Shown here piece by piece: positions 1-64,000 of a stretch of 64,000 nucleotides of DNA (within the stretch, counting starts at the first letter, position 1; the number at the start of each line of letters is the position of its first letter). Source of the DNA: Amphiscolops sp. MND2022 (Eukaryota); NCBI GenBank assembly GCA_964187785.1, contig OZ076412.1, forward strand, positions 67,580,001 to 67,644,000, given 5' to 3'. The position numbers and the translations under genes are program-made. Below the pieces are notes generated by a model that made no database searches, had not been told where the DNA came from, and worked only from the letters and a program-made list of their open reading frames with translations.

Positions 1-848
1 TGTAACGGCTGCTTGATCCCTTCAATTGACCAAGCTTTACGCCGCCCTGAATTCGGTGCTCGGCACTGCGGATCGTTACCGAACACTGCTTGCTTCTTAG
101 ATTAAAAGGACTGTATCTTGACTTAGTAGGATCCAATGATCCCGAATTGCACTTCTTCCTTGTCTCTTAACACGTCCAACTCTCCACAAGTTGAGAGTAA
201 CTAACTTAGTCGCCCTAAGTCTTTGGCGAAAAGTCGAAAAGAGGTGAAGAAATGAATTGAGAATTGAAATGGTCCTAAGACCCAACTCGAACACAGCCTC
301 CAATCAATTTGTGCCTATCTAGTTATGGTATACATATCGTTTACAATTCTACAGTAAATATAAGTCAAAATATGAAGTATAAATGAATGACATTTAAGTG
401 AATTATTAAAGTTATTGGTTATGTAAACAAACCATAGTGTGGGTATAGCATGTTGGTTAGGTGGGCTCTTAAGCATGTTTACACATTGTAAATATCATGA
501 ATTTCAACAGAGTTACATTCTAATGTGGTCATATAGGTAAATAAAGTTTACATTTTTGGTTCAATGACCTTGAACACTACACATGTGAGGGGTAAAGGGG
601 TTTATAATGGGTGAATGACCTTGAAACTTGGCCGGTAAGCTCGTGTTAGGTACTTGCACATGTGTGCCAAGTTTCATAGCTCTACGGTTAATAGTTGTCG
701 AGAAAACCCATTTGAGAGGGGGTTTGACGAAAATTGACGATCGAATTTTCTTCAAGTTTTCATCTAAGTTTCTAAGAGTTTAAGTCTTGTTTCGCAATCA
801 GCATGTTCTGAATTGAGTTTCTTTGCCTGCTGCTGACTGGCGCCAACA
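1..848 (-). repeat. 3' LTR of the BEL/Pao-like element
   Basis: TGTAACGG...GCGCCAACA; about 98% identical to 16913-17759 (roughly 15-17 substitutions and 3 small indels counted by eye). Confidence 0.92.
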
Positions 849-870
849 TTGCCGGCCCTGTTTTTCTCCC
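849..870 (-). other. Polypurine tract
   Basis: Minus strand reads GGGAGAAAAACAGGGCCGGCAA immediately before the TGTTGG start of the 3' LTR. Confidence 0.65.
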
Positions 871-985
871 GAAAAACACTTTCATAGAACAGGGGTGCCA
901 GTCCCACTACTGGTCTTTTGAGTTTGCCATCAATTGTCGTTGTCTTTCGGAGATCTACAGATTCATAGTCATGTTTCCCAGTTGT

Positions 986-1264
986 TTACTGTGTTCTTTC
1001 TTTACTGCAATGCTTCGCCAGCTCATAATCCCGATCACTGACCATAAGGTAGTTTTCGACAAGTTCACATAATACAACCAAGTGTTTCCAAAAAACTGTT
1101 CTCTCATTTGAAGTGATAGTTTTCCCAATTATCCCAAACTTGATCGTCAACGTCCGACATTCATTGAGTTCAACCAATTCCTTTTCTCTTGAACCTTTAA
1201 TAAGTATGATACAAAATTGCTTCAGTACATTTAACTCGACTTCCATAATTACTTCAACATCCAA
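986..1264 (-). pseudogene. Eroded BEL/Pao integrase C-terminal (DUF5641-like) remnant; unique continuation of the array ORF
   Basis: Begins with the same DVEVIMEV as the unit ORF end, then FCIILIKG...FGIIGKTITSNERTV, resembling the BEL GDIVLIKD...LGRIVKTFPGKDGIV pattern. Confidence 0.45.
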
Positions 1265-1295
1265 AGAATAGATTTCCAGATAAGTCGAAAATGTA

Positions 1296-2391
1296 TCAGA
1301 CAGTTTCCCAAGATTTGCTCTGCTTCACGGGTTTGTCTCGCGTCACTGTAACGTGGCATAGCTTTTGATACATGGCTAATTCATTCAAATCTTCCTGCAG
1401 TACACATTGCTGCTTTTTCACAAAACCATAACTTTGGTCCAATTCTAGACATTTGTTTCCTTCTTCAAGGAGTAGATTACTGTCATAAAACATTGTCACT
1501 TGGAATAGTTTCCCTTGTTGTACGTCCTGTGGTACGGTGGTGACTTCTGCACTCTTTTGCAGCAGTTCAAATTGCACACTCGGTTCTTCCGAAGTTTCAT
1601 TGTTCGATGTGAAGGCTAAGCTTCGATGCTCTTTCATAGTTTCAGTCATTGTGTAATCCAAGGTCTCTTCTGTTTGCACTTTCAAGTGCCCGCTTATGAC
1701 CTTGTGAATCTCGTCATTGAAAACTTGTTCTGTATCCACGAGGAAAGTTTCTGAATGGAAGTCTTGCCGACCATCGTTTACAACGAACGTTTCTGGCCAG
1801 TTCCGCATCCATTCTGCTGTGAGATTCTTCGAGGTGTCTTTGTTTGCATCGCTTTCAACATTTGTCATATTTGAGTCTTCATGTGCTTCACGTTTGATAA
1901 TTTTGTCTTGCAACTTTCCATGGCTTGGACACTTGTCTGAACACTTCATCTGCTCAGGTTGCCATTTTTTCCTTGTACACTTTCCTTTTGTTGTACAGTC
2001 AAGAGCTTTGAGCAAAGCCCTTTCTTCTTGCTTGCCCATACATTCGTTTTTTCTTTTCAGCGATTCATTTCGATCACTCGAACTTTGTTTGCTCGAAGTT
2101 TGCTTTGTTTGAGTTTGCTTCACCGTTCTCATCATTGAACTAGTTTCAACGATTTTATGGTTCGAGCGCCAATGTGATAAAACAATGCACTTTGAATCAA
2201 TTCGCCCAAAACGGGGTTTCTTGTTGTTTCTCAGGTGTGACTCCTTGTCCGTCATTGCATTCATGTCGTTCTGAGAGAGTGCTTCGTCCACGCAGTTCAG
2301 TTCCTGTAAGAGGCTTTGTTGAGGTCGACATTGCCTTGACGGTCCGATAACATTCCAGCGGACCTTTGCATGGTTGCAACTGCTTTGTCAC
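1296..2391 (-). pseudogene. Terminal array unit U0: frameshifted, with an internal deletion of about 0.9 kb
   Basis: ORFs 2197-2391 and 1296-2291 are frameshifted halves of the unit ORF; the junction GATTTGCTCTGCT|TCACGGG at about 1324 skips sequence equivalent to about 2521-3418. Confidence 0.85.
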
Positions 2392-2411
2392 TTTCTGTGA
2401 TTGTGTCGGTC

Positions 2412-4487
2412 TCAGCCAAGTTCCATTTCGCCAACTTCCATAATTACTTCAACATCCAAAGAATAGATTTCCAGACAAGTCGAAAATGTCTCCAGACAGT
2501 TTCCCAAGATTTGCTCTGCTACATATTTCCTCATCAAAGTTGACTGACCGCGGATGAGATATGTCAAAGAGAGTTCGTTCTCTAATTGTTCCATACTCAA
2601 GCTTTCAATTTGGCGTTCGGGAGCGATTATTGAATCATCCATCATCATCACCAAGAGATAAAGAGAATTTCCAACATTACGGCGACTGGAGTTTTTTCCT
2701 TTGTGTTCAATGCTCTCTTTGCATCCAACAGGAGGGGATTTGAGTTGTAATCTCAAACGCTGCGCTGCATTTTGCTTTTTCTTTTCTGGCAGGTCGTTTT
2801 TCGTAGCTACATCCCAGTTTTCTCTTAGTAACTGCAATGCTGTGGAGTTTGGCTTTCGCTCCTGTTTGTAGAGCGTCACCGAGCTTCTCTCACCGCAAAA
2901 CTCCAATTTCATTTCATGTGGGTTTCTTACAGGCTCCCGTTGATCATGAGAAACTTCCAATTTACCAAAACGCCCATACTGAACCCACATTGTCTTGAAC
3001 GGTGCAGCCGGCCCATTGCAAGACCCGTTGCTCCAACTTGTTGCTGTTGGGACTTTCAAAGAAGATATTTGCATTCTCGTCACCGATAGGTTGTCTCTCA
3101 AATCATGTAGCCAAAGTGGCTCGTCTTGTGGTGTTCCATTCACGTTCAACTGAGCTCCTTCCGCTATTTCCTGTATCAGATTCCAGTTATGTTCAATCTT
3201 CCAAGATCTTTTCGTCAGTTGCTTGCGGTGGCCGTTGCTCAATTGAGTTTCATCAATGACGTTAGCTTGTGCCACTGCGTCCATCCCTGAGTTGCCATTA
3301 CCAGTCCAAAGGTTCCATGCATTTCTATGACTTGGAATATATTCTTCAACAAGGTTTATTTCGAAGTCAAAGTCAGGTTTCCTTTCGAAGGTTTGTTTAT
3401 AATCTCTGACATTGCCTTTCACGGGTTTGTCGCGCGTCATGGTAACGTGGCATAGCTGTTGATACATGGCTAATTCATTCAAATCTTCCTGCAGTACACA
3501 TTGCTGCTCTTTCACAAAACCATAACTTTGGTCCAATTCAAGACATTTGTTTCCTTCTTCAAGGAGTAGATTACTGTCATAAAACATTGTCACTTGGAAT
3601 AGTTTCCCTTGTTGTACGTCCTGTGGTACGGTGGTGACTTCTGCACTCTTTTGCAGCAGTTCAAATTGCACACTCGGTTCTTCCGAAGTTTCATTGTTCG
3701 ATGTGAAGGCTAAGCTTCGATGCTCTTTCATAGTTTCAGTCATTGTGTAATCCAAGGTCTCTTCTGTTTGCACTTTCAAGTACCCGCTCATGACCATGTG
3801 AATCTCGTCATTGAAAACTTGTTCTGTATCCACGAGGAGAGTTTCTGAATGGAAGTCTTGCCGGCCATCGTTTACAACGAACGTTTCTGGCCAGTTCCGC
3901 CTCCATTCTGCTGTGAGATTCTTCGAGGTGTCTTTGTTCGCATCGCTTTCAACATTTGTCATATTTGAGTCTTCATGTGCTTCACGTTTGATAATTTTGT
4001 CTTGCAACTTTCCATGGCTTGGACACTTGTCTGAACACTTCATCTGCTCAGGTTGCCATTTTTTCCTTGTACACTTTCCTTTTGTTGTACAGTCAAGAGC
4101 TTTGAGCAAAGCCCTTTCTTCTTGCTTGCCCATACATTCGTCTTTTCTTTTCAGCGATTCATTTCGATCAATTGAACTTTGTTTGCTCGAAGTTTGCTTT
4201 GTTTGAGTTTGCTTCACCGTTCTCATCATTGAACTAGTTTCAACGATTTTATGGTTCGAGCGCCAATGTGATAAAACAATGCACTTTGAATCAATTCGCC
4301 CAAAACTGGGTTCCTTGTTGTTTCTCAGGTGTGACTCCTTGTCCGTCACTGCATTCATGTCGTTCTGAGAACGAGTGCTTCGTCCACGCAGTTCAGTTCC
4401 TGTAAGAGGCTTTGTTGAGGTCGACATTGCCTTGACGGTCCGATAACATTCCAGCGGACCTTTGCATGGTTGCAACTGCTTTGCCAC
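2412..4487 (-). CDS. Array unit U1: intact 691-codon ORF, unknown protein with faint BEL/Pao polyprotein remnants
   Basis: Open frame (track start is GTG; first ATG is about codon 21). Weak by-eye similarity to BEL motifs: LLVDTEQ (protease-like), LDQSYGFVKEQ...YQQLCHVTM and YIPSHRNAW (pre-RT-like), PFKTMWVQYGRFG and LTYLIRGQS (integrase-like). Confidence 0.55.
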   Translation of the reverse strand: MAKQLQPCKGPLECYRTVKAMSTSTKPLTGTELRGRSTRSQNDMNAVTDKESHLRNNKEPSFGRIDSKCIVLSHWRSNHKIVETSSMMRTVKQTQTKQTSSKQSSIDRNESLKRKDECMGKQEERALLKALDCTTKGKCTRKKWQPEQMKCSDKCPSHGKLQDKIIKREAHEDSNMTNVESDANKDTSKNLTAEWRRNWPETFVVNDGRQDFHSETLLVDTEQVFNDEIHMVMSGYLKVQTEETLDYTMTETMKEHRSLAFTSNNETSEEPSVQFELLQKSAEVTTVPQDVQQGKLFQVTMFYDSNLLLEEGNKCLELDQSYGFVKEQQCVLQEDLNELAMYQQLCHVTMTRDKPVKGNVRDYKQTFERKPDFDFEINLVEEYIPSHRNAWNLWTGNGNSGMDAVAQANVIDETQLSNGHRKQLTKRSWKIEHNWNLIQEIAEGAQLNVNGTPQDEPLWLHDLRDNLSVTRMQISSLKVPTATSWSNGSCNGPAAPFKTMWVQYGRFGKLEVSHDQREPVRNPHEMKLEFCGERSSVTLYKQERKPNSTALQLLRENWDVATKNDLPEKKKQNAAQRLRLQLKSPPVGCKESIEHKGKNSSRRNVGNSLYLLVMMMDDSIIAPERQIESLSMEQLENELSLTYLIRGQSTLMRKYVAEQILGNCLETFSTCLEIYSLDVEVIMEVGEMELG

Positions 4488-4507
4488 TTTCTGTGATTGT
4501 GTCGGTC

Positions 4508-6583
4508 TCAGCCAAGTTCCATTTCGCCAACTTCCATAATTACTTCAACATCCAAAGAATAGATTTCCAGATAAGTCGAAAATGTCTCCAGACAGTTTCC
4601 CAAGATTTGCTCTGCTACAAATTTCCTCATCAAAGTTGACTGACCGCGGATGAGATATGTCAAAGAGAGTTCGTTCTCTAATTGTTCCATACTCAAGCTT
4701 TCAATTTGGCGTTCGGGAGCGATTATTGAATCATCCATCATCATCGCCAATAGATAAAGAGAATTTCCAACATTACGGCGACTGGAGTTTTTTCCTTTGT
4801 GTTCGATGCTCTCTTTGCATCCAATAGGAGGGGATTTGAGTTGTAATCTCAGTCGCTGCGCTGCATTTTGCTTTTTCTTTTCTGGCAGGTCGTTTTTCGT
4901 AGCTACATCCCAGTTTTCTCTTAGTAACTGCAATGCTGTGGAGTTTGGCTTTCGCTACTGTTTGTAGAGCGTCACCGAGCTTCTCTCACCGCAAAACTCC
5001 AATTTCATTTCATGTGGGTTTCTTACAGGCTCCCGTAGATCATGAGAAACTTCCAATTTACCAAAACGCCCATACTGAACCCACATTGTCTTGAACGGTG
5101 CAGCCGGCCCATTGCAAGACCCGTTGCTCCAACTTGTTGCTGTTGGGACTTTCAAAGAAGATATTTGCATTCTCGTCACCGATAGGTTGTCTCTCAAATC
5201 ATGTAGCCAAAGTGGCTCGTCTTGTGGTGTTCCATTCACGTTCAACTGAGCTCCTTCCGCTATTTCCTGTATCAGATTCCAGTTATGTTCAATCTTCCAA
5301 GATCTTTTCGTCAGTTGCTTGCGGTGGCCGTTGCTCAATTGAGTTTCATCAATGACGTTAGCTTGTGCCACTGCGTCCATCCCTGAGTTGCCATTACCAG
5401 TCCAAAGGTTCCATGCATTTCTATGACTTGGAATATATTCTTCAACAAGGTTTATTTCGAAGTCAAAGTCAGGTTTCCTTTCGAAGGTTTGTTTATAATC
5501 TCTGACATTGCCTTCCACGGGTTTGTCGCGCGTCATGGTAACGTGGCATAGCTGTTGATACATGGCTAATTCATTCAAATCTTCCTGCAGTACACATTGC
5601 TGCTCTTTCACAAAACCATAACTTTGGTCCAATTCAAGACATTTGTTTCCTTCTTCAAGGAGTAGATTACTGTCATAAAACATTGTCACTTGGAATAGTT
5701 TCCCTTGTTGTACGTCCTGTGGTACGGTGGTGACTTCTGCACTCTTTTGCAGCAGTTCAAATTGCACACTCGGTTCTTCCGAAGTTTCATTGTTCGATGT
5801 GAAGGCTAAGCTTCGATGCTCTTTCATAGTTTCAGTCATTGTGTAATCCAAGGTCTCTTCTGTTTGCACTTTCAAGTGCCCGCTCATGACCATGTGAATC
5901 TCGTCATTGAAAACTTGTTCTGTATCCACGAGGAGAGTTTCTGAATGGAAGTCTTGCCGGCCATCGTTTACAACGAACGTTTCTGGCCAGTTCCGCCTCC
6001 ATTCTGCTGTGAGATTCTTCGAGGTGTCTTTGTTCGCATCGCTTTCAACATTTGTCATATTTGAGTCTTCATGTGCTTCACGTTTGATAATTTTGTCTTG
6101 CAACTTTCCATGGCTTGGACACTTGTCTGAACACTTCATCTGCTCAGGTTGCCATTTTTTCCTTGTACACTTTCCTTTTGTTGTACAGTCAAGAGCTTTG
6201 AGCAAAGCCCTTTCTTCTTGCTTGCCCATACATTCGTCTTTTCTTTTCAGCGATTCATTTCGATCAATTGAACTTTGTTTGCTCGAAGTTTGCTTTGTTT
6301 GAGTTTGCTTCACCGTTCTCATCATTGAACTAGTTTCAACGATTTTATGGTTCGAGCGCCAATGTGATAAAACAATGCACTTTGAATCAATTCGCCCAAA
6401 ACTGGGTTCCTTGTTGTTTCTCAGGTGTGACTCCTTGTCCGTCACTGCATTCATGTCGTTCTGAGAACGAGTGCTTCGTCCACGCAGTTCAGTTCCTGTA
6501 AGAGGCTTTGTTGAGGTCGACATTGCCTTGACGGTCCGATAACATTCCAGCGGACCTTTGCATGGTTGCAACTGCTTTGCCAC
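4508..6583 (-). pseudogene. Array unit U2: ORF truncated at codon 543 by GAG->TAG
   Basis: ORFs 4955-6583 and 4508-4933 are in the same frame; plus strand TTCGCTACTG versus TTCGCTCCTG in intact units. Confidence 0.8.
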
Positions 6584-6603
6584 TTTCTGTGATTGTGTCG
6601 GTC

Positions 6604-8679
6604 TCAGCCAAGTTCCATTTCGCCAACTTCCATAATTACTTCAACATCCAAAGAATAGATTTCCAGATAAGTCGAAAATGTCTCCAGACAGTTTCCCAAG
6701 ATTTGCTCTGCTACATATTTCCTCATCAAAGTTGACTGACCGCGGATGAGATATGTCAAAGAGAGTTCGTTCTCTAATTGTTCCATACTCAAGCTTTCAA
6801 TTTGGCGTTCGGGAGCGATTATTGAATCATCCATCATCATCGCCAATAGATAAAGAGAATTTCCAACATTACGGCGACTGGAGTTTTTTCCTTTGTGTTC
6901 GATGCTCTCTTTGCATCCAATAGGAGGGGATTTGAGTTGTAATCTCAGTCGCTGCGCTGCATTTTGCTTTTTCTTTTCTGGCAGGTCGTTTTTCGTAGCT
7001 ACATCCCAGTTTTCTCTTAGTAACTGCAATGCTGTGGAGTTTGGCTTTCGCTACTGTTTGTAGAGCGTCACCGAGCTTCTCTCACCGCAAAACTCCAATT
7101 TCATTTCATGTGGGTTTCTTACAGGCTCCCGTAGATCATGAGAAACTTCCAATTTACCAAAACGCCCATACTGAACCCACATTGTCTTGAACGGTGCAGC
7201 CGGCCCATTGCAAGACCCGTTGCTCCAACTTGTTGCTGTTGGGACTTTCAAAGAAGATATTTGCATTCTCGTCACCGATAGGTTGTCTCTCAAATCATGT
7301 AGCCAAAGTGGCTCGTCTTGTGGTGTTCCATTCATGTTCAACTGAGCTCCTTCCGCTATTTCCTGTATCAGATTCCAGTTATGTTCAATCTTCCAAGATC
7401 TTTTCGTCAGTTGCTTGCGGTGGCCGTTGCTCAATTGAGTTTCATCAATGACGTTAGCTTGTGCCACTGCGTCCATCCCTGAGTTGCCATTACCAGTCCA
7501 AAGGTTCCATGCATTTCTATGACTTGGAATATATTCTTCAACAAGGTTTATTTCGAAGTCAAAGTCAGGTTTCCTTTCGAAGGTTTGTTTATAATCTCTG
7601 ACATTGCCTTCCACGGGTTTGTCGCGCGTCATGGTAACGTGGCATAGCTGTTGATACATGGCTAATTCATTCAAATCTTCCTGCAGTACACATTGCTGCT
7701 CTTTCACAAAACCATAACTTTGGTCCAATTCAAGACATTTGTTTCCTTCTTCAAGGAGTAGATTACTGTCATAAAACATTGTCACTTGGAATAGTTTCCC
7801 TTGTTGTACGTCCTGTGGTACGGTGGTGACTTCTGCACTCTTTTGCAGCAGTTCAAATTGCACACTCGGTTCTTCCGAAGTTTCATTGTTCGATGTGAAG
7901 GCTAAGCTTCGATGCTCTTTCATAGTTTCAGTCATTGTGTAATCCAAGGTCTCTTCTGTTTGCACTTTCAAGTACCCGCTCATGACCATGTGAATCTCGT
8001 CATTGAAAACTTGTTCTGTATCCACGAGGAGAGTTTCTGAATGGAAGTCTTGCCGGCCATCGTTTACAACGAACGTTTCTGGCCAGTTCCGCCTCCATTC
8101 TGCTGTGAGATTCTTCGAGGTGTCTTTGTTCGCATCGCTTTCAACATTTGTCATATTTGAGTCTTCATGTGCTTCACGTTTGATAATTTTGTCTTGCAAC
8201 TTTCCATGGCTTGGACACTTGTCTGAACACTTCATCTGCTCAGGTTGCCATTTTTTCCTTGTACACTTTCCTTTTGTTGTACAGTCAAGAGCTTTGAGCA
8301 AAGCCCTTTCTTCTTGCTTGCCCATACATTCGTCTTTTCTTTTCACCGATTCATTTCGATCAATTGAACTTTGTTTGCTCGAAGTTTGCTTTGTTTGAGT
8401 TTGCTTCACCGTTCTCATCATTGAACTAGTTTCAACGATTTTATGGTTCGAGCGCCAATGTGATAAAACAATGCACTTTGAATCAATTCGCCCAAAACGG
8501 GGTTCCTTGTTGTTTCTCAGGTGTGACTCCTTGTCCGTCACTGCATTCATGTCGTTCTGAGAGTGAGTGCTTCGTCCACGCAGTTCAGTTCCTGTAAGAG
8601 GCTTTGTTGAGGTCGACATTGCCTTGACGGTCCGATAACATTCCAGCGGACCTTTGCATGGTTGCAACTGCTTTGTCAC
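6604..8679 (-). pseudogene. Array unit U3: same nonsense allele as U2
   Basis: ORFs 7051-8679 and 6604-7029; identical stop position. Confidence 0.8.
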
Positions 8680-8699
8680 TTTCTGTGATTGTGTCGGTC

Positions 8700-10775
8700 T
8701 CAGCCAAGTTCCATTTCGCCAACTTCCATAGTTACTTCAACATCCAAAGAATAGATTTCCAGACAAGTCGAAAATGTCTCCAGACAGTTTCCCAAGATTT
8801 GCTCTGCTACATATTTCCTCATCAAAGTTGACTGACCGCGGATGAGATATGTCAAAGAGAGTTCGTTCTCTAATTGTTCCATACTCAAGCTTTCAATTTG
8901 GCGTTCGGGAGCGATTATTGAATCATCCATCATCATCACCAAGAGATAAAGAGAATTTCCAACATTACGGCGACTGGAGTTTTTTCCTTTGTGTTCAATG
9001 CTCTCTTTGCATCCAATAGGAGGGGATTTGAGTTGTAATCTCAGTCGCTGCGCTGCATTTTGCTTTTTCTTTTCTGGCAGGTCGTTTTTCGTAGCTACAT
9101 CCCAGTTTTCTCTTAGTAACTGAAATGCTGTGGAGTTTGGCTTTCGCTCCTGTTTGTAGAGCGTCACCGAGCTTCTCTCACCGCAAAACTCCAATTTCAT
9201 TTCATGTGGGTTTCTTACAGGCTCCCGTAGATCATGAGAAACTTCCAATTTACCAAAACGCCCATACTGAACCCACATTGTCTTGAACGGTGCAGCCGGC
9301 CCATTGCAAGACCCGTTGCTCCAACTTGTTGCTGTTGGGACTTTCAAAGAAGATATTTGCATTCTCGTCACCGATAGGTTGTCTCTCAAATCATGTAGCC
9401 AAAGTGGCTCGTCTTGTGGTGTTCCATTCACGTTCAACTGAGCTCCTTCCGCTATTTCCTGTATCAGATTCCAGTTATGTTCAATCTTCCAAGATCTTTT
9501 CGTCAGTTGCTTGCGGTGGCCGTTGCTCAATTGAGTTTCATCAATGACGTTAGCTTGTGCCACTGCGTCCATCCCTGAGTTGCCATTACCAGTCCAAAGG
9601 TTCCATGCATTTCTATGACTTGGAATATATTCTTCAACAAGGTTTATTTCGAAGTCAAAGTCAGGTTTCCTTTCGAAGGTTTGTTTATAATCTCTGACAT
9701 TGCCTTCCACGGGTTTGTCGCGCGTCATGGTAACGTGGCATAGCTGTTGATACATGGCTAATTCATTCAAATCTTCCTGCAGTACACATTGCTGCTCTTT
9801 CACAAAACCATAACTTTGGTCCAATTCAAGACATTTGTTTCCTTCTTCAAGGAGTAGATTACTGTCATAAAACATTGTCACTTGGAATAGTTTCCCTTGT
9901 TGTACGTCCTGTGGTACGGTGGTGACTTCTGCACTCTTTTGCAGCAGTTCAAATTGCACACTCGGTTCTTCCGAAGTTTCATTGTTCGATGTGAAGGCTA
10001 AGCTTCGATGCTCTTTCATAGTTTCAGTCATTGTGTAATCCAAGGTCTCTTCTGTTTGCACTTTCAAGTACCCGCTCATGACCATGTGAATCTCGTCATT
10101 GAAAACTTGTTCTGTATCCACGAGGAGAGTTTCTGAATGGAAGTCTTGCCGGCCATCGTTTACAACGAACGTTTCTGGCCAGTTCCGCCTCCATTCTGCT
10201 GTGAGATTCTTCGAGGTGTCTTCGTTCGCATCGCTTTCAACATTTGTCATATTTGAGTCTTCATGTGCTTCACGTTTGATAATTTTGTCTTGCAACTTTC
10301 CATGGCTTGGACACTTGTCTGAACACTTCATCTGCTCAGGTTGCCATTTTTTCCTTGTACACTTTCCTTTTGTTGTACAGTCAAGAGCTTTGAGCAAAGC
10401 CCTTTCTTCTTGCTTGCCCATACATTCGTCTTTTCTTTTCAGCGATTCATTTCGATCAATTGAACTTTGTTTGCTCGAAGTTTGCTTTGTTTGAGTTTGC
10501 TTCACCGTTCTCATCATTGAACTAGTTTCAACGATTTTATGGTTCGAGCGCCAATGTGATAAAACAATGCACTTTGAATCAATTCGCCCAAAACTGGGTT
10601 CCTTGTTGTTTCTCAGGTGTGACTCCTTGTCCGTCACTGCATTCATGTCGTTCTGAGAACGAGTGCTTCGTCCACGCAGTTCAGTTCCTGTAAGAGGCTT
10701 TGTTGAGGTCGACATTGCCTTGACGGTCCGATAACATTCCAGCGGACCTTTGCATGGTTGCAACTGCTTTGTCAC
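8700..10775 (-). CDS. Array unit U4: intact 691-codon ORF
   Basis: Open frame nearly identical to U1. Confidence 0.55.
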   Translation of the reverse strand: MTKQLQPCKGPLECYRTVKAMSTSTKPLTGTELRGRSTRSQNDMNAVTDKESHLRNNKEPSFGRIDSKCIVLSHWRSNHKIVETSSMMRTVKQTQTKQTSSKQSSIDRNESLKRKDECMGKQEERALLKALDCTTKGKCTRKKWQPEQMKCSDKCPSHGKLQDKIIKREAHEDSNMTNVESDANEDTSKNLTAEWRRNWPETFVVNDGRQDFHSETLLVDTEQVFNDEIHMVMSGYLKVQTEETLDYTMTETMKEHRSLAFTSNNETSEEPSVQFELLQKSAEVTTVPQDVQQGKLFQVTMFYDSNLLLEEGNKCLELDQSYGFVKEQQCVLQEDLNELAMYQQLCHVTMTRDKPVEGNVRDYKQTFERKPDFDFEINLVEEYIPSHRNAWNLWTGNGNSGMDAVAQANVIDETQLSNGHRKQLTKRSWKIEHNWNLIQEIAEGAQLNVNGTPQDEPLWLHDLRDNLSVTRMQISSLKVPTATSWSNGSCNGPAAPFKTMWVQYGRFGKLEVSHDLREPVRNPHEMKLEFCGERSSVTLYKQERKPNSTAFQLLRENWDVATKNDLPEKKKQNAAQRLRLQLKSPPIGCKESIEHKGKNSSRRNVGNSLYLLVMMMDDSIIAPERQIESLSMEQLENELSLTYLIRGQSTLMRKYVAEQILGNCLETFSTCLEIYSLDVEVTMEVGEMELG

Positions 10776-10795
10776 TTTCTGTGATTGTGTCGGTC

Positions 10796-12870
10796 TCAGC
10801 CAAGTTCCATTTCGCCAACTTCCAAAATTACTTCAACATCCAAAGAATAGATTTCCAGATAAGTCGAAAATGTCTCCAGACAGTTTCCCAAGATTTGCTC
10901 TGCTACATATTTCCTCATCAAAGTTGACTGACCGCGGATGAGATATGTCAAAGAGAGTTCGTTCTCTAATTGTTCCATACTCAAGCTTTCAATTTGGCGT
11001 TCGGGAGCGATTATTGAATCATCCATCATCATCGCCAATAGATAAAGAGAATTTCCAACATTACGGCGACTGGAGTTTTTTCCTTTGTGTTCGATGCTCT
11101 CTTTGCATCCAATAGGAGGGGATTTGAGTTGTAATCTCAGTCGCTGCGCTGCATTTTGCTTTTTCTTTTCTGGCAGGTCGTTTTTCGTAGCTACATCCCA
11201 GTTTTCTCTTAGTAACTGTAATGCTGTGGAGTTTGGCTTTCGCTACTGTTTGTAGAGCGTCACCGAGCTTCTCTCACCGCAAAACTCCAATTTCATTTCA
11301 TGTGGGTTTCTTACAGGCTCCCGTAGATCATGAGAAACTTCCAATTTACCAAAACGCCCATACTGAACCCACATTGTCTTGAACGGTGCAGCCGGCCCAT
11401 TGCAAGACCCGTTGCTCCAACTTGTTGCTGTTGAGACTTTCAAAGAAGATATTTGCATTCTCGTCACCGATAGGTTGTCTCTCAAATCATGTAGCCAAAG
11501 TGGCTCGTCTTGTGGTGTTCCATTCACGTTCAACTGAGTTCCTTCCGCTATTTCCTGTATCAGATTCCAGTTATATTCAATCTTCCAAGATCTTTTCGTC
11601 AGTTGCTTGCGGTGGCCGTTGCTCAATTGAGTTTCATCAATGACATTAGCTTGTGCCACTGCGTCCATCCCTGAGTTGCCATTACCAGTCCAAGGGTTCC
11701 ATGCATTTCTATGACTTGGAATATGTTCTTCAACAAGGTTTATTTCGAAGTCAAAGTCAGGTTTCCTTTCGAAGGTTTGTTTATCATCTCTGACATTGCC
11801 TTCCACGGGTTTGTCGCGCGTCACTGTAACGTGGCATAGCTTTTGATACACGCTAATTCATTCAAATCTTCCTGCAGTACACATTGCTGCTCTTTCACAA
11901 AACCATAACTTTGGTCCAATTCAAGACATTTGTTTCCTTCTTCAAGGAGTAGATTACTGTCATAAAACATTGTCACTTGGAATAGTTTCCCTTGTTGTAC
12001 GTCCTGTGGTACGGTGGTGACTTCTGCACTCTTTTGCAGCAGTTCAAATTGCACACTCGGTTCTTCCGAAGTTTCATTGTTCGATGTGAAGGTTAAGCTT
12101 CGATGCTCTTTCATAGTTTCAGTCATTGTGTAATCCAAGGTCTCTTCTGTTTGCACTTTCAAGTGCCCGCTCATGACCATGTGAATCTCGTCATTGAAAA
12201 CTTGTTCTGTATCCACGAGGAGAGTTTCTGAATGGAAGTCTTGCCGGCCATCGTTTACAACGAACGTTTCTGGCCAGTTCCGCCTCCATTCTGCTGTGAG
12301 ATTCTTCGAGGTGTCTTTGTTGGCATCGCTTTCAACATTTGTCATATTTGAGTCTTCATGTGCTTCACGTTTGATAATTTTGTCTTGCAACTTTCCATGG
12401 CTTGGACACTTGTCTGAACACTTCATCTGCTCAGGTTGCCATTTTTTCCTTGTACACTTTCCTTTTGTTGTACAGTCAAGAGCTTTGAGCAAAGCCCTTT
12501 CTTCTTGCTTGCCCATACATTCGTCTTTTCTTTTCACCGATTCATTTCGATCAATTGAACTTTGTTTGCTCGAAGTTTGCTTTGTTTGAGTTTGCTTCAC
12601 CGTTCTCATCATTGAACTAGTTTCAACGATTTTATGGTTCGAGCGCCAATGTGATAAAACAATGCACTTTGAATCAATTCGCCCAAAACGGGGTTCCTTG
12701 TTGTTTCTCAGGTGTGACTCCTTGTCCGTCACTGCATTCATGTCGTTCTGAGAGTGAGTGCTTCGTCCACGCAGTTCAGTTCCTGTAAGAGGCTTTGTTG
12801 AGGTCAACATTGCCTTGACGGTCCGATAACATTCCAGCGGACCTTTGCATGGTTGCAACTGCTTTGTCAC
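10796..12870 (-). pseudogene. Array unit U5: 1-bp deletion plus the shared nonsense allele
   Basis: Unit is 2095 bp; the frame breaks near 11850 (NELA|CIKSY) and the E->stop allele is at about 11243. Confidence 0.8.
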
Positions 12871-12890
12871 TTTCTGTGATTGTGTCGGTC

Positions 12891-14966
12891 TCAGCCAAGT
12901 TCCATTTCGCCAACTTCCATAATTACTTCAACATCCAAAGAATAGATTTCCAGATAAGTCGAAAATGTCTCCAGACAGTTTCCCAAGATTTGCTCTGCTA
13001 CATATTTCCTCATCAAAGTTGACTGACCGCGGATGAGATATGTCAAAGAGAGTTCGTTCTCTAATTGTTCCATACTCAAGCTTTCAATTTGGCGTTCGGG
13101 AGCGATTATTGAATCATCCATCATCATCACCAAGAGATAAAGAGAATGTCCAACATTACGGCGACTGGAGTTTTTTCCTTTGTGTTCAATGCTCTCTTTG
13201 CATCCAATAGGAGGGGATTTGAGTTGTAATCTCAGTCGCTGCGCTGCATTTTGCTTTTTCTTTTCTGGCAGGTCGTTTTTCGTAGCTACATCCCAGTTTT
13301 CTCTTAGTAACTGCAATGCTGTGGAGTTTGGCTTTCGCTCCTGTTTGTAGAGCGTCACCGAGCTTCTCTCACCGCACAACTCCAATTTCATGTCATGTGG
13401 GTTTCTTACAGGCTCCCGTAGATCATGAGAAACTTCCAATTTACCAAAACGCCCATACTGAACCCACATTGTCTTGAACGGTGCAGCCGGCCCATTGCAA
13501 GACCCGTTGCTCCAACTTGTTGCTGTTGGGACATTCAAAGAAGATATTTGCATTCTCGTCACCGATAGGTTGTCTCTCAAATCATGTAGCCAAAGTGGCT
13601 CGTCTTGTGGTGTTCCATTCACGTTCAACTGAGCTCCTTCCGCTATTTCATGTATCAGATTCCAGTTATGTTCAATCTTCCAAGATCTTTTCGTCAGTTG
13701 CTTGCGGTGGCCGTTGCTCAATTGAGTTTCATCAATGACGTTAGCTTGTACCACTGCGTCCATCCCTGAGATGTCATTACCAGTCCAAGGGTTCCATGCA
13801 TTTCTATGAGTTGGAATATATTCTTCAACAAGGTTTATTTCGAAGTCAAAGTCAGGTTTCCTTTCGAAGGTTTGTTTATCATCTCTGACATTGCCTTCCA
13901 CGGGTTTGTCTCGCGTCACTGTAACGTGGCATAGCTTTTGATACATGGCTAATTCATTCAAATCTTCCTGCAGTACACATTGCTGCTCTTCCACAAAACC
14001 ATAACTTTGGTCCAATTCAAGACATTTGTTTCCTTATTCAAGGAGTAGATTACTGTCATAAAACATTGTCACTTGGAATAGTTTCCCTTGTTGTACGTCC
14101 TGTGGTACGGTGGTGACTTCTGCACTCTTTTGCAGCAGTTCAAATTGCACACTCGGTTCTTCCGAAGTTTCATTGTTCGATGTGAAGGCTAAGCTTCGAT
14201 GCTCTTTCATAGTTTCAGTCATTGTGTAATCCAAGGTCTCTTCTGTTTGCACTTTCAAGTGCCCGCTCATGACCATGTGAATCTCGTCATTGAAAACTTG
14301 TTCTGTATCCACGAGGAGAGTTTCTGAATGGAAGTCTTGCTGGCCATCGTTTACAACGAACGTTTCTGGCCAGTTCCGCATCCATTCTGCTGTGAGATTC
14401 TTCGAGGTGTCTTTGTTTGCATCGCTTTCAACATTTGTCATATTTGAGTCTTCATGTGCTTCACGTTTGATGATTTTTTCTTGCAACTTTCCATGGCTTT
14501 GACACTTGTCTGAACACTTCATCTGCTCAGGTTGCCATTTTTTCCTTGTACACTTTCCTTTTGTTGTACAGTCAAGAGCTTTGAGCAAAGCCCTTTCCTC
14601 TTGCTTGCCCATACATTCGTCTTTTCTTTTCAGCCATTCATTTTGATCACTTGAACTTTGTTTGCTCGAAGTTTGCTTTGTTCGAGTTTGCTTCACCGTT
14701 CTCATCATTGAACTAGTTTCAACGATTTTATGGTTCGAGCGCCAATGTGATAAAACAATGCACTTTGAATCAATTCGCCCAAAACGGGGTTCCTTGTTGT
14801 TTCTCAGGTGTGACTCCTTGTCCGTCACTGCATTCATGTCGTTCTCAGAGTGAGTGCTTCGTCCACGCAGTTCAGTTCCTGTAAGAGGCTTTGTTGAGGT
14901 CGACATTGCCTTGACGGTCCGATAACATTCCAGCGGACTTTTGCATGGTTGCAACTGCTTTGTCAC
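12891..14966 (-). pseudogene. Array unit U6: private GAA->TAA stop
   Basis: ORFs 14034-14966 and 12891-14015 are in frame; TCCTTATTCA versus TCCTTCTTCA at about 14035. Confidence 0.8.
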
Positions 14967-16013
14967 TTTGTGATTGTGTCGGCCTCAGCCAAGTTCCACT
15001 TCGCGCTAATTCTATTTCTTGGTTGGCAACGTGTTTAGTCCTCGCGCTTTCTTCTTCGAGCCTAGCAATTTCGAGTTGTTCCGCTAGTATCCTCATGTCC
15101 ATTTCCTCTTGTTTCTTTCGGATCTCGGCTTTGCGTCTTGCGGCAGCTAGCTGTTCATCAATTTCATCTTGTTTCTTCATTGCTTCCAATTCTAGAAGAA
15201 GTATTCGTTTTGCATTTGATGACTTAGAACTAGCTGTTGTTCTGTTGCTCTTTGAGGTTGCTTTGACTGACCCTTTGTTGCTTTGTTCGGGTAAGACTTT
15301 CACATCACTGATTGATTTAATCACATCAGATCAGAGGGGTTGGATGCTCCAAAAACACGTCCTTCCTCTTCAGTTACCCTGCTTGACTGTGCCAGTGATT
15401 TACTTTCACTGGTTACTTCTACTGAGCAATTGCGTTTTGTTCGATTGAAGCTAGTTTGCTTGAGCTTCCTTGTGTGAGTGCATCTCATAGTCGCATCTGT
15501 GGAGATTCCACTTGCCACTTGGCGAAGTTTTGTTTTGTTTGTCTCATCTTTTGGGCCCTTCAACGTTGTCTTCACATCAGGGAACCAATATCCCCAGCTG
15601 GCTTCTAATTGTGCAAAGAATTCTTCCCATTCAGTCACACTTCGACTGAGCTGTCTTTGCTTTTCTTCATTTGTGAGGTCCAACATAAGATCTACGTTAT
15701 GCAACATTGCTTGTTTATTTTCGCGATATTCGAATACCCAATCATTCAATTCACCTTTGCAAAGACTAGCGCCTTGCTCGTCAAGCTTGTCATCCAAGTC
15801 TTTAATCAGAGTCAGTAGTCTTCCAACTTGGGTGGCCACAGCGTCCACATAAAAGCGCCACACGTACCAGTCGGAATCATTTTCCAAATCTCTTAATCTG
15901 GGGTCCATCAGTTCTTGGCTCTGATTTGTGTTTCTTTGATCAAATACATTTGTCATTCGAGGATGTTGCACCTCGAGCATTTCTTTCTTTCTGGCTTTCA
16001 TTTGTTCAGACAA
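14872..16013 (-). pseudogene. Gag-like region of the BEL/Pao element, split into two overlapping ORFs (230 aa and 150 aa)
   Basis: First ORFs downstream of the PBS; helical acidic segment followed by Ser-rich plus coiled-coil ASSKSSNAKRILLLELEAMKKQ...AAARRKAE, typical of BEL gag N-termini; runs into the array in another frame. Confidence 0.55.
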
Positions 16014-16892
16014 CAGTTTTGTTTAGCTGAGGGCTTTCTAACTACACAATAGTTTCTTGTCAATTTTGTAATTTTTCCCAAATTCCGCAAATTGTTAGAT
16101 CTGAAGTATCAACTGCTCAACCCAGTAATCAGTCGCCAATTCTTGAAGAATCAACCCAACAATGTCGATTATGCTTGCCTTCTTTGACGAACTTGGTTGT
16201 TTCGGTGGATCTCGTCCCTCTGACTTGATCCCTTTGCTTTACTTGGTGGATATTCTTGCAGCGACGTCTTAGTTCAGCCTTTGCTTTCAATTACGAATAG
16301 GTTTCGCAAGGATACAATTCGTCCCAAACTGGATTTGAAGCACACTTGCCTCCAGAGTGCTGCTAAAGCCCAACTCCCAGAGTACACAACCAATCCAGTT
16401 CCAAATCGCCCAATAGTCCAATACCAAAGCCCCAGTGTACACTTTCACAGAGTTCCAATCACCAACTGTAGACCCAATTTCCACAGTTCTCGTTCGTCGT
16501 GAGTAGTCGTTTCAGCTACTTGTCGCGATTCCGTTTGAGTGCGAGGACTCTTGCAATACTTTTCGATTGCTGTTTGAACAAGATCACCTGCTGTCACTTT
16601 TACGTTTGGAAGGTCCCTACAATTAGGCTTGTCCTTCCAGCTCTCTAGTTTGCCAATGAAACCAGCACGGAAGCTCTTTCAAACTTCGTGTCACTTGAAC
16701 AGATAGATGTTGTGCCACCCGTTTGATGACTGTAACTGCTCACGTGTCTTCCAACGCAAATGTTATACACACGTGATGAAGACGACGTTCCTCTTGTAGT
16801 GTCCATCCAGATTGATGTCCACTCCAACTGTTGATGTAAGCCCAATGTGTTGATGTCCGCCCCAAACTGATGAAGTCCGCCCAATCGATGAT

Positions 16893-16910
16893 GTCCGGGT
16901 CGGCGGACCA
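16893..16910 (-). other. Primer-binding site, tRNA-Tyr-like
   Basis: Minus strand TGGTCCGCCGACCCGGAC lies 2 nt after the LTR; the implied tRNA has C1-G72/A73, the eukaryotic Tyr identity, and resembles the Pao PBS TGGTCCTTCGAGCCGGA. Confidence 0.7.
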
Positions 16911-16912
16911 AA

Positions 16913-17759
16913 TGTAACGGCTGCTTGATCCCTTCACTTGACCAAGCTTTACGCCGCCCTGAATTCGGTGCTCGGCACTGCGGATCGTTACCGAACACTG
17001 CTTGCTTCTTAGATTAAAAGGACTGTATCTTGACTTAGTAGGATCCAATGATTCCGAATTGCACTTCTTCCTTGTCTCTTAACACGTCCAACTCTCAAGT
17101 TGAGAGTAACTAACTTAGTCACCCTAAGTCTTTGGCGAAAAGTCGAAAAGAGGTGAAGAAATGAATTGAGATTTGAAATGGTCCTAAGACCCAACTCGAA
17201 TACAGCCTCCAATCAATTTGTGCCTATCTAGTTATGGTATACATATCGTTTACAATTCTACAGTAAATACAAGTCAAAATATGAAGTATAAATGAATGAC
17301 ATTCAAGTGAATTATTAAAGTTATTGGTTATGTAAACAAACCATAGTGTGGGTATAGCATGTTGGTTAGGTGGGCTCTAAAGCATGTTTACACATTGTAA
17401 ATATCATGTATTTCAACAGAGTTACATTCTAATGTGGTCATATAGGTAAATAACAAAGTTTACATTTTTGGTTCAATGACCTTGAACACTACACATGTGA
17501 GGGGTAAAGGGGGTTATAATGGGTGAATGACCTTGAAACTTGGCCGGTAAGCTCGTGTTAGGTACTTGCACATGTGTGCCAAGTTTCATAGCTCTACGGT
17601 TAATAGTTGTCGAGAAAACCCATTTAGGGGGGTTTTGACGAAAATTGACGATCGAATTTTCTTCAAGTTTTCATCTAAGTTTCAAAGAGTTTAAGTCTTG
17701 TTTCTCAATCAGCATGCTCTGAATCGAGTTTCTTTGCCTGCTGCTGACTGGCGCCAACA
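16913..17759 (-). repeat. 5' LTR of the BEL/Pao-like element
   Basis: 847-bp near-identical copy of 1-848 with TG...CA ends. Confidence 0.92.
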
Positions 17760-18800
17760 CAGTGGGAATATTATCTTCGGATCTTTGTCAAACCGATTGT
17801 CTGTGTGAAGTTCGATGATGATCATATCGGTAAATCCTTGTCCCAGCAATACCCACAGTTCCTTAAGACATATCAGGGATCAGATCCAATCTTCAAAGTT
17901 CTTTATCACGTACAATCTTGGAAAGAGCCACCACCACGGTGCACGCTCGCATTTGCTTCAACTACCCATTCGCCCTGCTTGATCCTTGGACTTGTTACAA
18001 GGTGCAACGTCAAAAGTTTCCTGCAGGTCAAAAGGTGGTCATCATTTGAGACAAAAATTTACAATCAGGAATGGCATACGATATGCTCAGTAGAGCCAAA
18101 CTTGTCTGACATTTCAATAACGGGCCAATTTGCGCCGAGGAAGATCCTATGTATTGAAGGGGCAAGGGTTAAGTGTGAATTTCTCGCCATCATCCACTGC
18201 CAAAAAGATGAACAGCTCACTGATTGCTGTCTGAACATTCAATCCCTAAATGGAAATCTGGAAGACCTCAAAGCAGACTATTTAGTGACTTCATGTACCG
18301 TTGTGTTGCTTTGCGAAACGTGGCTGGGAACTGAATATCCAGATAGCGCGCTCCATCTCAAATTCTTGAAAATCAATCATCTGAAAGGATGAGGGCGAAT
18401 TGGAGCGCTGTTCCGACAGATGTCAACACTGACTTCGCAATTTACACTTTGCTGATCTAAGTAACTCTGCTGTCGAAACGATTTTCAATGATAGCAGTGT
18501 ATCGTACGCACCAGGGTCAGCTTTCATGAATAGCCTGAAAAATCATCACTGGCAAGACTGCACTCATAAAGGGCGCTTTCAATTCCCCAGACTTCCAAGA
18601 TCGAAGGCTTCCTCAGAAGCTAGGATTTGTACACGTCGTGTCCGCACCAAAGCCACGTCGAGCCGGCAAGAAACTTGACCTTTGTTTGGCACAATTTCTG
18701 GACGTGTCACTCTTCATTCATCCCTGGCACTATTACCAAGAGTGCCTATGTATGGCTGTCCATGGCATCGAATTTTAGCCTATAAAATTTTGCTAGTGTG
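17760..18800 (+). mobile_element. Helentron (Helitron) remnant: PIF1-helicase C-terminus plus AP-endonuclease start
   Basis: VKFDDDHIGK...TLAFASTTH (helicase LAFASTIHK motif) followed by LNIQSL...LLCETWL (EEP/APE motif I); degenerate. Confidence 0.55.
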
Positions 18801-20754
18801 AAGTCATTTCCTACACTGGAAAAAACATTGAATGTAATTGTGAACACTCAATTGATCATTCATTTGACTCAGTCTCAAATTGACTTTTTTGTTTGCTGTT
18901 CACTTTTGTCCCCCAATTACCCAGGGACTTCAAGCTGAATTTCAAATGAAACTGATTTAATCTTTCGCATCACTGAGTTTCTAGATTAAGTGCAACAGCA
19001 TTTGCTTGTCGGCAAATTTTCTTGACTCACACTGGAGTGAACTTTTTGAAAATCAGTTTGTTGAAAGGCCTAAATGATCTGCCCCCGTTTTGTGCACACC
19101 GTGAAAACACTTTTACCATAAGTACCGACTACTCGTTTTCGAACGCATTCAAAGCCTCTAACATGAATTACAAAACCATTCCAAAGCAGAATGGTACCCG
19201 TTTGCACTTTTTTCGGCACTAAGAGACTACAACATTCTCATTTTGTGTCTGATGTTCAGTTTTCTCAATAGATATCCACGAGAAAAGTTTTTCAAAACTG
19301 TCGGAAATTGACGTAATGTCTAAAGTAAAGCGCTTGACGCGAATATAGATGTTATATCCGAATTACATTGCGCGTCTTACTGAAGAGGAGGGGAGGTTCA
19401 AAAACAAGCGCTTCCATTTGTCCGAGCACGCTATATCGGAACTTTTGAAGCGTTTTTCGAGCACGAAAGTCATCCTTCCGGTGTTTCGAATTTTTTTCTG
19501 AGTTTTTCATGGAAACTGCCTGGGCATATTCCAAAAGCTGCGCTGTTTGAGCCTTAGGTATAGCGCCGACCTTAGATCACGTGTCCCATAATATAAGGAT
19601 CAGGTACGGAGTGAATTCCGGGTAAAATAACGTGTTATTGTCCAAATGAAATTTGGCGTGTAATGGCGTGTAAATGAGTCTGAAAACTGCTGAGTATTGC
19701 AGGAAAATGTGACGTCCAAGAAATTCAACTTGCATTTGTTTCACGAAGCGTTGCAGGATATTTGAGAAATGTTTATGATAGAGAATAATAAACTCGCGTT
19801 ATCTCACTAAACACTGTCGCGTTTCTCTCACTATATGCTACTGCATTACAGCAACGCAACAGTACTGCATATAGCAGAGAATTGTGAAACCCGACAAAAA
19901 ACTGGCTTCTCTCACCGAGCGTTTGTTGTTGTAATTTTGTGATTGCGGAAGACATTAACCGTTCCTATTATGACAGCTGATAAACCTTTTATCCATTTTG
20001 TTTTAGAGTTTCTATGGAATCAGGCGCTACGTCAACTGGTAGCAATTATAACGGCGTCAGAGAATTGAAGCCAGTTCACATCTCTCGAAAAAGAAATCAA
20101 ACAAAATTAATCATATCGCTTGTCAGCTAAGAAACGAGCCTCTCAATCGGTAGTCGAGGAATTTTGTTCTGTTCCGTCGAGTTTGCTCAAAAACTGTTGA
20201 TGACTTAGGCAAGTGACAAAAAACGCCACAAAGAATCAGATGTGTATATCAACAAGAAGAAACCGGTTCCAAAGAAGCAAACTAATATCACAACAAGACG
20301 CCCGCTAAGCACCGGAATATTTTCCGCCACCAGAACATTTTCCAGAAAGTGTCGAGAAGGCGAAGTTCGGAACCCATTCATACTTCCTAAACAGAATAGC
20401 AGGGCAAGGGATAGGTATACCGACCACCTCCTTCCTGGGAAAAACAAAAAATTCAGGCTACAGCCCGGATTCGAGCCCACTTTCTGTCTGCTCTACTAAT
20501 GTGGCAACAATGAAAAATATATCCGCGTAACTGAGAGGATTTCAAGTGAAGTGGACTTCTGGCCGCAATTGTAAAACAAACGCTACACGGATGGCGTTTC
20601 CCTCCTTCTGAAGCGGAAAATGATGACTGCACAAACAGCTGAACATTGAAATTTTGCTATGATTGCGGATTTCGTTAAAATCTTGACTACGGTAAATTTA
20701 CCTATTAATACTGCAGTTAACGCTTGTCTGTAGCCTTTTGAAGTCACACATTTG

Positions 20755-21538
20755 CTGTGGAGGAGCAATTCCTTCTCGCGCAAGTTTCACAGCTTACATA
20801 AACGATGATCACACTGCTTCAAAAACACACTACTTCAAAAACTATACTGGACGAAACCTTATACATGTAGAAGAGAGGGACGTGGATTGCACAATTATGG
20901 CGCTAGCTGAAACGGAACTGCATAAGTCAGCGTCCCGCTCAAGGCTCAAAATAGCAAAAACACTTCAAAGCGTCAAGAATTCTCATTCGAAACAATTTCA
21001 CAGTACCGAAAAACCCAAATGACTTTTTCGAAGGGGCGTATTATCTTCCACAACCTCTTTAGTAAAATAGGCCCCTCCGGGGCTCAGTACTATTTCTGCT
21101 TTAATCTTTATTTTTTTTGAACAAAAAAATTCATTAATAAAAGAATCATATCTGGAATACCAATACACTCTTGTTTAATCATTATTTAGCGCACAATTAC
21201 ATGTAATCACTGTACAAGTTTACACCGCCTTTAATTCTTCTCGGACTAAAGAAAATAAAACTACTAAGCGTAGACGAAGTTTCGCATTCGCATTTGAATG
21301 CAGGCGAAGCTCTCAACGAACGAATAATTAACACTCATTCGCTTCATCTCAATAACTCGGGGCAACGAAAGCACAATTACGAACATTCGCTCGCTTCATC
21401 TCAATGACGTCAGCATACGAATGGATAATTACCACTCGCTCGTTCCATCGCACTAGAATTGAATTGTTGTCGGCAGCTTGAGAAAATTGTTTCCCATGCT
21501 TACAGTCACTGCCGAACAAAATATCTGAATTATTCAGT
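20755..21538 (+). repeat. Dispersed ~780-bp repeat, copy 1
   Basis: Near-identical to 24684-25451; its 3' part recurs at about 34632-35190, with diverged pieces at 21610-22030 and 28090-28600. Confidence 0.9.
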
Positions 21539-23726
21539 ATCACGACAAAAATTGTACTGAAAAAAAAGTAGAAAGTTTGAGGTTACAATAATATTCCTGC
21601 TAAAGCAGAAATATTAAAAATAGGCCACAGTATCATTTCCGCTTTAGGCTTTCATGTTCAATAATAGAAGCATATCTGGAATAACCAACACTACTGTTTA
21701 ATCATTACACAGTGCACGATAAACCACTGTAACAGTTTACACCGCCTTTAATTCTACTCGGACTAAAGAAAATATAACTACTAACCGTATACGCAGTTTT
21801 GCATTCGGATTTGAATGCAGGCCAAGCTCTCGGTGAACAAATAATTAAAACTCATTTGCTTCATCGCACGAGAATTGAATTGGCGTCGGCAGCTTGAGAA
21901 ATTACACGTTTGTACTCGCTGCACATATCTGAATTTTTCAGCAGATACTCGAATCACGAACAGTCGTTTGAAAAAAAGTTGAATCTTTCAGATTTCTATA
22001 TTATTCCTGCTATGGCAGAAATAATAAAAACGCAATCCACTTCGGTTATAATGTAGAAAATTCGGATAAAGCGATATATTTTGTCCATATCCGAAACTGC
22101 AACTAAATGGTACAATTTGGCCCCGTAAAATTAGGTAGAACTTTTGGTCGAACTTTTTTAGTCAGTTCGTGTGGGTGACAAAAGCCACTATTATAGTCGC
22201 GTTTCACCTCATGAAGCGTCGCCTAAAAACGGACACAGTAGTAGCATTTGATCATTCGATGTTTGTAGGTGAGAGATAAGAATTGTTCTTAAAATTATTC
22301 GAGATTATTCGAGGCTTATCAAGGAGAAAAGGCTGTTCTTGAATCCCGATATATCAAACCACATTTAACTAACATTCTTAGGTCGTCTGTTCTCATTTGA
22401 CTGGGGAGTGCCGTGTTCTTTACGGAAACCATGTCTTTTGCGAGCATCAGCAGTGTTGTCCATTGTTCTATTCATAGCAGTCTCTATCACAGGAAAACTC
22501 ATTGCACATCAACTAAACTGAAAAAGACAATTGAATTCACTTTTTCAGGCAAATTCCAAGGCGGTTCACTTACGAATGCGAGAAATACTGAACAAATCAA
22601 GTGAAAAACTACCTTGGACAACGTAAAATTATATCAAGAAGGATCAAATGCTTTCTTCGCAGTTTCGGCAGACAACAACATTGCGCAATACTGTTCCGCT
22701 CAGGTAAATGTACATAATAAAAGTAGTAGACTAAGAACTGCTTGAAAAGAACCGAGAAGTATTTTCAGAAGAAACCAGAGCCACATCATTACGATACACA
22801 TGCCGGTACGAACTAGCAGGATCACAGCATGATGCGCGGTAGAGGAGTCGGCTTAGGCCTTTTTCCTTCTGACTCGCTTGAATCGCCGGTCATACCATTT
22901 TGATGAAATTTCAAATGTTAAGCCTTTATATGGTGTAGAAAGACTTCATAAAAGTTTTTTCAAATAGTTAAGTGTTTCGTTCGAATCGTATGAACTGTTT
23001 GAGAAAAATGAAAAAAAGTTCAAAAATGGCTGTTTTTTGGTCATTTTTGGGCTAATTTTCTCACATCCCAGGCATACGATTTTGATGCCATTGTGCACGC
23101 AGGAGCACCTTTGGGTGTGTAATGACTGCAAAATTTCATGGAAATCGTATGGACAGATTTTTATAGTATGGAAAAAAACACGATTGCATAAGTAGTCGAA
23201 AATTTTTTTCGACTCCCTAAAATAATTGAATAGTCAAAAAGCAACTTTTCTGCTACTACCAAATGAGTATTTCTCGAAATTAAAAGCTCACGAATAGGTT
23301 CCTTTCTAATCAATCTGAATGAAATTACTTCTCGATTACGACCACTGCTGAAGAAAAAGAGTAGGCAAAACGCTTTCAAATGTGACAAAGTCGACACTCA
23401 TTCATTTATTTATCAGTCTGTACATTTATTGTAGTCTTTCGAACGAGCTTCCCGAAAAAAACGCGGAAATCGGCTCAACTGAGATTATTTCGAGTAAATT
23501 ATCTTTCAGAAAAATCGGTTGGAATTTTTTAAATAGTTCGAAGTTTTCAACAATTTGATGCTGACTAACAAGAAAGTGGATATCTAATACACCTCAGGGA
23601 AAGATTTCAAACTCTCGGACTTTTCCTACAAAAGTAGCCGAGAGTCCCTTAGAATTAATAATCAAAAAAGGAAACTCGTACTCATAATGGGCAAAAAAAC
23701 TTGAGGGTTTGCAGTCGGAATTTTAC

Positions 23727-24218
23727 GGTATGCGGAAAACTCGTCGAAAACAACTCGCCGAATGCAACTCGTCGAAAACAACTCGTCGAAAGTAAAGGGC
23801 GGAAAACTGGTCGAAAATTAACTCGTCGAACAGAAATTGAGTGTAAACTCGTCGAATAATTACAGATTGCCCACAGGGATTATCAAGTGCTAATTATGGA
23901 TCAATTTTCAATAATTGATGCGTGAAATTTTCAGTTTCACGCATAAAATAGCTTTTGTAGTTATATAAATGCTTGAAATGTTTCACTTTCATAGTTTACA
24001 GTGCATTACTTCATAATGATTTAGAACTTCATAACACGGTAAGATTACAAAGTTAGCACTATATTTGCCTCAGATTATTTTCTGTTCTTGCGACGAGTTT
24101 ACCGCCGGAGAATTTTCGGCGAGTTGCTTTTCGACGAGTTTTCCGCCTAGTATTTTCGACCAGTTGTTTTCGGCGAGTTGTTTTCGACGAGTTTTTTTCG
24201 ACGAGTTTTCCTAGATTC
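23727..24218. mobile_element. Foldback-type MITE with inverted subterminal arrays and 9-bp TSD
   Basis: Left arm has repeated AACTCGTCGAAA, right arm repeated TTTCGACGAGTT; flanked by GAATTTTAC at 23718-23726 and 24219-24227. Confidence 0.8.
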
Positions 24219-24683
24219 GAATTTTACAGAAAGAGGACACGAAAATGTTAACTTTGTCGAGGATTGTCAAAACGAACTCGTATCGACTTCGCTTAGCTCA
24301 CTTAATAACATAAACGCAAGATTTTTTCAATTAGCAGTGGCTTCAATTTTCGTTTGTCTGAACGCGTTGTGTGAACGAGTTGTGTTAGCAAATGGTGACC
24401 AACTTGGGTCGACTTGCAGTGATGCAGTCAGCTATTAGGATTTCTTAGGCGAGCGTTTTCTTACCGAGAGTTTTTAGGAGATATTTTCTTCGAAGCGTTG
24501 TATCTCGAAGCGCATTAATCGGAGCGTTCTACTTTTTGGGAAAAAAACCCCTGCAAGGTCGCAATTGACCATGGTGCAAGTATTGGTTGTCATCAGATAA
24601 ATTTTCGATAGTTTATTCTGCGACGGAAACTTGAAATATGATAAATTTGAGAGGGCAAAATTTGTTTTTAGTCGAATTAGGGC

Positions 24684-25451
24684 CTGTGGAGGAGCAATTC
24701 CTTCTCGAGCAAGTTTCACAGCTTACATAAACGATGATCACACTACTTCAAAAACACACTACTTCAAAAACTATACTGGACGAAACCTTATACATGTAGA
24801 AGAGAGGGACGTGGATTGCACAATTATGGCGCTAGCTGAAACGGAACTGCATAAGTCAGCGTCCCGCTCAAGGCTCAAAATAGCAAAAACACTTCAAAGC
24901 GTCAAGAATTCTCATTCGAAACAATTTCACAGTACCGAAAAACCCAAATGACTTTTTCGAAGGGGCGTATTATCTTCCACAACCTCTTTAGTAAAATAGG
25001 CCCCTCCGGGGCTCAGTACTATTTCTGCTTTAATCTTTATTTTTTTTGAACAAAAAAATTCATTAATAAAAGAATCATATCTGGAATACCAATACACTCT
25101 TGTTTAATCATTATTTAGCGCACAATTACATGTAATCACTGTACAAGTTTACACCGCCTTTAATTCTTCTCGGACTAAAGAAAATAAAACTACTAAGCGT
25201 AGACGAAGTTTCGCATTCGCATTTGAATGCAGGCGAAGCTCTCAACGAACGAATAATTAACACTCATTCGCTTCATCTCAATAACTCGGGGCAACGAAAG
25301 CACAATTACGAACATTCGCTCGCTTCATCTCAATGACGTCAGCATACGAATGGATAATTACCACTCGCTCGTCCCATCGCACTAGAATTGAATTGTTTCC
25401 GCAGCTCTCTCGCTTACACTCACTGCCGAACAAAATATCTGAATTATTCAG
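24684..25451 (+). repeat. Dispersed ~780-bp repeat, copy 2
   Basis: Near-identical to 20755-21538. Confidence 0.9.
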
Positions 25452-25811
25452 ATCGTCCGAAAAATTGTTCTGAAAAAAAAGTACACGTTTCCAGATTTCA
25501 ATAATATTCCTGCTAAAGCAGAAATATTTAAAAAACAAAAATCGGATATAGCGTGCTGGGCCTGAGAAAACCTCGAAATTTTAACACTAAAATTATTCCT
25601 TTTGTAAAATCTCACAATGCCGAAAACTGTGAAAGAGGGGACCCTTTGAGATTTTTTAATACCCATTCTGTTGCAAAATTTCGAAAAATTGAAGGGGGAC
25701 TCTTTGGGGACATTTAAAAAATTTCGAAAAAAAGTCTCACAAAGCCGAAAAGTCTCATAGTGCCAAAAAATGTGAGAACTTTCTGCTTCGGAATACTTGT
25801 AAAAAAAATTA

Positions 25812-25884
25812 GCGCATACCCACGGGTTCGAACACGAATCCTCTGGGTTGAAAAGCATGCATCTTACCACTAGACCACGAACGC
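25812..25884 (-). repeat. tRNA-derived (SINE-head-like) sequence, probably not a functional tRNA
   Basis: GCGTTCGTGGTCTAGTGGTAAGA...TTTTCAA...GTGTTCGAACCC has A- and B-box-like motifs, but the anticodon stem does not pair; embedded in a repeat. Confidence 0.55.
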
Positions 25885-27789
25885 GTGAAACGTGCGAGTT
25901 GCCGCGTGAAATGAGAGAGTTGTCGCGCGGAAAAAAAAAGCACCCGCACTTTCCCATAACACTTGCTTATCGCAAGTGTAAAAAGCACCGAGAGCAAAAT
26001 TAATCCTTTCAAAAGGCAGTTTGAAGATACTGATGCATATCTCGTCGCCATTAGCTGTATCTGTCAAGCTTTTCAATGTGTGTCCGTATTTAATGCCAGC
26101 CTTACGCAAAGTTTCATTGGGCCCATGTTTTTGTGCTGTTCGATTAATCGGGTTTTGAGAACTAGAATAGTCAGGGAATTGATCGGGCCTCAAATTACAC
26201 TAGCTCCGGGCCTCAAATATGCTACCCCTTTCTTTCATGCATGTACACGTGACACCGGACAGACAGTCGCGGGAAAAATCGCCCGACTGGCAGCGAAAAA
26301 GTAATTCAGATGTTACTAAGATAATTTCTGTTCTTCTAAGTAGTTCTGTCCTCCGCTTCAAGGGCTCGAGATCGACAAGTGTCAACCATCTATGGTTAGG
26401 TTTTCCACAAGTGTGATCGAGAAAAATGTGATGCGATGGTTGAAATTATAGATTCTCTTTCACTTTCCAATGTTTCAAAAATTCATGTCGTGTCATTGAG
26501 AGCGTTACTGTTACTGTAAAGAGGGTCCCGCAGCCTTCAGCGTGTTGACACCTCAAGCAATTCAAGGACGCGCCCCTCATCAACATGAAGCAAATGAAAT
26601 TTGCTCCTATCATTCTAAAATTCAATACGCACAGCTTTGTTAATTTCAGTCAAAAAGAAAAGAGAAAAATTTGGAAATCACTTCATCTTAGTGTGATCTA
26701 CAAATTCGCGAAAATTGAAAACATACGGACCGCGAAGTGCAGCCCTTTAGCAAACTTTGCAAGGACGATATTGAAGTTTGGACGGATGACATTCCTATTT
26801 TCCGGTCGAATGAGCAACATCGCCATCAATAGTAGGCAAGCTCGAGGCAAAAATGGTTAGTATACCGGTAAGCTATCGTGGAAGGCATCGAAGAGTTAGG
26901 CAGGACACAGTTGCTGGAGATACTGATAGCGTTTGAAGCTGTCGCAGCAATTTCCCAAAATGCACATCAATTGAGGAAGTTATTACTGTGATATCAGATT
27001 ATCCCAGAAACAAAGCAGTCAGGCCAACCCAGTGTTTCTGATGACAGAAAAAATCTTAAACTACTGAGCAAAGTGTGCGTTGTGGACTAATTGGAGTGGT
27101 ACCGGAACAGTTAACAGTAGGAAAAATAATGTGACGGACAGTCAGAGCTAAATATCGCTAAGATAGCACTCGAAAATCTATTCATTGATGGAAACACTTC
27201 ACCCTGAATTGAAAGATTGTCGAAATCAACCGCAGCATATTATCCCTGACTTGACCACTGGAATTTCGCTGATTGTGAGATGTCTCAAGATAAGAAAAGT
27301 TTGCAACTGGGTTTTAGTCGTTCCAGCATCCATTAGTGGACTATTGTGCCAAACTGAATAATCACGATCAACAAACAGGGACATCAGTTTGTCCAGCTAA
27401 ACTTTAAACTTCATTTCAACTACCGCGAAATTATCAAGAGTGCTATTATGACTATTTGGCCATCTTGGATCATATCATACATAGCATACTAAACAGTCTT
27501 ACATTGTTGCAATGTTCAACCTTTTACGCCTTCAAAATTTCCAAACTACTATGGTTACAAAACTGAGACGCGCATAAACATTTACTTGGCATTCGAAACT
27601 ACAAAAAAGCGTTGGTAATAGCGAAGATATCAGTTCCATGTGCATGGATGTTGTAACAGATTAAGGCATGAACAAGCCAGGAACGGCCTAAGTCGGCGCT
27701 AAGTTTTTAAATATGCAAAAAAGGCCTCTGAGGGACACACTATTATTTCTGCTTTTAGGCTTTCATCTTCAATAATAGAAGAATATCTT

Positions 27790-28090
27790 AATCATTTACA
27801 CAGAGGCGAAGCGGTGCTTCGCAACACATGACGAAGACAACGATTATTTTAATATGCGTATATATATTCTTTTAATCGCATGCGTATATATTCAACAGTT
27901 CAACTTTATTCAATAACGTCCTTATGGCACAGTGGTTAACACTTATGCCGCGCAATCGGAAGGCTGCAGGTTCGAATCTCTATGGGGTTTTGGCTTTTCT
28001 CTAAAAGGCGCTGATTATGAAGTTGGCTGTGGAAAAAAAACTTTCTTAGCTGGACTGCAATGCACATTGACTTCATCATGTGCAATAAAG
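27790..28090 (+). repeat. Repeat with internal tRNA-like Pol III promoter (27918-27987)
   Basis: A box TGGCACAGTGG and B box GGTTCGAATC; a homologous copy with the same flanks lies at about 36088-36378. Confidence 0.65.
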
Positions 28091-28363
28091 CGCACAATTA
28101 ATCACTACCAATTTACACCGCCTTTAATTCTTCTCGGACTAAAGAAAATATAACTACGAAGCGTAGACGAAGTTTTGCATTCACGTTTGAATGCAGGCGA
28201 AGCTCTCGGCGAACGAGTAAATAACACTCGTTCGCTTCATCTAAATAACTCGGCGTACGAAAGCATAATTACCACTCGCTCGTTCCAACGCACGAGGAAC
28301 AAATTGTTGTCGGGAGCTTGAGAAATTCAAACCTCACGCTTATACTCACTGCCGAGCAGAATA

Positions 28364-28526
28364 CAGTAAACCCTCGATTATCCGCCACCTTTGGTCAACC
28401 GCCACAAATCTACGGGGACATTTTGCTATAACACCCGTGTCTAAGCTCCCTTGATTAACCGCCACTCTCACTTATCCGCCATAATTCGCGCTGGACCGAT
28501 GGTGGCGGATAATCGGGGGTTTACTG
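28364..28526. mobile_element. Tc1/mariner (pogo/Tigger-like) MITE, 163 bp
   Basis: 26-bp TIR CAGTAAACCC(T/C)CGATTATCCGCCACC with TA TSD; homologous empty site AAAATATCTGAATT at about 21518-21531. Confidence 0.9.
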
Positions 28527-29630
28527 TATGTGAATTCTTCAGTACCACGACAAAAATTTTACTGAAAAAAAGTTGACATTTTGAGATTTCAAAAATATTC
28601 CTGCTGCCGCGTTGAACTGACGAAAAAAAACTAGCCACTATAAGAGTCGTACTTTTTCTTCGAAAACGCCGACTTGAAATGTTTTTTCTGTCACACTTTT
28701 TTTTCACTGTGAAACCTCTGACAAAATAACCGACTGAATAAAATCGTAGTTTTAACCTACCATTGGATAAACAATTGTAGATCCTCTCCACTGATGTAAT
28801 CTTGACTCCAGGTATCATCCTCTATCTATAGCACTTCTGAATGCTCCTTGAACTTAGGCGTTTACGATATTTAACAGACCATCTATCTCCTGATAAATCT
28901 AATGGTTATTTCTCATTTTTCAAAGATTTCAAAGATCCTGTTAGTTTCAGTAGTTTTTCAGCATCAGCTCTTAGATTCTGAACCTGATCTAATTTTGTCC
29001 TCAATTGATGAGTTCTCCGGTTGTTCAAAACGATTTTCTGCGATGTCTGCATCAAGTCAAGTGGAACTTTGAGATTCTCAATTTCTTCCGAAAGAGTTCA
29101 ACCCCCAAAATTACGTCCACCTTCTCTGAATCCTATAATATAGGCATCATAAAAGCATCTAATTTTTCTGCTTTCTTGGAAAATACCATTGGAAAAACAA
29201 TATCAACTTCGAACAGTTCATTCTAAACAGAAATTCACATTGATAATCACATGAAGTTTAAATCACAAAATGGAACAAAGTTGATAATTGGCTGAATGAC
29301 GTTTCGAAGATCCAGAACAATCCTGAGCTTGCAAAATTTCCTCACGCGAAATATCAAAAAAAAACAATTTTGGAGACCTTTCGGAAGAAGTATCAGTACC
29401 GAAAAAGCAAACAGAAAACACATTAAGTTCACAAACGCTTTTTCCAAGCCAAAAACCTTCGAAAAAGTTAAGGGGATACCCGTAATGATTCCCCCCCCCC
29501 CCAAAAAAAAACAGTCTCACGGTGCCGAAAGAAAATGAAAAAATCGACTATCAAAAAAACTCATTGCTCCAACAGGACCAAAAAAAAAAACAACAAACCC
29601 TCAAAACCCCAAAAAAAATGGAAAAATTTT

Positions 29631-30812
29631 TCCAGTAGGTCGCATAATGCCGAAAACTCTAAAGAGGCCATCTATGCTCGCAAAACGCTTTGTTTCTGCT
29701 AAAATTGAACTTCTGCATCTTTTTCTTCGAAAGGTCTAAGCGAACGATTGATAACTAAGTCAAAATACGATCTCATATTGCTAACAATCAAGACCATCAG
29801 CTGGCCGACTACCAAATGAGAATAAGCAGTAATACCACTTTGCTGAACAAAAAAGCAAAAAAGCGGCCTTGACGACGTTACAATAGTATTCAACAAACCG
29901 GGAACGTCCCAAGTTGGCGCAAGCAAACAAGTTGTAATTTGACAGTACAAAAAACTTGGCATAAATATGCCAGGCGCCAAATATATTTTCTTCCACGCAA
30001 TGGTGAAACTTTTAGGCAACCTTTTGATGTTTTTGAAGAGCCGAGCCAAGTGGTCGTGTCATTCAAGTTATGTGAAATTTATGAAAATGGGACGTTACAC
30101 GGTGACTGAAAAACAAGACGGGAACGTCTAAAGTCGGCGCTATATCTAAGGCTCAAAAAGCGCAAAATACTTTTTTTTGAAAAAACACTTGAAATTTTTG
30201 ATTTTTTTCTTTAAGAAAATGTCCAGTAGGTCGCATAATGCCGAAAACTCTAAAGAGGCCATCTATGCTCGCAAAACGCTTTGTTTCTGCTAAAATTGAA
30301 CTTCTGCATCTTTTTCTTCGAAAGGTCTAAGCGAACGATTGATAACTAAGTCAAAATACGATCTCATATTGCTAACAATCAAGACCATCAGCTGGCCGAC
30401 TACCAAATGAGAATAAGCAGTAATACCACTTTGCTGAACAAAAAAGCAAAAAAGCGGCCTTGACGACGTTACAATAGTATTCAACAAACCGGGAACGTCC
30501 CAAGTTGGCGCAAGCAAACAAGTTGTAATTTGACAGTACAAAAAACTTGGCATAAATATGCCAGGCGCCAAATATATTTTCTTCCACGCAATGGTGAAAC
30601 TTTTAGGCAACCTTTTGATGTTTTTGAAGAGCCGAGCCAAGTGGTCGTGTCATTCAAGTTATGTGAAATTTATGAAAATGGGACGTTACACGGTGACTGA
30701 AAAACAAGACGGGAACGTCTAAAGTCGGCGCTATATCTAAGGCTCAAAAAGCGCAAAATACTTTTTTTTGAAAAAAAACTTGAAATTTTTGATTTTTTTC
30801 TTTAAGAAAATG
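29631..30812. repeat. Tandem duplication, 2 x 591 bp, essentially identical
   Basis: Units start TCCAGTAGGTCGCATAATG at 29631 and 30222; identical ORFs 29699-30049 and 30290-30640. Confidence 0.95.
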
Positions 30813-31202
30813 TCGCATAGTGCCGAAAAATGTAAAGGGGGGACCCTTTGAGCTTTATTAACACATATTCTGCTGCAAAATATCAAAAAACTCGAAGGAG
30901 GGACTTTTTTGAGACATTAAAAAATTTTCGGAAAAAAGTCGCACAATGCCGAAAAAATCGAAAGGGGGGACCCTTTAGTCTCGTCCGGTTTTGTAGATTA
31001 CATTAAAAAAGTAAAAAATGAAAGGGGGACCCTTTTGCACTAATTTCCGCTGACCGGACTTGGCCTTATTGTAGTAGTTTTAGTAGTTTCGGTTGTAAGA
31101 AAAGTGGCCCAATCAGAGTGAGATTGTAGTCTGACGAAAAAAAAAGAAAAAAAACTAGCCACTGTAATAGTCGGGCTCTTTTCACTAGAAAAGCGCCGAC
31201 TA
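30703..31202 (+). mobile_element. DINE-1/HINE-like non-autonomous Helentron-associated element
   Basis: Starts AACAAG...AGTCGGCGC and ends with a stem-loop (CTTTTC-ACTA-GAAAAG) plus the inverted GCGCCGACT. Same architecture at 38089-38532 (+), 36684-37334 (-) and partly at 19140-19580 (-). Confidence 0.55.
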
Positions 31203-31519
31203 AAAACTTACCATTGCAAGAGTCGTCCATATTTTTTCAAAAAGCGGCGACTTAAAAAACGGCAACTGAAATTGTTCTAGAATGTTAATGTCAACGTAGC
31301 GGTTGTTCAAAGATTAGAATTTAAAAACTTTTAAAAATCCACCTTCGCCAAACTGACGCCTCCAATCCACGTCTAGTTAAAGCTATTAGCAAACGCTTCA
31401 CAGCAAAAGCTTGGTCAAGAACTGAAACTTGCAGCAAAAATGTTTTCAGGACGGAAAAATCAATTAACAGTCAAAAATCAAAGATCTGAATATTTCGAAT
31501 ATATTTACATAAATAGAAC

Positions 31520-32315
31520 TCATCTAGAAGAAGGCATAATTTCGGTTTTGCAAGTTGCAATTCTGTCCTCTGCGGATAATGGTGAATCTAACTGCCATAT
31601 TTGTTCCAATATTCCTTGTTCGTGGGTAACACCAGGTTGAACTGTGAAAAAATCCGACAGTTTCTTGGGTTCAGATCTATCGATTTGTCGAGAAACACGT
31701 TGAAGTTCTTCGAGCTTGGGTATACTCACTGACTTGGCTATATTGTGGTCACTGTCCAATGGGTTTATAACTATTAAGGAACCTTTATCTCTGAAAGACC
31801 TTGGTTTTAGCTGTCCAGAAATGGGGTCCAACTTGAAGTTGCTGAAATCGAGGCGCGCCACGAAATTGAAAAAGCCACGAAGCAAAGTTTCCATTTTGTG
31901 ATCAGTTGGTCTTGAAAACAATTTCGGATCAATATTTCCCAAATCTTCGTCTTGTGTTTGACTCAGAACAAATTCAACTGAAGGAACAAGGTTTTCGGTC
32001 ATCAAAAAATGAAGGTACACGATGAGGACATGGAAAGATGTCAAATAACCAGGTTTGTAAGATGTCATGACGTTCATGTGACTTAGAATCTGTTTTATGG
32101 CTGTAAACACAGGAGGAAACAGAGGGTTCATACGGCCATAAATGAAGTTCAGACGCGACTGCAGCACTTCATTGCTTCCGACGTGGCCACTTACCAAATC
32201 CCCATTCACAGGCAGATAACGATGTTCGAAACAGACAAGAGGCACTGTTGCATTGAAAATATCGTAACAACTAGCAAACATTTCATACTGTCGCTTCATT
32301 TGATCGGAAAACTTC
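31520..32315 (-). CDS. MTPAP: Exon 2 of an MTPAP-like non-canonical poly(A)/poly(U) polymerase (central and PAP-associated domains)
   Basis: NATVPLVCFEH, GDL (third Asp), KPGYLTSFHVLIVYLHFL, METLLRGFFNF and INPLDSDHNIAKSV align in order with MTPAP NARCPLVRFSH...WITNFSLTMMVIFFL...LLKEFFEYF...QNPFETSLNISKNV; acceptor TTTCAG|G is phase 2. Confidence 0.8.
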
Positions 32316-32781
32316 CTGAAACAAAAAACCATGATGAGCACAAAGACTACAGCAAAATGCAAATTATTCCGTGAAGCCATAAATGCATCAATTATTCCTT
32401 GAGCTTCAATTACACGAGAAACAAATACGACAAATACGGGGACACAGTCAAGTCACATTGACAGTTTGCAAAACGTAAATAAAAGCCTTTGAAAAATGAA
32501 ATGTGACCGTGCAATATAGATATCATTGAAACACTACGTTAGACTTTGCTCGAAACGTTCGGAGATTTTGTTTAGATCTCCAGCAAACACTCCGGAGCAA
32601 TGATTTTAAAAAGTCACTCATATTGATGGTTCCAGTATGTCATCGCAATCAATTTTATACCAAATACAGATGTCATCAGGCTAGTCCCAAAACTTGGATA
32701 CCATTTCCAAGCCCCGTACTTTGCAAATGAATATCAATACCAGTGTATTGTACACGATACACGATATAGCTATCGCTACAC

Positions 32782-33262
32782 CAGGCATGGCAGCTAATCA
32801 CGCAAATTTTTCGCATAATTCACGCTGAAAACGTCACGCTAAGACGAAAATCACACCAAATTCACAATTTTTCACACTAAAACACGGGTTTTCAAGTGTT
32901 TCAATTCAACTTGGAGGAAATAACATACAGAAATAAAAGATGTTTCAATGCTTCTACATCAAGTCTTTGACGGTCTTCCCTAAGAATTTTCTTGAAATAT
33001 GAGAACGTGCGTTCCACTGGGCAAGAAGATGAAGGCAGAAAGCAATAGTTCATTGCAGTTTTGATAACATTGGAATTCTTTCGATATTGGCGTTCCAAAA
33101 ATCCATTATGAGAGGAGTTTCATATTTTTCATTCCTAACAAGGTTGAATTTCACGTCATAAGTTGGCAAAATCGATCAATTACATATTTCACGGCGCAAT
33201 TTGATTGAATAAAATTCACGGGATTGAACGAATTTCCACGCCGTGATTAACTGTCATGCCTA
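32782..33262 (-). mobile_element. Internally deleted hAT element keeping the C-terminal dimerisation-domain fragment (32901-33098)
   Basis: TIR CAGGCATGGCAGCTAATCACG / CGTGATTAACTGTCATGCCTA; TCGCTACAC duplicated on both sides; peptide LPSSSCPVERTFSYFKKILREDRQRL. Confidence 0.85.
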
Positions 33263-34070
33263 TCGCTACACGAGATAAACTTGATAAATAATACGGTGCA
33301 ACTTCAATTCGTCGAAAAATGGAAAGCTATTCAATGCTTCGAAAGAATTCCATATCAGCGATTATGTTCATTTGGTTATATTTTGTGGCGATTAACATAA
33401 TTGTTGTATGGCTCGGTCGCTTCGCTACCTTCGCCAAGTAGCAATATTGAGGCATGGCAATATGGCACATCGCTCCGCTTCTTTCCTGCATTTAGGACAC
33501 TAGGAGTATGTGAACATAGCTGACTACGTTATCGTAATTTTGAATGCTCGAAATTGATTGGACGAAATCAATTCATTCCATTATGTCCTACCATGCTCGC
33601 TAAATTAATGCGTGTTCGCCGAATTGAATGTTCGACGAATTGAACAGTCCCGAAATAATACGGCTACACGAAGAACGAATACACGGCTGTTAATAAACGA
33701 TTGATACACGACAAACAAGAACCAATCAAATTTCAATAAGTCAAATATTTTGCATAACTAATAATTCAGTTCATTTCCACTAACACTGTCAGAGTATTTT
33801 ATTATTCGTTAACTATTGTTAACGTTTATTTCACATTATAACTCGGATTTTACACAAAAGACTTGATTATTATTTTTGCCATGCCGCCATTAACGAAAGT
33901 TGATTATACTAAACTGTTTAGTATTCCTATCAATTCAGGAAAAAGTGCACTTTGTAGAACTTTTAAAGAGGAAATTCTATACAGAGCTGATTCCAGAGGT
34001 AATTTAAGAAAAAAATGATCAGACGAAGCATGAAAAAAAGCTCACGGAAGAGGAAAAGAGATATGAAGCC

Positions 34071-34420
34071 ATGAATGAGAAAGCTACTTTACCGGGCCAA
34101 TCCATCATCCGATTCTCACCACAGGGTGGACTCTCATGTGAAGTGGAACCATTTGCAAAGCAAAAATCTATTGAAGAACCAATTGCAAGAAATCTTTGTG
34201 CGATAGGGGGCTTGCCACTCACAATTACTGAGCGACCTTTTTTCCGGCAATTTATGAATGAAATCCAGCCGCGATTCACACAAAAAACCTACGGCACTAT
34301 AATGAAGCACATTTCGAAATTCGCAAATGATCTTGACTTTAAACTGAAGCGGTTATTTTCAGAGAGCAATGCGCGCCCTACTGTAATTCTAGAAGGCTAG
34401 ACAGCACAAAATGGAAATAT
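34071..34420 (+). pseudogene. hAT transposase N-terminal fragment
   Basis: GLPLTITERPFFRQFMNEIQPRF...TVILEG*TAQNG resembles hAT LPFSIVE.PGF...SLTLDGWTS. Confidence 0.55.
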
Positions 34421-35666
34421 TTGGGTCCTAGTTCACCAAAAATTCTGAAGTTATCTGATTTTTCATCGAGGAAGACAACAACAGAAGTGACTAACAACAG
34501 GGATTCCTGGAAAAATTAGTTTGAGTGTTATATCTTGACACGCCAAAAATACCTCAAAGTGGTGACCCAACAAAAAACGAGTTATTTGGGTCCTAGTTCA
34601 CCAAAAATTTTGAAATTATCTAATTCTTCATTGAGGAAAATAGGCCCCTCCGGGGCTCAGTACTATTTCTGCTTTATTCTTTATTTTTTTAAACTAAAAA
34701 ATTCATTAATAAAAGAATCATATCTGGAATACCAATACACTCTTGTTTAATCATTATTTAGCGCACAATTACATGTAATCACTGTACAAGTTTACACCGC
34801 CTTTAATTCTTCTCGGACTAAAGAAAATATAACTAATAAGCGTAGACGAAGTTTCGCATTCGCATTTGAATGCAGGCGAAGCTCTCAACGAACGAACAAT
34901 TAACGCTCATTCGCTTCATCTCAATAACTCGGGGCAACGAAAGCACAATTACGAACATTCGCTCGCTTCATCTCAATGACGTCAGCATACGAATGGATAA
35001 TTACCACTCGCTCGTTCCAGCGCACTAGAATTGAATTGATGTCGGCAGCTTGAGAAATTTATTTCCCACGCTTACAGTCACTGCCGAACAAAATATCTGA
35101 ATTATTCAGTATCGTCCGAAAAACTGTACTGAAAAAAAAGTAGAAAGTTTGAGGTTACAATAATATTCATGCTCAAGCAGAAATATTAAAAACAACAACA
35201 AAAGTGACTAACAACAGGGATTCCTGGAAAAATTTGTTTTAGTGTCATCTTGACACGCCAGAAATACCTCAAAGTGTTGACCCAATAAAATACCGGATTG
35301 AAAACTCTACATTTACCGAGTACAAAGGTTTTATTAAACATGAGCTTGACATATAGTCGCGTCCTGCTTCTGGAGCCTCAGTGGAACGATTATTCAGCAT
35401 TTGAGGCCTGCGCACAAGCAACAGGCGTAACAAATAAACCAGATACTCTTGAAAAACTTATTTGCCGCCCACAAAATGAGGGAGGAAAATCATAATCTGT
35501 GTTGCGTTTTTTACAAAATTCTACCAGCTTTCCTCCCAGTTTCTTCATCCACCTCACTTGTAGTGCGCCATGATAGTACTTGACTATTTTAGTTACTTGA
35601 CTATTTAATTACTTGGTTTTAGTAAATATTAATTTAGCTTATTTAGTCACTGTGGCACACTGTCAC

Positions 35667-35751
35667 CGACTTCAAATATTCTTCATTTGCACTATACAGA
35701 CTTTGCTGGCAGTTTAGTCTGTATAGTGCAAATGAAGAATATTTGAAGTCG
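35667..35751. repeat. Perfect inverted repeat: 36-bp arms, 13-nt loop
   Basis: 35667-35702 is the exact reverse complement of 35716-35751. Confidence 0.97.
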
Positions 35752-36683
35752 AAGATATCGAAGAAAAAATTGATTCCTTGGGGATCAAGGGGATGTAGCA
35801 GTTTGTTCTGAAATCGCTAAAGATGGAACTCTTGGTCGCGCCAAAAAACCAGTGGCGAAGTTTTTCAAAAAACGGAAGTGTAATGTCATTGACATTATCG
35901 AATCAAACTATGAAACTATGAATGCAAACATTTGTTTTGGAATAAATATCGATGAAGGAATTTGAGTTCCATATAAGTAAAATAAGTGTGATAATTGTTA
36001 TTTTTTGTTTGATTCTTTTGGTTCATAAATTTCACTTCTCGTTCTACGTTGCTACCTAACACCAGCAATAATCTTAACTCAAGAAACTTTTACACAGAGG
36101 CGAAGCGGTGCTTCGCAACACATGACGAAGACATCGATTATTTTAATATGCGTATATATATTATTTTAATCGCATGCGTATTCAACAGTTCAACTTTGTT
36201 CAATAACGTCCCTATGGCACAGTGGTCAACACTGCCGTGCAATCGGGATGCTGCAGGTTCGAATCTCTCTGGGGTTTTGGCTTTTTTCTAAAAGGCGCTC
36301 ATTATGAAGTTGACTATAGTGGAAAAAAACTTACTTAGCTGGACTGCAATGCACATTGACTTCGTCATGTGCAATAACGCATATCTTTCTTTATGAGTAA
36401 ATTGGGAACCCCAGGGACCTAATACGTATCCGAAGAAAATTTTTGGCAGAGTACTCGAAAAAATAGATATGCGACTGTAAATCTTCTCCGAAACGCCGAA
36501 AAAGCGCCAAATTGCACGTTTTGGACCAAAACTAGAACATGCAGAGATAAAAAATTTCAGCCTGTCGGATGAAACAATTTGTGTATGTTCAAGAGGTATC
36601 GACACGTCGGAGAGAATACTGAAGGGACATTCCAGTTATGGTGTTTTGCTAAGAGTTCATGTACGGACATCGAAAGCTTTTTT

Positions 36684-37334
36684 TGTCGCTTTTCGATTAA
36701 GGAAAAGTGCCCGACTACTACAGTGACTAATTTTTGTCACTCTCACTCTGAATGGTCCACTTTTTGTATCCAAAGCCTCTAATATGAAATACAAAACCAT
36801 TTCAAAGCAGAAGGGTTACCCTTTCCACTTTTTCGGCACTATAGGACTTCTTCGAAAACTTTTAAATGTCTCCAAAGGGTCCCATTTCAACTTCTTCGAT
36901 ATTTTGCAACTGGATTTTCAAAAAGCCCAAAAGTTCCCCGCTTTTACAACTCTCGGCATTATGAGAATTTTCAAGAAGACATTTTTAAATATGCGGCTTT
37001 TTTTCGGCACTGTAGGACTTTGCGGAAGTTCTTTCGGTAAAATGGTACCCCTCCACTTTAAAACGTTTTTGGTTGGAAAAACGTTTTGCGAGAATTTGGT
37101 GGGTTTACGTCTGGGGTTTTCGGCACTGTAAGACGTTCAAAAAAATACGATTTTTTTCCAAAAGATACCTTTTTGTGGTTTCCAAAGGTTTTTGAGTCGT
37201 ATGCGTATCCCACCGAGTATTTTTCGTTACTGTAAAATTGATAAAATTTCAACAATAGTGTCCTGTTGCATATTTAAAATCTTTACTCTTTTGAACCTTG
37301 AGCGGGCGCCGACTTGGGCCGTTCCCGGCTTGTT
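36684..37334 (-). mobile_element. DINE/HINE-like element, inverted copy
   Basis: Ends GCGCCGACTTGGGCCGTTCCCGGCTTGTT (reverse complement of the family 5' end); the 3' stem-loop motif lies at about 36684-36730. Confidence 0.55.
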
Positions 37335-38088
37335 AAATTTTAAGGATGTTCAAACACTATCGGCCGAATATTTTGTCAGTTATTTATACCACCATTTAGG
37401 CGATGGGGAGCAAGAAACAAAATCTCATTGGACGAACTTTGCTGAAAATCCACCGTTAACATGGACATATTTAAACATCATCACCTTTTTGGTTTCTCTG
37501 CGCACGGTCCATTCGAAAGAAGAGAAAGCGATGAAAAAAAGTTGAAGAGTATGAAAAAAAAGAAGCTCCTCAAACTAACCGTCAGCTTATTCCTGTGGCT
37601 AAGTTTTTCCATATTTGCCAACTTTCTATGCGCACAATTGACGTCGACCTGGTAAGTATCTATGAGCACTTATTACTATTACTTGAGAATTTGAGCAATG
37701 AAAAAAAATTCGTAAAAAGTTCCAGTGCCAAAAAACATCCAATTGTAATTGTAGACATTTTGGATGCGTTCTAGATTCACTTTCAGTACGAGAGACTTTC
37801 TGGTAAATATGTAAAAAAGGCCTTTCAGTAACATATGGAGAAACAAAACTACCTTTTCTAAAAAGCATTTACATGATTTACATATCATCCAACCACAACC
37901 AAAGAGATTGTTAGAACAACATTGAGAATGTTCAAGCTACTGCATTGGACGAGCCGTTTCACAATTAGAAGGGTTCCCAACTGCCATGAAAGAGTCAGTG
38001 ACTGCACCAATCACGGCACAACTCAACACGCTGTAATCATTCAAACTTCAGATATCAACTTCACTAATGTTAAGTTGGTGAAAGCCTT

Positions 38089-38532
38089 AACAAGCCGGAA
38101 ACGGCCCAAGTCGGCGCCATATCTAAGGCTCAAAAATAGCAAAAGGACTTCAAAATGTCAAAGTATTTGTGAATTGGGGACCCTTTTATGAAAAAAATTG
38201 AAAAAAGTCTCACAATGCCGAAAAAACTGAAAGGGGGCAACCCTTTGAGATTTTTCAACATCCATTGTCGGAAAATATCAAAAAATTGAAGGGGGGACCC
38301 TTCGGTGAATTTTTTTTTCGAAAAAAAGTCTCACAGAGCCAAAAATAATCTAAGGGAGTACCCTTTGGACCCGTTGAGTTTCTTACATGATGTAAAAATA
38401 CTACTTCGTAAGCTAAATAAGAATTGTAAGAAATTGTAAGAAAAGTGGACCATTCAGAGTGAGATTGTCAGCTGAAAAAAACTACCCACTGTAATAGTTG
38501 GGCTTTTTCCTTAAAGGAAAAGGCGCCGACTA
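38089..38532 (+). mobile_element. DINE/HINE-like element
   Basis: AACAAGCCGGAAACGGCCCAAGTCGGCGCC ... TTTTCC-TTAAA-GGAAAA GGCGCCGACT. Confidence 0.55.
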
Positions 38533-39233
38533 ACAAACCGGGAACGGCGTAAATCTGCACCCCCACCAAGGCTCAAGCGTAAACGTGCATTGCCGTTTTC
38601 GGTGATAACAACTTTATTTTAACAACTTTTTTCGGCGTTGAACGCCTTCATGTGAAAAACATGGGGCAATGACTGACAAAATAATTGTGCCAGCGAGCAT
38701 AGCAACTGCAAGCAGACGTTGTTGGTGTCTGAAGCACCTGACACTGTCAATAGGTGTAATTTGATGGACTATCTGGGTGACTCAATATTAAAGATTGTTG
38801 CTCATTACGTTGATGCCCAGTGACACCCGTAAAATCTAAGAAGTTCACCAAGCTGCACCCCCCCCCCCCCCCGTGTACAGCGTCAAGGAACGGTCATGTG
38901 ATGGAACAGGTACATATTAGAACCTTCCCTTTTCAATAACTGCACTAACACCGGGGGACACAACACCGGTGGTTCGGTACCTTCAAAACAATCAGAGAAG
39001 CTAATAGTTTATTGTCGAACCTCTTCAATTTTAGTGGCTGGAGTGCATTCAATGACAGCAATGACGCAAAAAAAATCTGGATGCAAATAACGCCTAAACA
39101 TCTTCAAATTTGAGAGAACTGTTAGACGAAAGATTATCTTGAATATGACCAACGACACTCTTGCGCCTAAAGCTTAACAAGAAATGCAATACTAACTTTG
39201 CGCCTAAAGCTTAACAAGAAATGCAATACTAAC

Positions 39234-39895
39234 TTGAGTCCCAAAATAGAAGCTCTTCTATCTTGTGACCGTGATCCAGTAAATAAAATATCGATATCAC
39301 TGGATTTAGTGCCAAATCCACTCATCGAATTTCCAAAAAGTTCTCCCAGATAGTCACCTTCAGACCATTTTACAACTCGAAGCTTTGACAGCTCGACAAA
39401 TTGATCGTACACAAAGAAGCGATTTTCAAGATCGGTTGATTGATTACACGATACAAGGTGGTTGACTTGAATTTCGTCTTCGAGATTTGAGCCATGTTGA
39501 AATATGACTGTTTCTCTGGGAATTGAACGAAGATTTTTTGAGTTCAGTGAAATATTCACTCGCCTTTTGACGTCTCTGGTGGGTGTAATAGTCTTCAATG
39601 AGCCACGGAAGTCACTCAGAATAGAGTTCGAAATATCTGAATTCTTGCACTTGGCTAAAGCTGAAATTTTTCCGTTGAAAGACAAAATGTTTCGAACACG
39701 GAGATCTTTAAAACCCCGACTTTCCAATAAGTTGAGGGCTTCCAATTTGTCACAATCAGATAGAAGTATTGATCTTCTGCTTAACGCTAAATGATGGTCG
39801 TAAAAATCATTGTAGGTTCTCAAGTGTCTCCGACAGAGAATTTGCATTGATTTATGAGTTTTCATCATTCTCACGCTACGCCACAGACAAAACAA
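39234..39895 (-). CDS. MTPAP: Exon 1 of the MTPAP-like nucleotidyltransferase (transit peptide, RL-like domain, catalytic DxD)
   Basis: ATG start; first 28 aa basic and free of acidic residues, ending LRTY; YNDFYDHHLALSRRSILL is RL-domain-like; FGNSMSGFGTKSSDIDI is the Pol-beta NTase motif; donor AA|GTTAGT is phase 2, matching exon 2 (spliced product about 485 aa). Confidence 0.8.
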
Positions 39896-40815
39896 AATAT
39901 AGCGATCAACAAAGAAGTATCAATTGCATTCACATTCCTGTCGAATCTGAAACCAACGAATGTGTCAAGACATGAACCTGATAATGTTGTTAGTATGCGA
40001 TCATTCTAGTCAAGGATTCATTTTCCCCACTCTCAGATGACATGGCTCTTGCGCCAAGTGGGACACCATATTAGCGGGAGATGGCACCTAACTGTGATCT
40101 GCACTAAAAAAAGAACATCTGAAGATTTCAGTAGCCAATATAAGCGGTCTTTGTTTCTCACATTCAGTACAATCAGTTTTTGTCAGGATTACCATATTTC
40201 AAGAAAGTGATTTAGGTTTTCAAAACCTCGGTACTTTTCAGCAGTTCTATAGAGCCATGGTTGTCAAGTTTCGTGTGGACACTTCTCTTGTCACCGATTA
40301 CTGGCAATCGAATGGAAAGTGCGTGGCAGTTTCTTGTTTCGTGACAGGACCACATCCAAATAGCTATTGTTCTCGACGAGACGAAGCTCTTTGACCCTTT
40401 GATCAACCATTACATCATCATAAACTCAAACTCATTATGATTAATTATGTGAAGAACCTGCTAAAGTGAATAAATACCTGCCACTATGTGACCAAGAATC
40501 AGTGCATTTAACATCTATCAATCCGATAACAAACTCTTCAACTCATGATGTCTCCACGACGACTTCACAGATCTCCAAAAGAGAATTTGGGCACAGTACT
40601 AGGTGAGTTTCCAAGAACCAACTAATTTTTGCCATTAACAATTCTTACTTCGATTTTTGAAAAACCGTATGTTTCATCTTCATCATTTCTACAAAAGAGC
40701 TCGACAAAATTTCTTTGCCGCCCATTTTTCGCGTTCATTTTGTTCTCGCCGAAACTCTTTGACCCTTTGATCAACAATTAACTAAAATAAATTGGGACTG
40801 AAACTAAAATAAATA

Positions 40816-41225
40816 AAGTGACTGGTTTGAGTAGTTTGTTGGTTGTTTTTTTGTTACTGGTCTACTGGTATAGTAGGACTAACTCTGATTTTCGATCCCG
40901 TTCTTTCGACCTACTTCCGCCCACCCAAAAAAAGTGGTAAAGATTGTCTTCAGACTTTCCACATGTACACATTGGTGATTCGCTTTTCCACGTCTTCCAT
41001 GCGGCCTAATATGTATGCTTCCACTATATTGTAACTGTTCTTAAATTGTTCTGTTTCATACCTGCCCGCAAAGAGGGGCTTCATTTTAGTCTTCTCCCCC
41101 CCAACATGATGATACACATGGCACTTGATTGATGACGAAGATCCATGATATCTGATAGAAGGAAAAAGTTTATTTGCATTCAAAATGTAGATTCTGAGTT
41201 TTTCCCAATCAGTCTTCATCATTAC
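40816..41225 (-). mobile_element. LINE 3' fragment (C-terminal Cys/His motif plus tail); partial copies at about 41700-41833 and 48660-48860
   Basis: CTCGKSEDNLYHFFW peptide; shared tail CCAGTAGACCAGTAACAAAAAAACAACCAACAAACTACTCAAACCAG. Confidence 0.45.
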
Positions 41226-41833
41226 GTCTGGGCGTATCTCAGTTCAGTTCAGATCAATCAAAGATAACATTTTAGTTCAAAATTCTCTTTCGACAGCCTT
41301 TCGTCTTAGGATACTCAGCACATCCGTTCCAAAATCGTTTCTGATAGGGCTCGTACTTGATAGATGAAGATCCATGATATCTGAGAGAAAAAAATTATTA
41401 GGGCAGCTGAAAAAAGGGGTGGCTGTAAATAGGTCAAAATTCTGGTCGAAAGGACAGAGGTCGAACCTTTTCATCGAATTGCAGGGATCGAATGGAAAGC
41501 GGTCGAATTTTATCGTATTTATTGTATGGCTCGGTCGCTTCGCTCCCTTCGCCAAGTAGCAACATTGAGGCATGGCCATATGGCACGTCGCTCCGCTTCG
41601 CTCCTGCATTCAGGGCACTAGGGGTATGTGAACATATCTGACTACGTTATAAAAATTTCGATCCGAGTTGTTTCGATTCCATTCAAAAATTTGGTATGTC
41701 GACCTGAGGACTAACTCTGATTTTCGATCCCGTTCTTTCGACCTACTTCCGCCCACCCAAAAAAAGTGGTAAAGATTGTCTTCAGACTTTCCACATGTAC
41801 ACATTGGTGATTCGCTTCTCCACGTCTTCCATG

Positions 41834-42390
41834 GGTTACCAGTCACTTGGCTTAATACCATTTGGCTTAATTTTTTCGTCGAGTCATTTGGCTTAAAAAT
41901 TTTAAGCCAAGTGACCACAAAATTAAGCCAACTCCGTTCTAACTCAAGGAATAAATATGTCAACTCCCGGAAATATCATAATGTGCGGCATATGCGGTGT
42001 ATGCACGCTCGCTCTCACCGTCTCAAAGACCAGCTCACACTACGATCGCTTCGCGATCTTCGTTCCCGCTAGGTCTTTGCTCCTGTTCGACCTCGCTTAG
42101 CAAGATGGGAATACAAGCGGCCCCAAGGGGCCGCAGGGCACTAGAGGAAATGGGGACATATCCGAGGGGTACTTGATATGACATGTTATATTGATACGCT
42201 GATTCCGTTATAAAGATAAATTCGACAAAATCTGTCACGTGTTTTCAACTAAGTGGTTTTAAGTCAAATGACTTTAGGCCAAGTAACTAATTCCCGAGAC
42301 ACTTAGCTTAAAAAATTTAAGCCAAGTGACCAATTGTATTAAGCCAAATGACTTTAAGCCAAATGGCATTAAGCCAAGTGACCATTTACC
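41834..42390. mobile_element. MITE with GG-terminal TIRs, subterminal TTAAGCCAA arrays and 8-bp TSD (Merlin/MULE-like)
   Basis: TIRs GGTTACCAGTCACTTGGCTTAATACCATTTGGCTTAA / GGTAAATGGTCACTTGGCTTAATGCCATTTGGCTTAA; TSD CTTCCATG at 41826-41833 and 42391-42398; related uninterrupted CTTCCATGC at about 40997. Confidence 0.85.
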
Positions 42391-44750
42391 CTTCCATGCA
42401 TATTCGGCAAAAGCAAAAGAGTTCCCAATAACTAACTCGCAGGTTTTGTTCGCAGTCGTAAGGTATTTTTGGATCGACTTTTGTGTGAGCGAAAAGTGAG
42501 CAGGGTTGCCAATTACTTGGGTTGACGATATTTGGGTTTGGGTTGCAGATTCACTATTTGGGGTACAACCACTGTTTGGTTGGGTATTTGGGCGATTCGC
42601 GGTATCTGGGAGGTAAAATTGGATTCCAGAATAAAATTTAGCGGACCGAATCGAACAATTATGAAATTCGGGAAAGCATGGAAATATCCATGAATGTGTA
42701 AACAACAATATGAGATGTTTTCTGGATTCCGGTCGTTCCGGCATAAAACGTTTCGGCAAAAACATGGCGGCGGACGTTTCGGCAAAAAAAATGCCGAAAC
42801 GTCTCAGGCTAAAAACATTTGCCGAAACGTTTCGTATGATATGTGGGGCATATCCGGTGTATGCACGCTCATTCTCACCGTCGCAATGACCAAGATAAGA
42901 TACCAGTTTGTAGAATTCTGGAATTGAAGAAAAACGATAAGACCATTAATGTAGGAATGATGCAAAGCATAAAGCGTGCCTCGGATATGTCCTCACTTCC
43001 TCTAGTGCCCCGCGGCCCCTTGGGGCCGCTTATATTCCCATTTTGCTGAGCTAGGTCGAACAGGAGCAAAGACCTAGCGCGAACGGAGATCGCGAAGCGA
43101 TCGTATTGGGAGCTGGTCTTTGCGACGGTGAGGGAGAGCGTGCATACATCGCATATGCCCCACATTATAATTTCGGTTTCAGAACACATAGTAGATCATA
43201 AAGGGGTGAGACCTAAGTGTTTTAGATAAAATTAGATCTGAAAGTTAGACCTAACAGTTAGATCTAATTCCATTAGACCCGCGGCAATTAGATCAAAGGC
43301 GTACACTCCAAGCCCAATATAGCAAGTGACCTGTAGCTGTTTCTCTACAATGATGTCATTCGGATAAGTTAATAATAAAATAACTCTTAAATTGTGCTCA
43401 ACTTTATAAATTGAAGCAAACTAAAATCGAGCGGAAGAACAAAAACAAAACTATATGCGTCTACGCATAGCTGTGAACCAATCGACAATCTCTGTAACGT
43501 CTGAATTCTCATCAGCCATCTGAAGACAGACGTAATACTCGGCGCTATATCACCAAAGTATTTTAACGTACTGACTACAATCATCAAAGACAATTCGTCA
43601 ATCCTAGTTTTTGCCTCCTAGCCAGCAGATAGTCAAAATCATCTCAAATGTATTTAAAATAAATGCTAAAATACTAATTTTTCAACCTCACAAGTTTCGA
43701 GGGAAAAAATGAGAATCCAAGAATAATTGCGAAAAATTTGCAGAATTGCTTTCCACCAGTCAATTCGGTAATTAGGTGTGGTGGTCACTCTTTGGGGGTA
43801 AATTCGAATTATTGGGTATTTGGGTTGCGTGCTCTTGATAATTGGGTTGGGATTTGGGGTCCATTCACTATTTGGGTTGGATATTTGTAATTGGGTACCA
43901 CTATTTGAACCATTAATTGGGTTTCAACCAATTAATTGGTTTTACTAATTGGAAACCCTGAAAGCGAGGAAATCTGGACGTTTCGGTGACAGACTTTTTA
44001 ACGACAAAGTGTCGCCGAATCGTCTTTGTCGCTGAAACGTCCTCTAAGAAGCTAAAAACGTACGTTCTGGAAGCGAAAATGATATAATGTGAGGCATATG
44101 CTGTGTATGCAGGCTCACCCTCAACGTCGCAAAGATCAGGTCCCACTACGATCGCTTCGCGATCTCCGTTCCCGCTTGGTCTTCGCTCCTGTTCGACCTC
44201 GCATAGCAAGATGGGAACATAAGCGGCCCCAAGCGGCCGTGGGGCTCTAGAGGAAATGGGGACCGAGGCACGTTTATACTTTTTAAATGATATCTTTCAT
44301 ATGATGTATACAAAACCAAGTCTCCTGATAGTCTATGTTGTAATCTTCAAATATATGTTTCCGCCCATCCCATGAAGAGACGTTTCGGCGACAGTTTTCC
44401 TCCCACCCTGTTAAGAGACGTTTCAGCGACACTTTGTCGCCGAAACGACTTGTTCCCAAAGCGAGATCGAAAATGAATCGAAAGATTTTGAGATCGAATT
44501 GTTCCGTATATGCAAGGTTTTTGCTCCTGCAAAGCGTTAACAATATTTTAGGTACTTTTCCCAACCTAATACGGGGTCATATATGGTGTATGCACGCTCG
44601 CCCTCACCGTCGCAAAGACCAGCTCCCACGAAGATTGCTTCGCGATCTCCGTTCTCGCTAGGTTTTTCCTCTGTTCGACCTCGCTCAGCAAAATGGGAAC
44701 ATAGGCGGCCCAAAGGGCCGCAGGGCACAGCGGAAATGGGGGGGGGTATC
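41977..44750. repeat. Cluster of a ~190-bp two-hairpin module (41977-42166 +, 42979-43169 -, 44083-44267 +, about 44570-44750 +; head only at about 42840-42895)
   Basis: Shared sequence GGCATATGCGGTGTATGCACGCTC...GATCGC-TTC-GCGATC...GCGGCCCC-AA-GGGGCCGC-AGGGCA-CTAG. Confidence 0.85.
43968..44456. mobile_element. Probable MITE with CGTTTCGG/CCGAAACG subterminal arrays
   Basis: GG...CC ends with imperfect TIRs; flanks GAAAGCGA and CAAAGCGA (8-bp TSD with one mismatch). Confidence 0.55.
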
Positions 44751-44819
44751 CGACGACCAAAAACATTGTTATTCGAAAACGCTAAGTGGTTGAAAACCTT
44801 GATTCGATCTCATTGTCGT

Positions 44820-45600
44820 TGGCTTTTTTACTTCAATCACAGTGACAGTATGCATATTCGTGCGAATTCATTCGATCTCAACGCCCACCGCCGTTCGCAA
44901 GGTAAGGATTTCCAATTATCAACGGTTCTGTAAGCTGCCCCATCTCTTAATTCAATTATGTTCGATGAATTGGTCTGTTTCTTGTTTGCTGTATTCGGTC
45001 AGAGTTTCGTCGCAGAAGAATATTCTAAATTTGAAGAGTTTTTTTTCCAATGCAAGGTTTACTGCAGATATACTTCTTCTTATGTATCTGAAGCGTGAGT
45101 GTGTATTACTCACCAAGTCCTTGGATTTTATGAACTTGATAACGAATTTCACTTCTATGGCATCATTGTCAATTGGATGTATTCCCAACAAAGTTTCACA
45201 TGTGCTGACTGTAGGAGTGAAGTCATGTCGAAAGATTGTTCGGATGCAATAAATTTGTACCCTCAGCATTGTGTTTCGATTTTTCTAAAACCACATTGAC
45301 GATGCTTATGAAAGCTGTGGACGATAATAGTCTTGTATAAGAGAACCAACGCTGGAATTGCCAAGCTCCATTTACATCCCAAGACTCTTGAGGCTTTATC
45401 CCAGCTGCGTTTAGCTTTGTTACAGACTCTTTCGGCGTGTTCTTCATAACCCAGCTTATCATCAATCAACAGACCGAGTGATTTTGTGACTCTCGTGATT
45501 GCAAATTCTTCATTGTTGTTGGACCCGTAAAATAGGTTCCAATAAAGGAAGAACTGGGCTACTTTTTTGGCAAAGTTGTTTTTCTCAAAAGTCATGATAC
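44820..45600 (-). pseudogene. LINE (CR1/L2/Jockey-like) reverse-transcriptase C-terminal fragment
   Basis: KSLGLLIDDKL...CNKAKRSW...LVLLYKTII...CETLLGIHPID matches LINE thumb/C-terminal patterns; frameshifted. Confidence 0.55.
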
Positions 45601-45699
45601 TGATGACAAGGCAAATTTGGACCCGTAAAAGACGTACTGCAATTTATTGGCTGTTCATGAAGAGTTTCCTCAAATTTGCAATAAGAGCAGTCAGCAACA

Positions 45700-48645
45700 T
45701 TATATCAGAATGTGGTAATCCTGCATTTGGTTAGATTTTGAGGTTGAGTTGTGATGAAAATTAACGAAACCTGCGACGCTCTGAAATGTCTGAAGCCCTC
45801 AGGGTTGATAGACTGGGTAAATTGTAAGCTTTGCAACGGATGGGTTCGTATAAAATGCGCCAATTTATCAAAAACGGGAGCCCGGAGCCTTATCGAAATT
45901 AAATGTTGTAGATGCTTTTTAGTGAACACAATCCCTTAGTGTCACGATGATAACATTAGACCAGACACCCTTTTTAATTCAGGGTGTTTGTTGTTTACTT
46001 GAAAAGAGTTCCTAAAAATTCACGGATCCCTCTTGCTTAAAACTTGATACCCAAAATTAATGATAGGTGTGAAACCCCGTCAAATATTGTCTTGTGGTGC
46101 TCAATGCCCTTCTCTCTAAGCTATTTTTTGGAAAAACCACCTCGAGAAGGTTAACGTCAGAGGTCATCACTTAGTGCAATTATCAAGCAGCGTATTCGAG
46201 ATGGTGTCATTGAGAAAAGAACGAAATTCGACAGAAAATCGCAGCAGAAAAGCGAGTTATATCGACGACTGCGTTCCATTTGCACTAAATTAGACGAAGG
46301 TATTGTTAACGCCGGAATTAGAATGGCAGTACGCGACAACAAAACGCAGATTTCACGGTAGACAACTACGCCACCCTTAAGCTGAAACATCCGCAGAGAG
46401 AAACTTACTGTGTTCCGGACCCCACAGATATCGATTGTACTTCAACCCCGGAGTTTTTCGTCCACAAGGCTTTCATGTCTTTTCCCAACAGCTCTAGTGC
46501 AGTGATAGATGGTATTTCGTTACAAATTTTGAAAGATTTGACTGCCAAGTTGAACGGGCAAACTGGACTGAGTTTTCTCGGAGCCTTAACAAACCTTGTG
46601 AATGTGATTCTCGGAGGAAAAGTACCTTTCGAACTTCGGCCGTACTTCTATTGCGCGAAACTAATTGCGCTAAAAAGGCCCGATAGAGAACTTTGTCCTA
46701 TCGCTGTAGGCATTTATTTCCGCCAATTGTCCGCAAAATGTGCCGGATACTATGTCTTCGAATCACTTCAAGCAAGATATGGAAATCGACAAGTAGGTGT
46801 AGGCACCAAAAGGGGCGCTGAATTGGCCTCACATGTTTTCCGTTGTTTGATAGAAAGCCCTCAGCCCAAAGAAAACGTAATTTTGAAAATTGACTTTGAA
46901 AACGCTTTCGATTCGATAAACCGGCAATTCATGCTACAGAAAGCTTCTGAAATACACCCTGAAGTTTATAAGTATTCACAATCGGCGTACAGTCAGCCAA
47001 GTTTTCTTTTTTACGGTGATTCAGTAATCAAATCTTGTGAAGGGACCCAGCAAGGAGATCCTGAGTCTCCAGCTCTGTTTTCGGATTCCATTCAGGATCT
47101 GATTGACAGTTTAGAGTCGAAAACAAACTTATGGTACCCTGACGATGGAAATTTAAGTGATGATTACAGAACCGTTTTGAAAGATCTCAAAAAAATTGTT
47201 GAAGCGGAAAGAACGCTGGGACTCAAAATTAAACCCACGAAATGTCAAGTTTTTTCCCTGGTGACATCACTGAAAAACGACGATCGACAATTTTAGCATC
47301 TTTCCAAAAACTTTGCCCCGGGATCAAAGCACCAAAGAAAGATGAACTTATCCTTCTTGGCTCACCGCTCGGCCCGAAATCACAAGCAGACTTATTGGAA
47401 AAGACAATTAATGAACTGGAAAAAGTTAACGGGATTGTTGAAAAACTAGATGCGCACTATGGTTTTTATGTTGAAAAATTGCTTCAGTTTGCCAAAGTTG
47501 TTGTACTTCCTGAGAACCAGTACATGTTTTATTCATCCAGCTCTCTTGGGGGAATATGACAAAACCGTGCGCGACGGACTTTCCAAAGTGTGTAACGTGA
47601 AGTTCGACGATATTCTGAGTACTCAGCTGGCTCTGCCTGCTGAGATGGGTGGTCTTGGGGTTTCATCCGCATAATTATTAGCACTTCCCAGCTTTCTGGT
47701 CTCAGCATTTGGTGCGAGTGACTTTCTCACGACGATTTTTTCGGAAACATTCGAAGTTCACAAAAGCGCTTGAGAAGTGGTTGAGTTTGACGAATGAACA
47801 AGTAAGTCCTCTCGATGGAACTCAGAAAAATTGGACACAACCGGTCCACGTCAAAACCGCCCAAGATTTGATTTCTAGAATGGATGACAAACGTTCTAAA
47901 ATTTTTACCGCTCATCAAGGCAAATTCGGGTCTCAATGGCTGAACGTCGTTCCTTGCAAGAACCATGATCAGCAACTTTGAATTTCAATTGGTTTGCGTC
48001 TCGATGCCAACATCTGCGTTGCGCATACGTGCCACTGTGGTAAAAGAGTTGAACGGGACCGTTTACAGGTCTTTCTTGCACCAAGAGTGCTGGTCGCTTC
48101 TCACGTCATGCTACTCTGAATTTTCTCTTAAACAGACGTTGGGATCTCTCAACTTGCCTTCAATGCTCGAACCGCGTTGACTGTACCGAACTGATGGCGA
48201 ACTGACAGACGGTGTTACCATGGTTCCTTGGGAAATGGGTAAACAGCTGGTGTGAAATGTCACGGTTGTGGATGCTCTTGCACCCAGTCGCCTGAATCAA
48301 AGCTCTTTATGCAACCCGGGAACCACCGCCACCGAGGCTGAAGCGCATAAAATTGAGAAGTAACGCAAATTAATAGACAATGGATGCATTTTTCAGCCGG
48401 TGGCCTTTGAAGTACAGGGTTCTTTAGGCGAGAGCAGTGAAATTTTCATCACGCGTCTCTGCAAAATGCTCTGTCGTTTGCACGACGATCAACGAGCTGG
48501 CATCTTTTTGAAGCAACGGATTTCAATGGCTCCTCAGATCGGCAATGCGGCCTGTGTTCTAGGAACTGTGAGCGACAGAGATGCGTTCGAAGAAATTTAT
48601 TACAATTAGCTCAATTTTTTTGACCTTTATATCATAGCAGCTTTA
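45700..48645 (+). mobile_element. Degenerate CRE-clade-like non-LTR retrotransposon (PHD finger, RT, restriction-like endonuclease)
   Basis: RT: AKLIALKRPDRELCPIAVG, QVGVGTKRGAE, KIDFENAFDS, GTQQGDP, WYPDDG. REL: DGVTMVPWEMGKQLV*NVTVVD...FQPVAFEVQGSLG (about 48190-48609). C4HC3-like CDALKC...WVNCKLCNGWVRIKC...CCRC at 45751-45939. Many stops and frameshifts. Confidence 0.8.
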
Positions 48646-48896
48646 AAAAAACTTCTACCGGTCGACTGCATAGTGGCTGGTTTGAGTAGTTTGTTGGTTG
48701 TTTTTTTGTTACTGGTCTACTGGTATAGTGGCTGGTATGGGGTTCCTTACTTTCGTTGCAGACCACGGGTGTGTGTCGTCTCCCCCCAATATGATGATAC
48801 ACATGGCACTTGATTGATGACAAAGATCCATGATGTCTGATAGAATAAAAAAATTGCCATCTGTGACGCTAATTAACAAGCCCATCACAACAATTC

Positions 48897-48995
48897 GGCT
48901 TGTATTGATTGATACAAAATTCATAATAATAATAATTATTATTAGTCTTGTATTGATTGATACAATTTTCATAATAATAACAAATATTATTATTA
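48897..48995. repeat. Short AT-rich tandem duplication (about 47-bp unit, 2 copies)
   Basis: CTTGTATTGATTGATACAA..TTCATAATAATAA occurs twice in tandem. Confidence 0.8.
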
Positions 48996-50578
48996 TCCTT
49001 TCTTCGTGATCTGTTTTTTACGTACTCGTTAATTTGGATGCTATACAGGATGATCAAGTATCCAATGTTTCGCTACATTGTTCCCAGTTTTTGCGCTGTC
49101 TATTGTTTAAGACTACTCCACCTCGACTTCTATTGACGCTCAAAGTTATTTACCATGCTTATTTATCCAACGACAATAACGTTCAGTCAATATTAAAGTT
49201 ATTATGACTTGTGGAAATTGTACGGATTTAACAATTAGCTAGGAATTGTTCAATGCGGAAATTAAACTAAATTGAGGTGTCAACCAAAAATGATTGTTGA
49301 ATTGTGTTGAGTTTTCTGTTTTTCACTATATGTTGAGTTTTCCATTTTAAGTTTTCTTGCGTTGAGTTTTCTGTGATGAGTTTTCTTGTGTTGAGTTCTC
49401 TTGTTTAGTTTTTCGTAGTGAAGAAGCATCCCAGGGTTTTCCTGACAAAGTGTGGTCCCTACAAAATTTATTCAGGCGGCCTGAAAACTCCTGATTAAGT
49501 GTGGTCCCTAGCAAATTTAGAATAGCCAGAGCGTAAAGCAAACATTACATGTAGTTCAATACAGCAGAATTCAATCTACTAGCTTTTAGTGCTGTTACAG
49601 CCAATATGTATGGAATTTATATATTTTTTTGCAGATCTTTTGCAGTAATGTGCAGATTTGAAAAAACATTGACATACTCAAAATCATAATATAAACCCCA
49701 CAGCGATATCAAACGAATAATAAAAGTGTTTAAATCTGGAGAGAAGTCTCATTTATGTCAAAATGATGAAACATTTTTCTGTAGCATTCTGTACGTCTGT
49801 AGAAATTACAGATTTTTACAGATCTTTACAGAGCCAAACAATGACCGATAAATTACTATTACGAACTCCAAGTTAACAGCATTTACTAAAAATACTCCAA
49901 CAAACTGTGTTGCGGAAATATTATAACAACAACACTTTATCAACACATTGACCAACTCAGAAGGTTGCCACATGTCAAATTTTATCTGCCAAAACAAAGT
50001 CAATATGGCAAACGAGCCTCTCAAAGTTCAACAACCACATCTGAAAAGTTCAAGTGAAATCGATAAATTACGGTGTATAACCAATACGCCGCATTCTCCA
50101 GTCACCAAAACTACTGTGATGGGGACAATTTTTATTCTCGAGAATTTTGAAAGTGATTGAAAGTATCAACTGACCGAGCCTTGGTCAGCTAAAATACTGG
50201 ATGAAGTAGTTAAAGAAGTCCAAAAATGCAGTATATTGGTTCCTTAGAAGCTGCAGAAAAACATATTTCTGCAAAAATCTTTTGAGAAAATCTACAAACT
50301 TCTGTAAAGATCTTGCAGATCAGTATGGATCTTCAAGATTCAGTGCAACAATTTTGCAGAACCCTGCAGATCTGCAAAGATCGAAAACCTGGGTATGGCA
50401 CGTCGCTCCGCTTCGCTTCGCTCCTGCGTTTAGGCACTAGGGGTATGTGAGCATAGCTGACTACGTTATAATAATTATTCAGAGAAAATATGCAGCGACA
50501 ACACTTACCTTATAGGGACCACACTTTATTTATAAGGACCACACTTAGTGAGGAGAAATCGCTTGGGACCACACTTAG

Positions 50579-50910
50579 TGTCATGTACTCCAAGACCTAA
50601 ACAGAAGAGCATAGTTGAGGATAAATTCCTGAAGTTCCGAATTGATGACATTTACACTCCAAAACTATTTGACATTTGAATAATCATTCACTCTCAAACT
50701 TTGAGTTATTTATTTACCTAAATTATAATCATCCGAAATGAATATTATTTAGAACACAACAGAGACTAACTCGAATATTGAACAGTCGCCTTTTCGATAG
50801 AGTGAAGCAGAAGAGTTGATTGTGATCCATGCATCAGAAGAGATCGCTCGTCCTCTTGATCCAAACAGAAATCATGATTCCAAAACACAATATGTCTGAG
50901 AGAGGATACA
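50579..50910 (+). repeat. 5' LTR of the Gypsy element
   Basis: TGTCATG...GGATACA; about 93% identical to 63002-63333 (about 23 differences counted by eye). Confidence 0.92.
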
Positions 50911-50915
50911 TTAGT

Positions 50916-50930
50916 TGGTGACAGGAAGAT
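50916..50930 (+). other. Primer-binding site (tRNA identity uncertain, possibly Leu)
   Basis: TGGTGACAGGAAG lies 5 nt after the LTR. Confidence 0.55.
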
Positions 50931-51699
50931 AACAATCAACTCCCACACACTCTACATAGTACTTATCTTTTTTCTGTCTGTATGGAAAACACAGGCCACG
51001 CCCAGACGACCACTGCTTGCCTCCACGACCACATCCACATCCACTGCTCGTAACACTAAACAGAAAATAGCCGGCAGTATCTTTGTAACTACAAACACTG
51101 AACATTGAGAAAAAAGTGTTCTTCGCTTGTTTTGTACAATTCTTCAATTTTTACACGATGCCGAAATGTAATGCAACCATATTGATTGAAAGAATTCAAC
51201 AAGATGACTTCGTTGGTGATGTTTCGATGATTTGTTTGGATTGATCAATGCAACCGACTTTTTGAATGACTTGATGACACAACAACAACAGGAATGCGGT
51301 TGAAGAGTTTAAAGCCAGTTTTGAAGTAGTAAATTGATATTGATATTCGTTTTTTGGCTCACATAACTCATATTGTCTGACTTCAAGTTCCACAAGTCTC
51401 TCTATCAAAATTCATTTTGAAGAACACAAAATCTTGCCAAATTTCTGAAATCGATTGACTGATTCATAGTTGTTGAAACTTTTTCAACTTTTCATTTGAC
51501 TGTTCGAACAAACAATTGAATATTGACAACGTATCTTCGTCTGAATTTTCTCGTTTAGGTTCAAGTTTTCCTAATTTTGGTTTTCAAATTTTTTGTTTTG
51601 TTTCTACAATTCGCTAACTCCACTTGACCTTAATTCCTTCCTCTTATTTTTAACCTAATCTTTTCTTTTCTTGTTAACTCTAATTCTTAACTTAAAACC

Positions 51700-52920
51700 A
51701 TGGCTCAACCTCAACTCACACTTATTATCCTGGAACGGAAAAACATTTTCGCGAATTTGAGCATTTTCTCCAAAGTATTCTGGCCGTCGCCGCTATTCCA
51801 CCGAATCAACAGGCAACTTTTTTACAGCTGCATCTGCGTGATGCCGCCTTACGCTATTTTCAAGACCTGCCATTGGCAACACGAAATGATTTAGCTTTGT
51901 CACTTGAGGCGCTTAGAAACCATTTTTGATCCAAAAACATATAATCCAGAAAACTTTTTCGTAACTTTACAGACGAAATCTTTTAAAGTGTGTCCGGATC
52001 CTAGTCCCCCAGCGGTCGCTCCAATAGACGGCGCAGCAGCTGATGCTGCTGTGGAACAAACACGCTTTGACCAAGATACTGCACGTCGTGCAGAAATCAT
52101 TTGATCTACCCAAGAGGCTCGTTCAAATCGAATTAGGCGAAACTTTATTTGAAAAATATGCCCTGTTGACTACGAGCTAAGCTTTTGGAGCAGCCCGAAA
52201 ACACTACTGTTGACGATTTATGTGTTTTTGCCCGCAAACAACTTTCCATCCACAATCTATCTCTGTAAAACAGATGATTCAGTCATGGATGCATTTAGTG
52301 AAATGGGCCCCTCAGTAACCGACACACTTGTTACTACTTTGACTGAATTGAGTGCTAGTCAAGAGGCAATGGATAATCGTCTCAACGAAATGTCTAAACA
52401 GTTCGAAGAACGCAACACAAATCTTACGAATAAACTCGAAGCCTTTCAAAAACTCAAACCCAGCAATTTCAAAGAGGTGCTTATAGTCCAAATCGCGATC
52501 AAAATTCTAATTCACGAGGAAAAGGAAACTATAGAGGACGCTATAGAGGTAATAACCGAGGATATCGCGGCCGCCCTAACTACCAAGGATAGCGAGGAAA
52601 TTCGAATCAAAATTACCAGCCACCATATCTACCGCCTCAGAACTATGATAACAACATAAAACTATTACAAACCATAATCCTCAGTTTTCGGGTAATTTTG
52701 AAAAACAAATGTTACGTCAAAGCATGGACTCTCAGCCACGAGCAATTTTTGAAGTTTTCACGCCTGATCCTAATTACAAGCCATTATTCAGCAATCATCT
52801 ATGACATGCCACAAATGTGGCTATCCAAATCATCTAGCACCAAATTGTACCCTTAGAGGACAAGCCGCTAGACGTGGTGCACAGAATCCATTTATTCAAG
52901 GTCCGAAAAACTCATAAAAC
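51700..52920 (+). pseudogene. gag: Gypsy gag (frameshifted) with CCHC zinc knuckle
   Basis: ATG at 51700; FEHFLQSILAVAAIP...LQLHLRDAALRYF; CHKCGYPNHLAPNC at about 52807-52848. Confidence 0.8.
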
Positions 52921-53039
52921 AGCACAAGATTCAGCCCATTGAACATGTAACAAATGTCCAGAAAATGCCAGACACATGTAATGATGCCTCAGAACTTTCT
53001 GAAATGTGTGCCATCCTTCCCTTAGAAGGAGAAAATTCA

Positions 53040-56000
53040 TCTTATGTCCGTCTAAAATTTCATAATCAATTAAAAAGGCGAGCCTTAATCGATACAGGTT
53101 CTTGTGCAAATGCACTGACTCAATGATTTTTCTTAGAACTGGAAAAATCAATACCGTATCAAATTATTCCAGAAGAACCTTGTTTCCATTCAGTTCGAAT
53201 GGCAGCGGCCAAGCGAGTTGCTATTGAAAAACAAGCCAAAATAAGATTTCAAATCGAACAGCATACCTTCCAAGATAGCTTTCTGATAATGCCTACTATG
53301 AATAGTATCATTCTTGGAAACCCTTTTTTCAACAAACATAATATTACGATTGACCCAAAAAACAATCTGTTACATTTGCCCGAATTAACTGTACAATTTA
53401 ATCAAATTTTACCTGAACAAGCAGAAAAACCTCGTTTTGCAAAAACGTTACCAAAACTTTCTCTTCTTTTGACAAAAAAGGTGCATATTCCGCCTCAGTC
53501 TCAAGCTCTTTTGGAATGCCAACTTGACAATGATGAATATACAAAATTGTACTGGACTTGTTATACCAGTATTTCGTATCAGCTATAAATTTTTCCGATA
53601 CACAAATTTCATTTAACAACAAAACTGAAATTACTCAATTCCAAATTTTGAAAGAATCCGAAGCAGATGATCTTATCCCGATTGATCCTCAGTTGATTTC
53701 CTTAGCAAAAATGAGAAGTCCTGATGACTTTGAGGGTGAACTCAATCAGTTAATTCAAGATTTTCATTTTAAGAAAATTGATACACCTACAGGTCGTCCG
53801 CCCCCGGATTATTCTAGACTGTGGTTTCCCACACCGGAAACCTGTAATGACTTTTCGTCATTACCTTCTTTACAACGCGAAAATTATGATAAGATACTAC
53901 AAATGCAATGCTTAGAAAAAATGAATCCTGCTGAATTTGAATCTGAATGACAGTCATTTTTGAAGAAATTTTCATGGGATACTTGTGTTTTGAGTCATGA
54001 CCAAAAACAGGACCTGGAGAAATTCTTGGTTGAATACCACGATGTGTTTGCTAAACATCGATTTGACGTGGGATATAATACCCAGCTAAAGGTCAAATTA
54101 ACGCCCGAACACCCACTTCCCGTTTACGTTCAAGGTCCACCTGCTCCAATTCACCTACGCGACGAACTTTTGGTTGAATTGGCATTGTTACAATACTTTA
54201 ATATAATAACGACCTCACCACATTCCAAATACAGTAGCCCAATATTTGTTCACCGCAAAGCATCTGGCAAAATGCGAATTTTAATTGACTTGGGAAGAGT
54301 GAACCATCTTTTACGCCATGACTATGTAAATAGTAACTTTCCGATTTCAAACATGACCGATGCCACAAATCACTTCGCCGGGAAAAATTTGTTTTGCAAA
54401 CTAGATTAATAACAAACAAATCATTGTGTACAAATGGCGGATGACCTTTCTGTCCAGTTTTTGGCGTTTAATTTTACCTCTGGAACTTTCGCTTACAATT
54501 GTTTGGCTCAAGGGCTTAATAAATCTGTCACAGGATTTAGTTCTTTTATCAAGCACTACCTTGACCCATGCTTAGCCGCCAACATATGCACTCAACTCAT
54601 GGATGATATTGCCGCAGGTGTAAATGAATTTGAAGAATTAATCCCTGCTCTGGGGAAAATTTTTGATTGTTTGAGATCCGCTGATCTGAAGCTTTCCGCC
54701 CATAAATGCGAAGTTGGCACAACAAAAATTGATTACTTAGGCAATACAATCCCCCTCAAGGCATCACGCCTGAAAGTGCAAAAATCGAAAAATTCTTGGG
54801 TCAAATCAGATTGCCAAACACCGTGAAACAAGTTAAATGACTCATTGGCTTTGTGCAGTTTTTTCGAATATTCATGCCGAATCTTGGCGACAAATTTTTA
54901 CCGTTTTACCGCCTTTTACGAAAAGAAAATAACTTTTTGATCACTGATGATCATCTCACATTACGATTACCTAAACCCGGTCTTCAATATGTAATACTTT
55001 GGACGCCAATTTTCAAGGCACTGGTTTTGTTATAATGATTGAAGACTATTTGATAGATCGAAATGGTAAACAACAAAAAACATATACTCCTGTTTCATTC
55101 GGTTCACGACTTTTTACTTCTACTCAATTGAAATTTTCTGTGTTTATTACAAGGAATTTTTAGCGCTTTATTTTTCCCTTGAGCATTTTGCACATTTTAT
55201 TTGGGGCGCCACAAAACGTCCTAGTCTTATCTGATAATCGTAGTCTTACGCAGTTTTTCAATCCAAAAGCATTCACCCATCTCAATGGAATTGACTTGAT
55301 AGAGTTTTGTCATTTAACATTTTACTAGCACATATTCCTGGGAAGGCAAATACAGCAGCCGATTTTCTTTCCCGCATGCAAACCGATCCTAGTCTGAGTC
55401 TCCAAATTAAATTATCAGATCGTGTCCCAGTTAGGGAAACTGGAACTGAAATTGAAAAGGCAGCTAAATCGTCGTATGTCTCTCTGTCCAGAATTGAGAG
55501 TGTCCAAAACATTCCAGACAACACTACTGAACCGGTTGATGCAGAATTCCTTGAACAACATCGAAAACATGGTCTTGATGACCATTTCTTAGCAAATCAA
55601 TCTAAAGAAGATCCCGCAGATTCCAAAACTGGACTTTTTTCGCTAACCCAAGTCCCCCAGGTGAACCTTATTGAAAACAATGATTTCGAAGATATCATTA
55701 ATGATTTGCCGGACCGATCGCAGTCTCTTGACTTGGCTCAAGAACAATAAAAAGATAAATAATTTCTGACGATATTTCCTGGCTTGCTCGAGGCAGCCTT
55801 GATCAGTCCCCAAATCTTCCTATCGCACTGAAAAAATATAAAAAACAGTTCAATTGCCTGATTCTTGAACACGATGTCCTATATCGTCTATTTTATGACG
55901 ACTGTGGCAAAGTACAAAACAAGCAATTCTGTGTTCCTAAACATCTCTAGCATGAGGTTGTTTTTCGACTTCATAACTCTAAAACGGGGGGGCATTTTAG

Positions 56001-57603
56001 CATCGGAAAAATAGTCGCCGAATTCCGAAAACGATTTTATTTTCCTAACTTTACAGATTTTTTACTGTCATCGATCAAAAATTGTCTCACCTGTCTTCAA
56101 TTAAAACGTGCCCCGTCAAAATATTTAAAACCTTCATTGCAACCACTTTCGTCATTACCATCCTATCCAGACGAAACTCTTCAAATCAACATAGTGGGTC
56201 CTCTTCAGTCACCACATTATCATTACGTTTTAACAGCAATCGATGTTTTCACTAAATATATTTTTGCTGTTCCATTGACAAATGTGCGCGCCGATACTAT
56301 AGCTTGTGAATTAACAGCCATCTTTTTTCGCCATAGTTACATCCCATGCACTATTCTTTCAAACTTAGGCACATTTTTTGTCTCTGATTTAAAGCATGAA
56401 TTAGCTAAACTCCTTGAAGTCAAACTGAAACACGCGAGCGTGAAGCACCCACAAACAGTAGGTGTTGTTGAAAGATCGCATGGTGCACTCAAACGGATTC
56501 TTAATCTTAACACGAATGACCAATGGAACGACTGGTATAAATATGTTCATTTAGCCACTTTTATCCATAATACATCCTATCATTCAGCGATCGGATGTAG
56601 TCCAACTGTCCTTCTTCAAGGCCGTGAACCGATTAAACCCTTAGATGTGCGCTTTAACAACCGTATGATTGAAAAGTTCTCGCCAAATAGCGAATACGTT
56701 TTGCTCTACAAGACGCAATGAAAAAAAGTTTTCAGAAACGCAACAAAAACTTACTGGAATGTTCAACAAATAACGCACATATTATGATTATAAAGCTGAA
56801 ACCAAACCGCTTTCGATTTTTTCATACTTTCTGTTCCTCAACCCCATATTAATGACGAATCATATTTTGCTGGTAGATCTTTACCAAAATGGCTTCCCTT
56901 ATATCGAATAGAAAAAATTTTGACTAATTCCAATTATATTATTCTTAAAGTGGGCACAAACTATACTCAATGCGTTCATCGCATTCGTCTCCGACTAATA
57001 ACACCTCAAAGTCGTGTAGATGACATATCTGTATTAGCCTTCAAAATTTTTCAACGCGACCCGTCATTAGGTCAATTTAGAGGTGAACCTGACCTGTTTG
57101 ATGAAAGTCATCCTTCATTATTGGAAGCCCCTCCACGGCTACTTTCTACACCACTTGTTGAGGAAGATCCTCCTCCAGTTACGAAGTCGCTGCACTCTCC
57201 GATTGCTCCAGCAGCTGCCCTTGCACCTGGGCCAGTTGTTCTGCCAGTGCCAGTACCCGAAGTGGCAGTTGGGGGTCCTCCACCACTGTTAGTACAAGAT
57301 CCCCCGAATACTCCAATATCATCAGAGGACTCGGAGGGCGAGAATTCAGTTCGAACTGACCTTTCGGACAATAATCTGAACAGCTCCAGTCCACCGCAGT
57401 CGCCAGACCCTCCAGTACAGGTGGAATCGGTTAATACACAACCGGTGACTAGAACTTTGTGCCCGTGGTTACATCCAGTTCAATACTCTGAAACCCTATT
57501 GAAAAATGAAGCCAAAATTCCACATCAAGAACGCTATCTTCCATCCTCCAGTATTATGCGCGAATCACCTACTACTCAAGAACAGAAACGGCAAGCACCC
57601 TGA
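53040..57603 (+). pseudogene. pol: Gypsy pol: aspartic protease, RT, RNase H, integrase and Pro-rich C-terminal extension (many stops and frameshifts)
   Basis: ALIDTGS (about 53087); KMRILIDLGRVN and LMDDI (RT); PVSFGSR/LYFSLEHF (RH); HNSKTGGH...CLTC (IN zinc finger); YVLTAIDVFTKY...HPQTVGVVERSHGALK (rve). Confidence 0.9.
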
Positions 57604-58229
57604 AATGGCCCTGAAGCACCATATGGAACGCTATACAATTCATAAATTGAGTATTCAACGACATGGTAGTGGCTATGATAAGCTCCACTGGCCTACCGTT
57701 TTTTCGATTTTATATCAAGTTTTTGTAATTTCGATGTTAAGATCACTATTTATCAACCTGTTCGGTAATCTACTGCCTCTTGTGCTCTCTTGAGAACTCA
57801 TTTTTGAGTACCACTATGACATGCGCTTCCGCAACCTAATCAAACTTGTTGCATACCTCAAAAACACTCTGTAAACCCTAACTTTGAAGGTCAATTCCTC
57901 AAGGTCAAAAAATCAGATGCCGATTTCCTTCAGGCGCTGGGCCTTACTTTCGATGCTCTTTCCCTTTGCACCCCGAAAACTGGATTCTGCGAACAAAAAA
58001 TGTTGACTCCGCGCCGTACGGCCCCTTTGATATTCTCTGAGACTTTCCATGAAAAATTATTTTTTTTTCGGCAAACATGAATCAAATTTTCTGTGCTATC
58101 TTTCATTTATGCTTTTCTTGTTCACTACAAGCAAAAATGCGGATCCATCAATAAAAATTTGCTTCCCTGAGTTAACATTTCCTGAGATAATGATGATTAC
58201 AGTTCATGAGTATGATCACTTTCAGTATG

Positions 58230-59163
58230 TTTCGGTATGTCACTGCCAATACACTAATAAGTCGATATTTATCCAAACAGCAGTCCCCAGCATCTGCAAA
58301 ACAAACTGCTTCAGATAAGAGTCCTCGTACATTGTTTAATCAGTTTTATGCATACACATCCAAGGTTCTCCAACGGCCTGATTTGAATTCGCCCCTCCAT
58401 CTATCTCCCAGGGATTTGTGGCATACTTTGATATCTTTAGGCATATTTCTCCTTCATGCGTATCCTAAAAACATTGCTCATGTTCTTTTAGATCATTCTT
58501 GTTCTTCTTTTTCTCTAGAAAGATAAACTTTTACACCGAATAATCCATAAATACTGGTTTTTCTTTCAAATCACTTACCGCTCGCTTTTCTTGCCAACTA
58601 GCGGAAACCAAATTGCTGAAAACCAGCACTTTCCACCTCCTTCAGCTAACACGGCATTACACCCTCTTTTTTCGAAATGCTCAAGCCAAATAGGTTTTCT
58701 GAATACTCCGCATCGGGAGCCTTTACATGCTGAACGCCCAATCGGGAGCAGATATGCCTGCGGTATTGTTCGGGAACAGGAGACGCTCTTTCCAATTGAT
58801 ATCGTTCATGGAATGCCCAAAAGTTCTCGCAATCGAGCATGTACCTAAATTCTTACAACATATCTCGATATCAACATACCTCAAAGTAATGAATGTTAAT
58901 ACTTACTGCTGAAACGCTCTTTGTAGCCCTCCCAGAAATGACGGAAGAACATAACCTTTATCACTCAAGGTTTTTCGTAAAAAACGAACGTCTCGCACAT
59001 GCTTGTCTCTCTTGTAATGTACTAGTCCAAGGATTTCTTCCATTTTATCTTTTGTCAACACTTTGCTCCCATTCCATAACAAAGCCCCAGTTTCATCAAT
59101 ATTACATCGCGACATGCGTTTTACCCATTTTTTTTCCTCATTTTTCAGCTCAGTTTTAGTCAC
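58230..59163 (-). pseudogene. Antisense accessory-gene remnant inside the Gypsy element: H2C2-like segment followed by OTU-like cysteine protease
   Basis: Minus-strand frame near 58590-58660 reads CNAVLAEGGGKCWFSAIWFPLVG (OTU GDGNCxFRAI-like); IDLLVYWQ*HTET near 58230-58270 could supply the His; upstream ORF 58903-59163 has ALLWNGSKVLTKDKMEEILGLVHYKRDKH. Confidence 0.45.
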
Positions 59164-60455
59164 TTTGAGTCAGCCATTTGTTTCAATTACTCGCAAATTG
59201 TCAGTTCAATTTTCTTTTGTCACTATTCTTCTACTTTCCAACTTTCAGACAATGTGTCTTTTGACTCTTACTTTCCCTATCCATTTTCGCTGGACCTATT
59301 TGTCATGAATACTTTGTTACGGGCATCCACTATGCGGAGAATTAAACTATCACTTTGATGCTGGAATCCGGACCAGAAGTGGTCCTCATTTACGGTTCTC
59401 CAAGGTGGATTCACCTTACTGCTGCATTCTAAAAACTTCACCACGCCCCGATCGCATGGTCTATGAGGCCTCATCAAAATGTATCGTCTACGACGTGCCC
59501 TAAAGTTTCAGTATGAACAACTTTGACTAACTCATTAACTCCTAAAGAATATTTGCATGTAACTTCTATTTCTCTCTTTATAACTACCCTACCAATTTCA
59601 ACTATTTATTTGCTCTTCGGTTTTTCTGACATTCTTTTAATTTTCTTTTAACTTTACTATTTTTTTTAAAAAAAAGGAAAACAAAAAACAAAACTTGCAA
59701 AACTCTTTCACACTACAGCTTTTTATTGAGTTGACAACTTTCACTTAACTGTCCAAAATTAACTGCAAAGCTGAGTTTACTGTTGTTTATATGCTGACTC
59801 ATTACTTGTATATGTTTTTTTTGTTTTTTTTCCTGTTTTCTTTCTTCGTTTATGTCACTAAATTTCTTGGCTGCGTCACCGGTACCAGCGACCGCATAGA
59901 CAGCAACTGACAAAACTTCCCATTCCAAATAGCGTTAACATCATATAGCTGACAATGTGGTTACCCTCCTCACCCTCAAACACTTTTCACAGTCAATTTT
60001 GCCTTCAAATTTTCCTTCCAGTCAATTGACTTCCAGTCAATTTTGCCTTCAATTTCGGTTTTTGTTCCGATTGGACAACACCAGACTTTTCTTTGACTCC
60101 ACATGTGCTCTTTGCAGCACAAACACAGAGTTAAAAAGATGACAAAAGCCACACCAACTTTGACATTCATTTTGTTTGCAAACTGAAAGTCTTAAACTCT
60201 TGTTAGTTTTGATTAGTACGAAGTTCAGTTTCACATCTTCGACCGAAACAACTTTGTTGACACAATTCCGCCTACTGGAAAATTCTGTGTTTGAATTAAA
60301 TGTCAGCATTCTGATTCTTTGACATTTGAAAACATTTGGCGTGACTTTCAAAACAAACACCGCCTACATTTGACATTTCAAAGAGGAAATCGCTGTCACA
60401 TCAAGTTTTCAAGCGTGAGTTTTCAAACTATTTTCAAATTTTGCTTCAAAGTGCC

Positions 60456-62596
60456 ATGAGGCCTTTCCTTTTCCTACTTCTGTTTTTTGCTCCTGCTTCC
60501 GTTCAGAGTGAATGGAATTCTAATATTGATGCTTCAATGGATCCAAATGCCCTGCTCGAAAACGGATTTCCATTTAATGAACGTAGTAAAATCTTACTTT
60601 CCGAAAACTTTATTCGAGTAGAATTCTTAGTTCCGTTTTCTCAGTATGACTTCCCGATGAAACCGGATATTGAAGCCATGATTTACCGGCTCTCAACTTT
60701 GTGGCAAGTACCATCACTTTTTTCCGTTAAACTTTTCGAGTGTTTTTGGCAACATCATCGGGTTTTAATGTCAATTGGATGCTTTCGCAAATCGAAAACG
60801 AAATTGCTGAAGCTCAAAAAGACCTCCTGGTTATCCGCACCGAAACCTCTATGTTCCTCTCGCCACCGAAGCCGGAAGCCACCCGCCAGAGGGTAGGGCC
60901 GCGGTAGGCATGGCCGACCTGGCTGCAGTTGGACTTTTTGGCAGCGTAGTCGCCATCGGCAATACATATTCTTGCGGCTTACGAGGAATCATTAGTGGTT
61001 GTCATGACCAGACCAAAGCTAATGCGGAAAATATTCGAAATATTTCTGAATTTCAAGATGTTCTCACGGATTTTGTTACGGAACTTTCTACCAACACGGA
61101 CAAAAATTTTTTCTTGGTGGAAAACGAGCTTGCCCCAAAACACTAATTGGGCTATTATCCAAGAACAATTCGACATTTATGCCGTCAATTTACACATCCT
61201 TCGGGACTGCGACCAACTTTTGTTCGCCAACCAGCAACCGAATTTCAACTTCGATACTATTTCCTCGCTATTGGCCATGATCCATGCCAGCGCTAAAAGC
61301 TATCGATCAGCTTTATTTGCGTTCCTTATGAGCTTTTTAAATTCTATCCCAGTTTTACTGCAGGGACATTTGCCGATGTCGCTTATTCCTATGGAATCGC
61401 TTTAATTGATTTTGGGTCTTGTTTCTTTTCAGCAAGTCAAAGCGGCAGATCGACATTCTTTGGCCATTCCGACCTCAGATTTTTTCTCGTACTACGACTC
61501 TCGACTTTTGGCAGACGCTGTCACGATATCAGAAGGACTCTTATTGACCCTTAACATACCGCTAGCGTCGAAACAAACAGTCTTTGTTTTATATGAGGCA
61601 AAAATTTTTCCTCTGCCTTACCCAGATGACCCTCAGTTAGCTATTACATGGAACCATATTTAGCCTTATCTGAGGACCAGATGGTATCTTCTGTTTTATC
61701 CAGGGACCAGTTTGAACAATGCCTCGGTTCGTCTAAATATCGAATTTGTTCCGAAACTTTTCCAACGGAGTTAGGACATTCTTCCTGTATTGCGACTTTG
61801 TTTTTTGACACTCCTCTTGAAGCCCTATCAGTTTGCGAAACTAATATCATTTCATTACATAGTCCTGAACAAGCATCCAATTTGGGTTATGGTTTTTGGC
61901 TCATCACATCAGCTTCAACCGCTTTCATTTTCCGTGAATCATCTTCAGTATCATCATCAACAAAATCATTTTTTGGTTGTCAAATATGTATCATTACATC
62001 GGAGTGCGGTATGACTATTCGCATGAATAACATCAAAATAAGATCAGACTTATCAAGCTGTTCTCAACATCCTAGCAAATAAATTGAGATTATCATTGCC
62101 TGATCCTTTACAATCATTGATCATGGATTTTCTTCCTCTTGAGAATCTGCCTCTTTTCACCACGCAAGCAGAAGCAGGAGCAAACTTCTTAGGCACTGTA
62201 AGAAAAACACTGATAGGCAGCCCCCAGATCGCCAAGTCAACCAATTCGTGGACATCGCACGTCCATTTGCAAAAAAAAAACATGAATCTTAAGAAACCAT
62301 CCTTGACTCGCGAATTCGATCAGTATGTTCCATTCAAAGTCTCTTTGACTTTATCTATTGTAGTTTTCTTTGTGTCAACTGCCCTTCTTTTTCTTTTCAT
62401 GTACCTTTACCACCGCTTTCATATAACTGATCGTCTTAAGGAACTGGTTGGCAATTTCAATGCTGAACTGGAAGTTCGTCCTCAACCACCGCCTGAATTT
62501 TTGACAGACGCTACCGATAAAGCGTCGAGTAGTTCTTCTAATCCCCCCGTATCATTAGCAAAACATACTCGTCAGTATAATACTTCATCAATGTGA
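60456..62596 (+). pseudogene. env: Envelope glycoprotein, class I fusion / baculovirus-F-like (frameshifted)
   Basis: Signal peptide MRPFLFLLLFFAPASVQS; reconstructable furin site TRQRR followed by hydrophobic Gly/Ala fusion peptide AAVGMADLAAVGLFG; heptad region; Cys-rich ectodomain; C-terminal TM VSLTLSIVVFFVSTALLFLFMYLY; lies between IN and PPT. Confidence 0.8.
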
Positions 62597-62989
62597 TCTG
62601 TCCCGGTTGATATCAAAGATCATAACCAGCATGAAACGTCCACTTGCTTGAATTGACGAACAGTTTTCAAAATGAAATGTTGCCGCATTACCTCTCCTAT
62701 CATCATCTATTTTCTCATAAAACTCATTTCAATCATATATTTCTTGCAGAATCATGTAATATACAAAAGTAGTAAATTTCTGTCTCAACAACTCCTGGGC
62801 TGGACACCATGCAACTTCTTTGATGACAACAATTTCTTTTTGGGCCGCCTTGAATCTTGTGCTGGCTTTACATTCAATATTCATTGGATTTGGAACTATA
62901 TGGGATTACTCAACTTTGGGTCTGTCGCATACAACCTGTACTCTTTCTCCCACCAGATGATGGCTTTTTCTAGACGCCGGAAGTCTTTT

Positions 62990-63001
62990 GAAGGGAGGAA
63001 A
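62990..63001 (+). other. Polypurine tract
   Basis: GAAGGGAGGAAA directly before the 3' LTR. Confidence 0.85.
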
Positions 63002-63333
63002 TGTCATGTACTCCATGACCTAAACAGAAGAACATAGTTGGGGATAAATTCCTGAAGTGCCGAATTGGTGACATTTAAACTCCAAATCTATTTGACATTT
63101 AATTATCCATTCTCTCTCAAACTTTGAGTTACTTATTTACCTAAATTAGAATCATCCGAAAAGAATAGTTTTTAGAACACAACAGAGACTAACTCGAAAA
63201 TTGAACAGTCGCCTTTTCGATAGAGTGAAACAGAAGAGTTGATTGTGATCCATGCATCAGAAGAGATCGCTCGTCCTCTTGATCCAAATGGAAATCATGA
63301 TTCCAAAACACAATATGTCTGAAAAAGGATACA
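63002..63333 (+). repeat. 3' LTR of the Gypsy element
   Basis: Copy of 50579-50910, followed by the TTAG TSD. Confidence 0.92.
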
Positions 63334-63358
63334 TTAGTCAGGAGTACCCATCCCAGTT

Positions 63359-64000
63359 CAGGGATGTTGAAAAATATATTTAATAAAATATATTTTGAAC
63401 AAGTTTTTTGTGCCCTCAAAAATATAAATTATCTCAGTGGTCTCATAATACTGGATGTTTATTGCAAGAAGTAAAATAATTTCAGAGCAGCGAGCAGCTC
63501 GTTTCTGAGAAACGGCAACAGTATGTAAATTGACGGCCACGTTATTTTGCTCAAATCTGATTGGTTGAAAATTTCAAATGTTTTGTTTTCACTGTCTCCC
63601 AGTGTAATGAACAAAGCGGTTGTCGATTTTTATTACCAGAAAACGCCAAATGCTGGACAAGATTTATGGCGATGCAAATGTTCAGTTTTGCGAAAACAAA
63701 AACCAAAATCCGGGTTTACAAACTTAATCAGTCACATCAGGGAGCGTCACCCATTGGAAAGAAGAAATTAAAGCAACAAATACATTAGCACAAGTTATAA
63801 GCGCAAAAGGGCAACAATTTTTCAACTGGCTAGAATGGGTGATTACAGATAATTTAGTCATTACATTTGTCGATTCCGAAATGACGCAGAAAAATACCAA
63901 ACTGACCAAAATTTGTCGTCAAACGCTAGTGAAACACTTATATAAAACTGTAGAAACAGTGGAAGAAGAAATGACACGAATTTTGCCGGAAACCTTCGGA
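63359..64000 (+). mobile_element. 5' part of a hAT transposon; transposase from ATG 63607 with BED-like finger and one frameshift, truncated by the window end
   Basis: Ac-like end CAGGGATG at 63359; WRCKC...KSGFTNLISHIRERH; after a frameshift FNWLEWVITDNL...LPETFG. Confidence 0.75.

What the first reader, a model, noticed from the sequence alone, without database searches (positions are those of the whole stretch)
1239..15004. LTR retroelement carrying a 13.8-kb tandem array of a 691-codon ORF instead of pol
Seen: between two ~98% identical LTRs, more than three quarters of a 17.76-kb element is a head-to-tail 2096-bp unit (six full copies, one deleted); each unit is almost entirely one ORF with its own stop, intact in U1 and U4. 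Known: BEL/Pao elements normally have a single gag-pol ORF; internal tandem repeats in LTR elements are usually short or non-coding. Inference: either a retroelement-borne gene amplification (dosage of an element-derived protein, or a small-RNA trap/source) or the birth of a long-unit satellite inside a retroelement.
Basis: partly seen in the sequence, partly recalled or inferred. Interest (0 to 1): 0.85.

Follow-up and report, generated by a model that had tools for sequence, protein, structure and literature searches.

The report
Internal duplication array in defective retrotransposon
One old copy of a common, pol-less LTR retrotransposon has repeated a 2.1-kb piece of its own reading frame seven times head to tail; the repeat is real in the assembly, but it looks like a neutral one-off accident, not an amplified gene.

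Summary
A 17,762-bp LTR element lies on the minus strand: LTRs at 1-848 and 16913-17762 (1.9% apart), a 5-bp target duplication CAGTG, a PBS for tRNA-Tyr and a PPT. It contains six full copies and one deleted copy of a 2,096-bp unit (1237-15004).

The interpretation needs correcting on several points.
- **The unit is not a gene.** It is an internal slice (about residues 339-1037) of the single 1,173-1,206-aa ORF carried by the normal 6.1-kb members of this family, which has at least 903 candidate matches in the 1.07-Gb genome.
- **The 'own stop' is a junction effect.** 2096 = 3n+2, so each junction shifts the frame and a TGA follows six codons later.
- **Nothing replaced pol.** The whole family lacks pol. 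It is a non-autonomous derivative related to BEL/Pao-type ORFs that carry DUF1759 and DUF5641.
- **The array is unique.** The junction occurs six times in the genome, all of them here.
- **The units drift neutrally.** They carry two nonsense changes, two frameshifts and one 0.9-kb deletion, and the element's ORF is already broken upstream of the array.
- **Timing.** The edge units are about as old as the insertion, and the inner units are younger.

Copy number could not be checked with long reads, and expression could not be tested.

Verdict: an ordinary, single-locus tandem expansion, at most a proto-satellite. Low interest.

The parts
16913..17762 (-). 5' LTR (850 bp, TGT...ACA termini)
   Evidence: Aligns with 1-848. 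16 mismatches in 844 sites and 3 indel events.
17763..17767 (.). Target-site duplication CAGTG (right copy). The left copy is the 5 bases just before window position 1.
   Evidence: Left flank from L013. Right flank from the alignment.
16893..16910 (-). Primer-binding site, 18 nt, two bases after the 5' LTR. It is complementary to the 3' end (+CCA) of an intron-containing tRNA-Tyr (GTA).
   Evidence: Sequence. The genome holds tRNA genes ending in the exact complement. The Rfam tRNA model scores 58.3 bits, and the anticodon loop was read by eye as CTGTAGA.
16812..16897 (.). Short 19/38-bp tandem repeat in the leader, next to the PBS
   Evidence: Tandem Repeats Finder
15005..16001 (-). N-terminal part of the family ORF (the ATG at 16001 corresponds to MKARKKEM...). 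In this copy it is broken by a frameshift near 15324.
   Evidence: ORFs 15321-16013 and 14872-15324 lie in different frames. Intact relatives L003 and L005 read straight through.
12911..15004 (-). Unit S1 (2094 bp): a 2-bp deletion, one nonsense change and 22 private derived substitutions
10816..12910 (-). Unit S2 (2095 bp): a 1-bp deletion, and a nonsense change shared with S4 and S5
8720..10815 (-). Unit S3 (2096 bp), open throughout (691-codon ORF 8700-10775)
6624..8719 (-). Unit S4 (2096 bp), with the shared nonsense change (GAG to TAG, unit codon 556)
4528..6623 (-). Unit S5 (2096 bp), with the same shared nonsense change
2432..4527 (-). Unit S6 (2096 bp), open throughout (691-codon ORF 2412-4487)
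1237..2431 (-). Unit S7: the first 1106 nt and the last 89 nt of a unit, with about 0.9 kb deleted between them. 10 private derived substitutions.
849..1236 (-). 3' unique internal part (C-terminal end of the family ORF). Includes the polypurine tract at 870-856. In intact relatives the frame runs on into the 3' LTR.
1..848 (-). 3' LTR

Best explanation
This is one copy of an abundant, non-autonomous LTR retrotransposon family related to BEL/Pao elements. Normal members are 6.1 kb long and carry a single ORF of 1,173-1,206 aa with no pol. A 2,096-bp piece from the middle of that ORF was duplicated once by an illegitimate join with little or no microhomology. That one junction was then multiplied to seven units by homology-driven unequal exchange, slippage or conversion between units.

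The first duplication dates to about the time of integration (inferred). It most simply arose as a backward template switch during the reverse transcription that made this copy, or very soon afterwards. The inner units were added later.

The '691-codon ORF with its own stop' is a by-product. The unit lies wholly inside a longer frame, and 2096 = 3n+2, so reading across a junction shifts the frame and meets a TGA six codons on.

The array has no detectable function. It is decaying neutrally inside an element whose own ORF is already broken. It is a one-off structural variant of one element copy, at most a proto-satellite.
For: **Shown**
1. Six close relatives are LTR-internal-LTR elements of 5.8-6.1 kb with one copy of the unit region. 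Three of them hold an uninterrupted frame of 1,042-1,212 aa that spans it.
2. The unit corresponds to about residues 339-1037 of that ORF. All six junctions are identical, and the frame ends ...EV|GEMELG-stop just past the junction.
3. The 24-nt junction motif, allowing up to 3 mismatches, occurs 6 times in the 1.07-Gb genome. All 6 are in this array, and the control pattern gives 0.
4. Complete LTR-element anatomy on the minus strand: TSD, an 18/18 PBS for tRNA-Tyr, and a PPT.
5. LTR divergence is 1.9%, or about 0.95% per LTR. S1 has 22 private derived changes in 2094 nt (1.05%) and S7 has 10 in 1106 nt (0.90%). Inner units differ from each other by 0.4-0.9% and show mosaic shared variants.
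6. Of 74 substitutions among units, 17 are synonymous (0.23, against a neutral expectation of 0.21-0.27) and 2 are nonsense. Pooled pN/pS among the real units is 0.79. There are also two frameshifts and a 0.9-kb deletion. Intact family ORFs elsewhere give dN/dS of 0.48-0.70.
7. The element's ORF is frameshifted near 15324, upstream of the array.
8. The unit ORF has no Pfam domain, no atlas neighbour and no predicted fold: pLDDT is below 50 for residues 338-1173.

**Inferred**
- The mechanism of the first join.
- The mode of later growth.
Against: - No long read spanning the array was available, so the copy number rests on the assembly alone.
- Depths of short contigs did not track the assembled copy numbers cleanly. 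For example, an S1-specific segment shows about 4x the depth of the one flanking contig. The true number of units could therefore differ.
- Two units still have fully open frames, and pooled pN/pS is 0.79 rather than 1. With so few changes, weak constraint cannot be formally excluded.
- Expression and small RNAs could not be examined.
- Only 39 of at least 903 family candidates were scored and 7 elements were inspected in full. Other family members with different internal duplications may exist.
Confidence: 0.8

Rival explanations
1. Assembly artefact: the genome has one or two units at this locus, and the assembler expanded a repeat.
For: No read spanning the array was available. The Logan contigs here are only about 100-190 nt long, and their depths do not match the assembled copy numbers well.
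Against: - The seven units are not identical. They carry unit-specific substitutions, two different indels, a shared nonsense change in three units and a 0.9-kb deletion in one.
- Divergence is graded: the edges are about 2% from the rest and the centre differs by 0.4-0.9%. Real arrays look like this. Artefactual expansion would give identical or randomly noisy copies.
- A contig with 0 mismatches that is specific to array units sits at about 4-5x the flank depth in three runs.
Confidence: 0.07
2. Functional amplification: the array raises the dose of an element-derived protein, or serves as a source or trap for small RNAs against the family of roughly 900 copies.
For: - Two units keep a 691-codon open frame.
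- The family ORF is weakly constrained elsewhere, with dN/dS of 0.5-0.7.
- A seven-fold repeat homologous to an abundant family could in principle feed a small-RNA pathway. This is an inference with no data behind it.
Against: - The unit frame has no start of its own. It lies downstream of a broken ORF with many upstream ATGs.
- Three of six full units share a nonsense codon, two have frameshifts, and substitutions fit neutrality.
- The unit region has no domain and no predicted fold.
- The array occurs at one locus only.
- No RNA run holding the stretch was on record.
Confidence: 0.05
3. The arrayed form is itself a transposing subfamily: the duplication arose in a master copy and is inherited by its daughters.
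For: The edge units are at least as old as the insertion, so the first duplication could pre-date integration.
Against: - The junction is found nowhere else in the genome.
- The closest relatives are only about 90% identical and have a single unit.
Confidence: 0.04

Closest known systems
Retrotransposon-derived tandem repeats (maize CRM1TR/CRM4TR, PMC3648361; arrays inside Ogre-type elements of Lathyrus that sometimes expand into satellites, PMC7004042)
   Same: A segment of an LTR retrotransposon becomes a head-to-tail array. It starts with an illegitimate join, then grows and is homogenised by recombination or gene conversion. The array is local and its edge units are older.
   Different: - Those cases are in plants and involve Ty3/gypsy elements. 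Their repeats come from the LTR/UTR or 3' untranslated regions, and many have reached long arrays or several loci.
- Here the element is an animal BEL/Pao-related non-autonomous element, and the unit is a 2.1-kb slice of the coding frame.
- There are only seven units, at one locus, still enclosed by both LTRs.
Non-autonomous LTR retrotransposons that keep an ORF (TR-GAG type) or none (LARD, TRIM); named from my own knowledge, with the terms found in PMC13570524
   Same: Intact LTRs, PBS and PPT, no RT or IN, a high copy number, and presumably mobilisation in trans by an autonomous partner.
   Different: - The ORF here is very long (about 1,170-1,200 aa) and has no recognisable gag domain.
- It shows only an N-terminal helical region plus a coiled coil, then about 800 residues with no predicted fold.
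- The partner element was not identified.
BEL/Pao LTR retrotransposons
   Same: - A 5-bp TSD, TGT...ACA LTR ends and a tRNA-primed PBS.
- The ORF's middle (residues 534-861) and last 44 residues are homologous to ORFs of the same genome that carry the BEL/Pao gag domain DUF1759, an aspartic-protease remnant and the integrase-tail domain DUF5641.
   Different: - No protease, RT, RNase H or integrase.
- No Pfam hit at all on this family's ORF.
- No profile similarity to the integrase block of autonomous BEL/Pao copies of the genome.
Direct duplications made by reverse-transcriptase template switching in retroviruses and retroelements (own knowledge, not tested)
   Same: A single, precise, non-homologous junction inside the element, dated to about the time of integration.
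   Different: Such duplications are usually single. The later growth to seven units needs DNA-level unequal exchange.

Membership tests
LTR retrotransposon (structural definition) | Two direct long terminal repeats with TG...CA ends | tested here: met
   LTRs 1-848 and 16913-17762 are 98.1% identical at aligned sites, with TGT...ACA ends.
LTR retrotransposon (structural definition) | Target-site duplication of 4-6 bp | tested here: met
   CAGTG on both sides
LTR retrotransposon (structural definition) | PBS complementary to a tRNA 3' end next to the 5' LTR, and a PPT next to the 3' LTR | tested here: met
   An 18-nt PBS matches tRNA-Tyr genes of the same genome. A purine tract lies at 870-856.
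BEL/Pao superfamily | Pol with an A17-type aspartic protease, RT, RNase H and integrase | tested here: not met
   No Pfam family on the unit ORF, on other ORFs of the element, or on intact ORFs of relatives. No profile match to the integrase block of autonomous copies.
BEL/Pao superfamily | Gag with DUF1759, and integrase tail DUF5641 | tested here: inconclusive
   Absent from this family's ORF. However, the ORF is homologous (hhalign probability 100%, E 2.3e-69) to ORFs of the same genome that carry both domains. This is descent by deletion, not membership by domain content.
Satellite DNA | Long arrays (tens of kb to Mb), usually at several loci | tested here: not met
   Seven units, 13.8 kb. 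The junction occurs only at this locus.
Amplified protein-coding gene | Each copy has its own start and stop, and the frame is kept by purifying selection | tested here: not met
   - The unit is internal to a longer ORF, and the stop is created by the junction frame shift.
- Substitutions are neutral, with nonsense and frameshift changes in 4 of 6 full units.
TR-GAG type non-autonomous element | The ORF encodes a recognisable GAG/capsid domain only | tested here: inconclusive
   No gag family in Pfam. The AlphaFold2 model shows only low-confidence N-terminal helices and a coiled coil at 262-343.

The most novel reading that the evidence does not exclude
The array was born during the very reverse-transcription event that produced this copy and has kept growing since. 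That would make it a caught-in-the-act origin of a long-monomer (2.1-kb) satellite from the coding region of an animal BEL/Pao-derived element. Its repeated, family-homologous transcripts might feed small-RNA silencing of the family of roughly 900 copies.
Probability: 0.08. Interest if true: 0.5.

Novelty: new member of a known kind. Interest (0 to 1): 0.2.

Why it matters
**If the array is real.** It is a clean, datable example of how a tandem repeat starts inside a transposable element. There is one illegitimate junction, then homology-driven growth, with the LTRs serving as an internal clock. That is useful as an illustration but not surprising.

**For genome annotation.** The '691-codon ORFs' here should not be called as genes.

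**The family itself.** This side result may interest transposon specialists more than the array does. The family is very abundant and has no pol, yet it keeps a long ORF that is largely without predicted structure, under weak constraint. Size variants of about 900, 1,170 and 1,450 aa trace a stepwise loss of gag and pol domains.

Tried and rejected
- **Pfam** on the unit ORF, neighbouring ORFs and intact relatives found nothing meaningful.
- **ESM Atlas** gave no usable neighbour.
- **HMMER against 1.84 billion representatives** gave 417 hits. The listed 150 are all fragments of the same family, and none leads to a known domain.
- **AlphaFold2** on the 1,173-aa ORF with a 45-sequence alignment gave a mean pLDDT of 30.8, so no fold search was run. 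This does not support the idea that the unit is a 'compressed, catalytically dead polyprotein' with surviving folds. The alignment is shallow, so the negative result is weak.
- **Search for the autonomous partner.**
  - 30 DUF5641 loci of the genome share no DNA with the element and are only 31-45% identical to the sister family's DUF5641.
  - A search with the sister family's C-terminus found only non-autonomous classes with frames of about 906 and 1,452-1,466 aa.
- **Reads.** Only Logan contigs of about 100-190 nt lie on the repeat. They cannot bridge units, and their depths are confounded by the family. No RNA run was on record.
- **Consensus use.** One search used a per-column majority inside the script only to count synonymous and non-synonymous changes. 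One search repeats the test with real units only.
Full report
**What is there**

The repeat finder gives seven in-register copies spaced 2094-2096 bp apart. Self-BLAST of the element places the array at window 15004 down to 1326, followed by the last 89 nt of a unit at 1325-1237. All long ORFs lie on the minus strand. They include two of 691 codons, at 2412-4487 and 8700-10775. In a full unit one frame has no stop, while the other two have 42 and 49.

The LTRs are 1-848 and 16913-17762, with 16 mismatches in 844 sites. Fetching the 10 kb to the left of the window showed unrelated sequence ending in CAGTG. The same 5 bases follow the right LTR, so there is a 5-bp target-site duplication. The start of the left LTR at window position 1 is a coincidence.

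On the minus strand the 5' LTR is followed, after two bases, by an 18-nt primer-binding site (16910-16893). This site is the exact complement of the 3' end plus CCA of tRNA genes in the same genome. One such gene scores 58.3 bits with the Rfam tRNA model. It reads as an intron-containing tRNA-Tyr with anticodon loop CTGTAGA. That anticodon is my reading, because ARAGORN could not name it. A purine tract at 870-856 abuts the 3' LTR.

**What the unit is**

A search of the animal's own 1.07-Gb genome with one unit gave at least 903 candidates. The 39 that were scored are 85-90% identical, and each covers the unit once. I fetched 20 kb around six of them. Each is an LTR-internal-LTR element of 5.8-6.1 kb with a single copy of the unit region. 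One locus holds two such elements in tandem sharing an LTR.

Three of these elements carry one uninterrupted frame of 1,042-1,212 aa that fills nearly the whole internal region. Examples are L003:1065-4586 (1,173 aa) and L005:1062-4682 (1,206 aa). The unit corresponds to about residues 339-1037 of that ORF.

All six junctions in the array are identical: the end of the unit (...ATGGAAGTTG) is joined to its start (GCGAAATGG...). There is at most one or two bases of microhomology to the normal flanks. Because 2096 = 3x698+2, reading across a junction changes frame. The translation ends ...EVIMEV, then GEMELG, then TGA. The stop-free stretch is 710 codons, which is one unit plus 17 nt on each side. 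The 'ORF with its own stop' is thus a geometric consequence of duplicating an ORF-internal segment. 'Intact in U1 and U4' means only that those two units have not yet acquired a stop.

**What family it is**

Neither the unit ORF nor the intact ORFs of relatives hit any Pfam family. The word-indexed protein search found 175 relatives, all from one ENA source. One of them, P0089, is encoded 100% identically in this genome. More distant relatives of about 900 aa carry DUF5641. They share the N-terminal 330 residues, residues 523-861 and the last 44 residues with our ORF.

A further class of about 1,452 aa carries four elements in order: DUF1759 (the BEL/Pao gag domain), zinc knuckles with a weak aspartic-protease match, the same middle block, and DUF5641. 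Profile-profile comparison links our family to that class with probability 100% and E 2.3e-69 over residues 534-861 plus the tail. It finds nothing in common with the zinc-finger/rve/DUF5641 block of autonomous BEL/Pao copies from the genome.

The exhaustive HMMER search returned only fragments of the same family among the 150 hits listed. The ESM Atlas returned nothing. AlphaFold2 with a 45-sequence alignment gave a mean pLDDT of 30.8. It shows low-confidence helices in residues 1-140 and a long helix at 262-343, with everything from 338 to 1173 below 50.

I read the family as a non-autonomous deletion derivative of a BEL/Pao-type element. It has kept a long ORF that is largely without predicted structure. 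Pairwise dN/dS among five intact or nearly intact copies is 0.48-0.70, which indicates weak constraint. This is expected when part of the divergence accrued in active lineages. No autonomous partner was found.

**Is the array recurrent, selected or old?**

The 24-nt junction motif, allowing 3 mismatches, occurs six times in the whole genome, all in this array. The reversed control gives none.

Among the seven units there are 74 substitutions. Of these, 17 are synonymous (0.23, against a neutral expectation of 0.21-0.27), 55 are non-synonymous and 2 are nonsense. One of the nonsense changes is shared by S2, S4 and S5. Using only real units pairwise, pooled pN/pS is 0.79. S1 has a 2-bp deletion, S2 a 1-bp deletion and S7 a 0.9-kb deletion. 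Upstream of the array the element's ORF is already frameshifted near 15324. Translation from the family's start codon would therefore stop after about 230 residues. Nothing points to selection on the units.

I polarised variable sites with seven relatives as outgroups.
- S1 has 22 private derived changes in 2094 nt (1.05%).
- S7 has 10 private derived changes in 1106 nt (0.90%).
- Half the LTR-LTR divergence is 0.95%.

The two edge units have therefore evolved separately for about as long as the LTRs have. Inner units differ from each other by 0.4-0.9% and share variants in mosaic patterns. This fits later rounds of unequal exchange and conversion.

No other locus has the junction, so the first duplication most likely arose at integration or very soon after. 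A backward template switch of reverse transcriptase is the simplest single-step source (inference).

**Assembly question**

The only public runs that hold the stretch are kept as Logan contigs. On this repeat those contigs are about 100-190 nt long and cannot bridge a unit.

An array-specific contig with no mismatches (12572-12687, present in six assembled units) sits at 3.9-5.2x the depth of the one flanking contig in three runs of one sample. Other segments do not track the assembled copy number, because family copies share words. I treat this as inconclusive.

The internal evidence argues that the units are real, separate copies. That evidence is the unit-specific indels, the shared nonsense change, the deletion and the older edges. 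The exact number of units still needs long reads.

**Comparison with what is known**

Tandem repeats that start inside LTR retrotransposons and grow by recombination or conversion are documented in plants. In maize, CRM1TR and CRM4TR derive from the LTR plus UTR (PMC3648361). In Lathyrus, short arrays inside retrotransposons occasionally expand into satellites (PMC7004042).

The present case follows the same logic in an animal, in a BEL/Pao-related non-autonomous element. The unit is unusually long and derived from coding sequence. The array is small, occurs at a single locus and is still enclosed by its LTRs. It is a new example of a known kind, not a new kind.

**Limits**

- No RNA data were available.
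The majority states were used only for counting.

Noticed in passing
G000:C6:56171500-56192800 (own genome, outside the window); examples L057, L059: More than 100 matches to the 3' end of the tRNA-Tyr gene lie about 212 bp apart on one strand, out of 438 matches genome-wide. This could be a very large tandem cluster of tRNA-Tyr genes or of tRNA-derived repeats. This tRNA is the one that primes the element family.
   Followed up: partly
G000:C1:27761890-27772923 (L014+L020): Two elements of the same family lie head to tail and share the middle LTR (LTR-internal-LTR-internal-LTR). Their LTRs match only the last 520 bp of the window's LTR.
   Followed up: partly
own genome; proteins P0089 (900 aa), P0300 (1452 aa); locus L056:4001-6703: There are two sister families of non-autonomous BEL/Pao derivatives, each with many intact copies. 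One has frames of about 906 aa and keeps only DUF5641. The other has frames of about 1,452-1,466 aa with gag DUF1759, zinc knuckles, a DSG aspartic-protease remnant, a shared domainless middle block and DUF5641. Neither has RT or integrase.
   Followed up: partly
window 849-900, and L003/L005 ORF ends: The family ORF reads through the polypurine tract and ends about 45 nt inside the 3' LTR.
   Followed up: partly
window 16812-16897: A 19/38-bp tandem repeat (2.3-3.7 copies) lies in the leader directly after the PBS. Its units resemble the GGCGGAC core of the PBS region.
   Followed up: no
window 17805-18392 (+): A 195-codon open frame lies just outside the right LTR. It has no Pfam hit, and its end (…CETWLG…) recalls the start of LINE endonuclease domains. 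The element may have inserted into an old LINE fragment.
   Followed up: no
own genome: There are at least 6,215 first-look candidates for DUF5641, many within open frames of 1,650-1,770 aa. The genome is rich in apparently intact BEL/Pao elements.
   Followed up: no

Follow-up and report, generated by a model that had tools for sequence, protein, structure and literature searches.

The minus strand of the 64,000-nt stretch of DNA analysed here (the window, to which all coordinates refer) carries a two-exon gene for a 476-amino-acid (aa) non-canonical nucleotidyltransferase. We consider it, with a probability of about 0.6, to be a real, selected, single-copy orthologue of MTPAP (PAPD1/TENT6) that still adds A tails, perhaps with a broadened use of UTP. 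MTPAP has been described as the sole terminal nucleotidyltransferase acting in animal mitochondria (PMC7988573). The one unusual feature of the predicted protein would be His402, which replaces the usual Leu of the family and by alignment corresponds to the UTP-selecting histidine of terminal uridylyltransferases. The gene is otherwise an ordinary orthologue, and its substitution is publicly visible in other animals but undiscussed.

Gene structure and conservation

The predicted coding sequence is joined in phase from exon 1 (39868-39234), which encodes aa 1-211 and two bases of codon 212, and exon 2 (32315-31520), which supplies the last base of that codon and aa 213-476 (211 + 1 + 264 = 476 aa) with the rest of the palm and the fingers (PAP-associated) domain. 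The start codon ATG lies at 39868-39866, the donor site reads caa/gttagt with its GT beginning at 39233, the acceptor (...tttcag) stands directly before 32315, and the stop codon tga occupies 31522-31520. The gene lies where the sequence-only reading placed it. The product of ~485 aa given there was counted from the TTG that opens the reading frame at 39895, whereas the first ATG, at which the orthologues also begin, stands at 39868. The single intron (32316-39233; 6,918 nt) is occupied by transposon- or SINE-like sequence of high repeat number, across several blocks of which the read-contig depth reaches up to 1e5-1e6. As DNA contigs run through the acceptor, those sequencing runs are genomic. 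A 36-nt tandem duplication starts exactly at the donor site.

The predicted layout comprises a short basic N-terminus, an RRM-like domain, a pol-beta-type palm (D191/D193/D251) and fingers with the recognition motif. By its composition, the N-terminal stretch (aa 1-18; 39815-39868) is a possible short mitochondrial presequence, with five Lys or Arg and four His in the first 30 aa and with none of the first 20 residues acidic; the three relatives described below are alike. In the AF2 model, the RRM-like (RL-type) domain (aa 19-86; 39611-39814) follows the order helix-strand-helix-strand-strand-helix. The nucleotidyltransferase signature FGNSMSGFGTKSSDIDI (39287-39337; GNSMSGFG...SDIDI) holds the catalytic D191 and D193, and VNGDL (32195-32209) holds the third catalytic Asp, D251 (D39 of exon 2), as expected of a pol-beta-type nucleotidyltransferase; these columns are invariant in alignments A2 and A5, with G179, D191 and D193 showing no variation in A5. 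The distance from the DxD motif to the third Asp is ~15-20 aa shorter than in the family consensus. The nucleotide-recognition motif NPLDSDHNIAKSV (aa 396-408) lies at 31727-31765 and contains the His402 codon, CAC, at 31747-31745, precisely where the sequence-only reading had placed it.

Two orthologous loci in other assemblies, L014 (58% identity) and L015 (32%), have the same two-exon, phase-2 structure. A third relative, P0097, is a protein of 474 aa encoded on a contig of 1,528 nt, which leaves no room for introns, and its alignment runs straight across the exon junction. All three share the start and the junction with the studied gene, and the four together form the four-member clade referred to hereafter. 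The motif histidine is kept in two of the three relatives and is replaced by Ile in one clade member. Purifying selection is evident, as dN/dS in comparison with the 58%-identical orthologue is ~0.13, with dS saturated. In a second sampled individual, exon 2 differs by two synonymous and two non-synonymous changes, none of them at H402, and variation is denser in the adjacent intron than in exon 2.

Assignment to the MTPAP family

A single-sequence phmmer search against the PDB returned chicken mtPAP (E 2.9e-9) and no other significant match, and the profile of the four-member clade gave 5.7e-21 for mtPAP against 2.6e-11 for TUT4. Among 1.84 billion representatives there were 96 matches, of which 30 were looked up; wherever a family annotation exists, the name is MTPAP or mitochondrial PAP-like, and the rest have either no name or the name of a fused or unrelated gene model. 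The top 12 Foldseek matches of the exon 2 AF2 model (mean pLDDT 85) are all chicken mtPAP. The exon 1 model matches only chicken mtPAP chains at E <= 0.001, in alignments spanning ~205-220 columns, followed by human mtPAP at E 0.0017; its RRM-like domain has a pLDDT of 88-95 (low in the first 10 residues), a fold result to be read with the caveat that the AF2 input alignment was built from MTPAP sequences. The clade profile likewise aligns to the MTPAP N-terminal consensus (hhalign 98.6%, a value inflated by one sequence common to both alignments). The Pfam RL model PF17797 had no match on the exons of the gene, and the Pfam matches on the separate exons, including PAP_assoc, stayed under the curated cut-offs.

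Constraining the tree to hold the clade with the MTPAP rows improved the log-likelihood by 54 units over the free quick tree (p-AU 0.96). As the branch leading to the clade is long (stem 1.32), orthology is based on the best-hit, fold and AU evidence rather than on a well-resolved tree. When the 1.07-Gb genome was searched with an MTPAP profile, this gene alone was a strong match (134.8 bits), the next being a TENT4-like gene (55 bits). The gene is thus the only MTPAP-family member of the genome, and the second, Leu-type MTPAP for which the sequence-only reading had suggested looking did not turn up in the profile search. The view of that reading that the enzyme is of MTPAP type is supported by sequence, predicted fold and tree alike.

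With MTPAP (chicken 5A2V-5A30, human 3PQ1) the studied protein shares an RRM-like domain at the N-terminus followed by the palm and then the fingers, as well as the catalytic triad and the motif N-P-[LF]-[ED]-x-x-X-N-[IV]-[SA]-K-x-V. The motif Asn that is mutated in SPAX4 (N478D) is present. MTPAP is an obligate homodimer, whose contacts are made by the N-terminal domain and an insertion in the palm. The studied protein differs from MTPAP in being ~100 aa shorter (476 vs 555-585 aa), in an identity of merely 20-30%, in its very short presequence-like stretch, in having His402 in place of Leu (L478 of chicken mtPAP) and in carrying Gln where Met or Cys stands at the position equivalent to Cid1 N171.

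Descent from TUT1, TUT4/7 or Cid1, which a phylogeny was meant to distinguish, was not supported, as the gene groups with MTPAP and the genome holds a separate TUT1-like gene. The latter also leaves the idea of a re-targeted TUT1-like enzyme, offered as an alternative in the sequence-only reading, without support; mtPAP as the best solved relative in both sequence and predicted fold, together with the better constrained MTPAP tree, speaks against it as well. In the TUT1-like protein and its 66% relative the place of the His is taken by Arg, and a 37% relative keeps the His. A further TENT gene in the genome is TUT4/7-like by motifs only.

The histidine and the nucleotide pocket

The register of His402 was the same in several alignments. 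In phmmer it stands opposite the Leu of chicken mtPAP NPFEQDLNISKNV, and the four-member clade profile pairs it with the His in DPFDLNHNLG of human TUT4 and, in GLD-2, with a gap of one residue; the published Cid1 numbering (D330, F332, E333, H336) gives the same register (PMC13702519). The claim that this is the Cid1 H336 position, which selects UTP in Cid1, TUT4/7 and TUT1, is therefore confirmed by the mtPAP, TUT4 and GLD-2 alignments. The studied protein has this motif column and the fold of the catalytic core in common with Cid1, TUT4/TUT7 and TUT1, but it has an MTPAP-type N-terminal domain and does not group with the terminal uridylyltransferases. At the first motif position it has Asn (N396, corresponding to chicken N472) rather than Asp as in Cid1 (D330) and TUT4, and F306 aligns in phmmer with the ATP-stacking F372 of chicken mtPAP (PMC4605311). 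At the ribose/pyrimidine contact, Gln264-Ser265 (LQSRL; 32150-32164) is aligned with the Asn-Thr of TUT4 (Cid1 N171/T172) and the Cys-Ser of chicken mtPAP, with both Gln and Ser invariant in the four-member clade.

In Cid1 the histidine hydrogen-bonds uracil O4, and the H336L mutant retains its UTP preference, so that His by itself does not make the full switch (PMC13702519). GLD-2 (TENT2) has no residue at this position, whereas the studied protein swaps Leu in an otherwise MTPAP-type pocket. Inserting His into GLD-2 switched it from ATP to UTP (Chung et al. 2016, PMC4931116), which shows that a gain of His can move an A-adding enzyme toward UTP; together with the uracil O4 bond of Cid1, this may mean a real shift toward U in the studied enzyme. 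Chung et al. called this loop a hot spot of such switching, remarked on the 'leucine in Papd1' and considered that the role of the MTPAP Leu at the Cid1 H336 position was still to be elucidated (PMC4931116).

Recurrence of the histidine in other animals

In an alignment of 89 MTPAP-like rows, the motif column holds Leu in 61, His in 17 and other residues in 11, and at least 12 changes on the tree are needed to account for the distribution of His. The His-type proteins with a name are those of Mytilus (four species), Sinanodonta, Ruditapes, Mercenaria, Patella, Tubulanus, Styela, Trichuris and Trichinella, and the hosts thus include mussels and other bivalves, a limpet, a nemertean, a tunicate and nematodes. 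Two His-type proteins carry the Pfam domains RL, MTPAP-like_central and PAP_assoc. These public proteins belong to the same family and have the same Leu-to-His state in the same column as the studied protein, and their position in other parts of the tree implies independent switches; many of them have Ala at the position equivalent to Cid1 T172, where the studied clade keeps Ser. As judged from these sequences, Leu-to-His is a recurrent natural variant of the family and not peculiar to this lineage. We found no literature discussing the public His-type MTPAP-like proteins.

For two of the His-type species, M. trossulus and M. galloprovincialis, mitochondrial mRNAs have been reported to be polyadenylated, on the evidence of cDNA (EST) clones bearing poly(A), which are silent on U content (PMC3941564). 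Mussels may possess a second, Leu-type paralogue beyond the reach of our limited search.

Tail chemistry and alternative readings

By homology, the protein would be imported into mitochondria and add untemplated 3' tails to mitochondrial RNAs. The strongest competitor to an A-tailing orthologue, though doubtful in our view, is an enzyme retuned by Leu-to-His, so that the tails on the mitochondrial RNAs of this lineage consist of U or of a clear mixture of A and U. It draws on the exact placement of His at the UTP-selecting position, on its conservation in three of the four clade members across ~32% identity and in two individuals, on the conversion of GLD-2 by a His insertion, and on the finding that UTP is already accepted in vitro by vertebrate mtPAP (PMC4605311). 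The clade also has an amide residue, an invariant Gln, at the position where Cid1 and TUT4 contact the pyrimidine with Asn and where Met prevails in other MTPAPs. The mitochondrial genome of the organism is normal, and in at least cox1, cox3, nad5 and nad2 an in-frame TAA precedes any downstream same-strand tRNA or gene. There was no clear case of a truncated T or TA stop at the mitochondrial gene ends examined, so that nothing seen there requires A-addition to complete a stop codon, which would also suit a retuned enzyme. Against this stand the Ile of one clade member, the Gln-Ser found in place of the Asn-Thr pair of Cid1 and TUT4, the UTP preference that Cid1 keeps with Leu, and the recurrence of His in the MTPAP proteins of many animals.

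Several of the remaining counterarguments lead us to judge that the tails made by this MTPAP orthologue would still be A-rich. The ATP-type pocket is otherwise retained, including the Asn that opens the motif and the stacking Phe. In vertebrate mtPAP the selection of ATP depends chiefly on the shape of the pocket, on stacking against Phe and on a contact with the main chain, and in mammalian mitochondria no nucleotide is more abundant than ATP (PMC4605311). In mussels that share this His, the mitochondrial mRNAs are polyadenylated. His402 may nevertheless raise the acceptance of UTP, leading to some U in the tails, and a change of tail chemistry is possible. The broader proposition, that the His-type MTPAPs including this gene are natural mitochondrial enzymes adding substantial U and that a dozen or more independent Leu/His switches mark changes of tail chemistry, seems to us somewhat less likely even than a retuned enzyme in this lineage. 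To our knowledge, mitochondrial tail-chemistry changes of this kind are known so far only from the unrelated mitochondrial TUTases of trypanosomes.

It is improbable that the gene encodes an MTPAP-derived cytosolic or nuclear uridylyltransferase, moved out of the mitochondrion or dually targeted, which might compensate for the lost His of the TUT1-like gene. The Arg of the TUT1-like protein, the very short presequence-like stretch (~18 aa) and the report of Chung et al. that human PAPD1 is the closest relative of TUT6/TUT1 (PMC4931116) would fit such a relocation, but this is the only MTPAP-family gene in a genome with a normal mitochondrial genome to express, its N-terminus is basic and without acidic residues in all four clade members, and the MTPAP-type N-terminal domain is retained. 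Least credible of all is a gene that does not work, either a copy in decay or a model with its exons wrongly joined, as might be read from the duplication at the donor and the sub-threshold Pfam matches, since the frame is intact over both exons with all catalytic residues present, dN/dS is 0.13, the two-exon structure is the same in two other species, the intron-free relative is colinear and both halves give confident AF2 models.

Implications

Together with the His-type proteins of mussels and limpets, of a nemertean and a tunicate, and of trichinellid nematodes, this gene provides ready-made natural Leu/His pairs, which can be used to ask whether a single residue tunes the composition of mitochondrial tails. 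Should the histidine have no effect, the rule that 'His means U' would not transfer to the MTPAP pocket, which would be informative as well.

Gene structure and genomic context

Two long open frames, 6.9 kb apart, occupy the interval 39868-31520 on the minus strand. The first ends at 39234, where caa is followed by the donor gttagt, and the second starts at 32315 behind a tttcag acceptor; joined, the two exons keep the frame and encode 476 aa counted from the first ATG. The spliced gene described in the sequence-only reading was recovered, with a correction to its length, as the ~485 aa given there count from a TTG at 39895 that is a mechanical ORF start. Three independent sequences support the predicted exon join. 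The proteins of the orthologous loci L014 and L015 from other assemblies (58% and 32% identical to the window protein) share the same two exons in the same phase, and the relative P0097 (474 aa) is colinear with the window protein across the exon junction and stems from a 1,528-nt contig that, at this length, has no room for introns. All four clade proteins begin at the same point, and their N-termini are basic and lack acidic residues.

A 36-nt sequence opening with the GT of the exon 1 donor occurs in two copies one base apart (39233-39198 and 39196-39161, minus strand), so that the 5' splice site is duplicated, and splicing at the second donor copy would shift the frame. The intron (32316-39233) is made up mostly of very high-copy repeats, with contig depths of 1e5-1e6 at about 33300-33700, 34500-35700, and 35900-36500, and contains a tRNA-like stretch near 36200-36290 from which ARAGORN called no tRNA. 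Elsewhere in the window, long ORFs of recurring length (691, 542, 542, 691 aa and so on) follow one another in tandem at 1296-16013 on the minus strand, a stretch that shows a strong AT skew. On the plus strand, upstream of the MTPAP gene, a 273-aa ORF (46475-47296) encoding a reverse transcriptase domain (RVT_1, E 7e-16) is probably a retroelement fragment.

Assignment to the MTPAP family

The window gene is the single MTPAP orthologue of this animal. Its catalytic signature is complete, with GNSMSGFG...SDIDI (D191, D193) followed by NGDL (D251). Compared with solved structures, exon 2 alone matched the chicken mitochondrial poly(A) polymerase (mtPAP; E 2.9e-9) and nothing else significantly, and a profile of the four-member clade ranked mtPAP (5.7e-21) ahead of TUT4 (2.6e-11) and GLD-2 (2.4e-8). 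The predicted folds also matched mtPAP first: for exon 2 (AlphaFold, mean pLDDT 85), chicken mtPAP took Foldseek places 1 to 12, with TUT1, CutA, GLD-2, TUT7, and Cid1 ranked below, and for exon 1 (pLDDT 76), in which a confident RRM-like unit (aa 19-86) precedes the start of the palm, chicken mtPAP chains were the only matches with E <= 0.001, followed by human mtPAP (E 0.0017). The Pfam RL model did not match exon 1, and with the exons run separately, Pfam returned sub-threshold matches only, including an irrelevant tRNA_NucTransf2.

A search of 1.84 billion representative proteins yielded 96 matches, of which three were close; the remainder, mostly of 450-650 aa, shared 21-33% identity. Among the 30 that were looked up, those with a family annotation were named MTPAP or “poly(A) RNA polymerase, mitochondrial(-like)”, and the others were unnamed, hypothetical, or carried fused or unrelated gene-model names (e.g., in Trichinella and Trichuris). 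A profile built from a 74-sequence alignment retrieved 2 proteins from the clustered protein database, and family names were taken from the cluster look-ups; an Atlas feature search led to generic PAP/TUTase clusters, and hhalign to the family alignment gave a probability of 98.6%, a value inflated by one shared sequence. In a 91-row tree, the clade of the window protein, L014, L015, and P0097 was strongly supported on a long stem. Constraining this clade to group with the remaining 82 MTPAP rows, apart from the TUT1-like and TENT4-like rows and three stray ones, raised the likelihood above that of the free quick tree (p-AU 0.96).

Across the whole 1.07-Gb assembly, an MTPAP profile scored the window gene at 134.8 bits and a TENT4-like gene, the runner-up, at 55 bits; no second MTPAP paralogue was found there, nor a paralogue of exon 2. 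The Pfam palm model detected the other TENT genes of the genome: two Pfam-supported genes whose motifs are also TENT4-like, loci read from motifs only as putative TUT4/7-like and GLD-2-like genes, and a TUT1-like gene. The suggestion that the window gene is a re-targeted TUT1-like enzyme is not supported, since the genome has a separate TUT1/Star-PAP-like gene, a single-exon ORF of 632 aa at L009:1318-3213 (G000:C3, about 49,696,463-49,698,358) whose best solved relative is human TUT1. The protein of that gene has Arg (DPFEPNRNIS) at the position of the UTP-selecting His of human TUT1, as does a 66%-identical relative, and a 37%-identical relative has His; in this lineage, His has been lost from the TUT1-like enzyme and is present in MTPAP.

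The histidine and its pocket

The nucleotide-recognition motif NPLDSDHNIAKSV spans aa 396-408, with H402 encoded by CAC at 31747-31745. In alignments, H402 falls opposite the Leu of chicken NPFEQDLNISKNV, which is L478 in the numbering of PMC4605311, opposite the His of human TUT4 DPFDLNHN, and opposite a one-residue gap in GLD-2. The published numbering of Cid1 (D330, F332, E333, H336; PMC13702519) agrees with this register, and the placement of the histidine at the Cid1 H336 position proposed in the sequence-only reading is correct. The pocket apart from H402 is MTPAP-like. Asn396 is the equivalent of chicken N472 (human N478, the SPAX4 residue), and Phe306 aligns with F372, which stacks on the adenine (PMC4605311). 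The Asn-Thr pair of Cid1 and TUT4 is replaced by Cys-Ser in chicken mtPAP, by Met-Ser in most MTPAPs, and by an invariant Gln-Ser in the window clade.

H402 is conserved, but histidine at this column is a recurrent state of the MTPAP family and not very unusual. Of the 89 MTPAP-like rows of the tree alignment, 61 have Leu, 17 have His, 4 have Arg, and 7 have some other residue, and at least 12 changes between His and non-His are required on the tree. Named proteins of the histidine type are from the bivalves and limpets Mytilus coruscus, M. californianus, M. galloprovincialis, M. trossulus, Sinanodonta woodiana, Ruditapes philippinarum, Mercenaria mercenaria, Patella vulgata, and P. caerulea, the nemertean Tubulanus polymorphus, the tunicate Styela clava, Trichuris suis, and several species of Trichinella; those of Sinanodonta and Tubulanus have the Pfam domains RL, MTPAP-like_central, and PAP_assoc. 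Within the clade of the window gene itself, P0097 has Ile in place of His. Co-variation of His with Asp at the E333-equivalent position or with an acidic residue at -1 had no support from independent pairs. Ala rather than Ser stands at the Cid1 T172-equivalent position in 8/16 His rows of the MTPAP alignment versus 3/70 others (Fisher p 3e-5, uncorrected for relatedness, the independent pairs being too few to allow a sign test), a pattern from which the window clade departs with its Gln-Ser.

The gene is under purifying selection in comparison with L014 (dN/dS ~0.13, with dS saturated). Four public runs contain the locus, all of them genomic DNA, as their contigs continue through the acceptor into the intron. 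One sample differed from the window at four sites in exon 2, two synonymous plus D399N and H351N, with H402 untouched, and by nine substitutions and a 7-nt insertion in the 500 nt of intron adjoining exon 2. At the nuclear locus, two groups of samples are separated by many SNPs, suggestive of two individuals or haplotypes.

Possible consequences for mitochondrial tail chemistry

The sequence-only reading had proposed that mitochondrial RNA tails in this lineage may consist of U or of mixed A/U. In favour of this, the His of Cid1 hydrogen-bonds uracil O4 (PMC13702519), insertion of a His into GLD-2 changes its preference from ATP to UTP (PMC4931116), and vertebrate mtPAP accepts UTP in vitro (PMC4605311). 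However, mtPAP selects ATP not by the side chain at the H402 column but by the shape of its pocket, Phe stacking, and a main-chain carbonyl (PMC4605311), and Cid1 H336L still prefers UTP (PMC13702519), both of which argue against a full switch, as does the abundance of ATP, which exceeds that of any other nucleotide in mammalian mitochondria (PMC4605311). Moreover, mitochondrial transcripts of M. trossulus are reported to be “typically polyadenylated” (PMC3941564), as are those of M. galloprovincialis according to a citation within that paper, and both mussels possess a His-type MTPAP, a second paralogue in mussels having been sought to a limited extent. The mussel evidence consists of cDNA (EST) clones with poly(A) tails and is therefore compatible with some U in the tails.

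The mitochondrial genome of the same assembly (contig C1929; 14,704 bp, complete-looking) uses TGA for Trp and AGR for Ser; its tRNAs are short, and both strands carry genes. The cox2-trnD-cox3-trnY block is similar to the one in the acoel Symsagittifera roscoffensis (PMC2973942), but base composition and the strand of cox1 differ. At least cox1, cox3, nad5, and nad2 reach an in-frame TAA ahead of any downstream same-strand tRNA or gene, and the three gene ends overlapping predicted tRNAs had no clear truncated stop of the T or TA type. The stop codons neither require nor exclude A-addition, and nothing in them favours U.

The principle involved is already published, as Chung et al. described the loop as a hot spot for the repeated origin of uridylyltransferase activity and noted the “leucine in Papd1” as unexplained (PMC4931116); our literature search found no paper discussing His in bona fide MTPAP orthologues. 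A true change of tail chemistry is unlikely, with a chance of perhaps one in four to one in five. The window protein would most likely add A-rich tails to mitochondrial RNAs, and H402 possibly raises the acceptance of U by this predicted enzyme.
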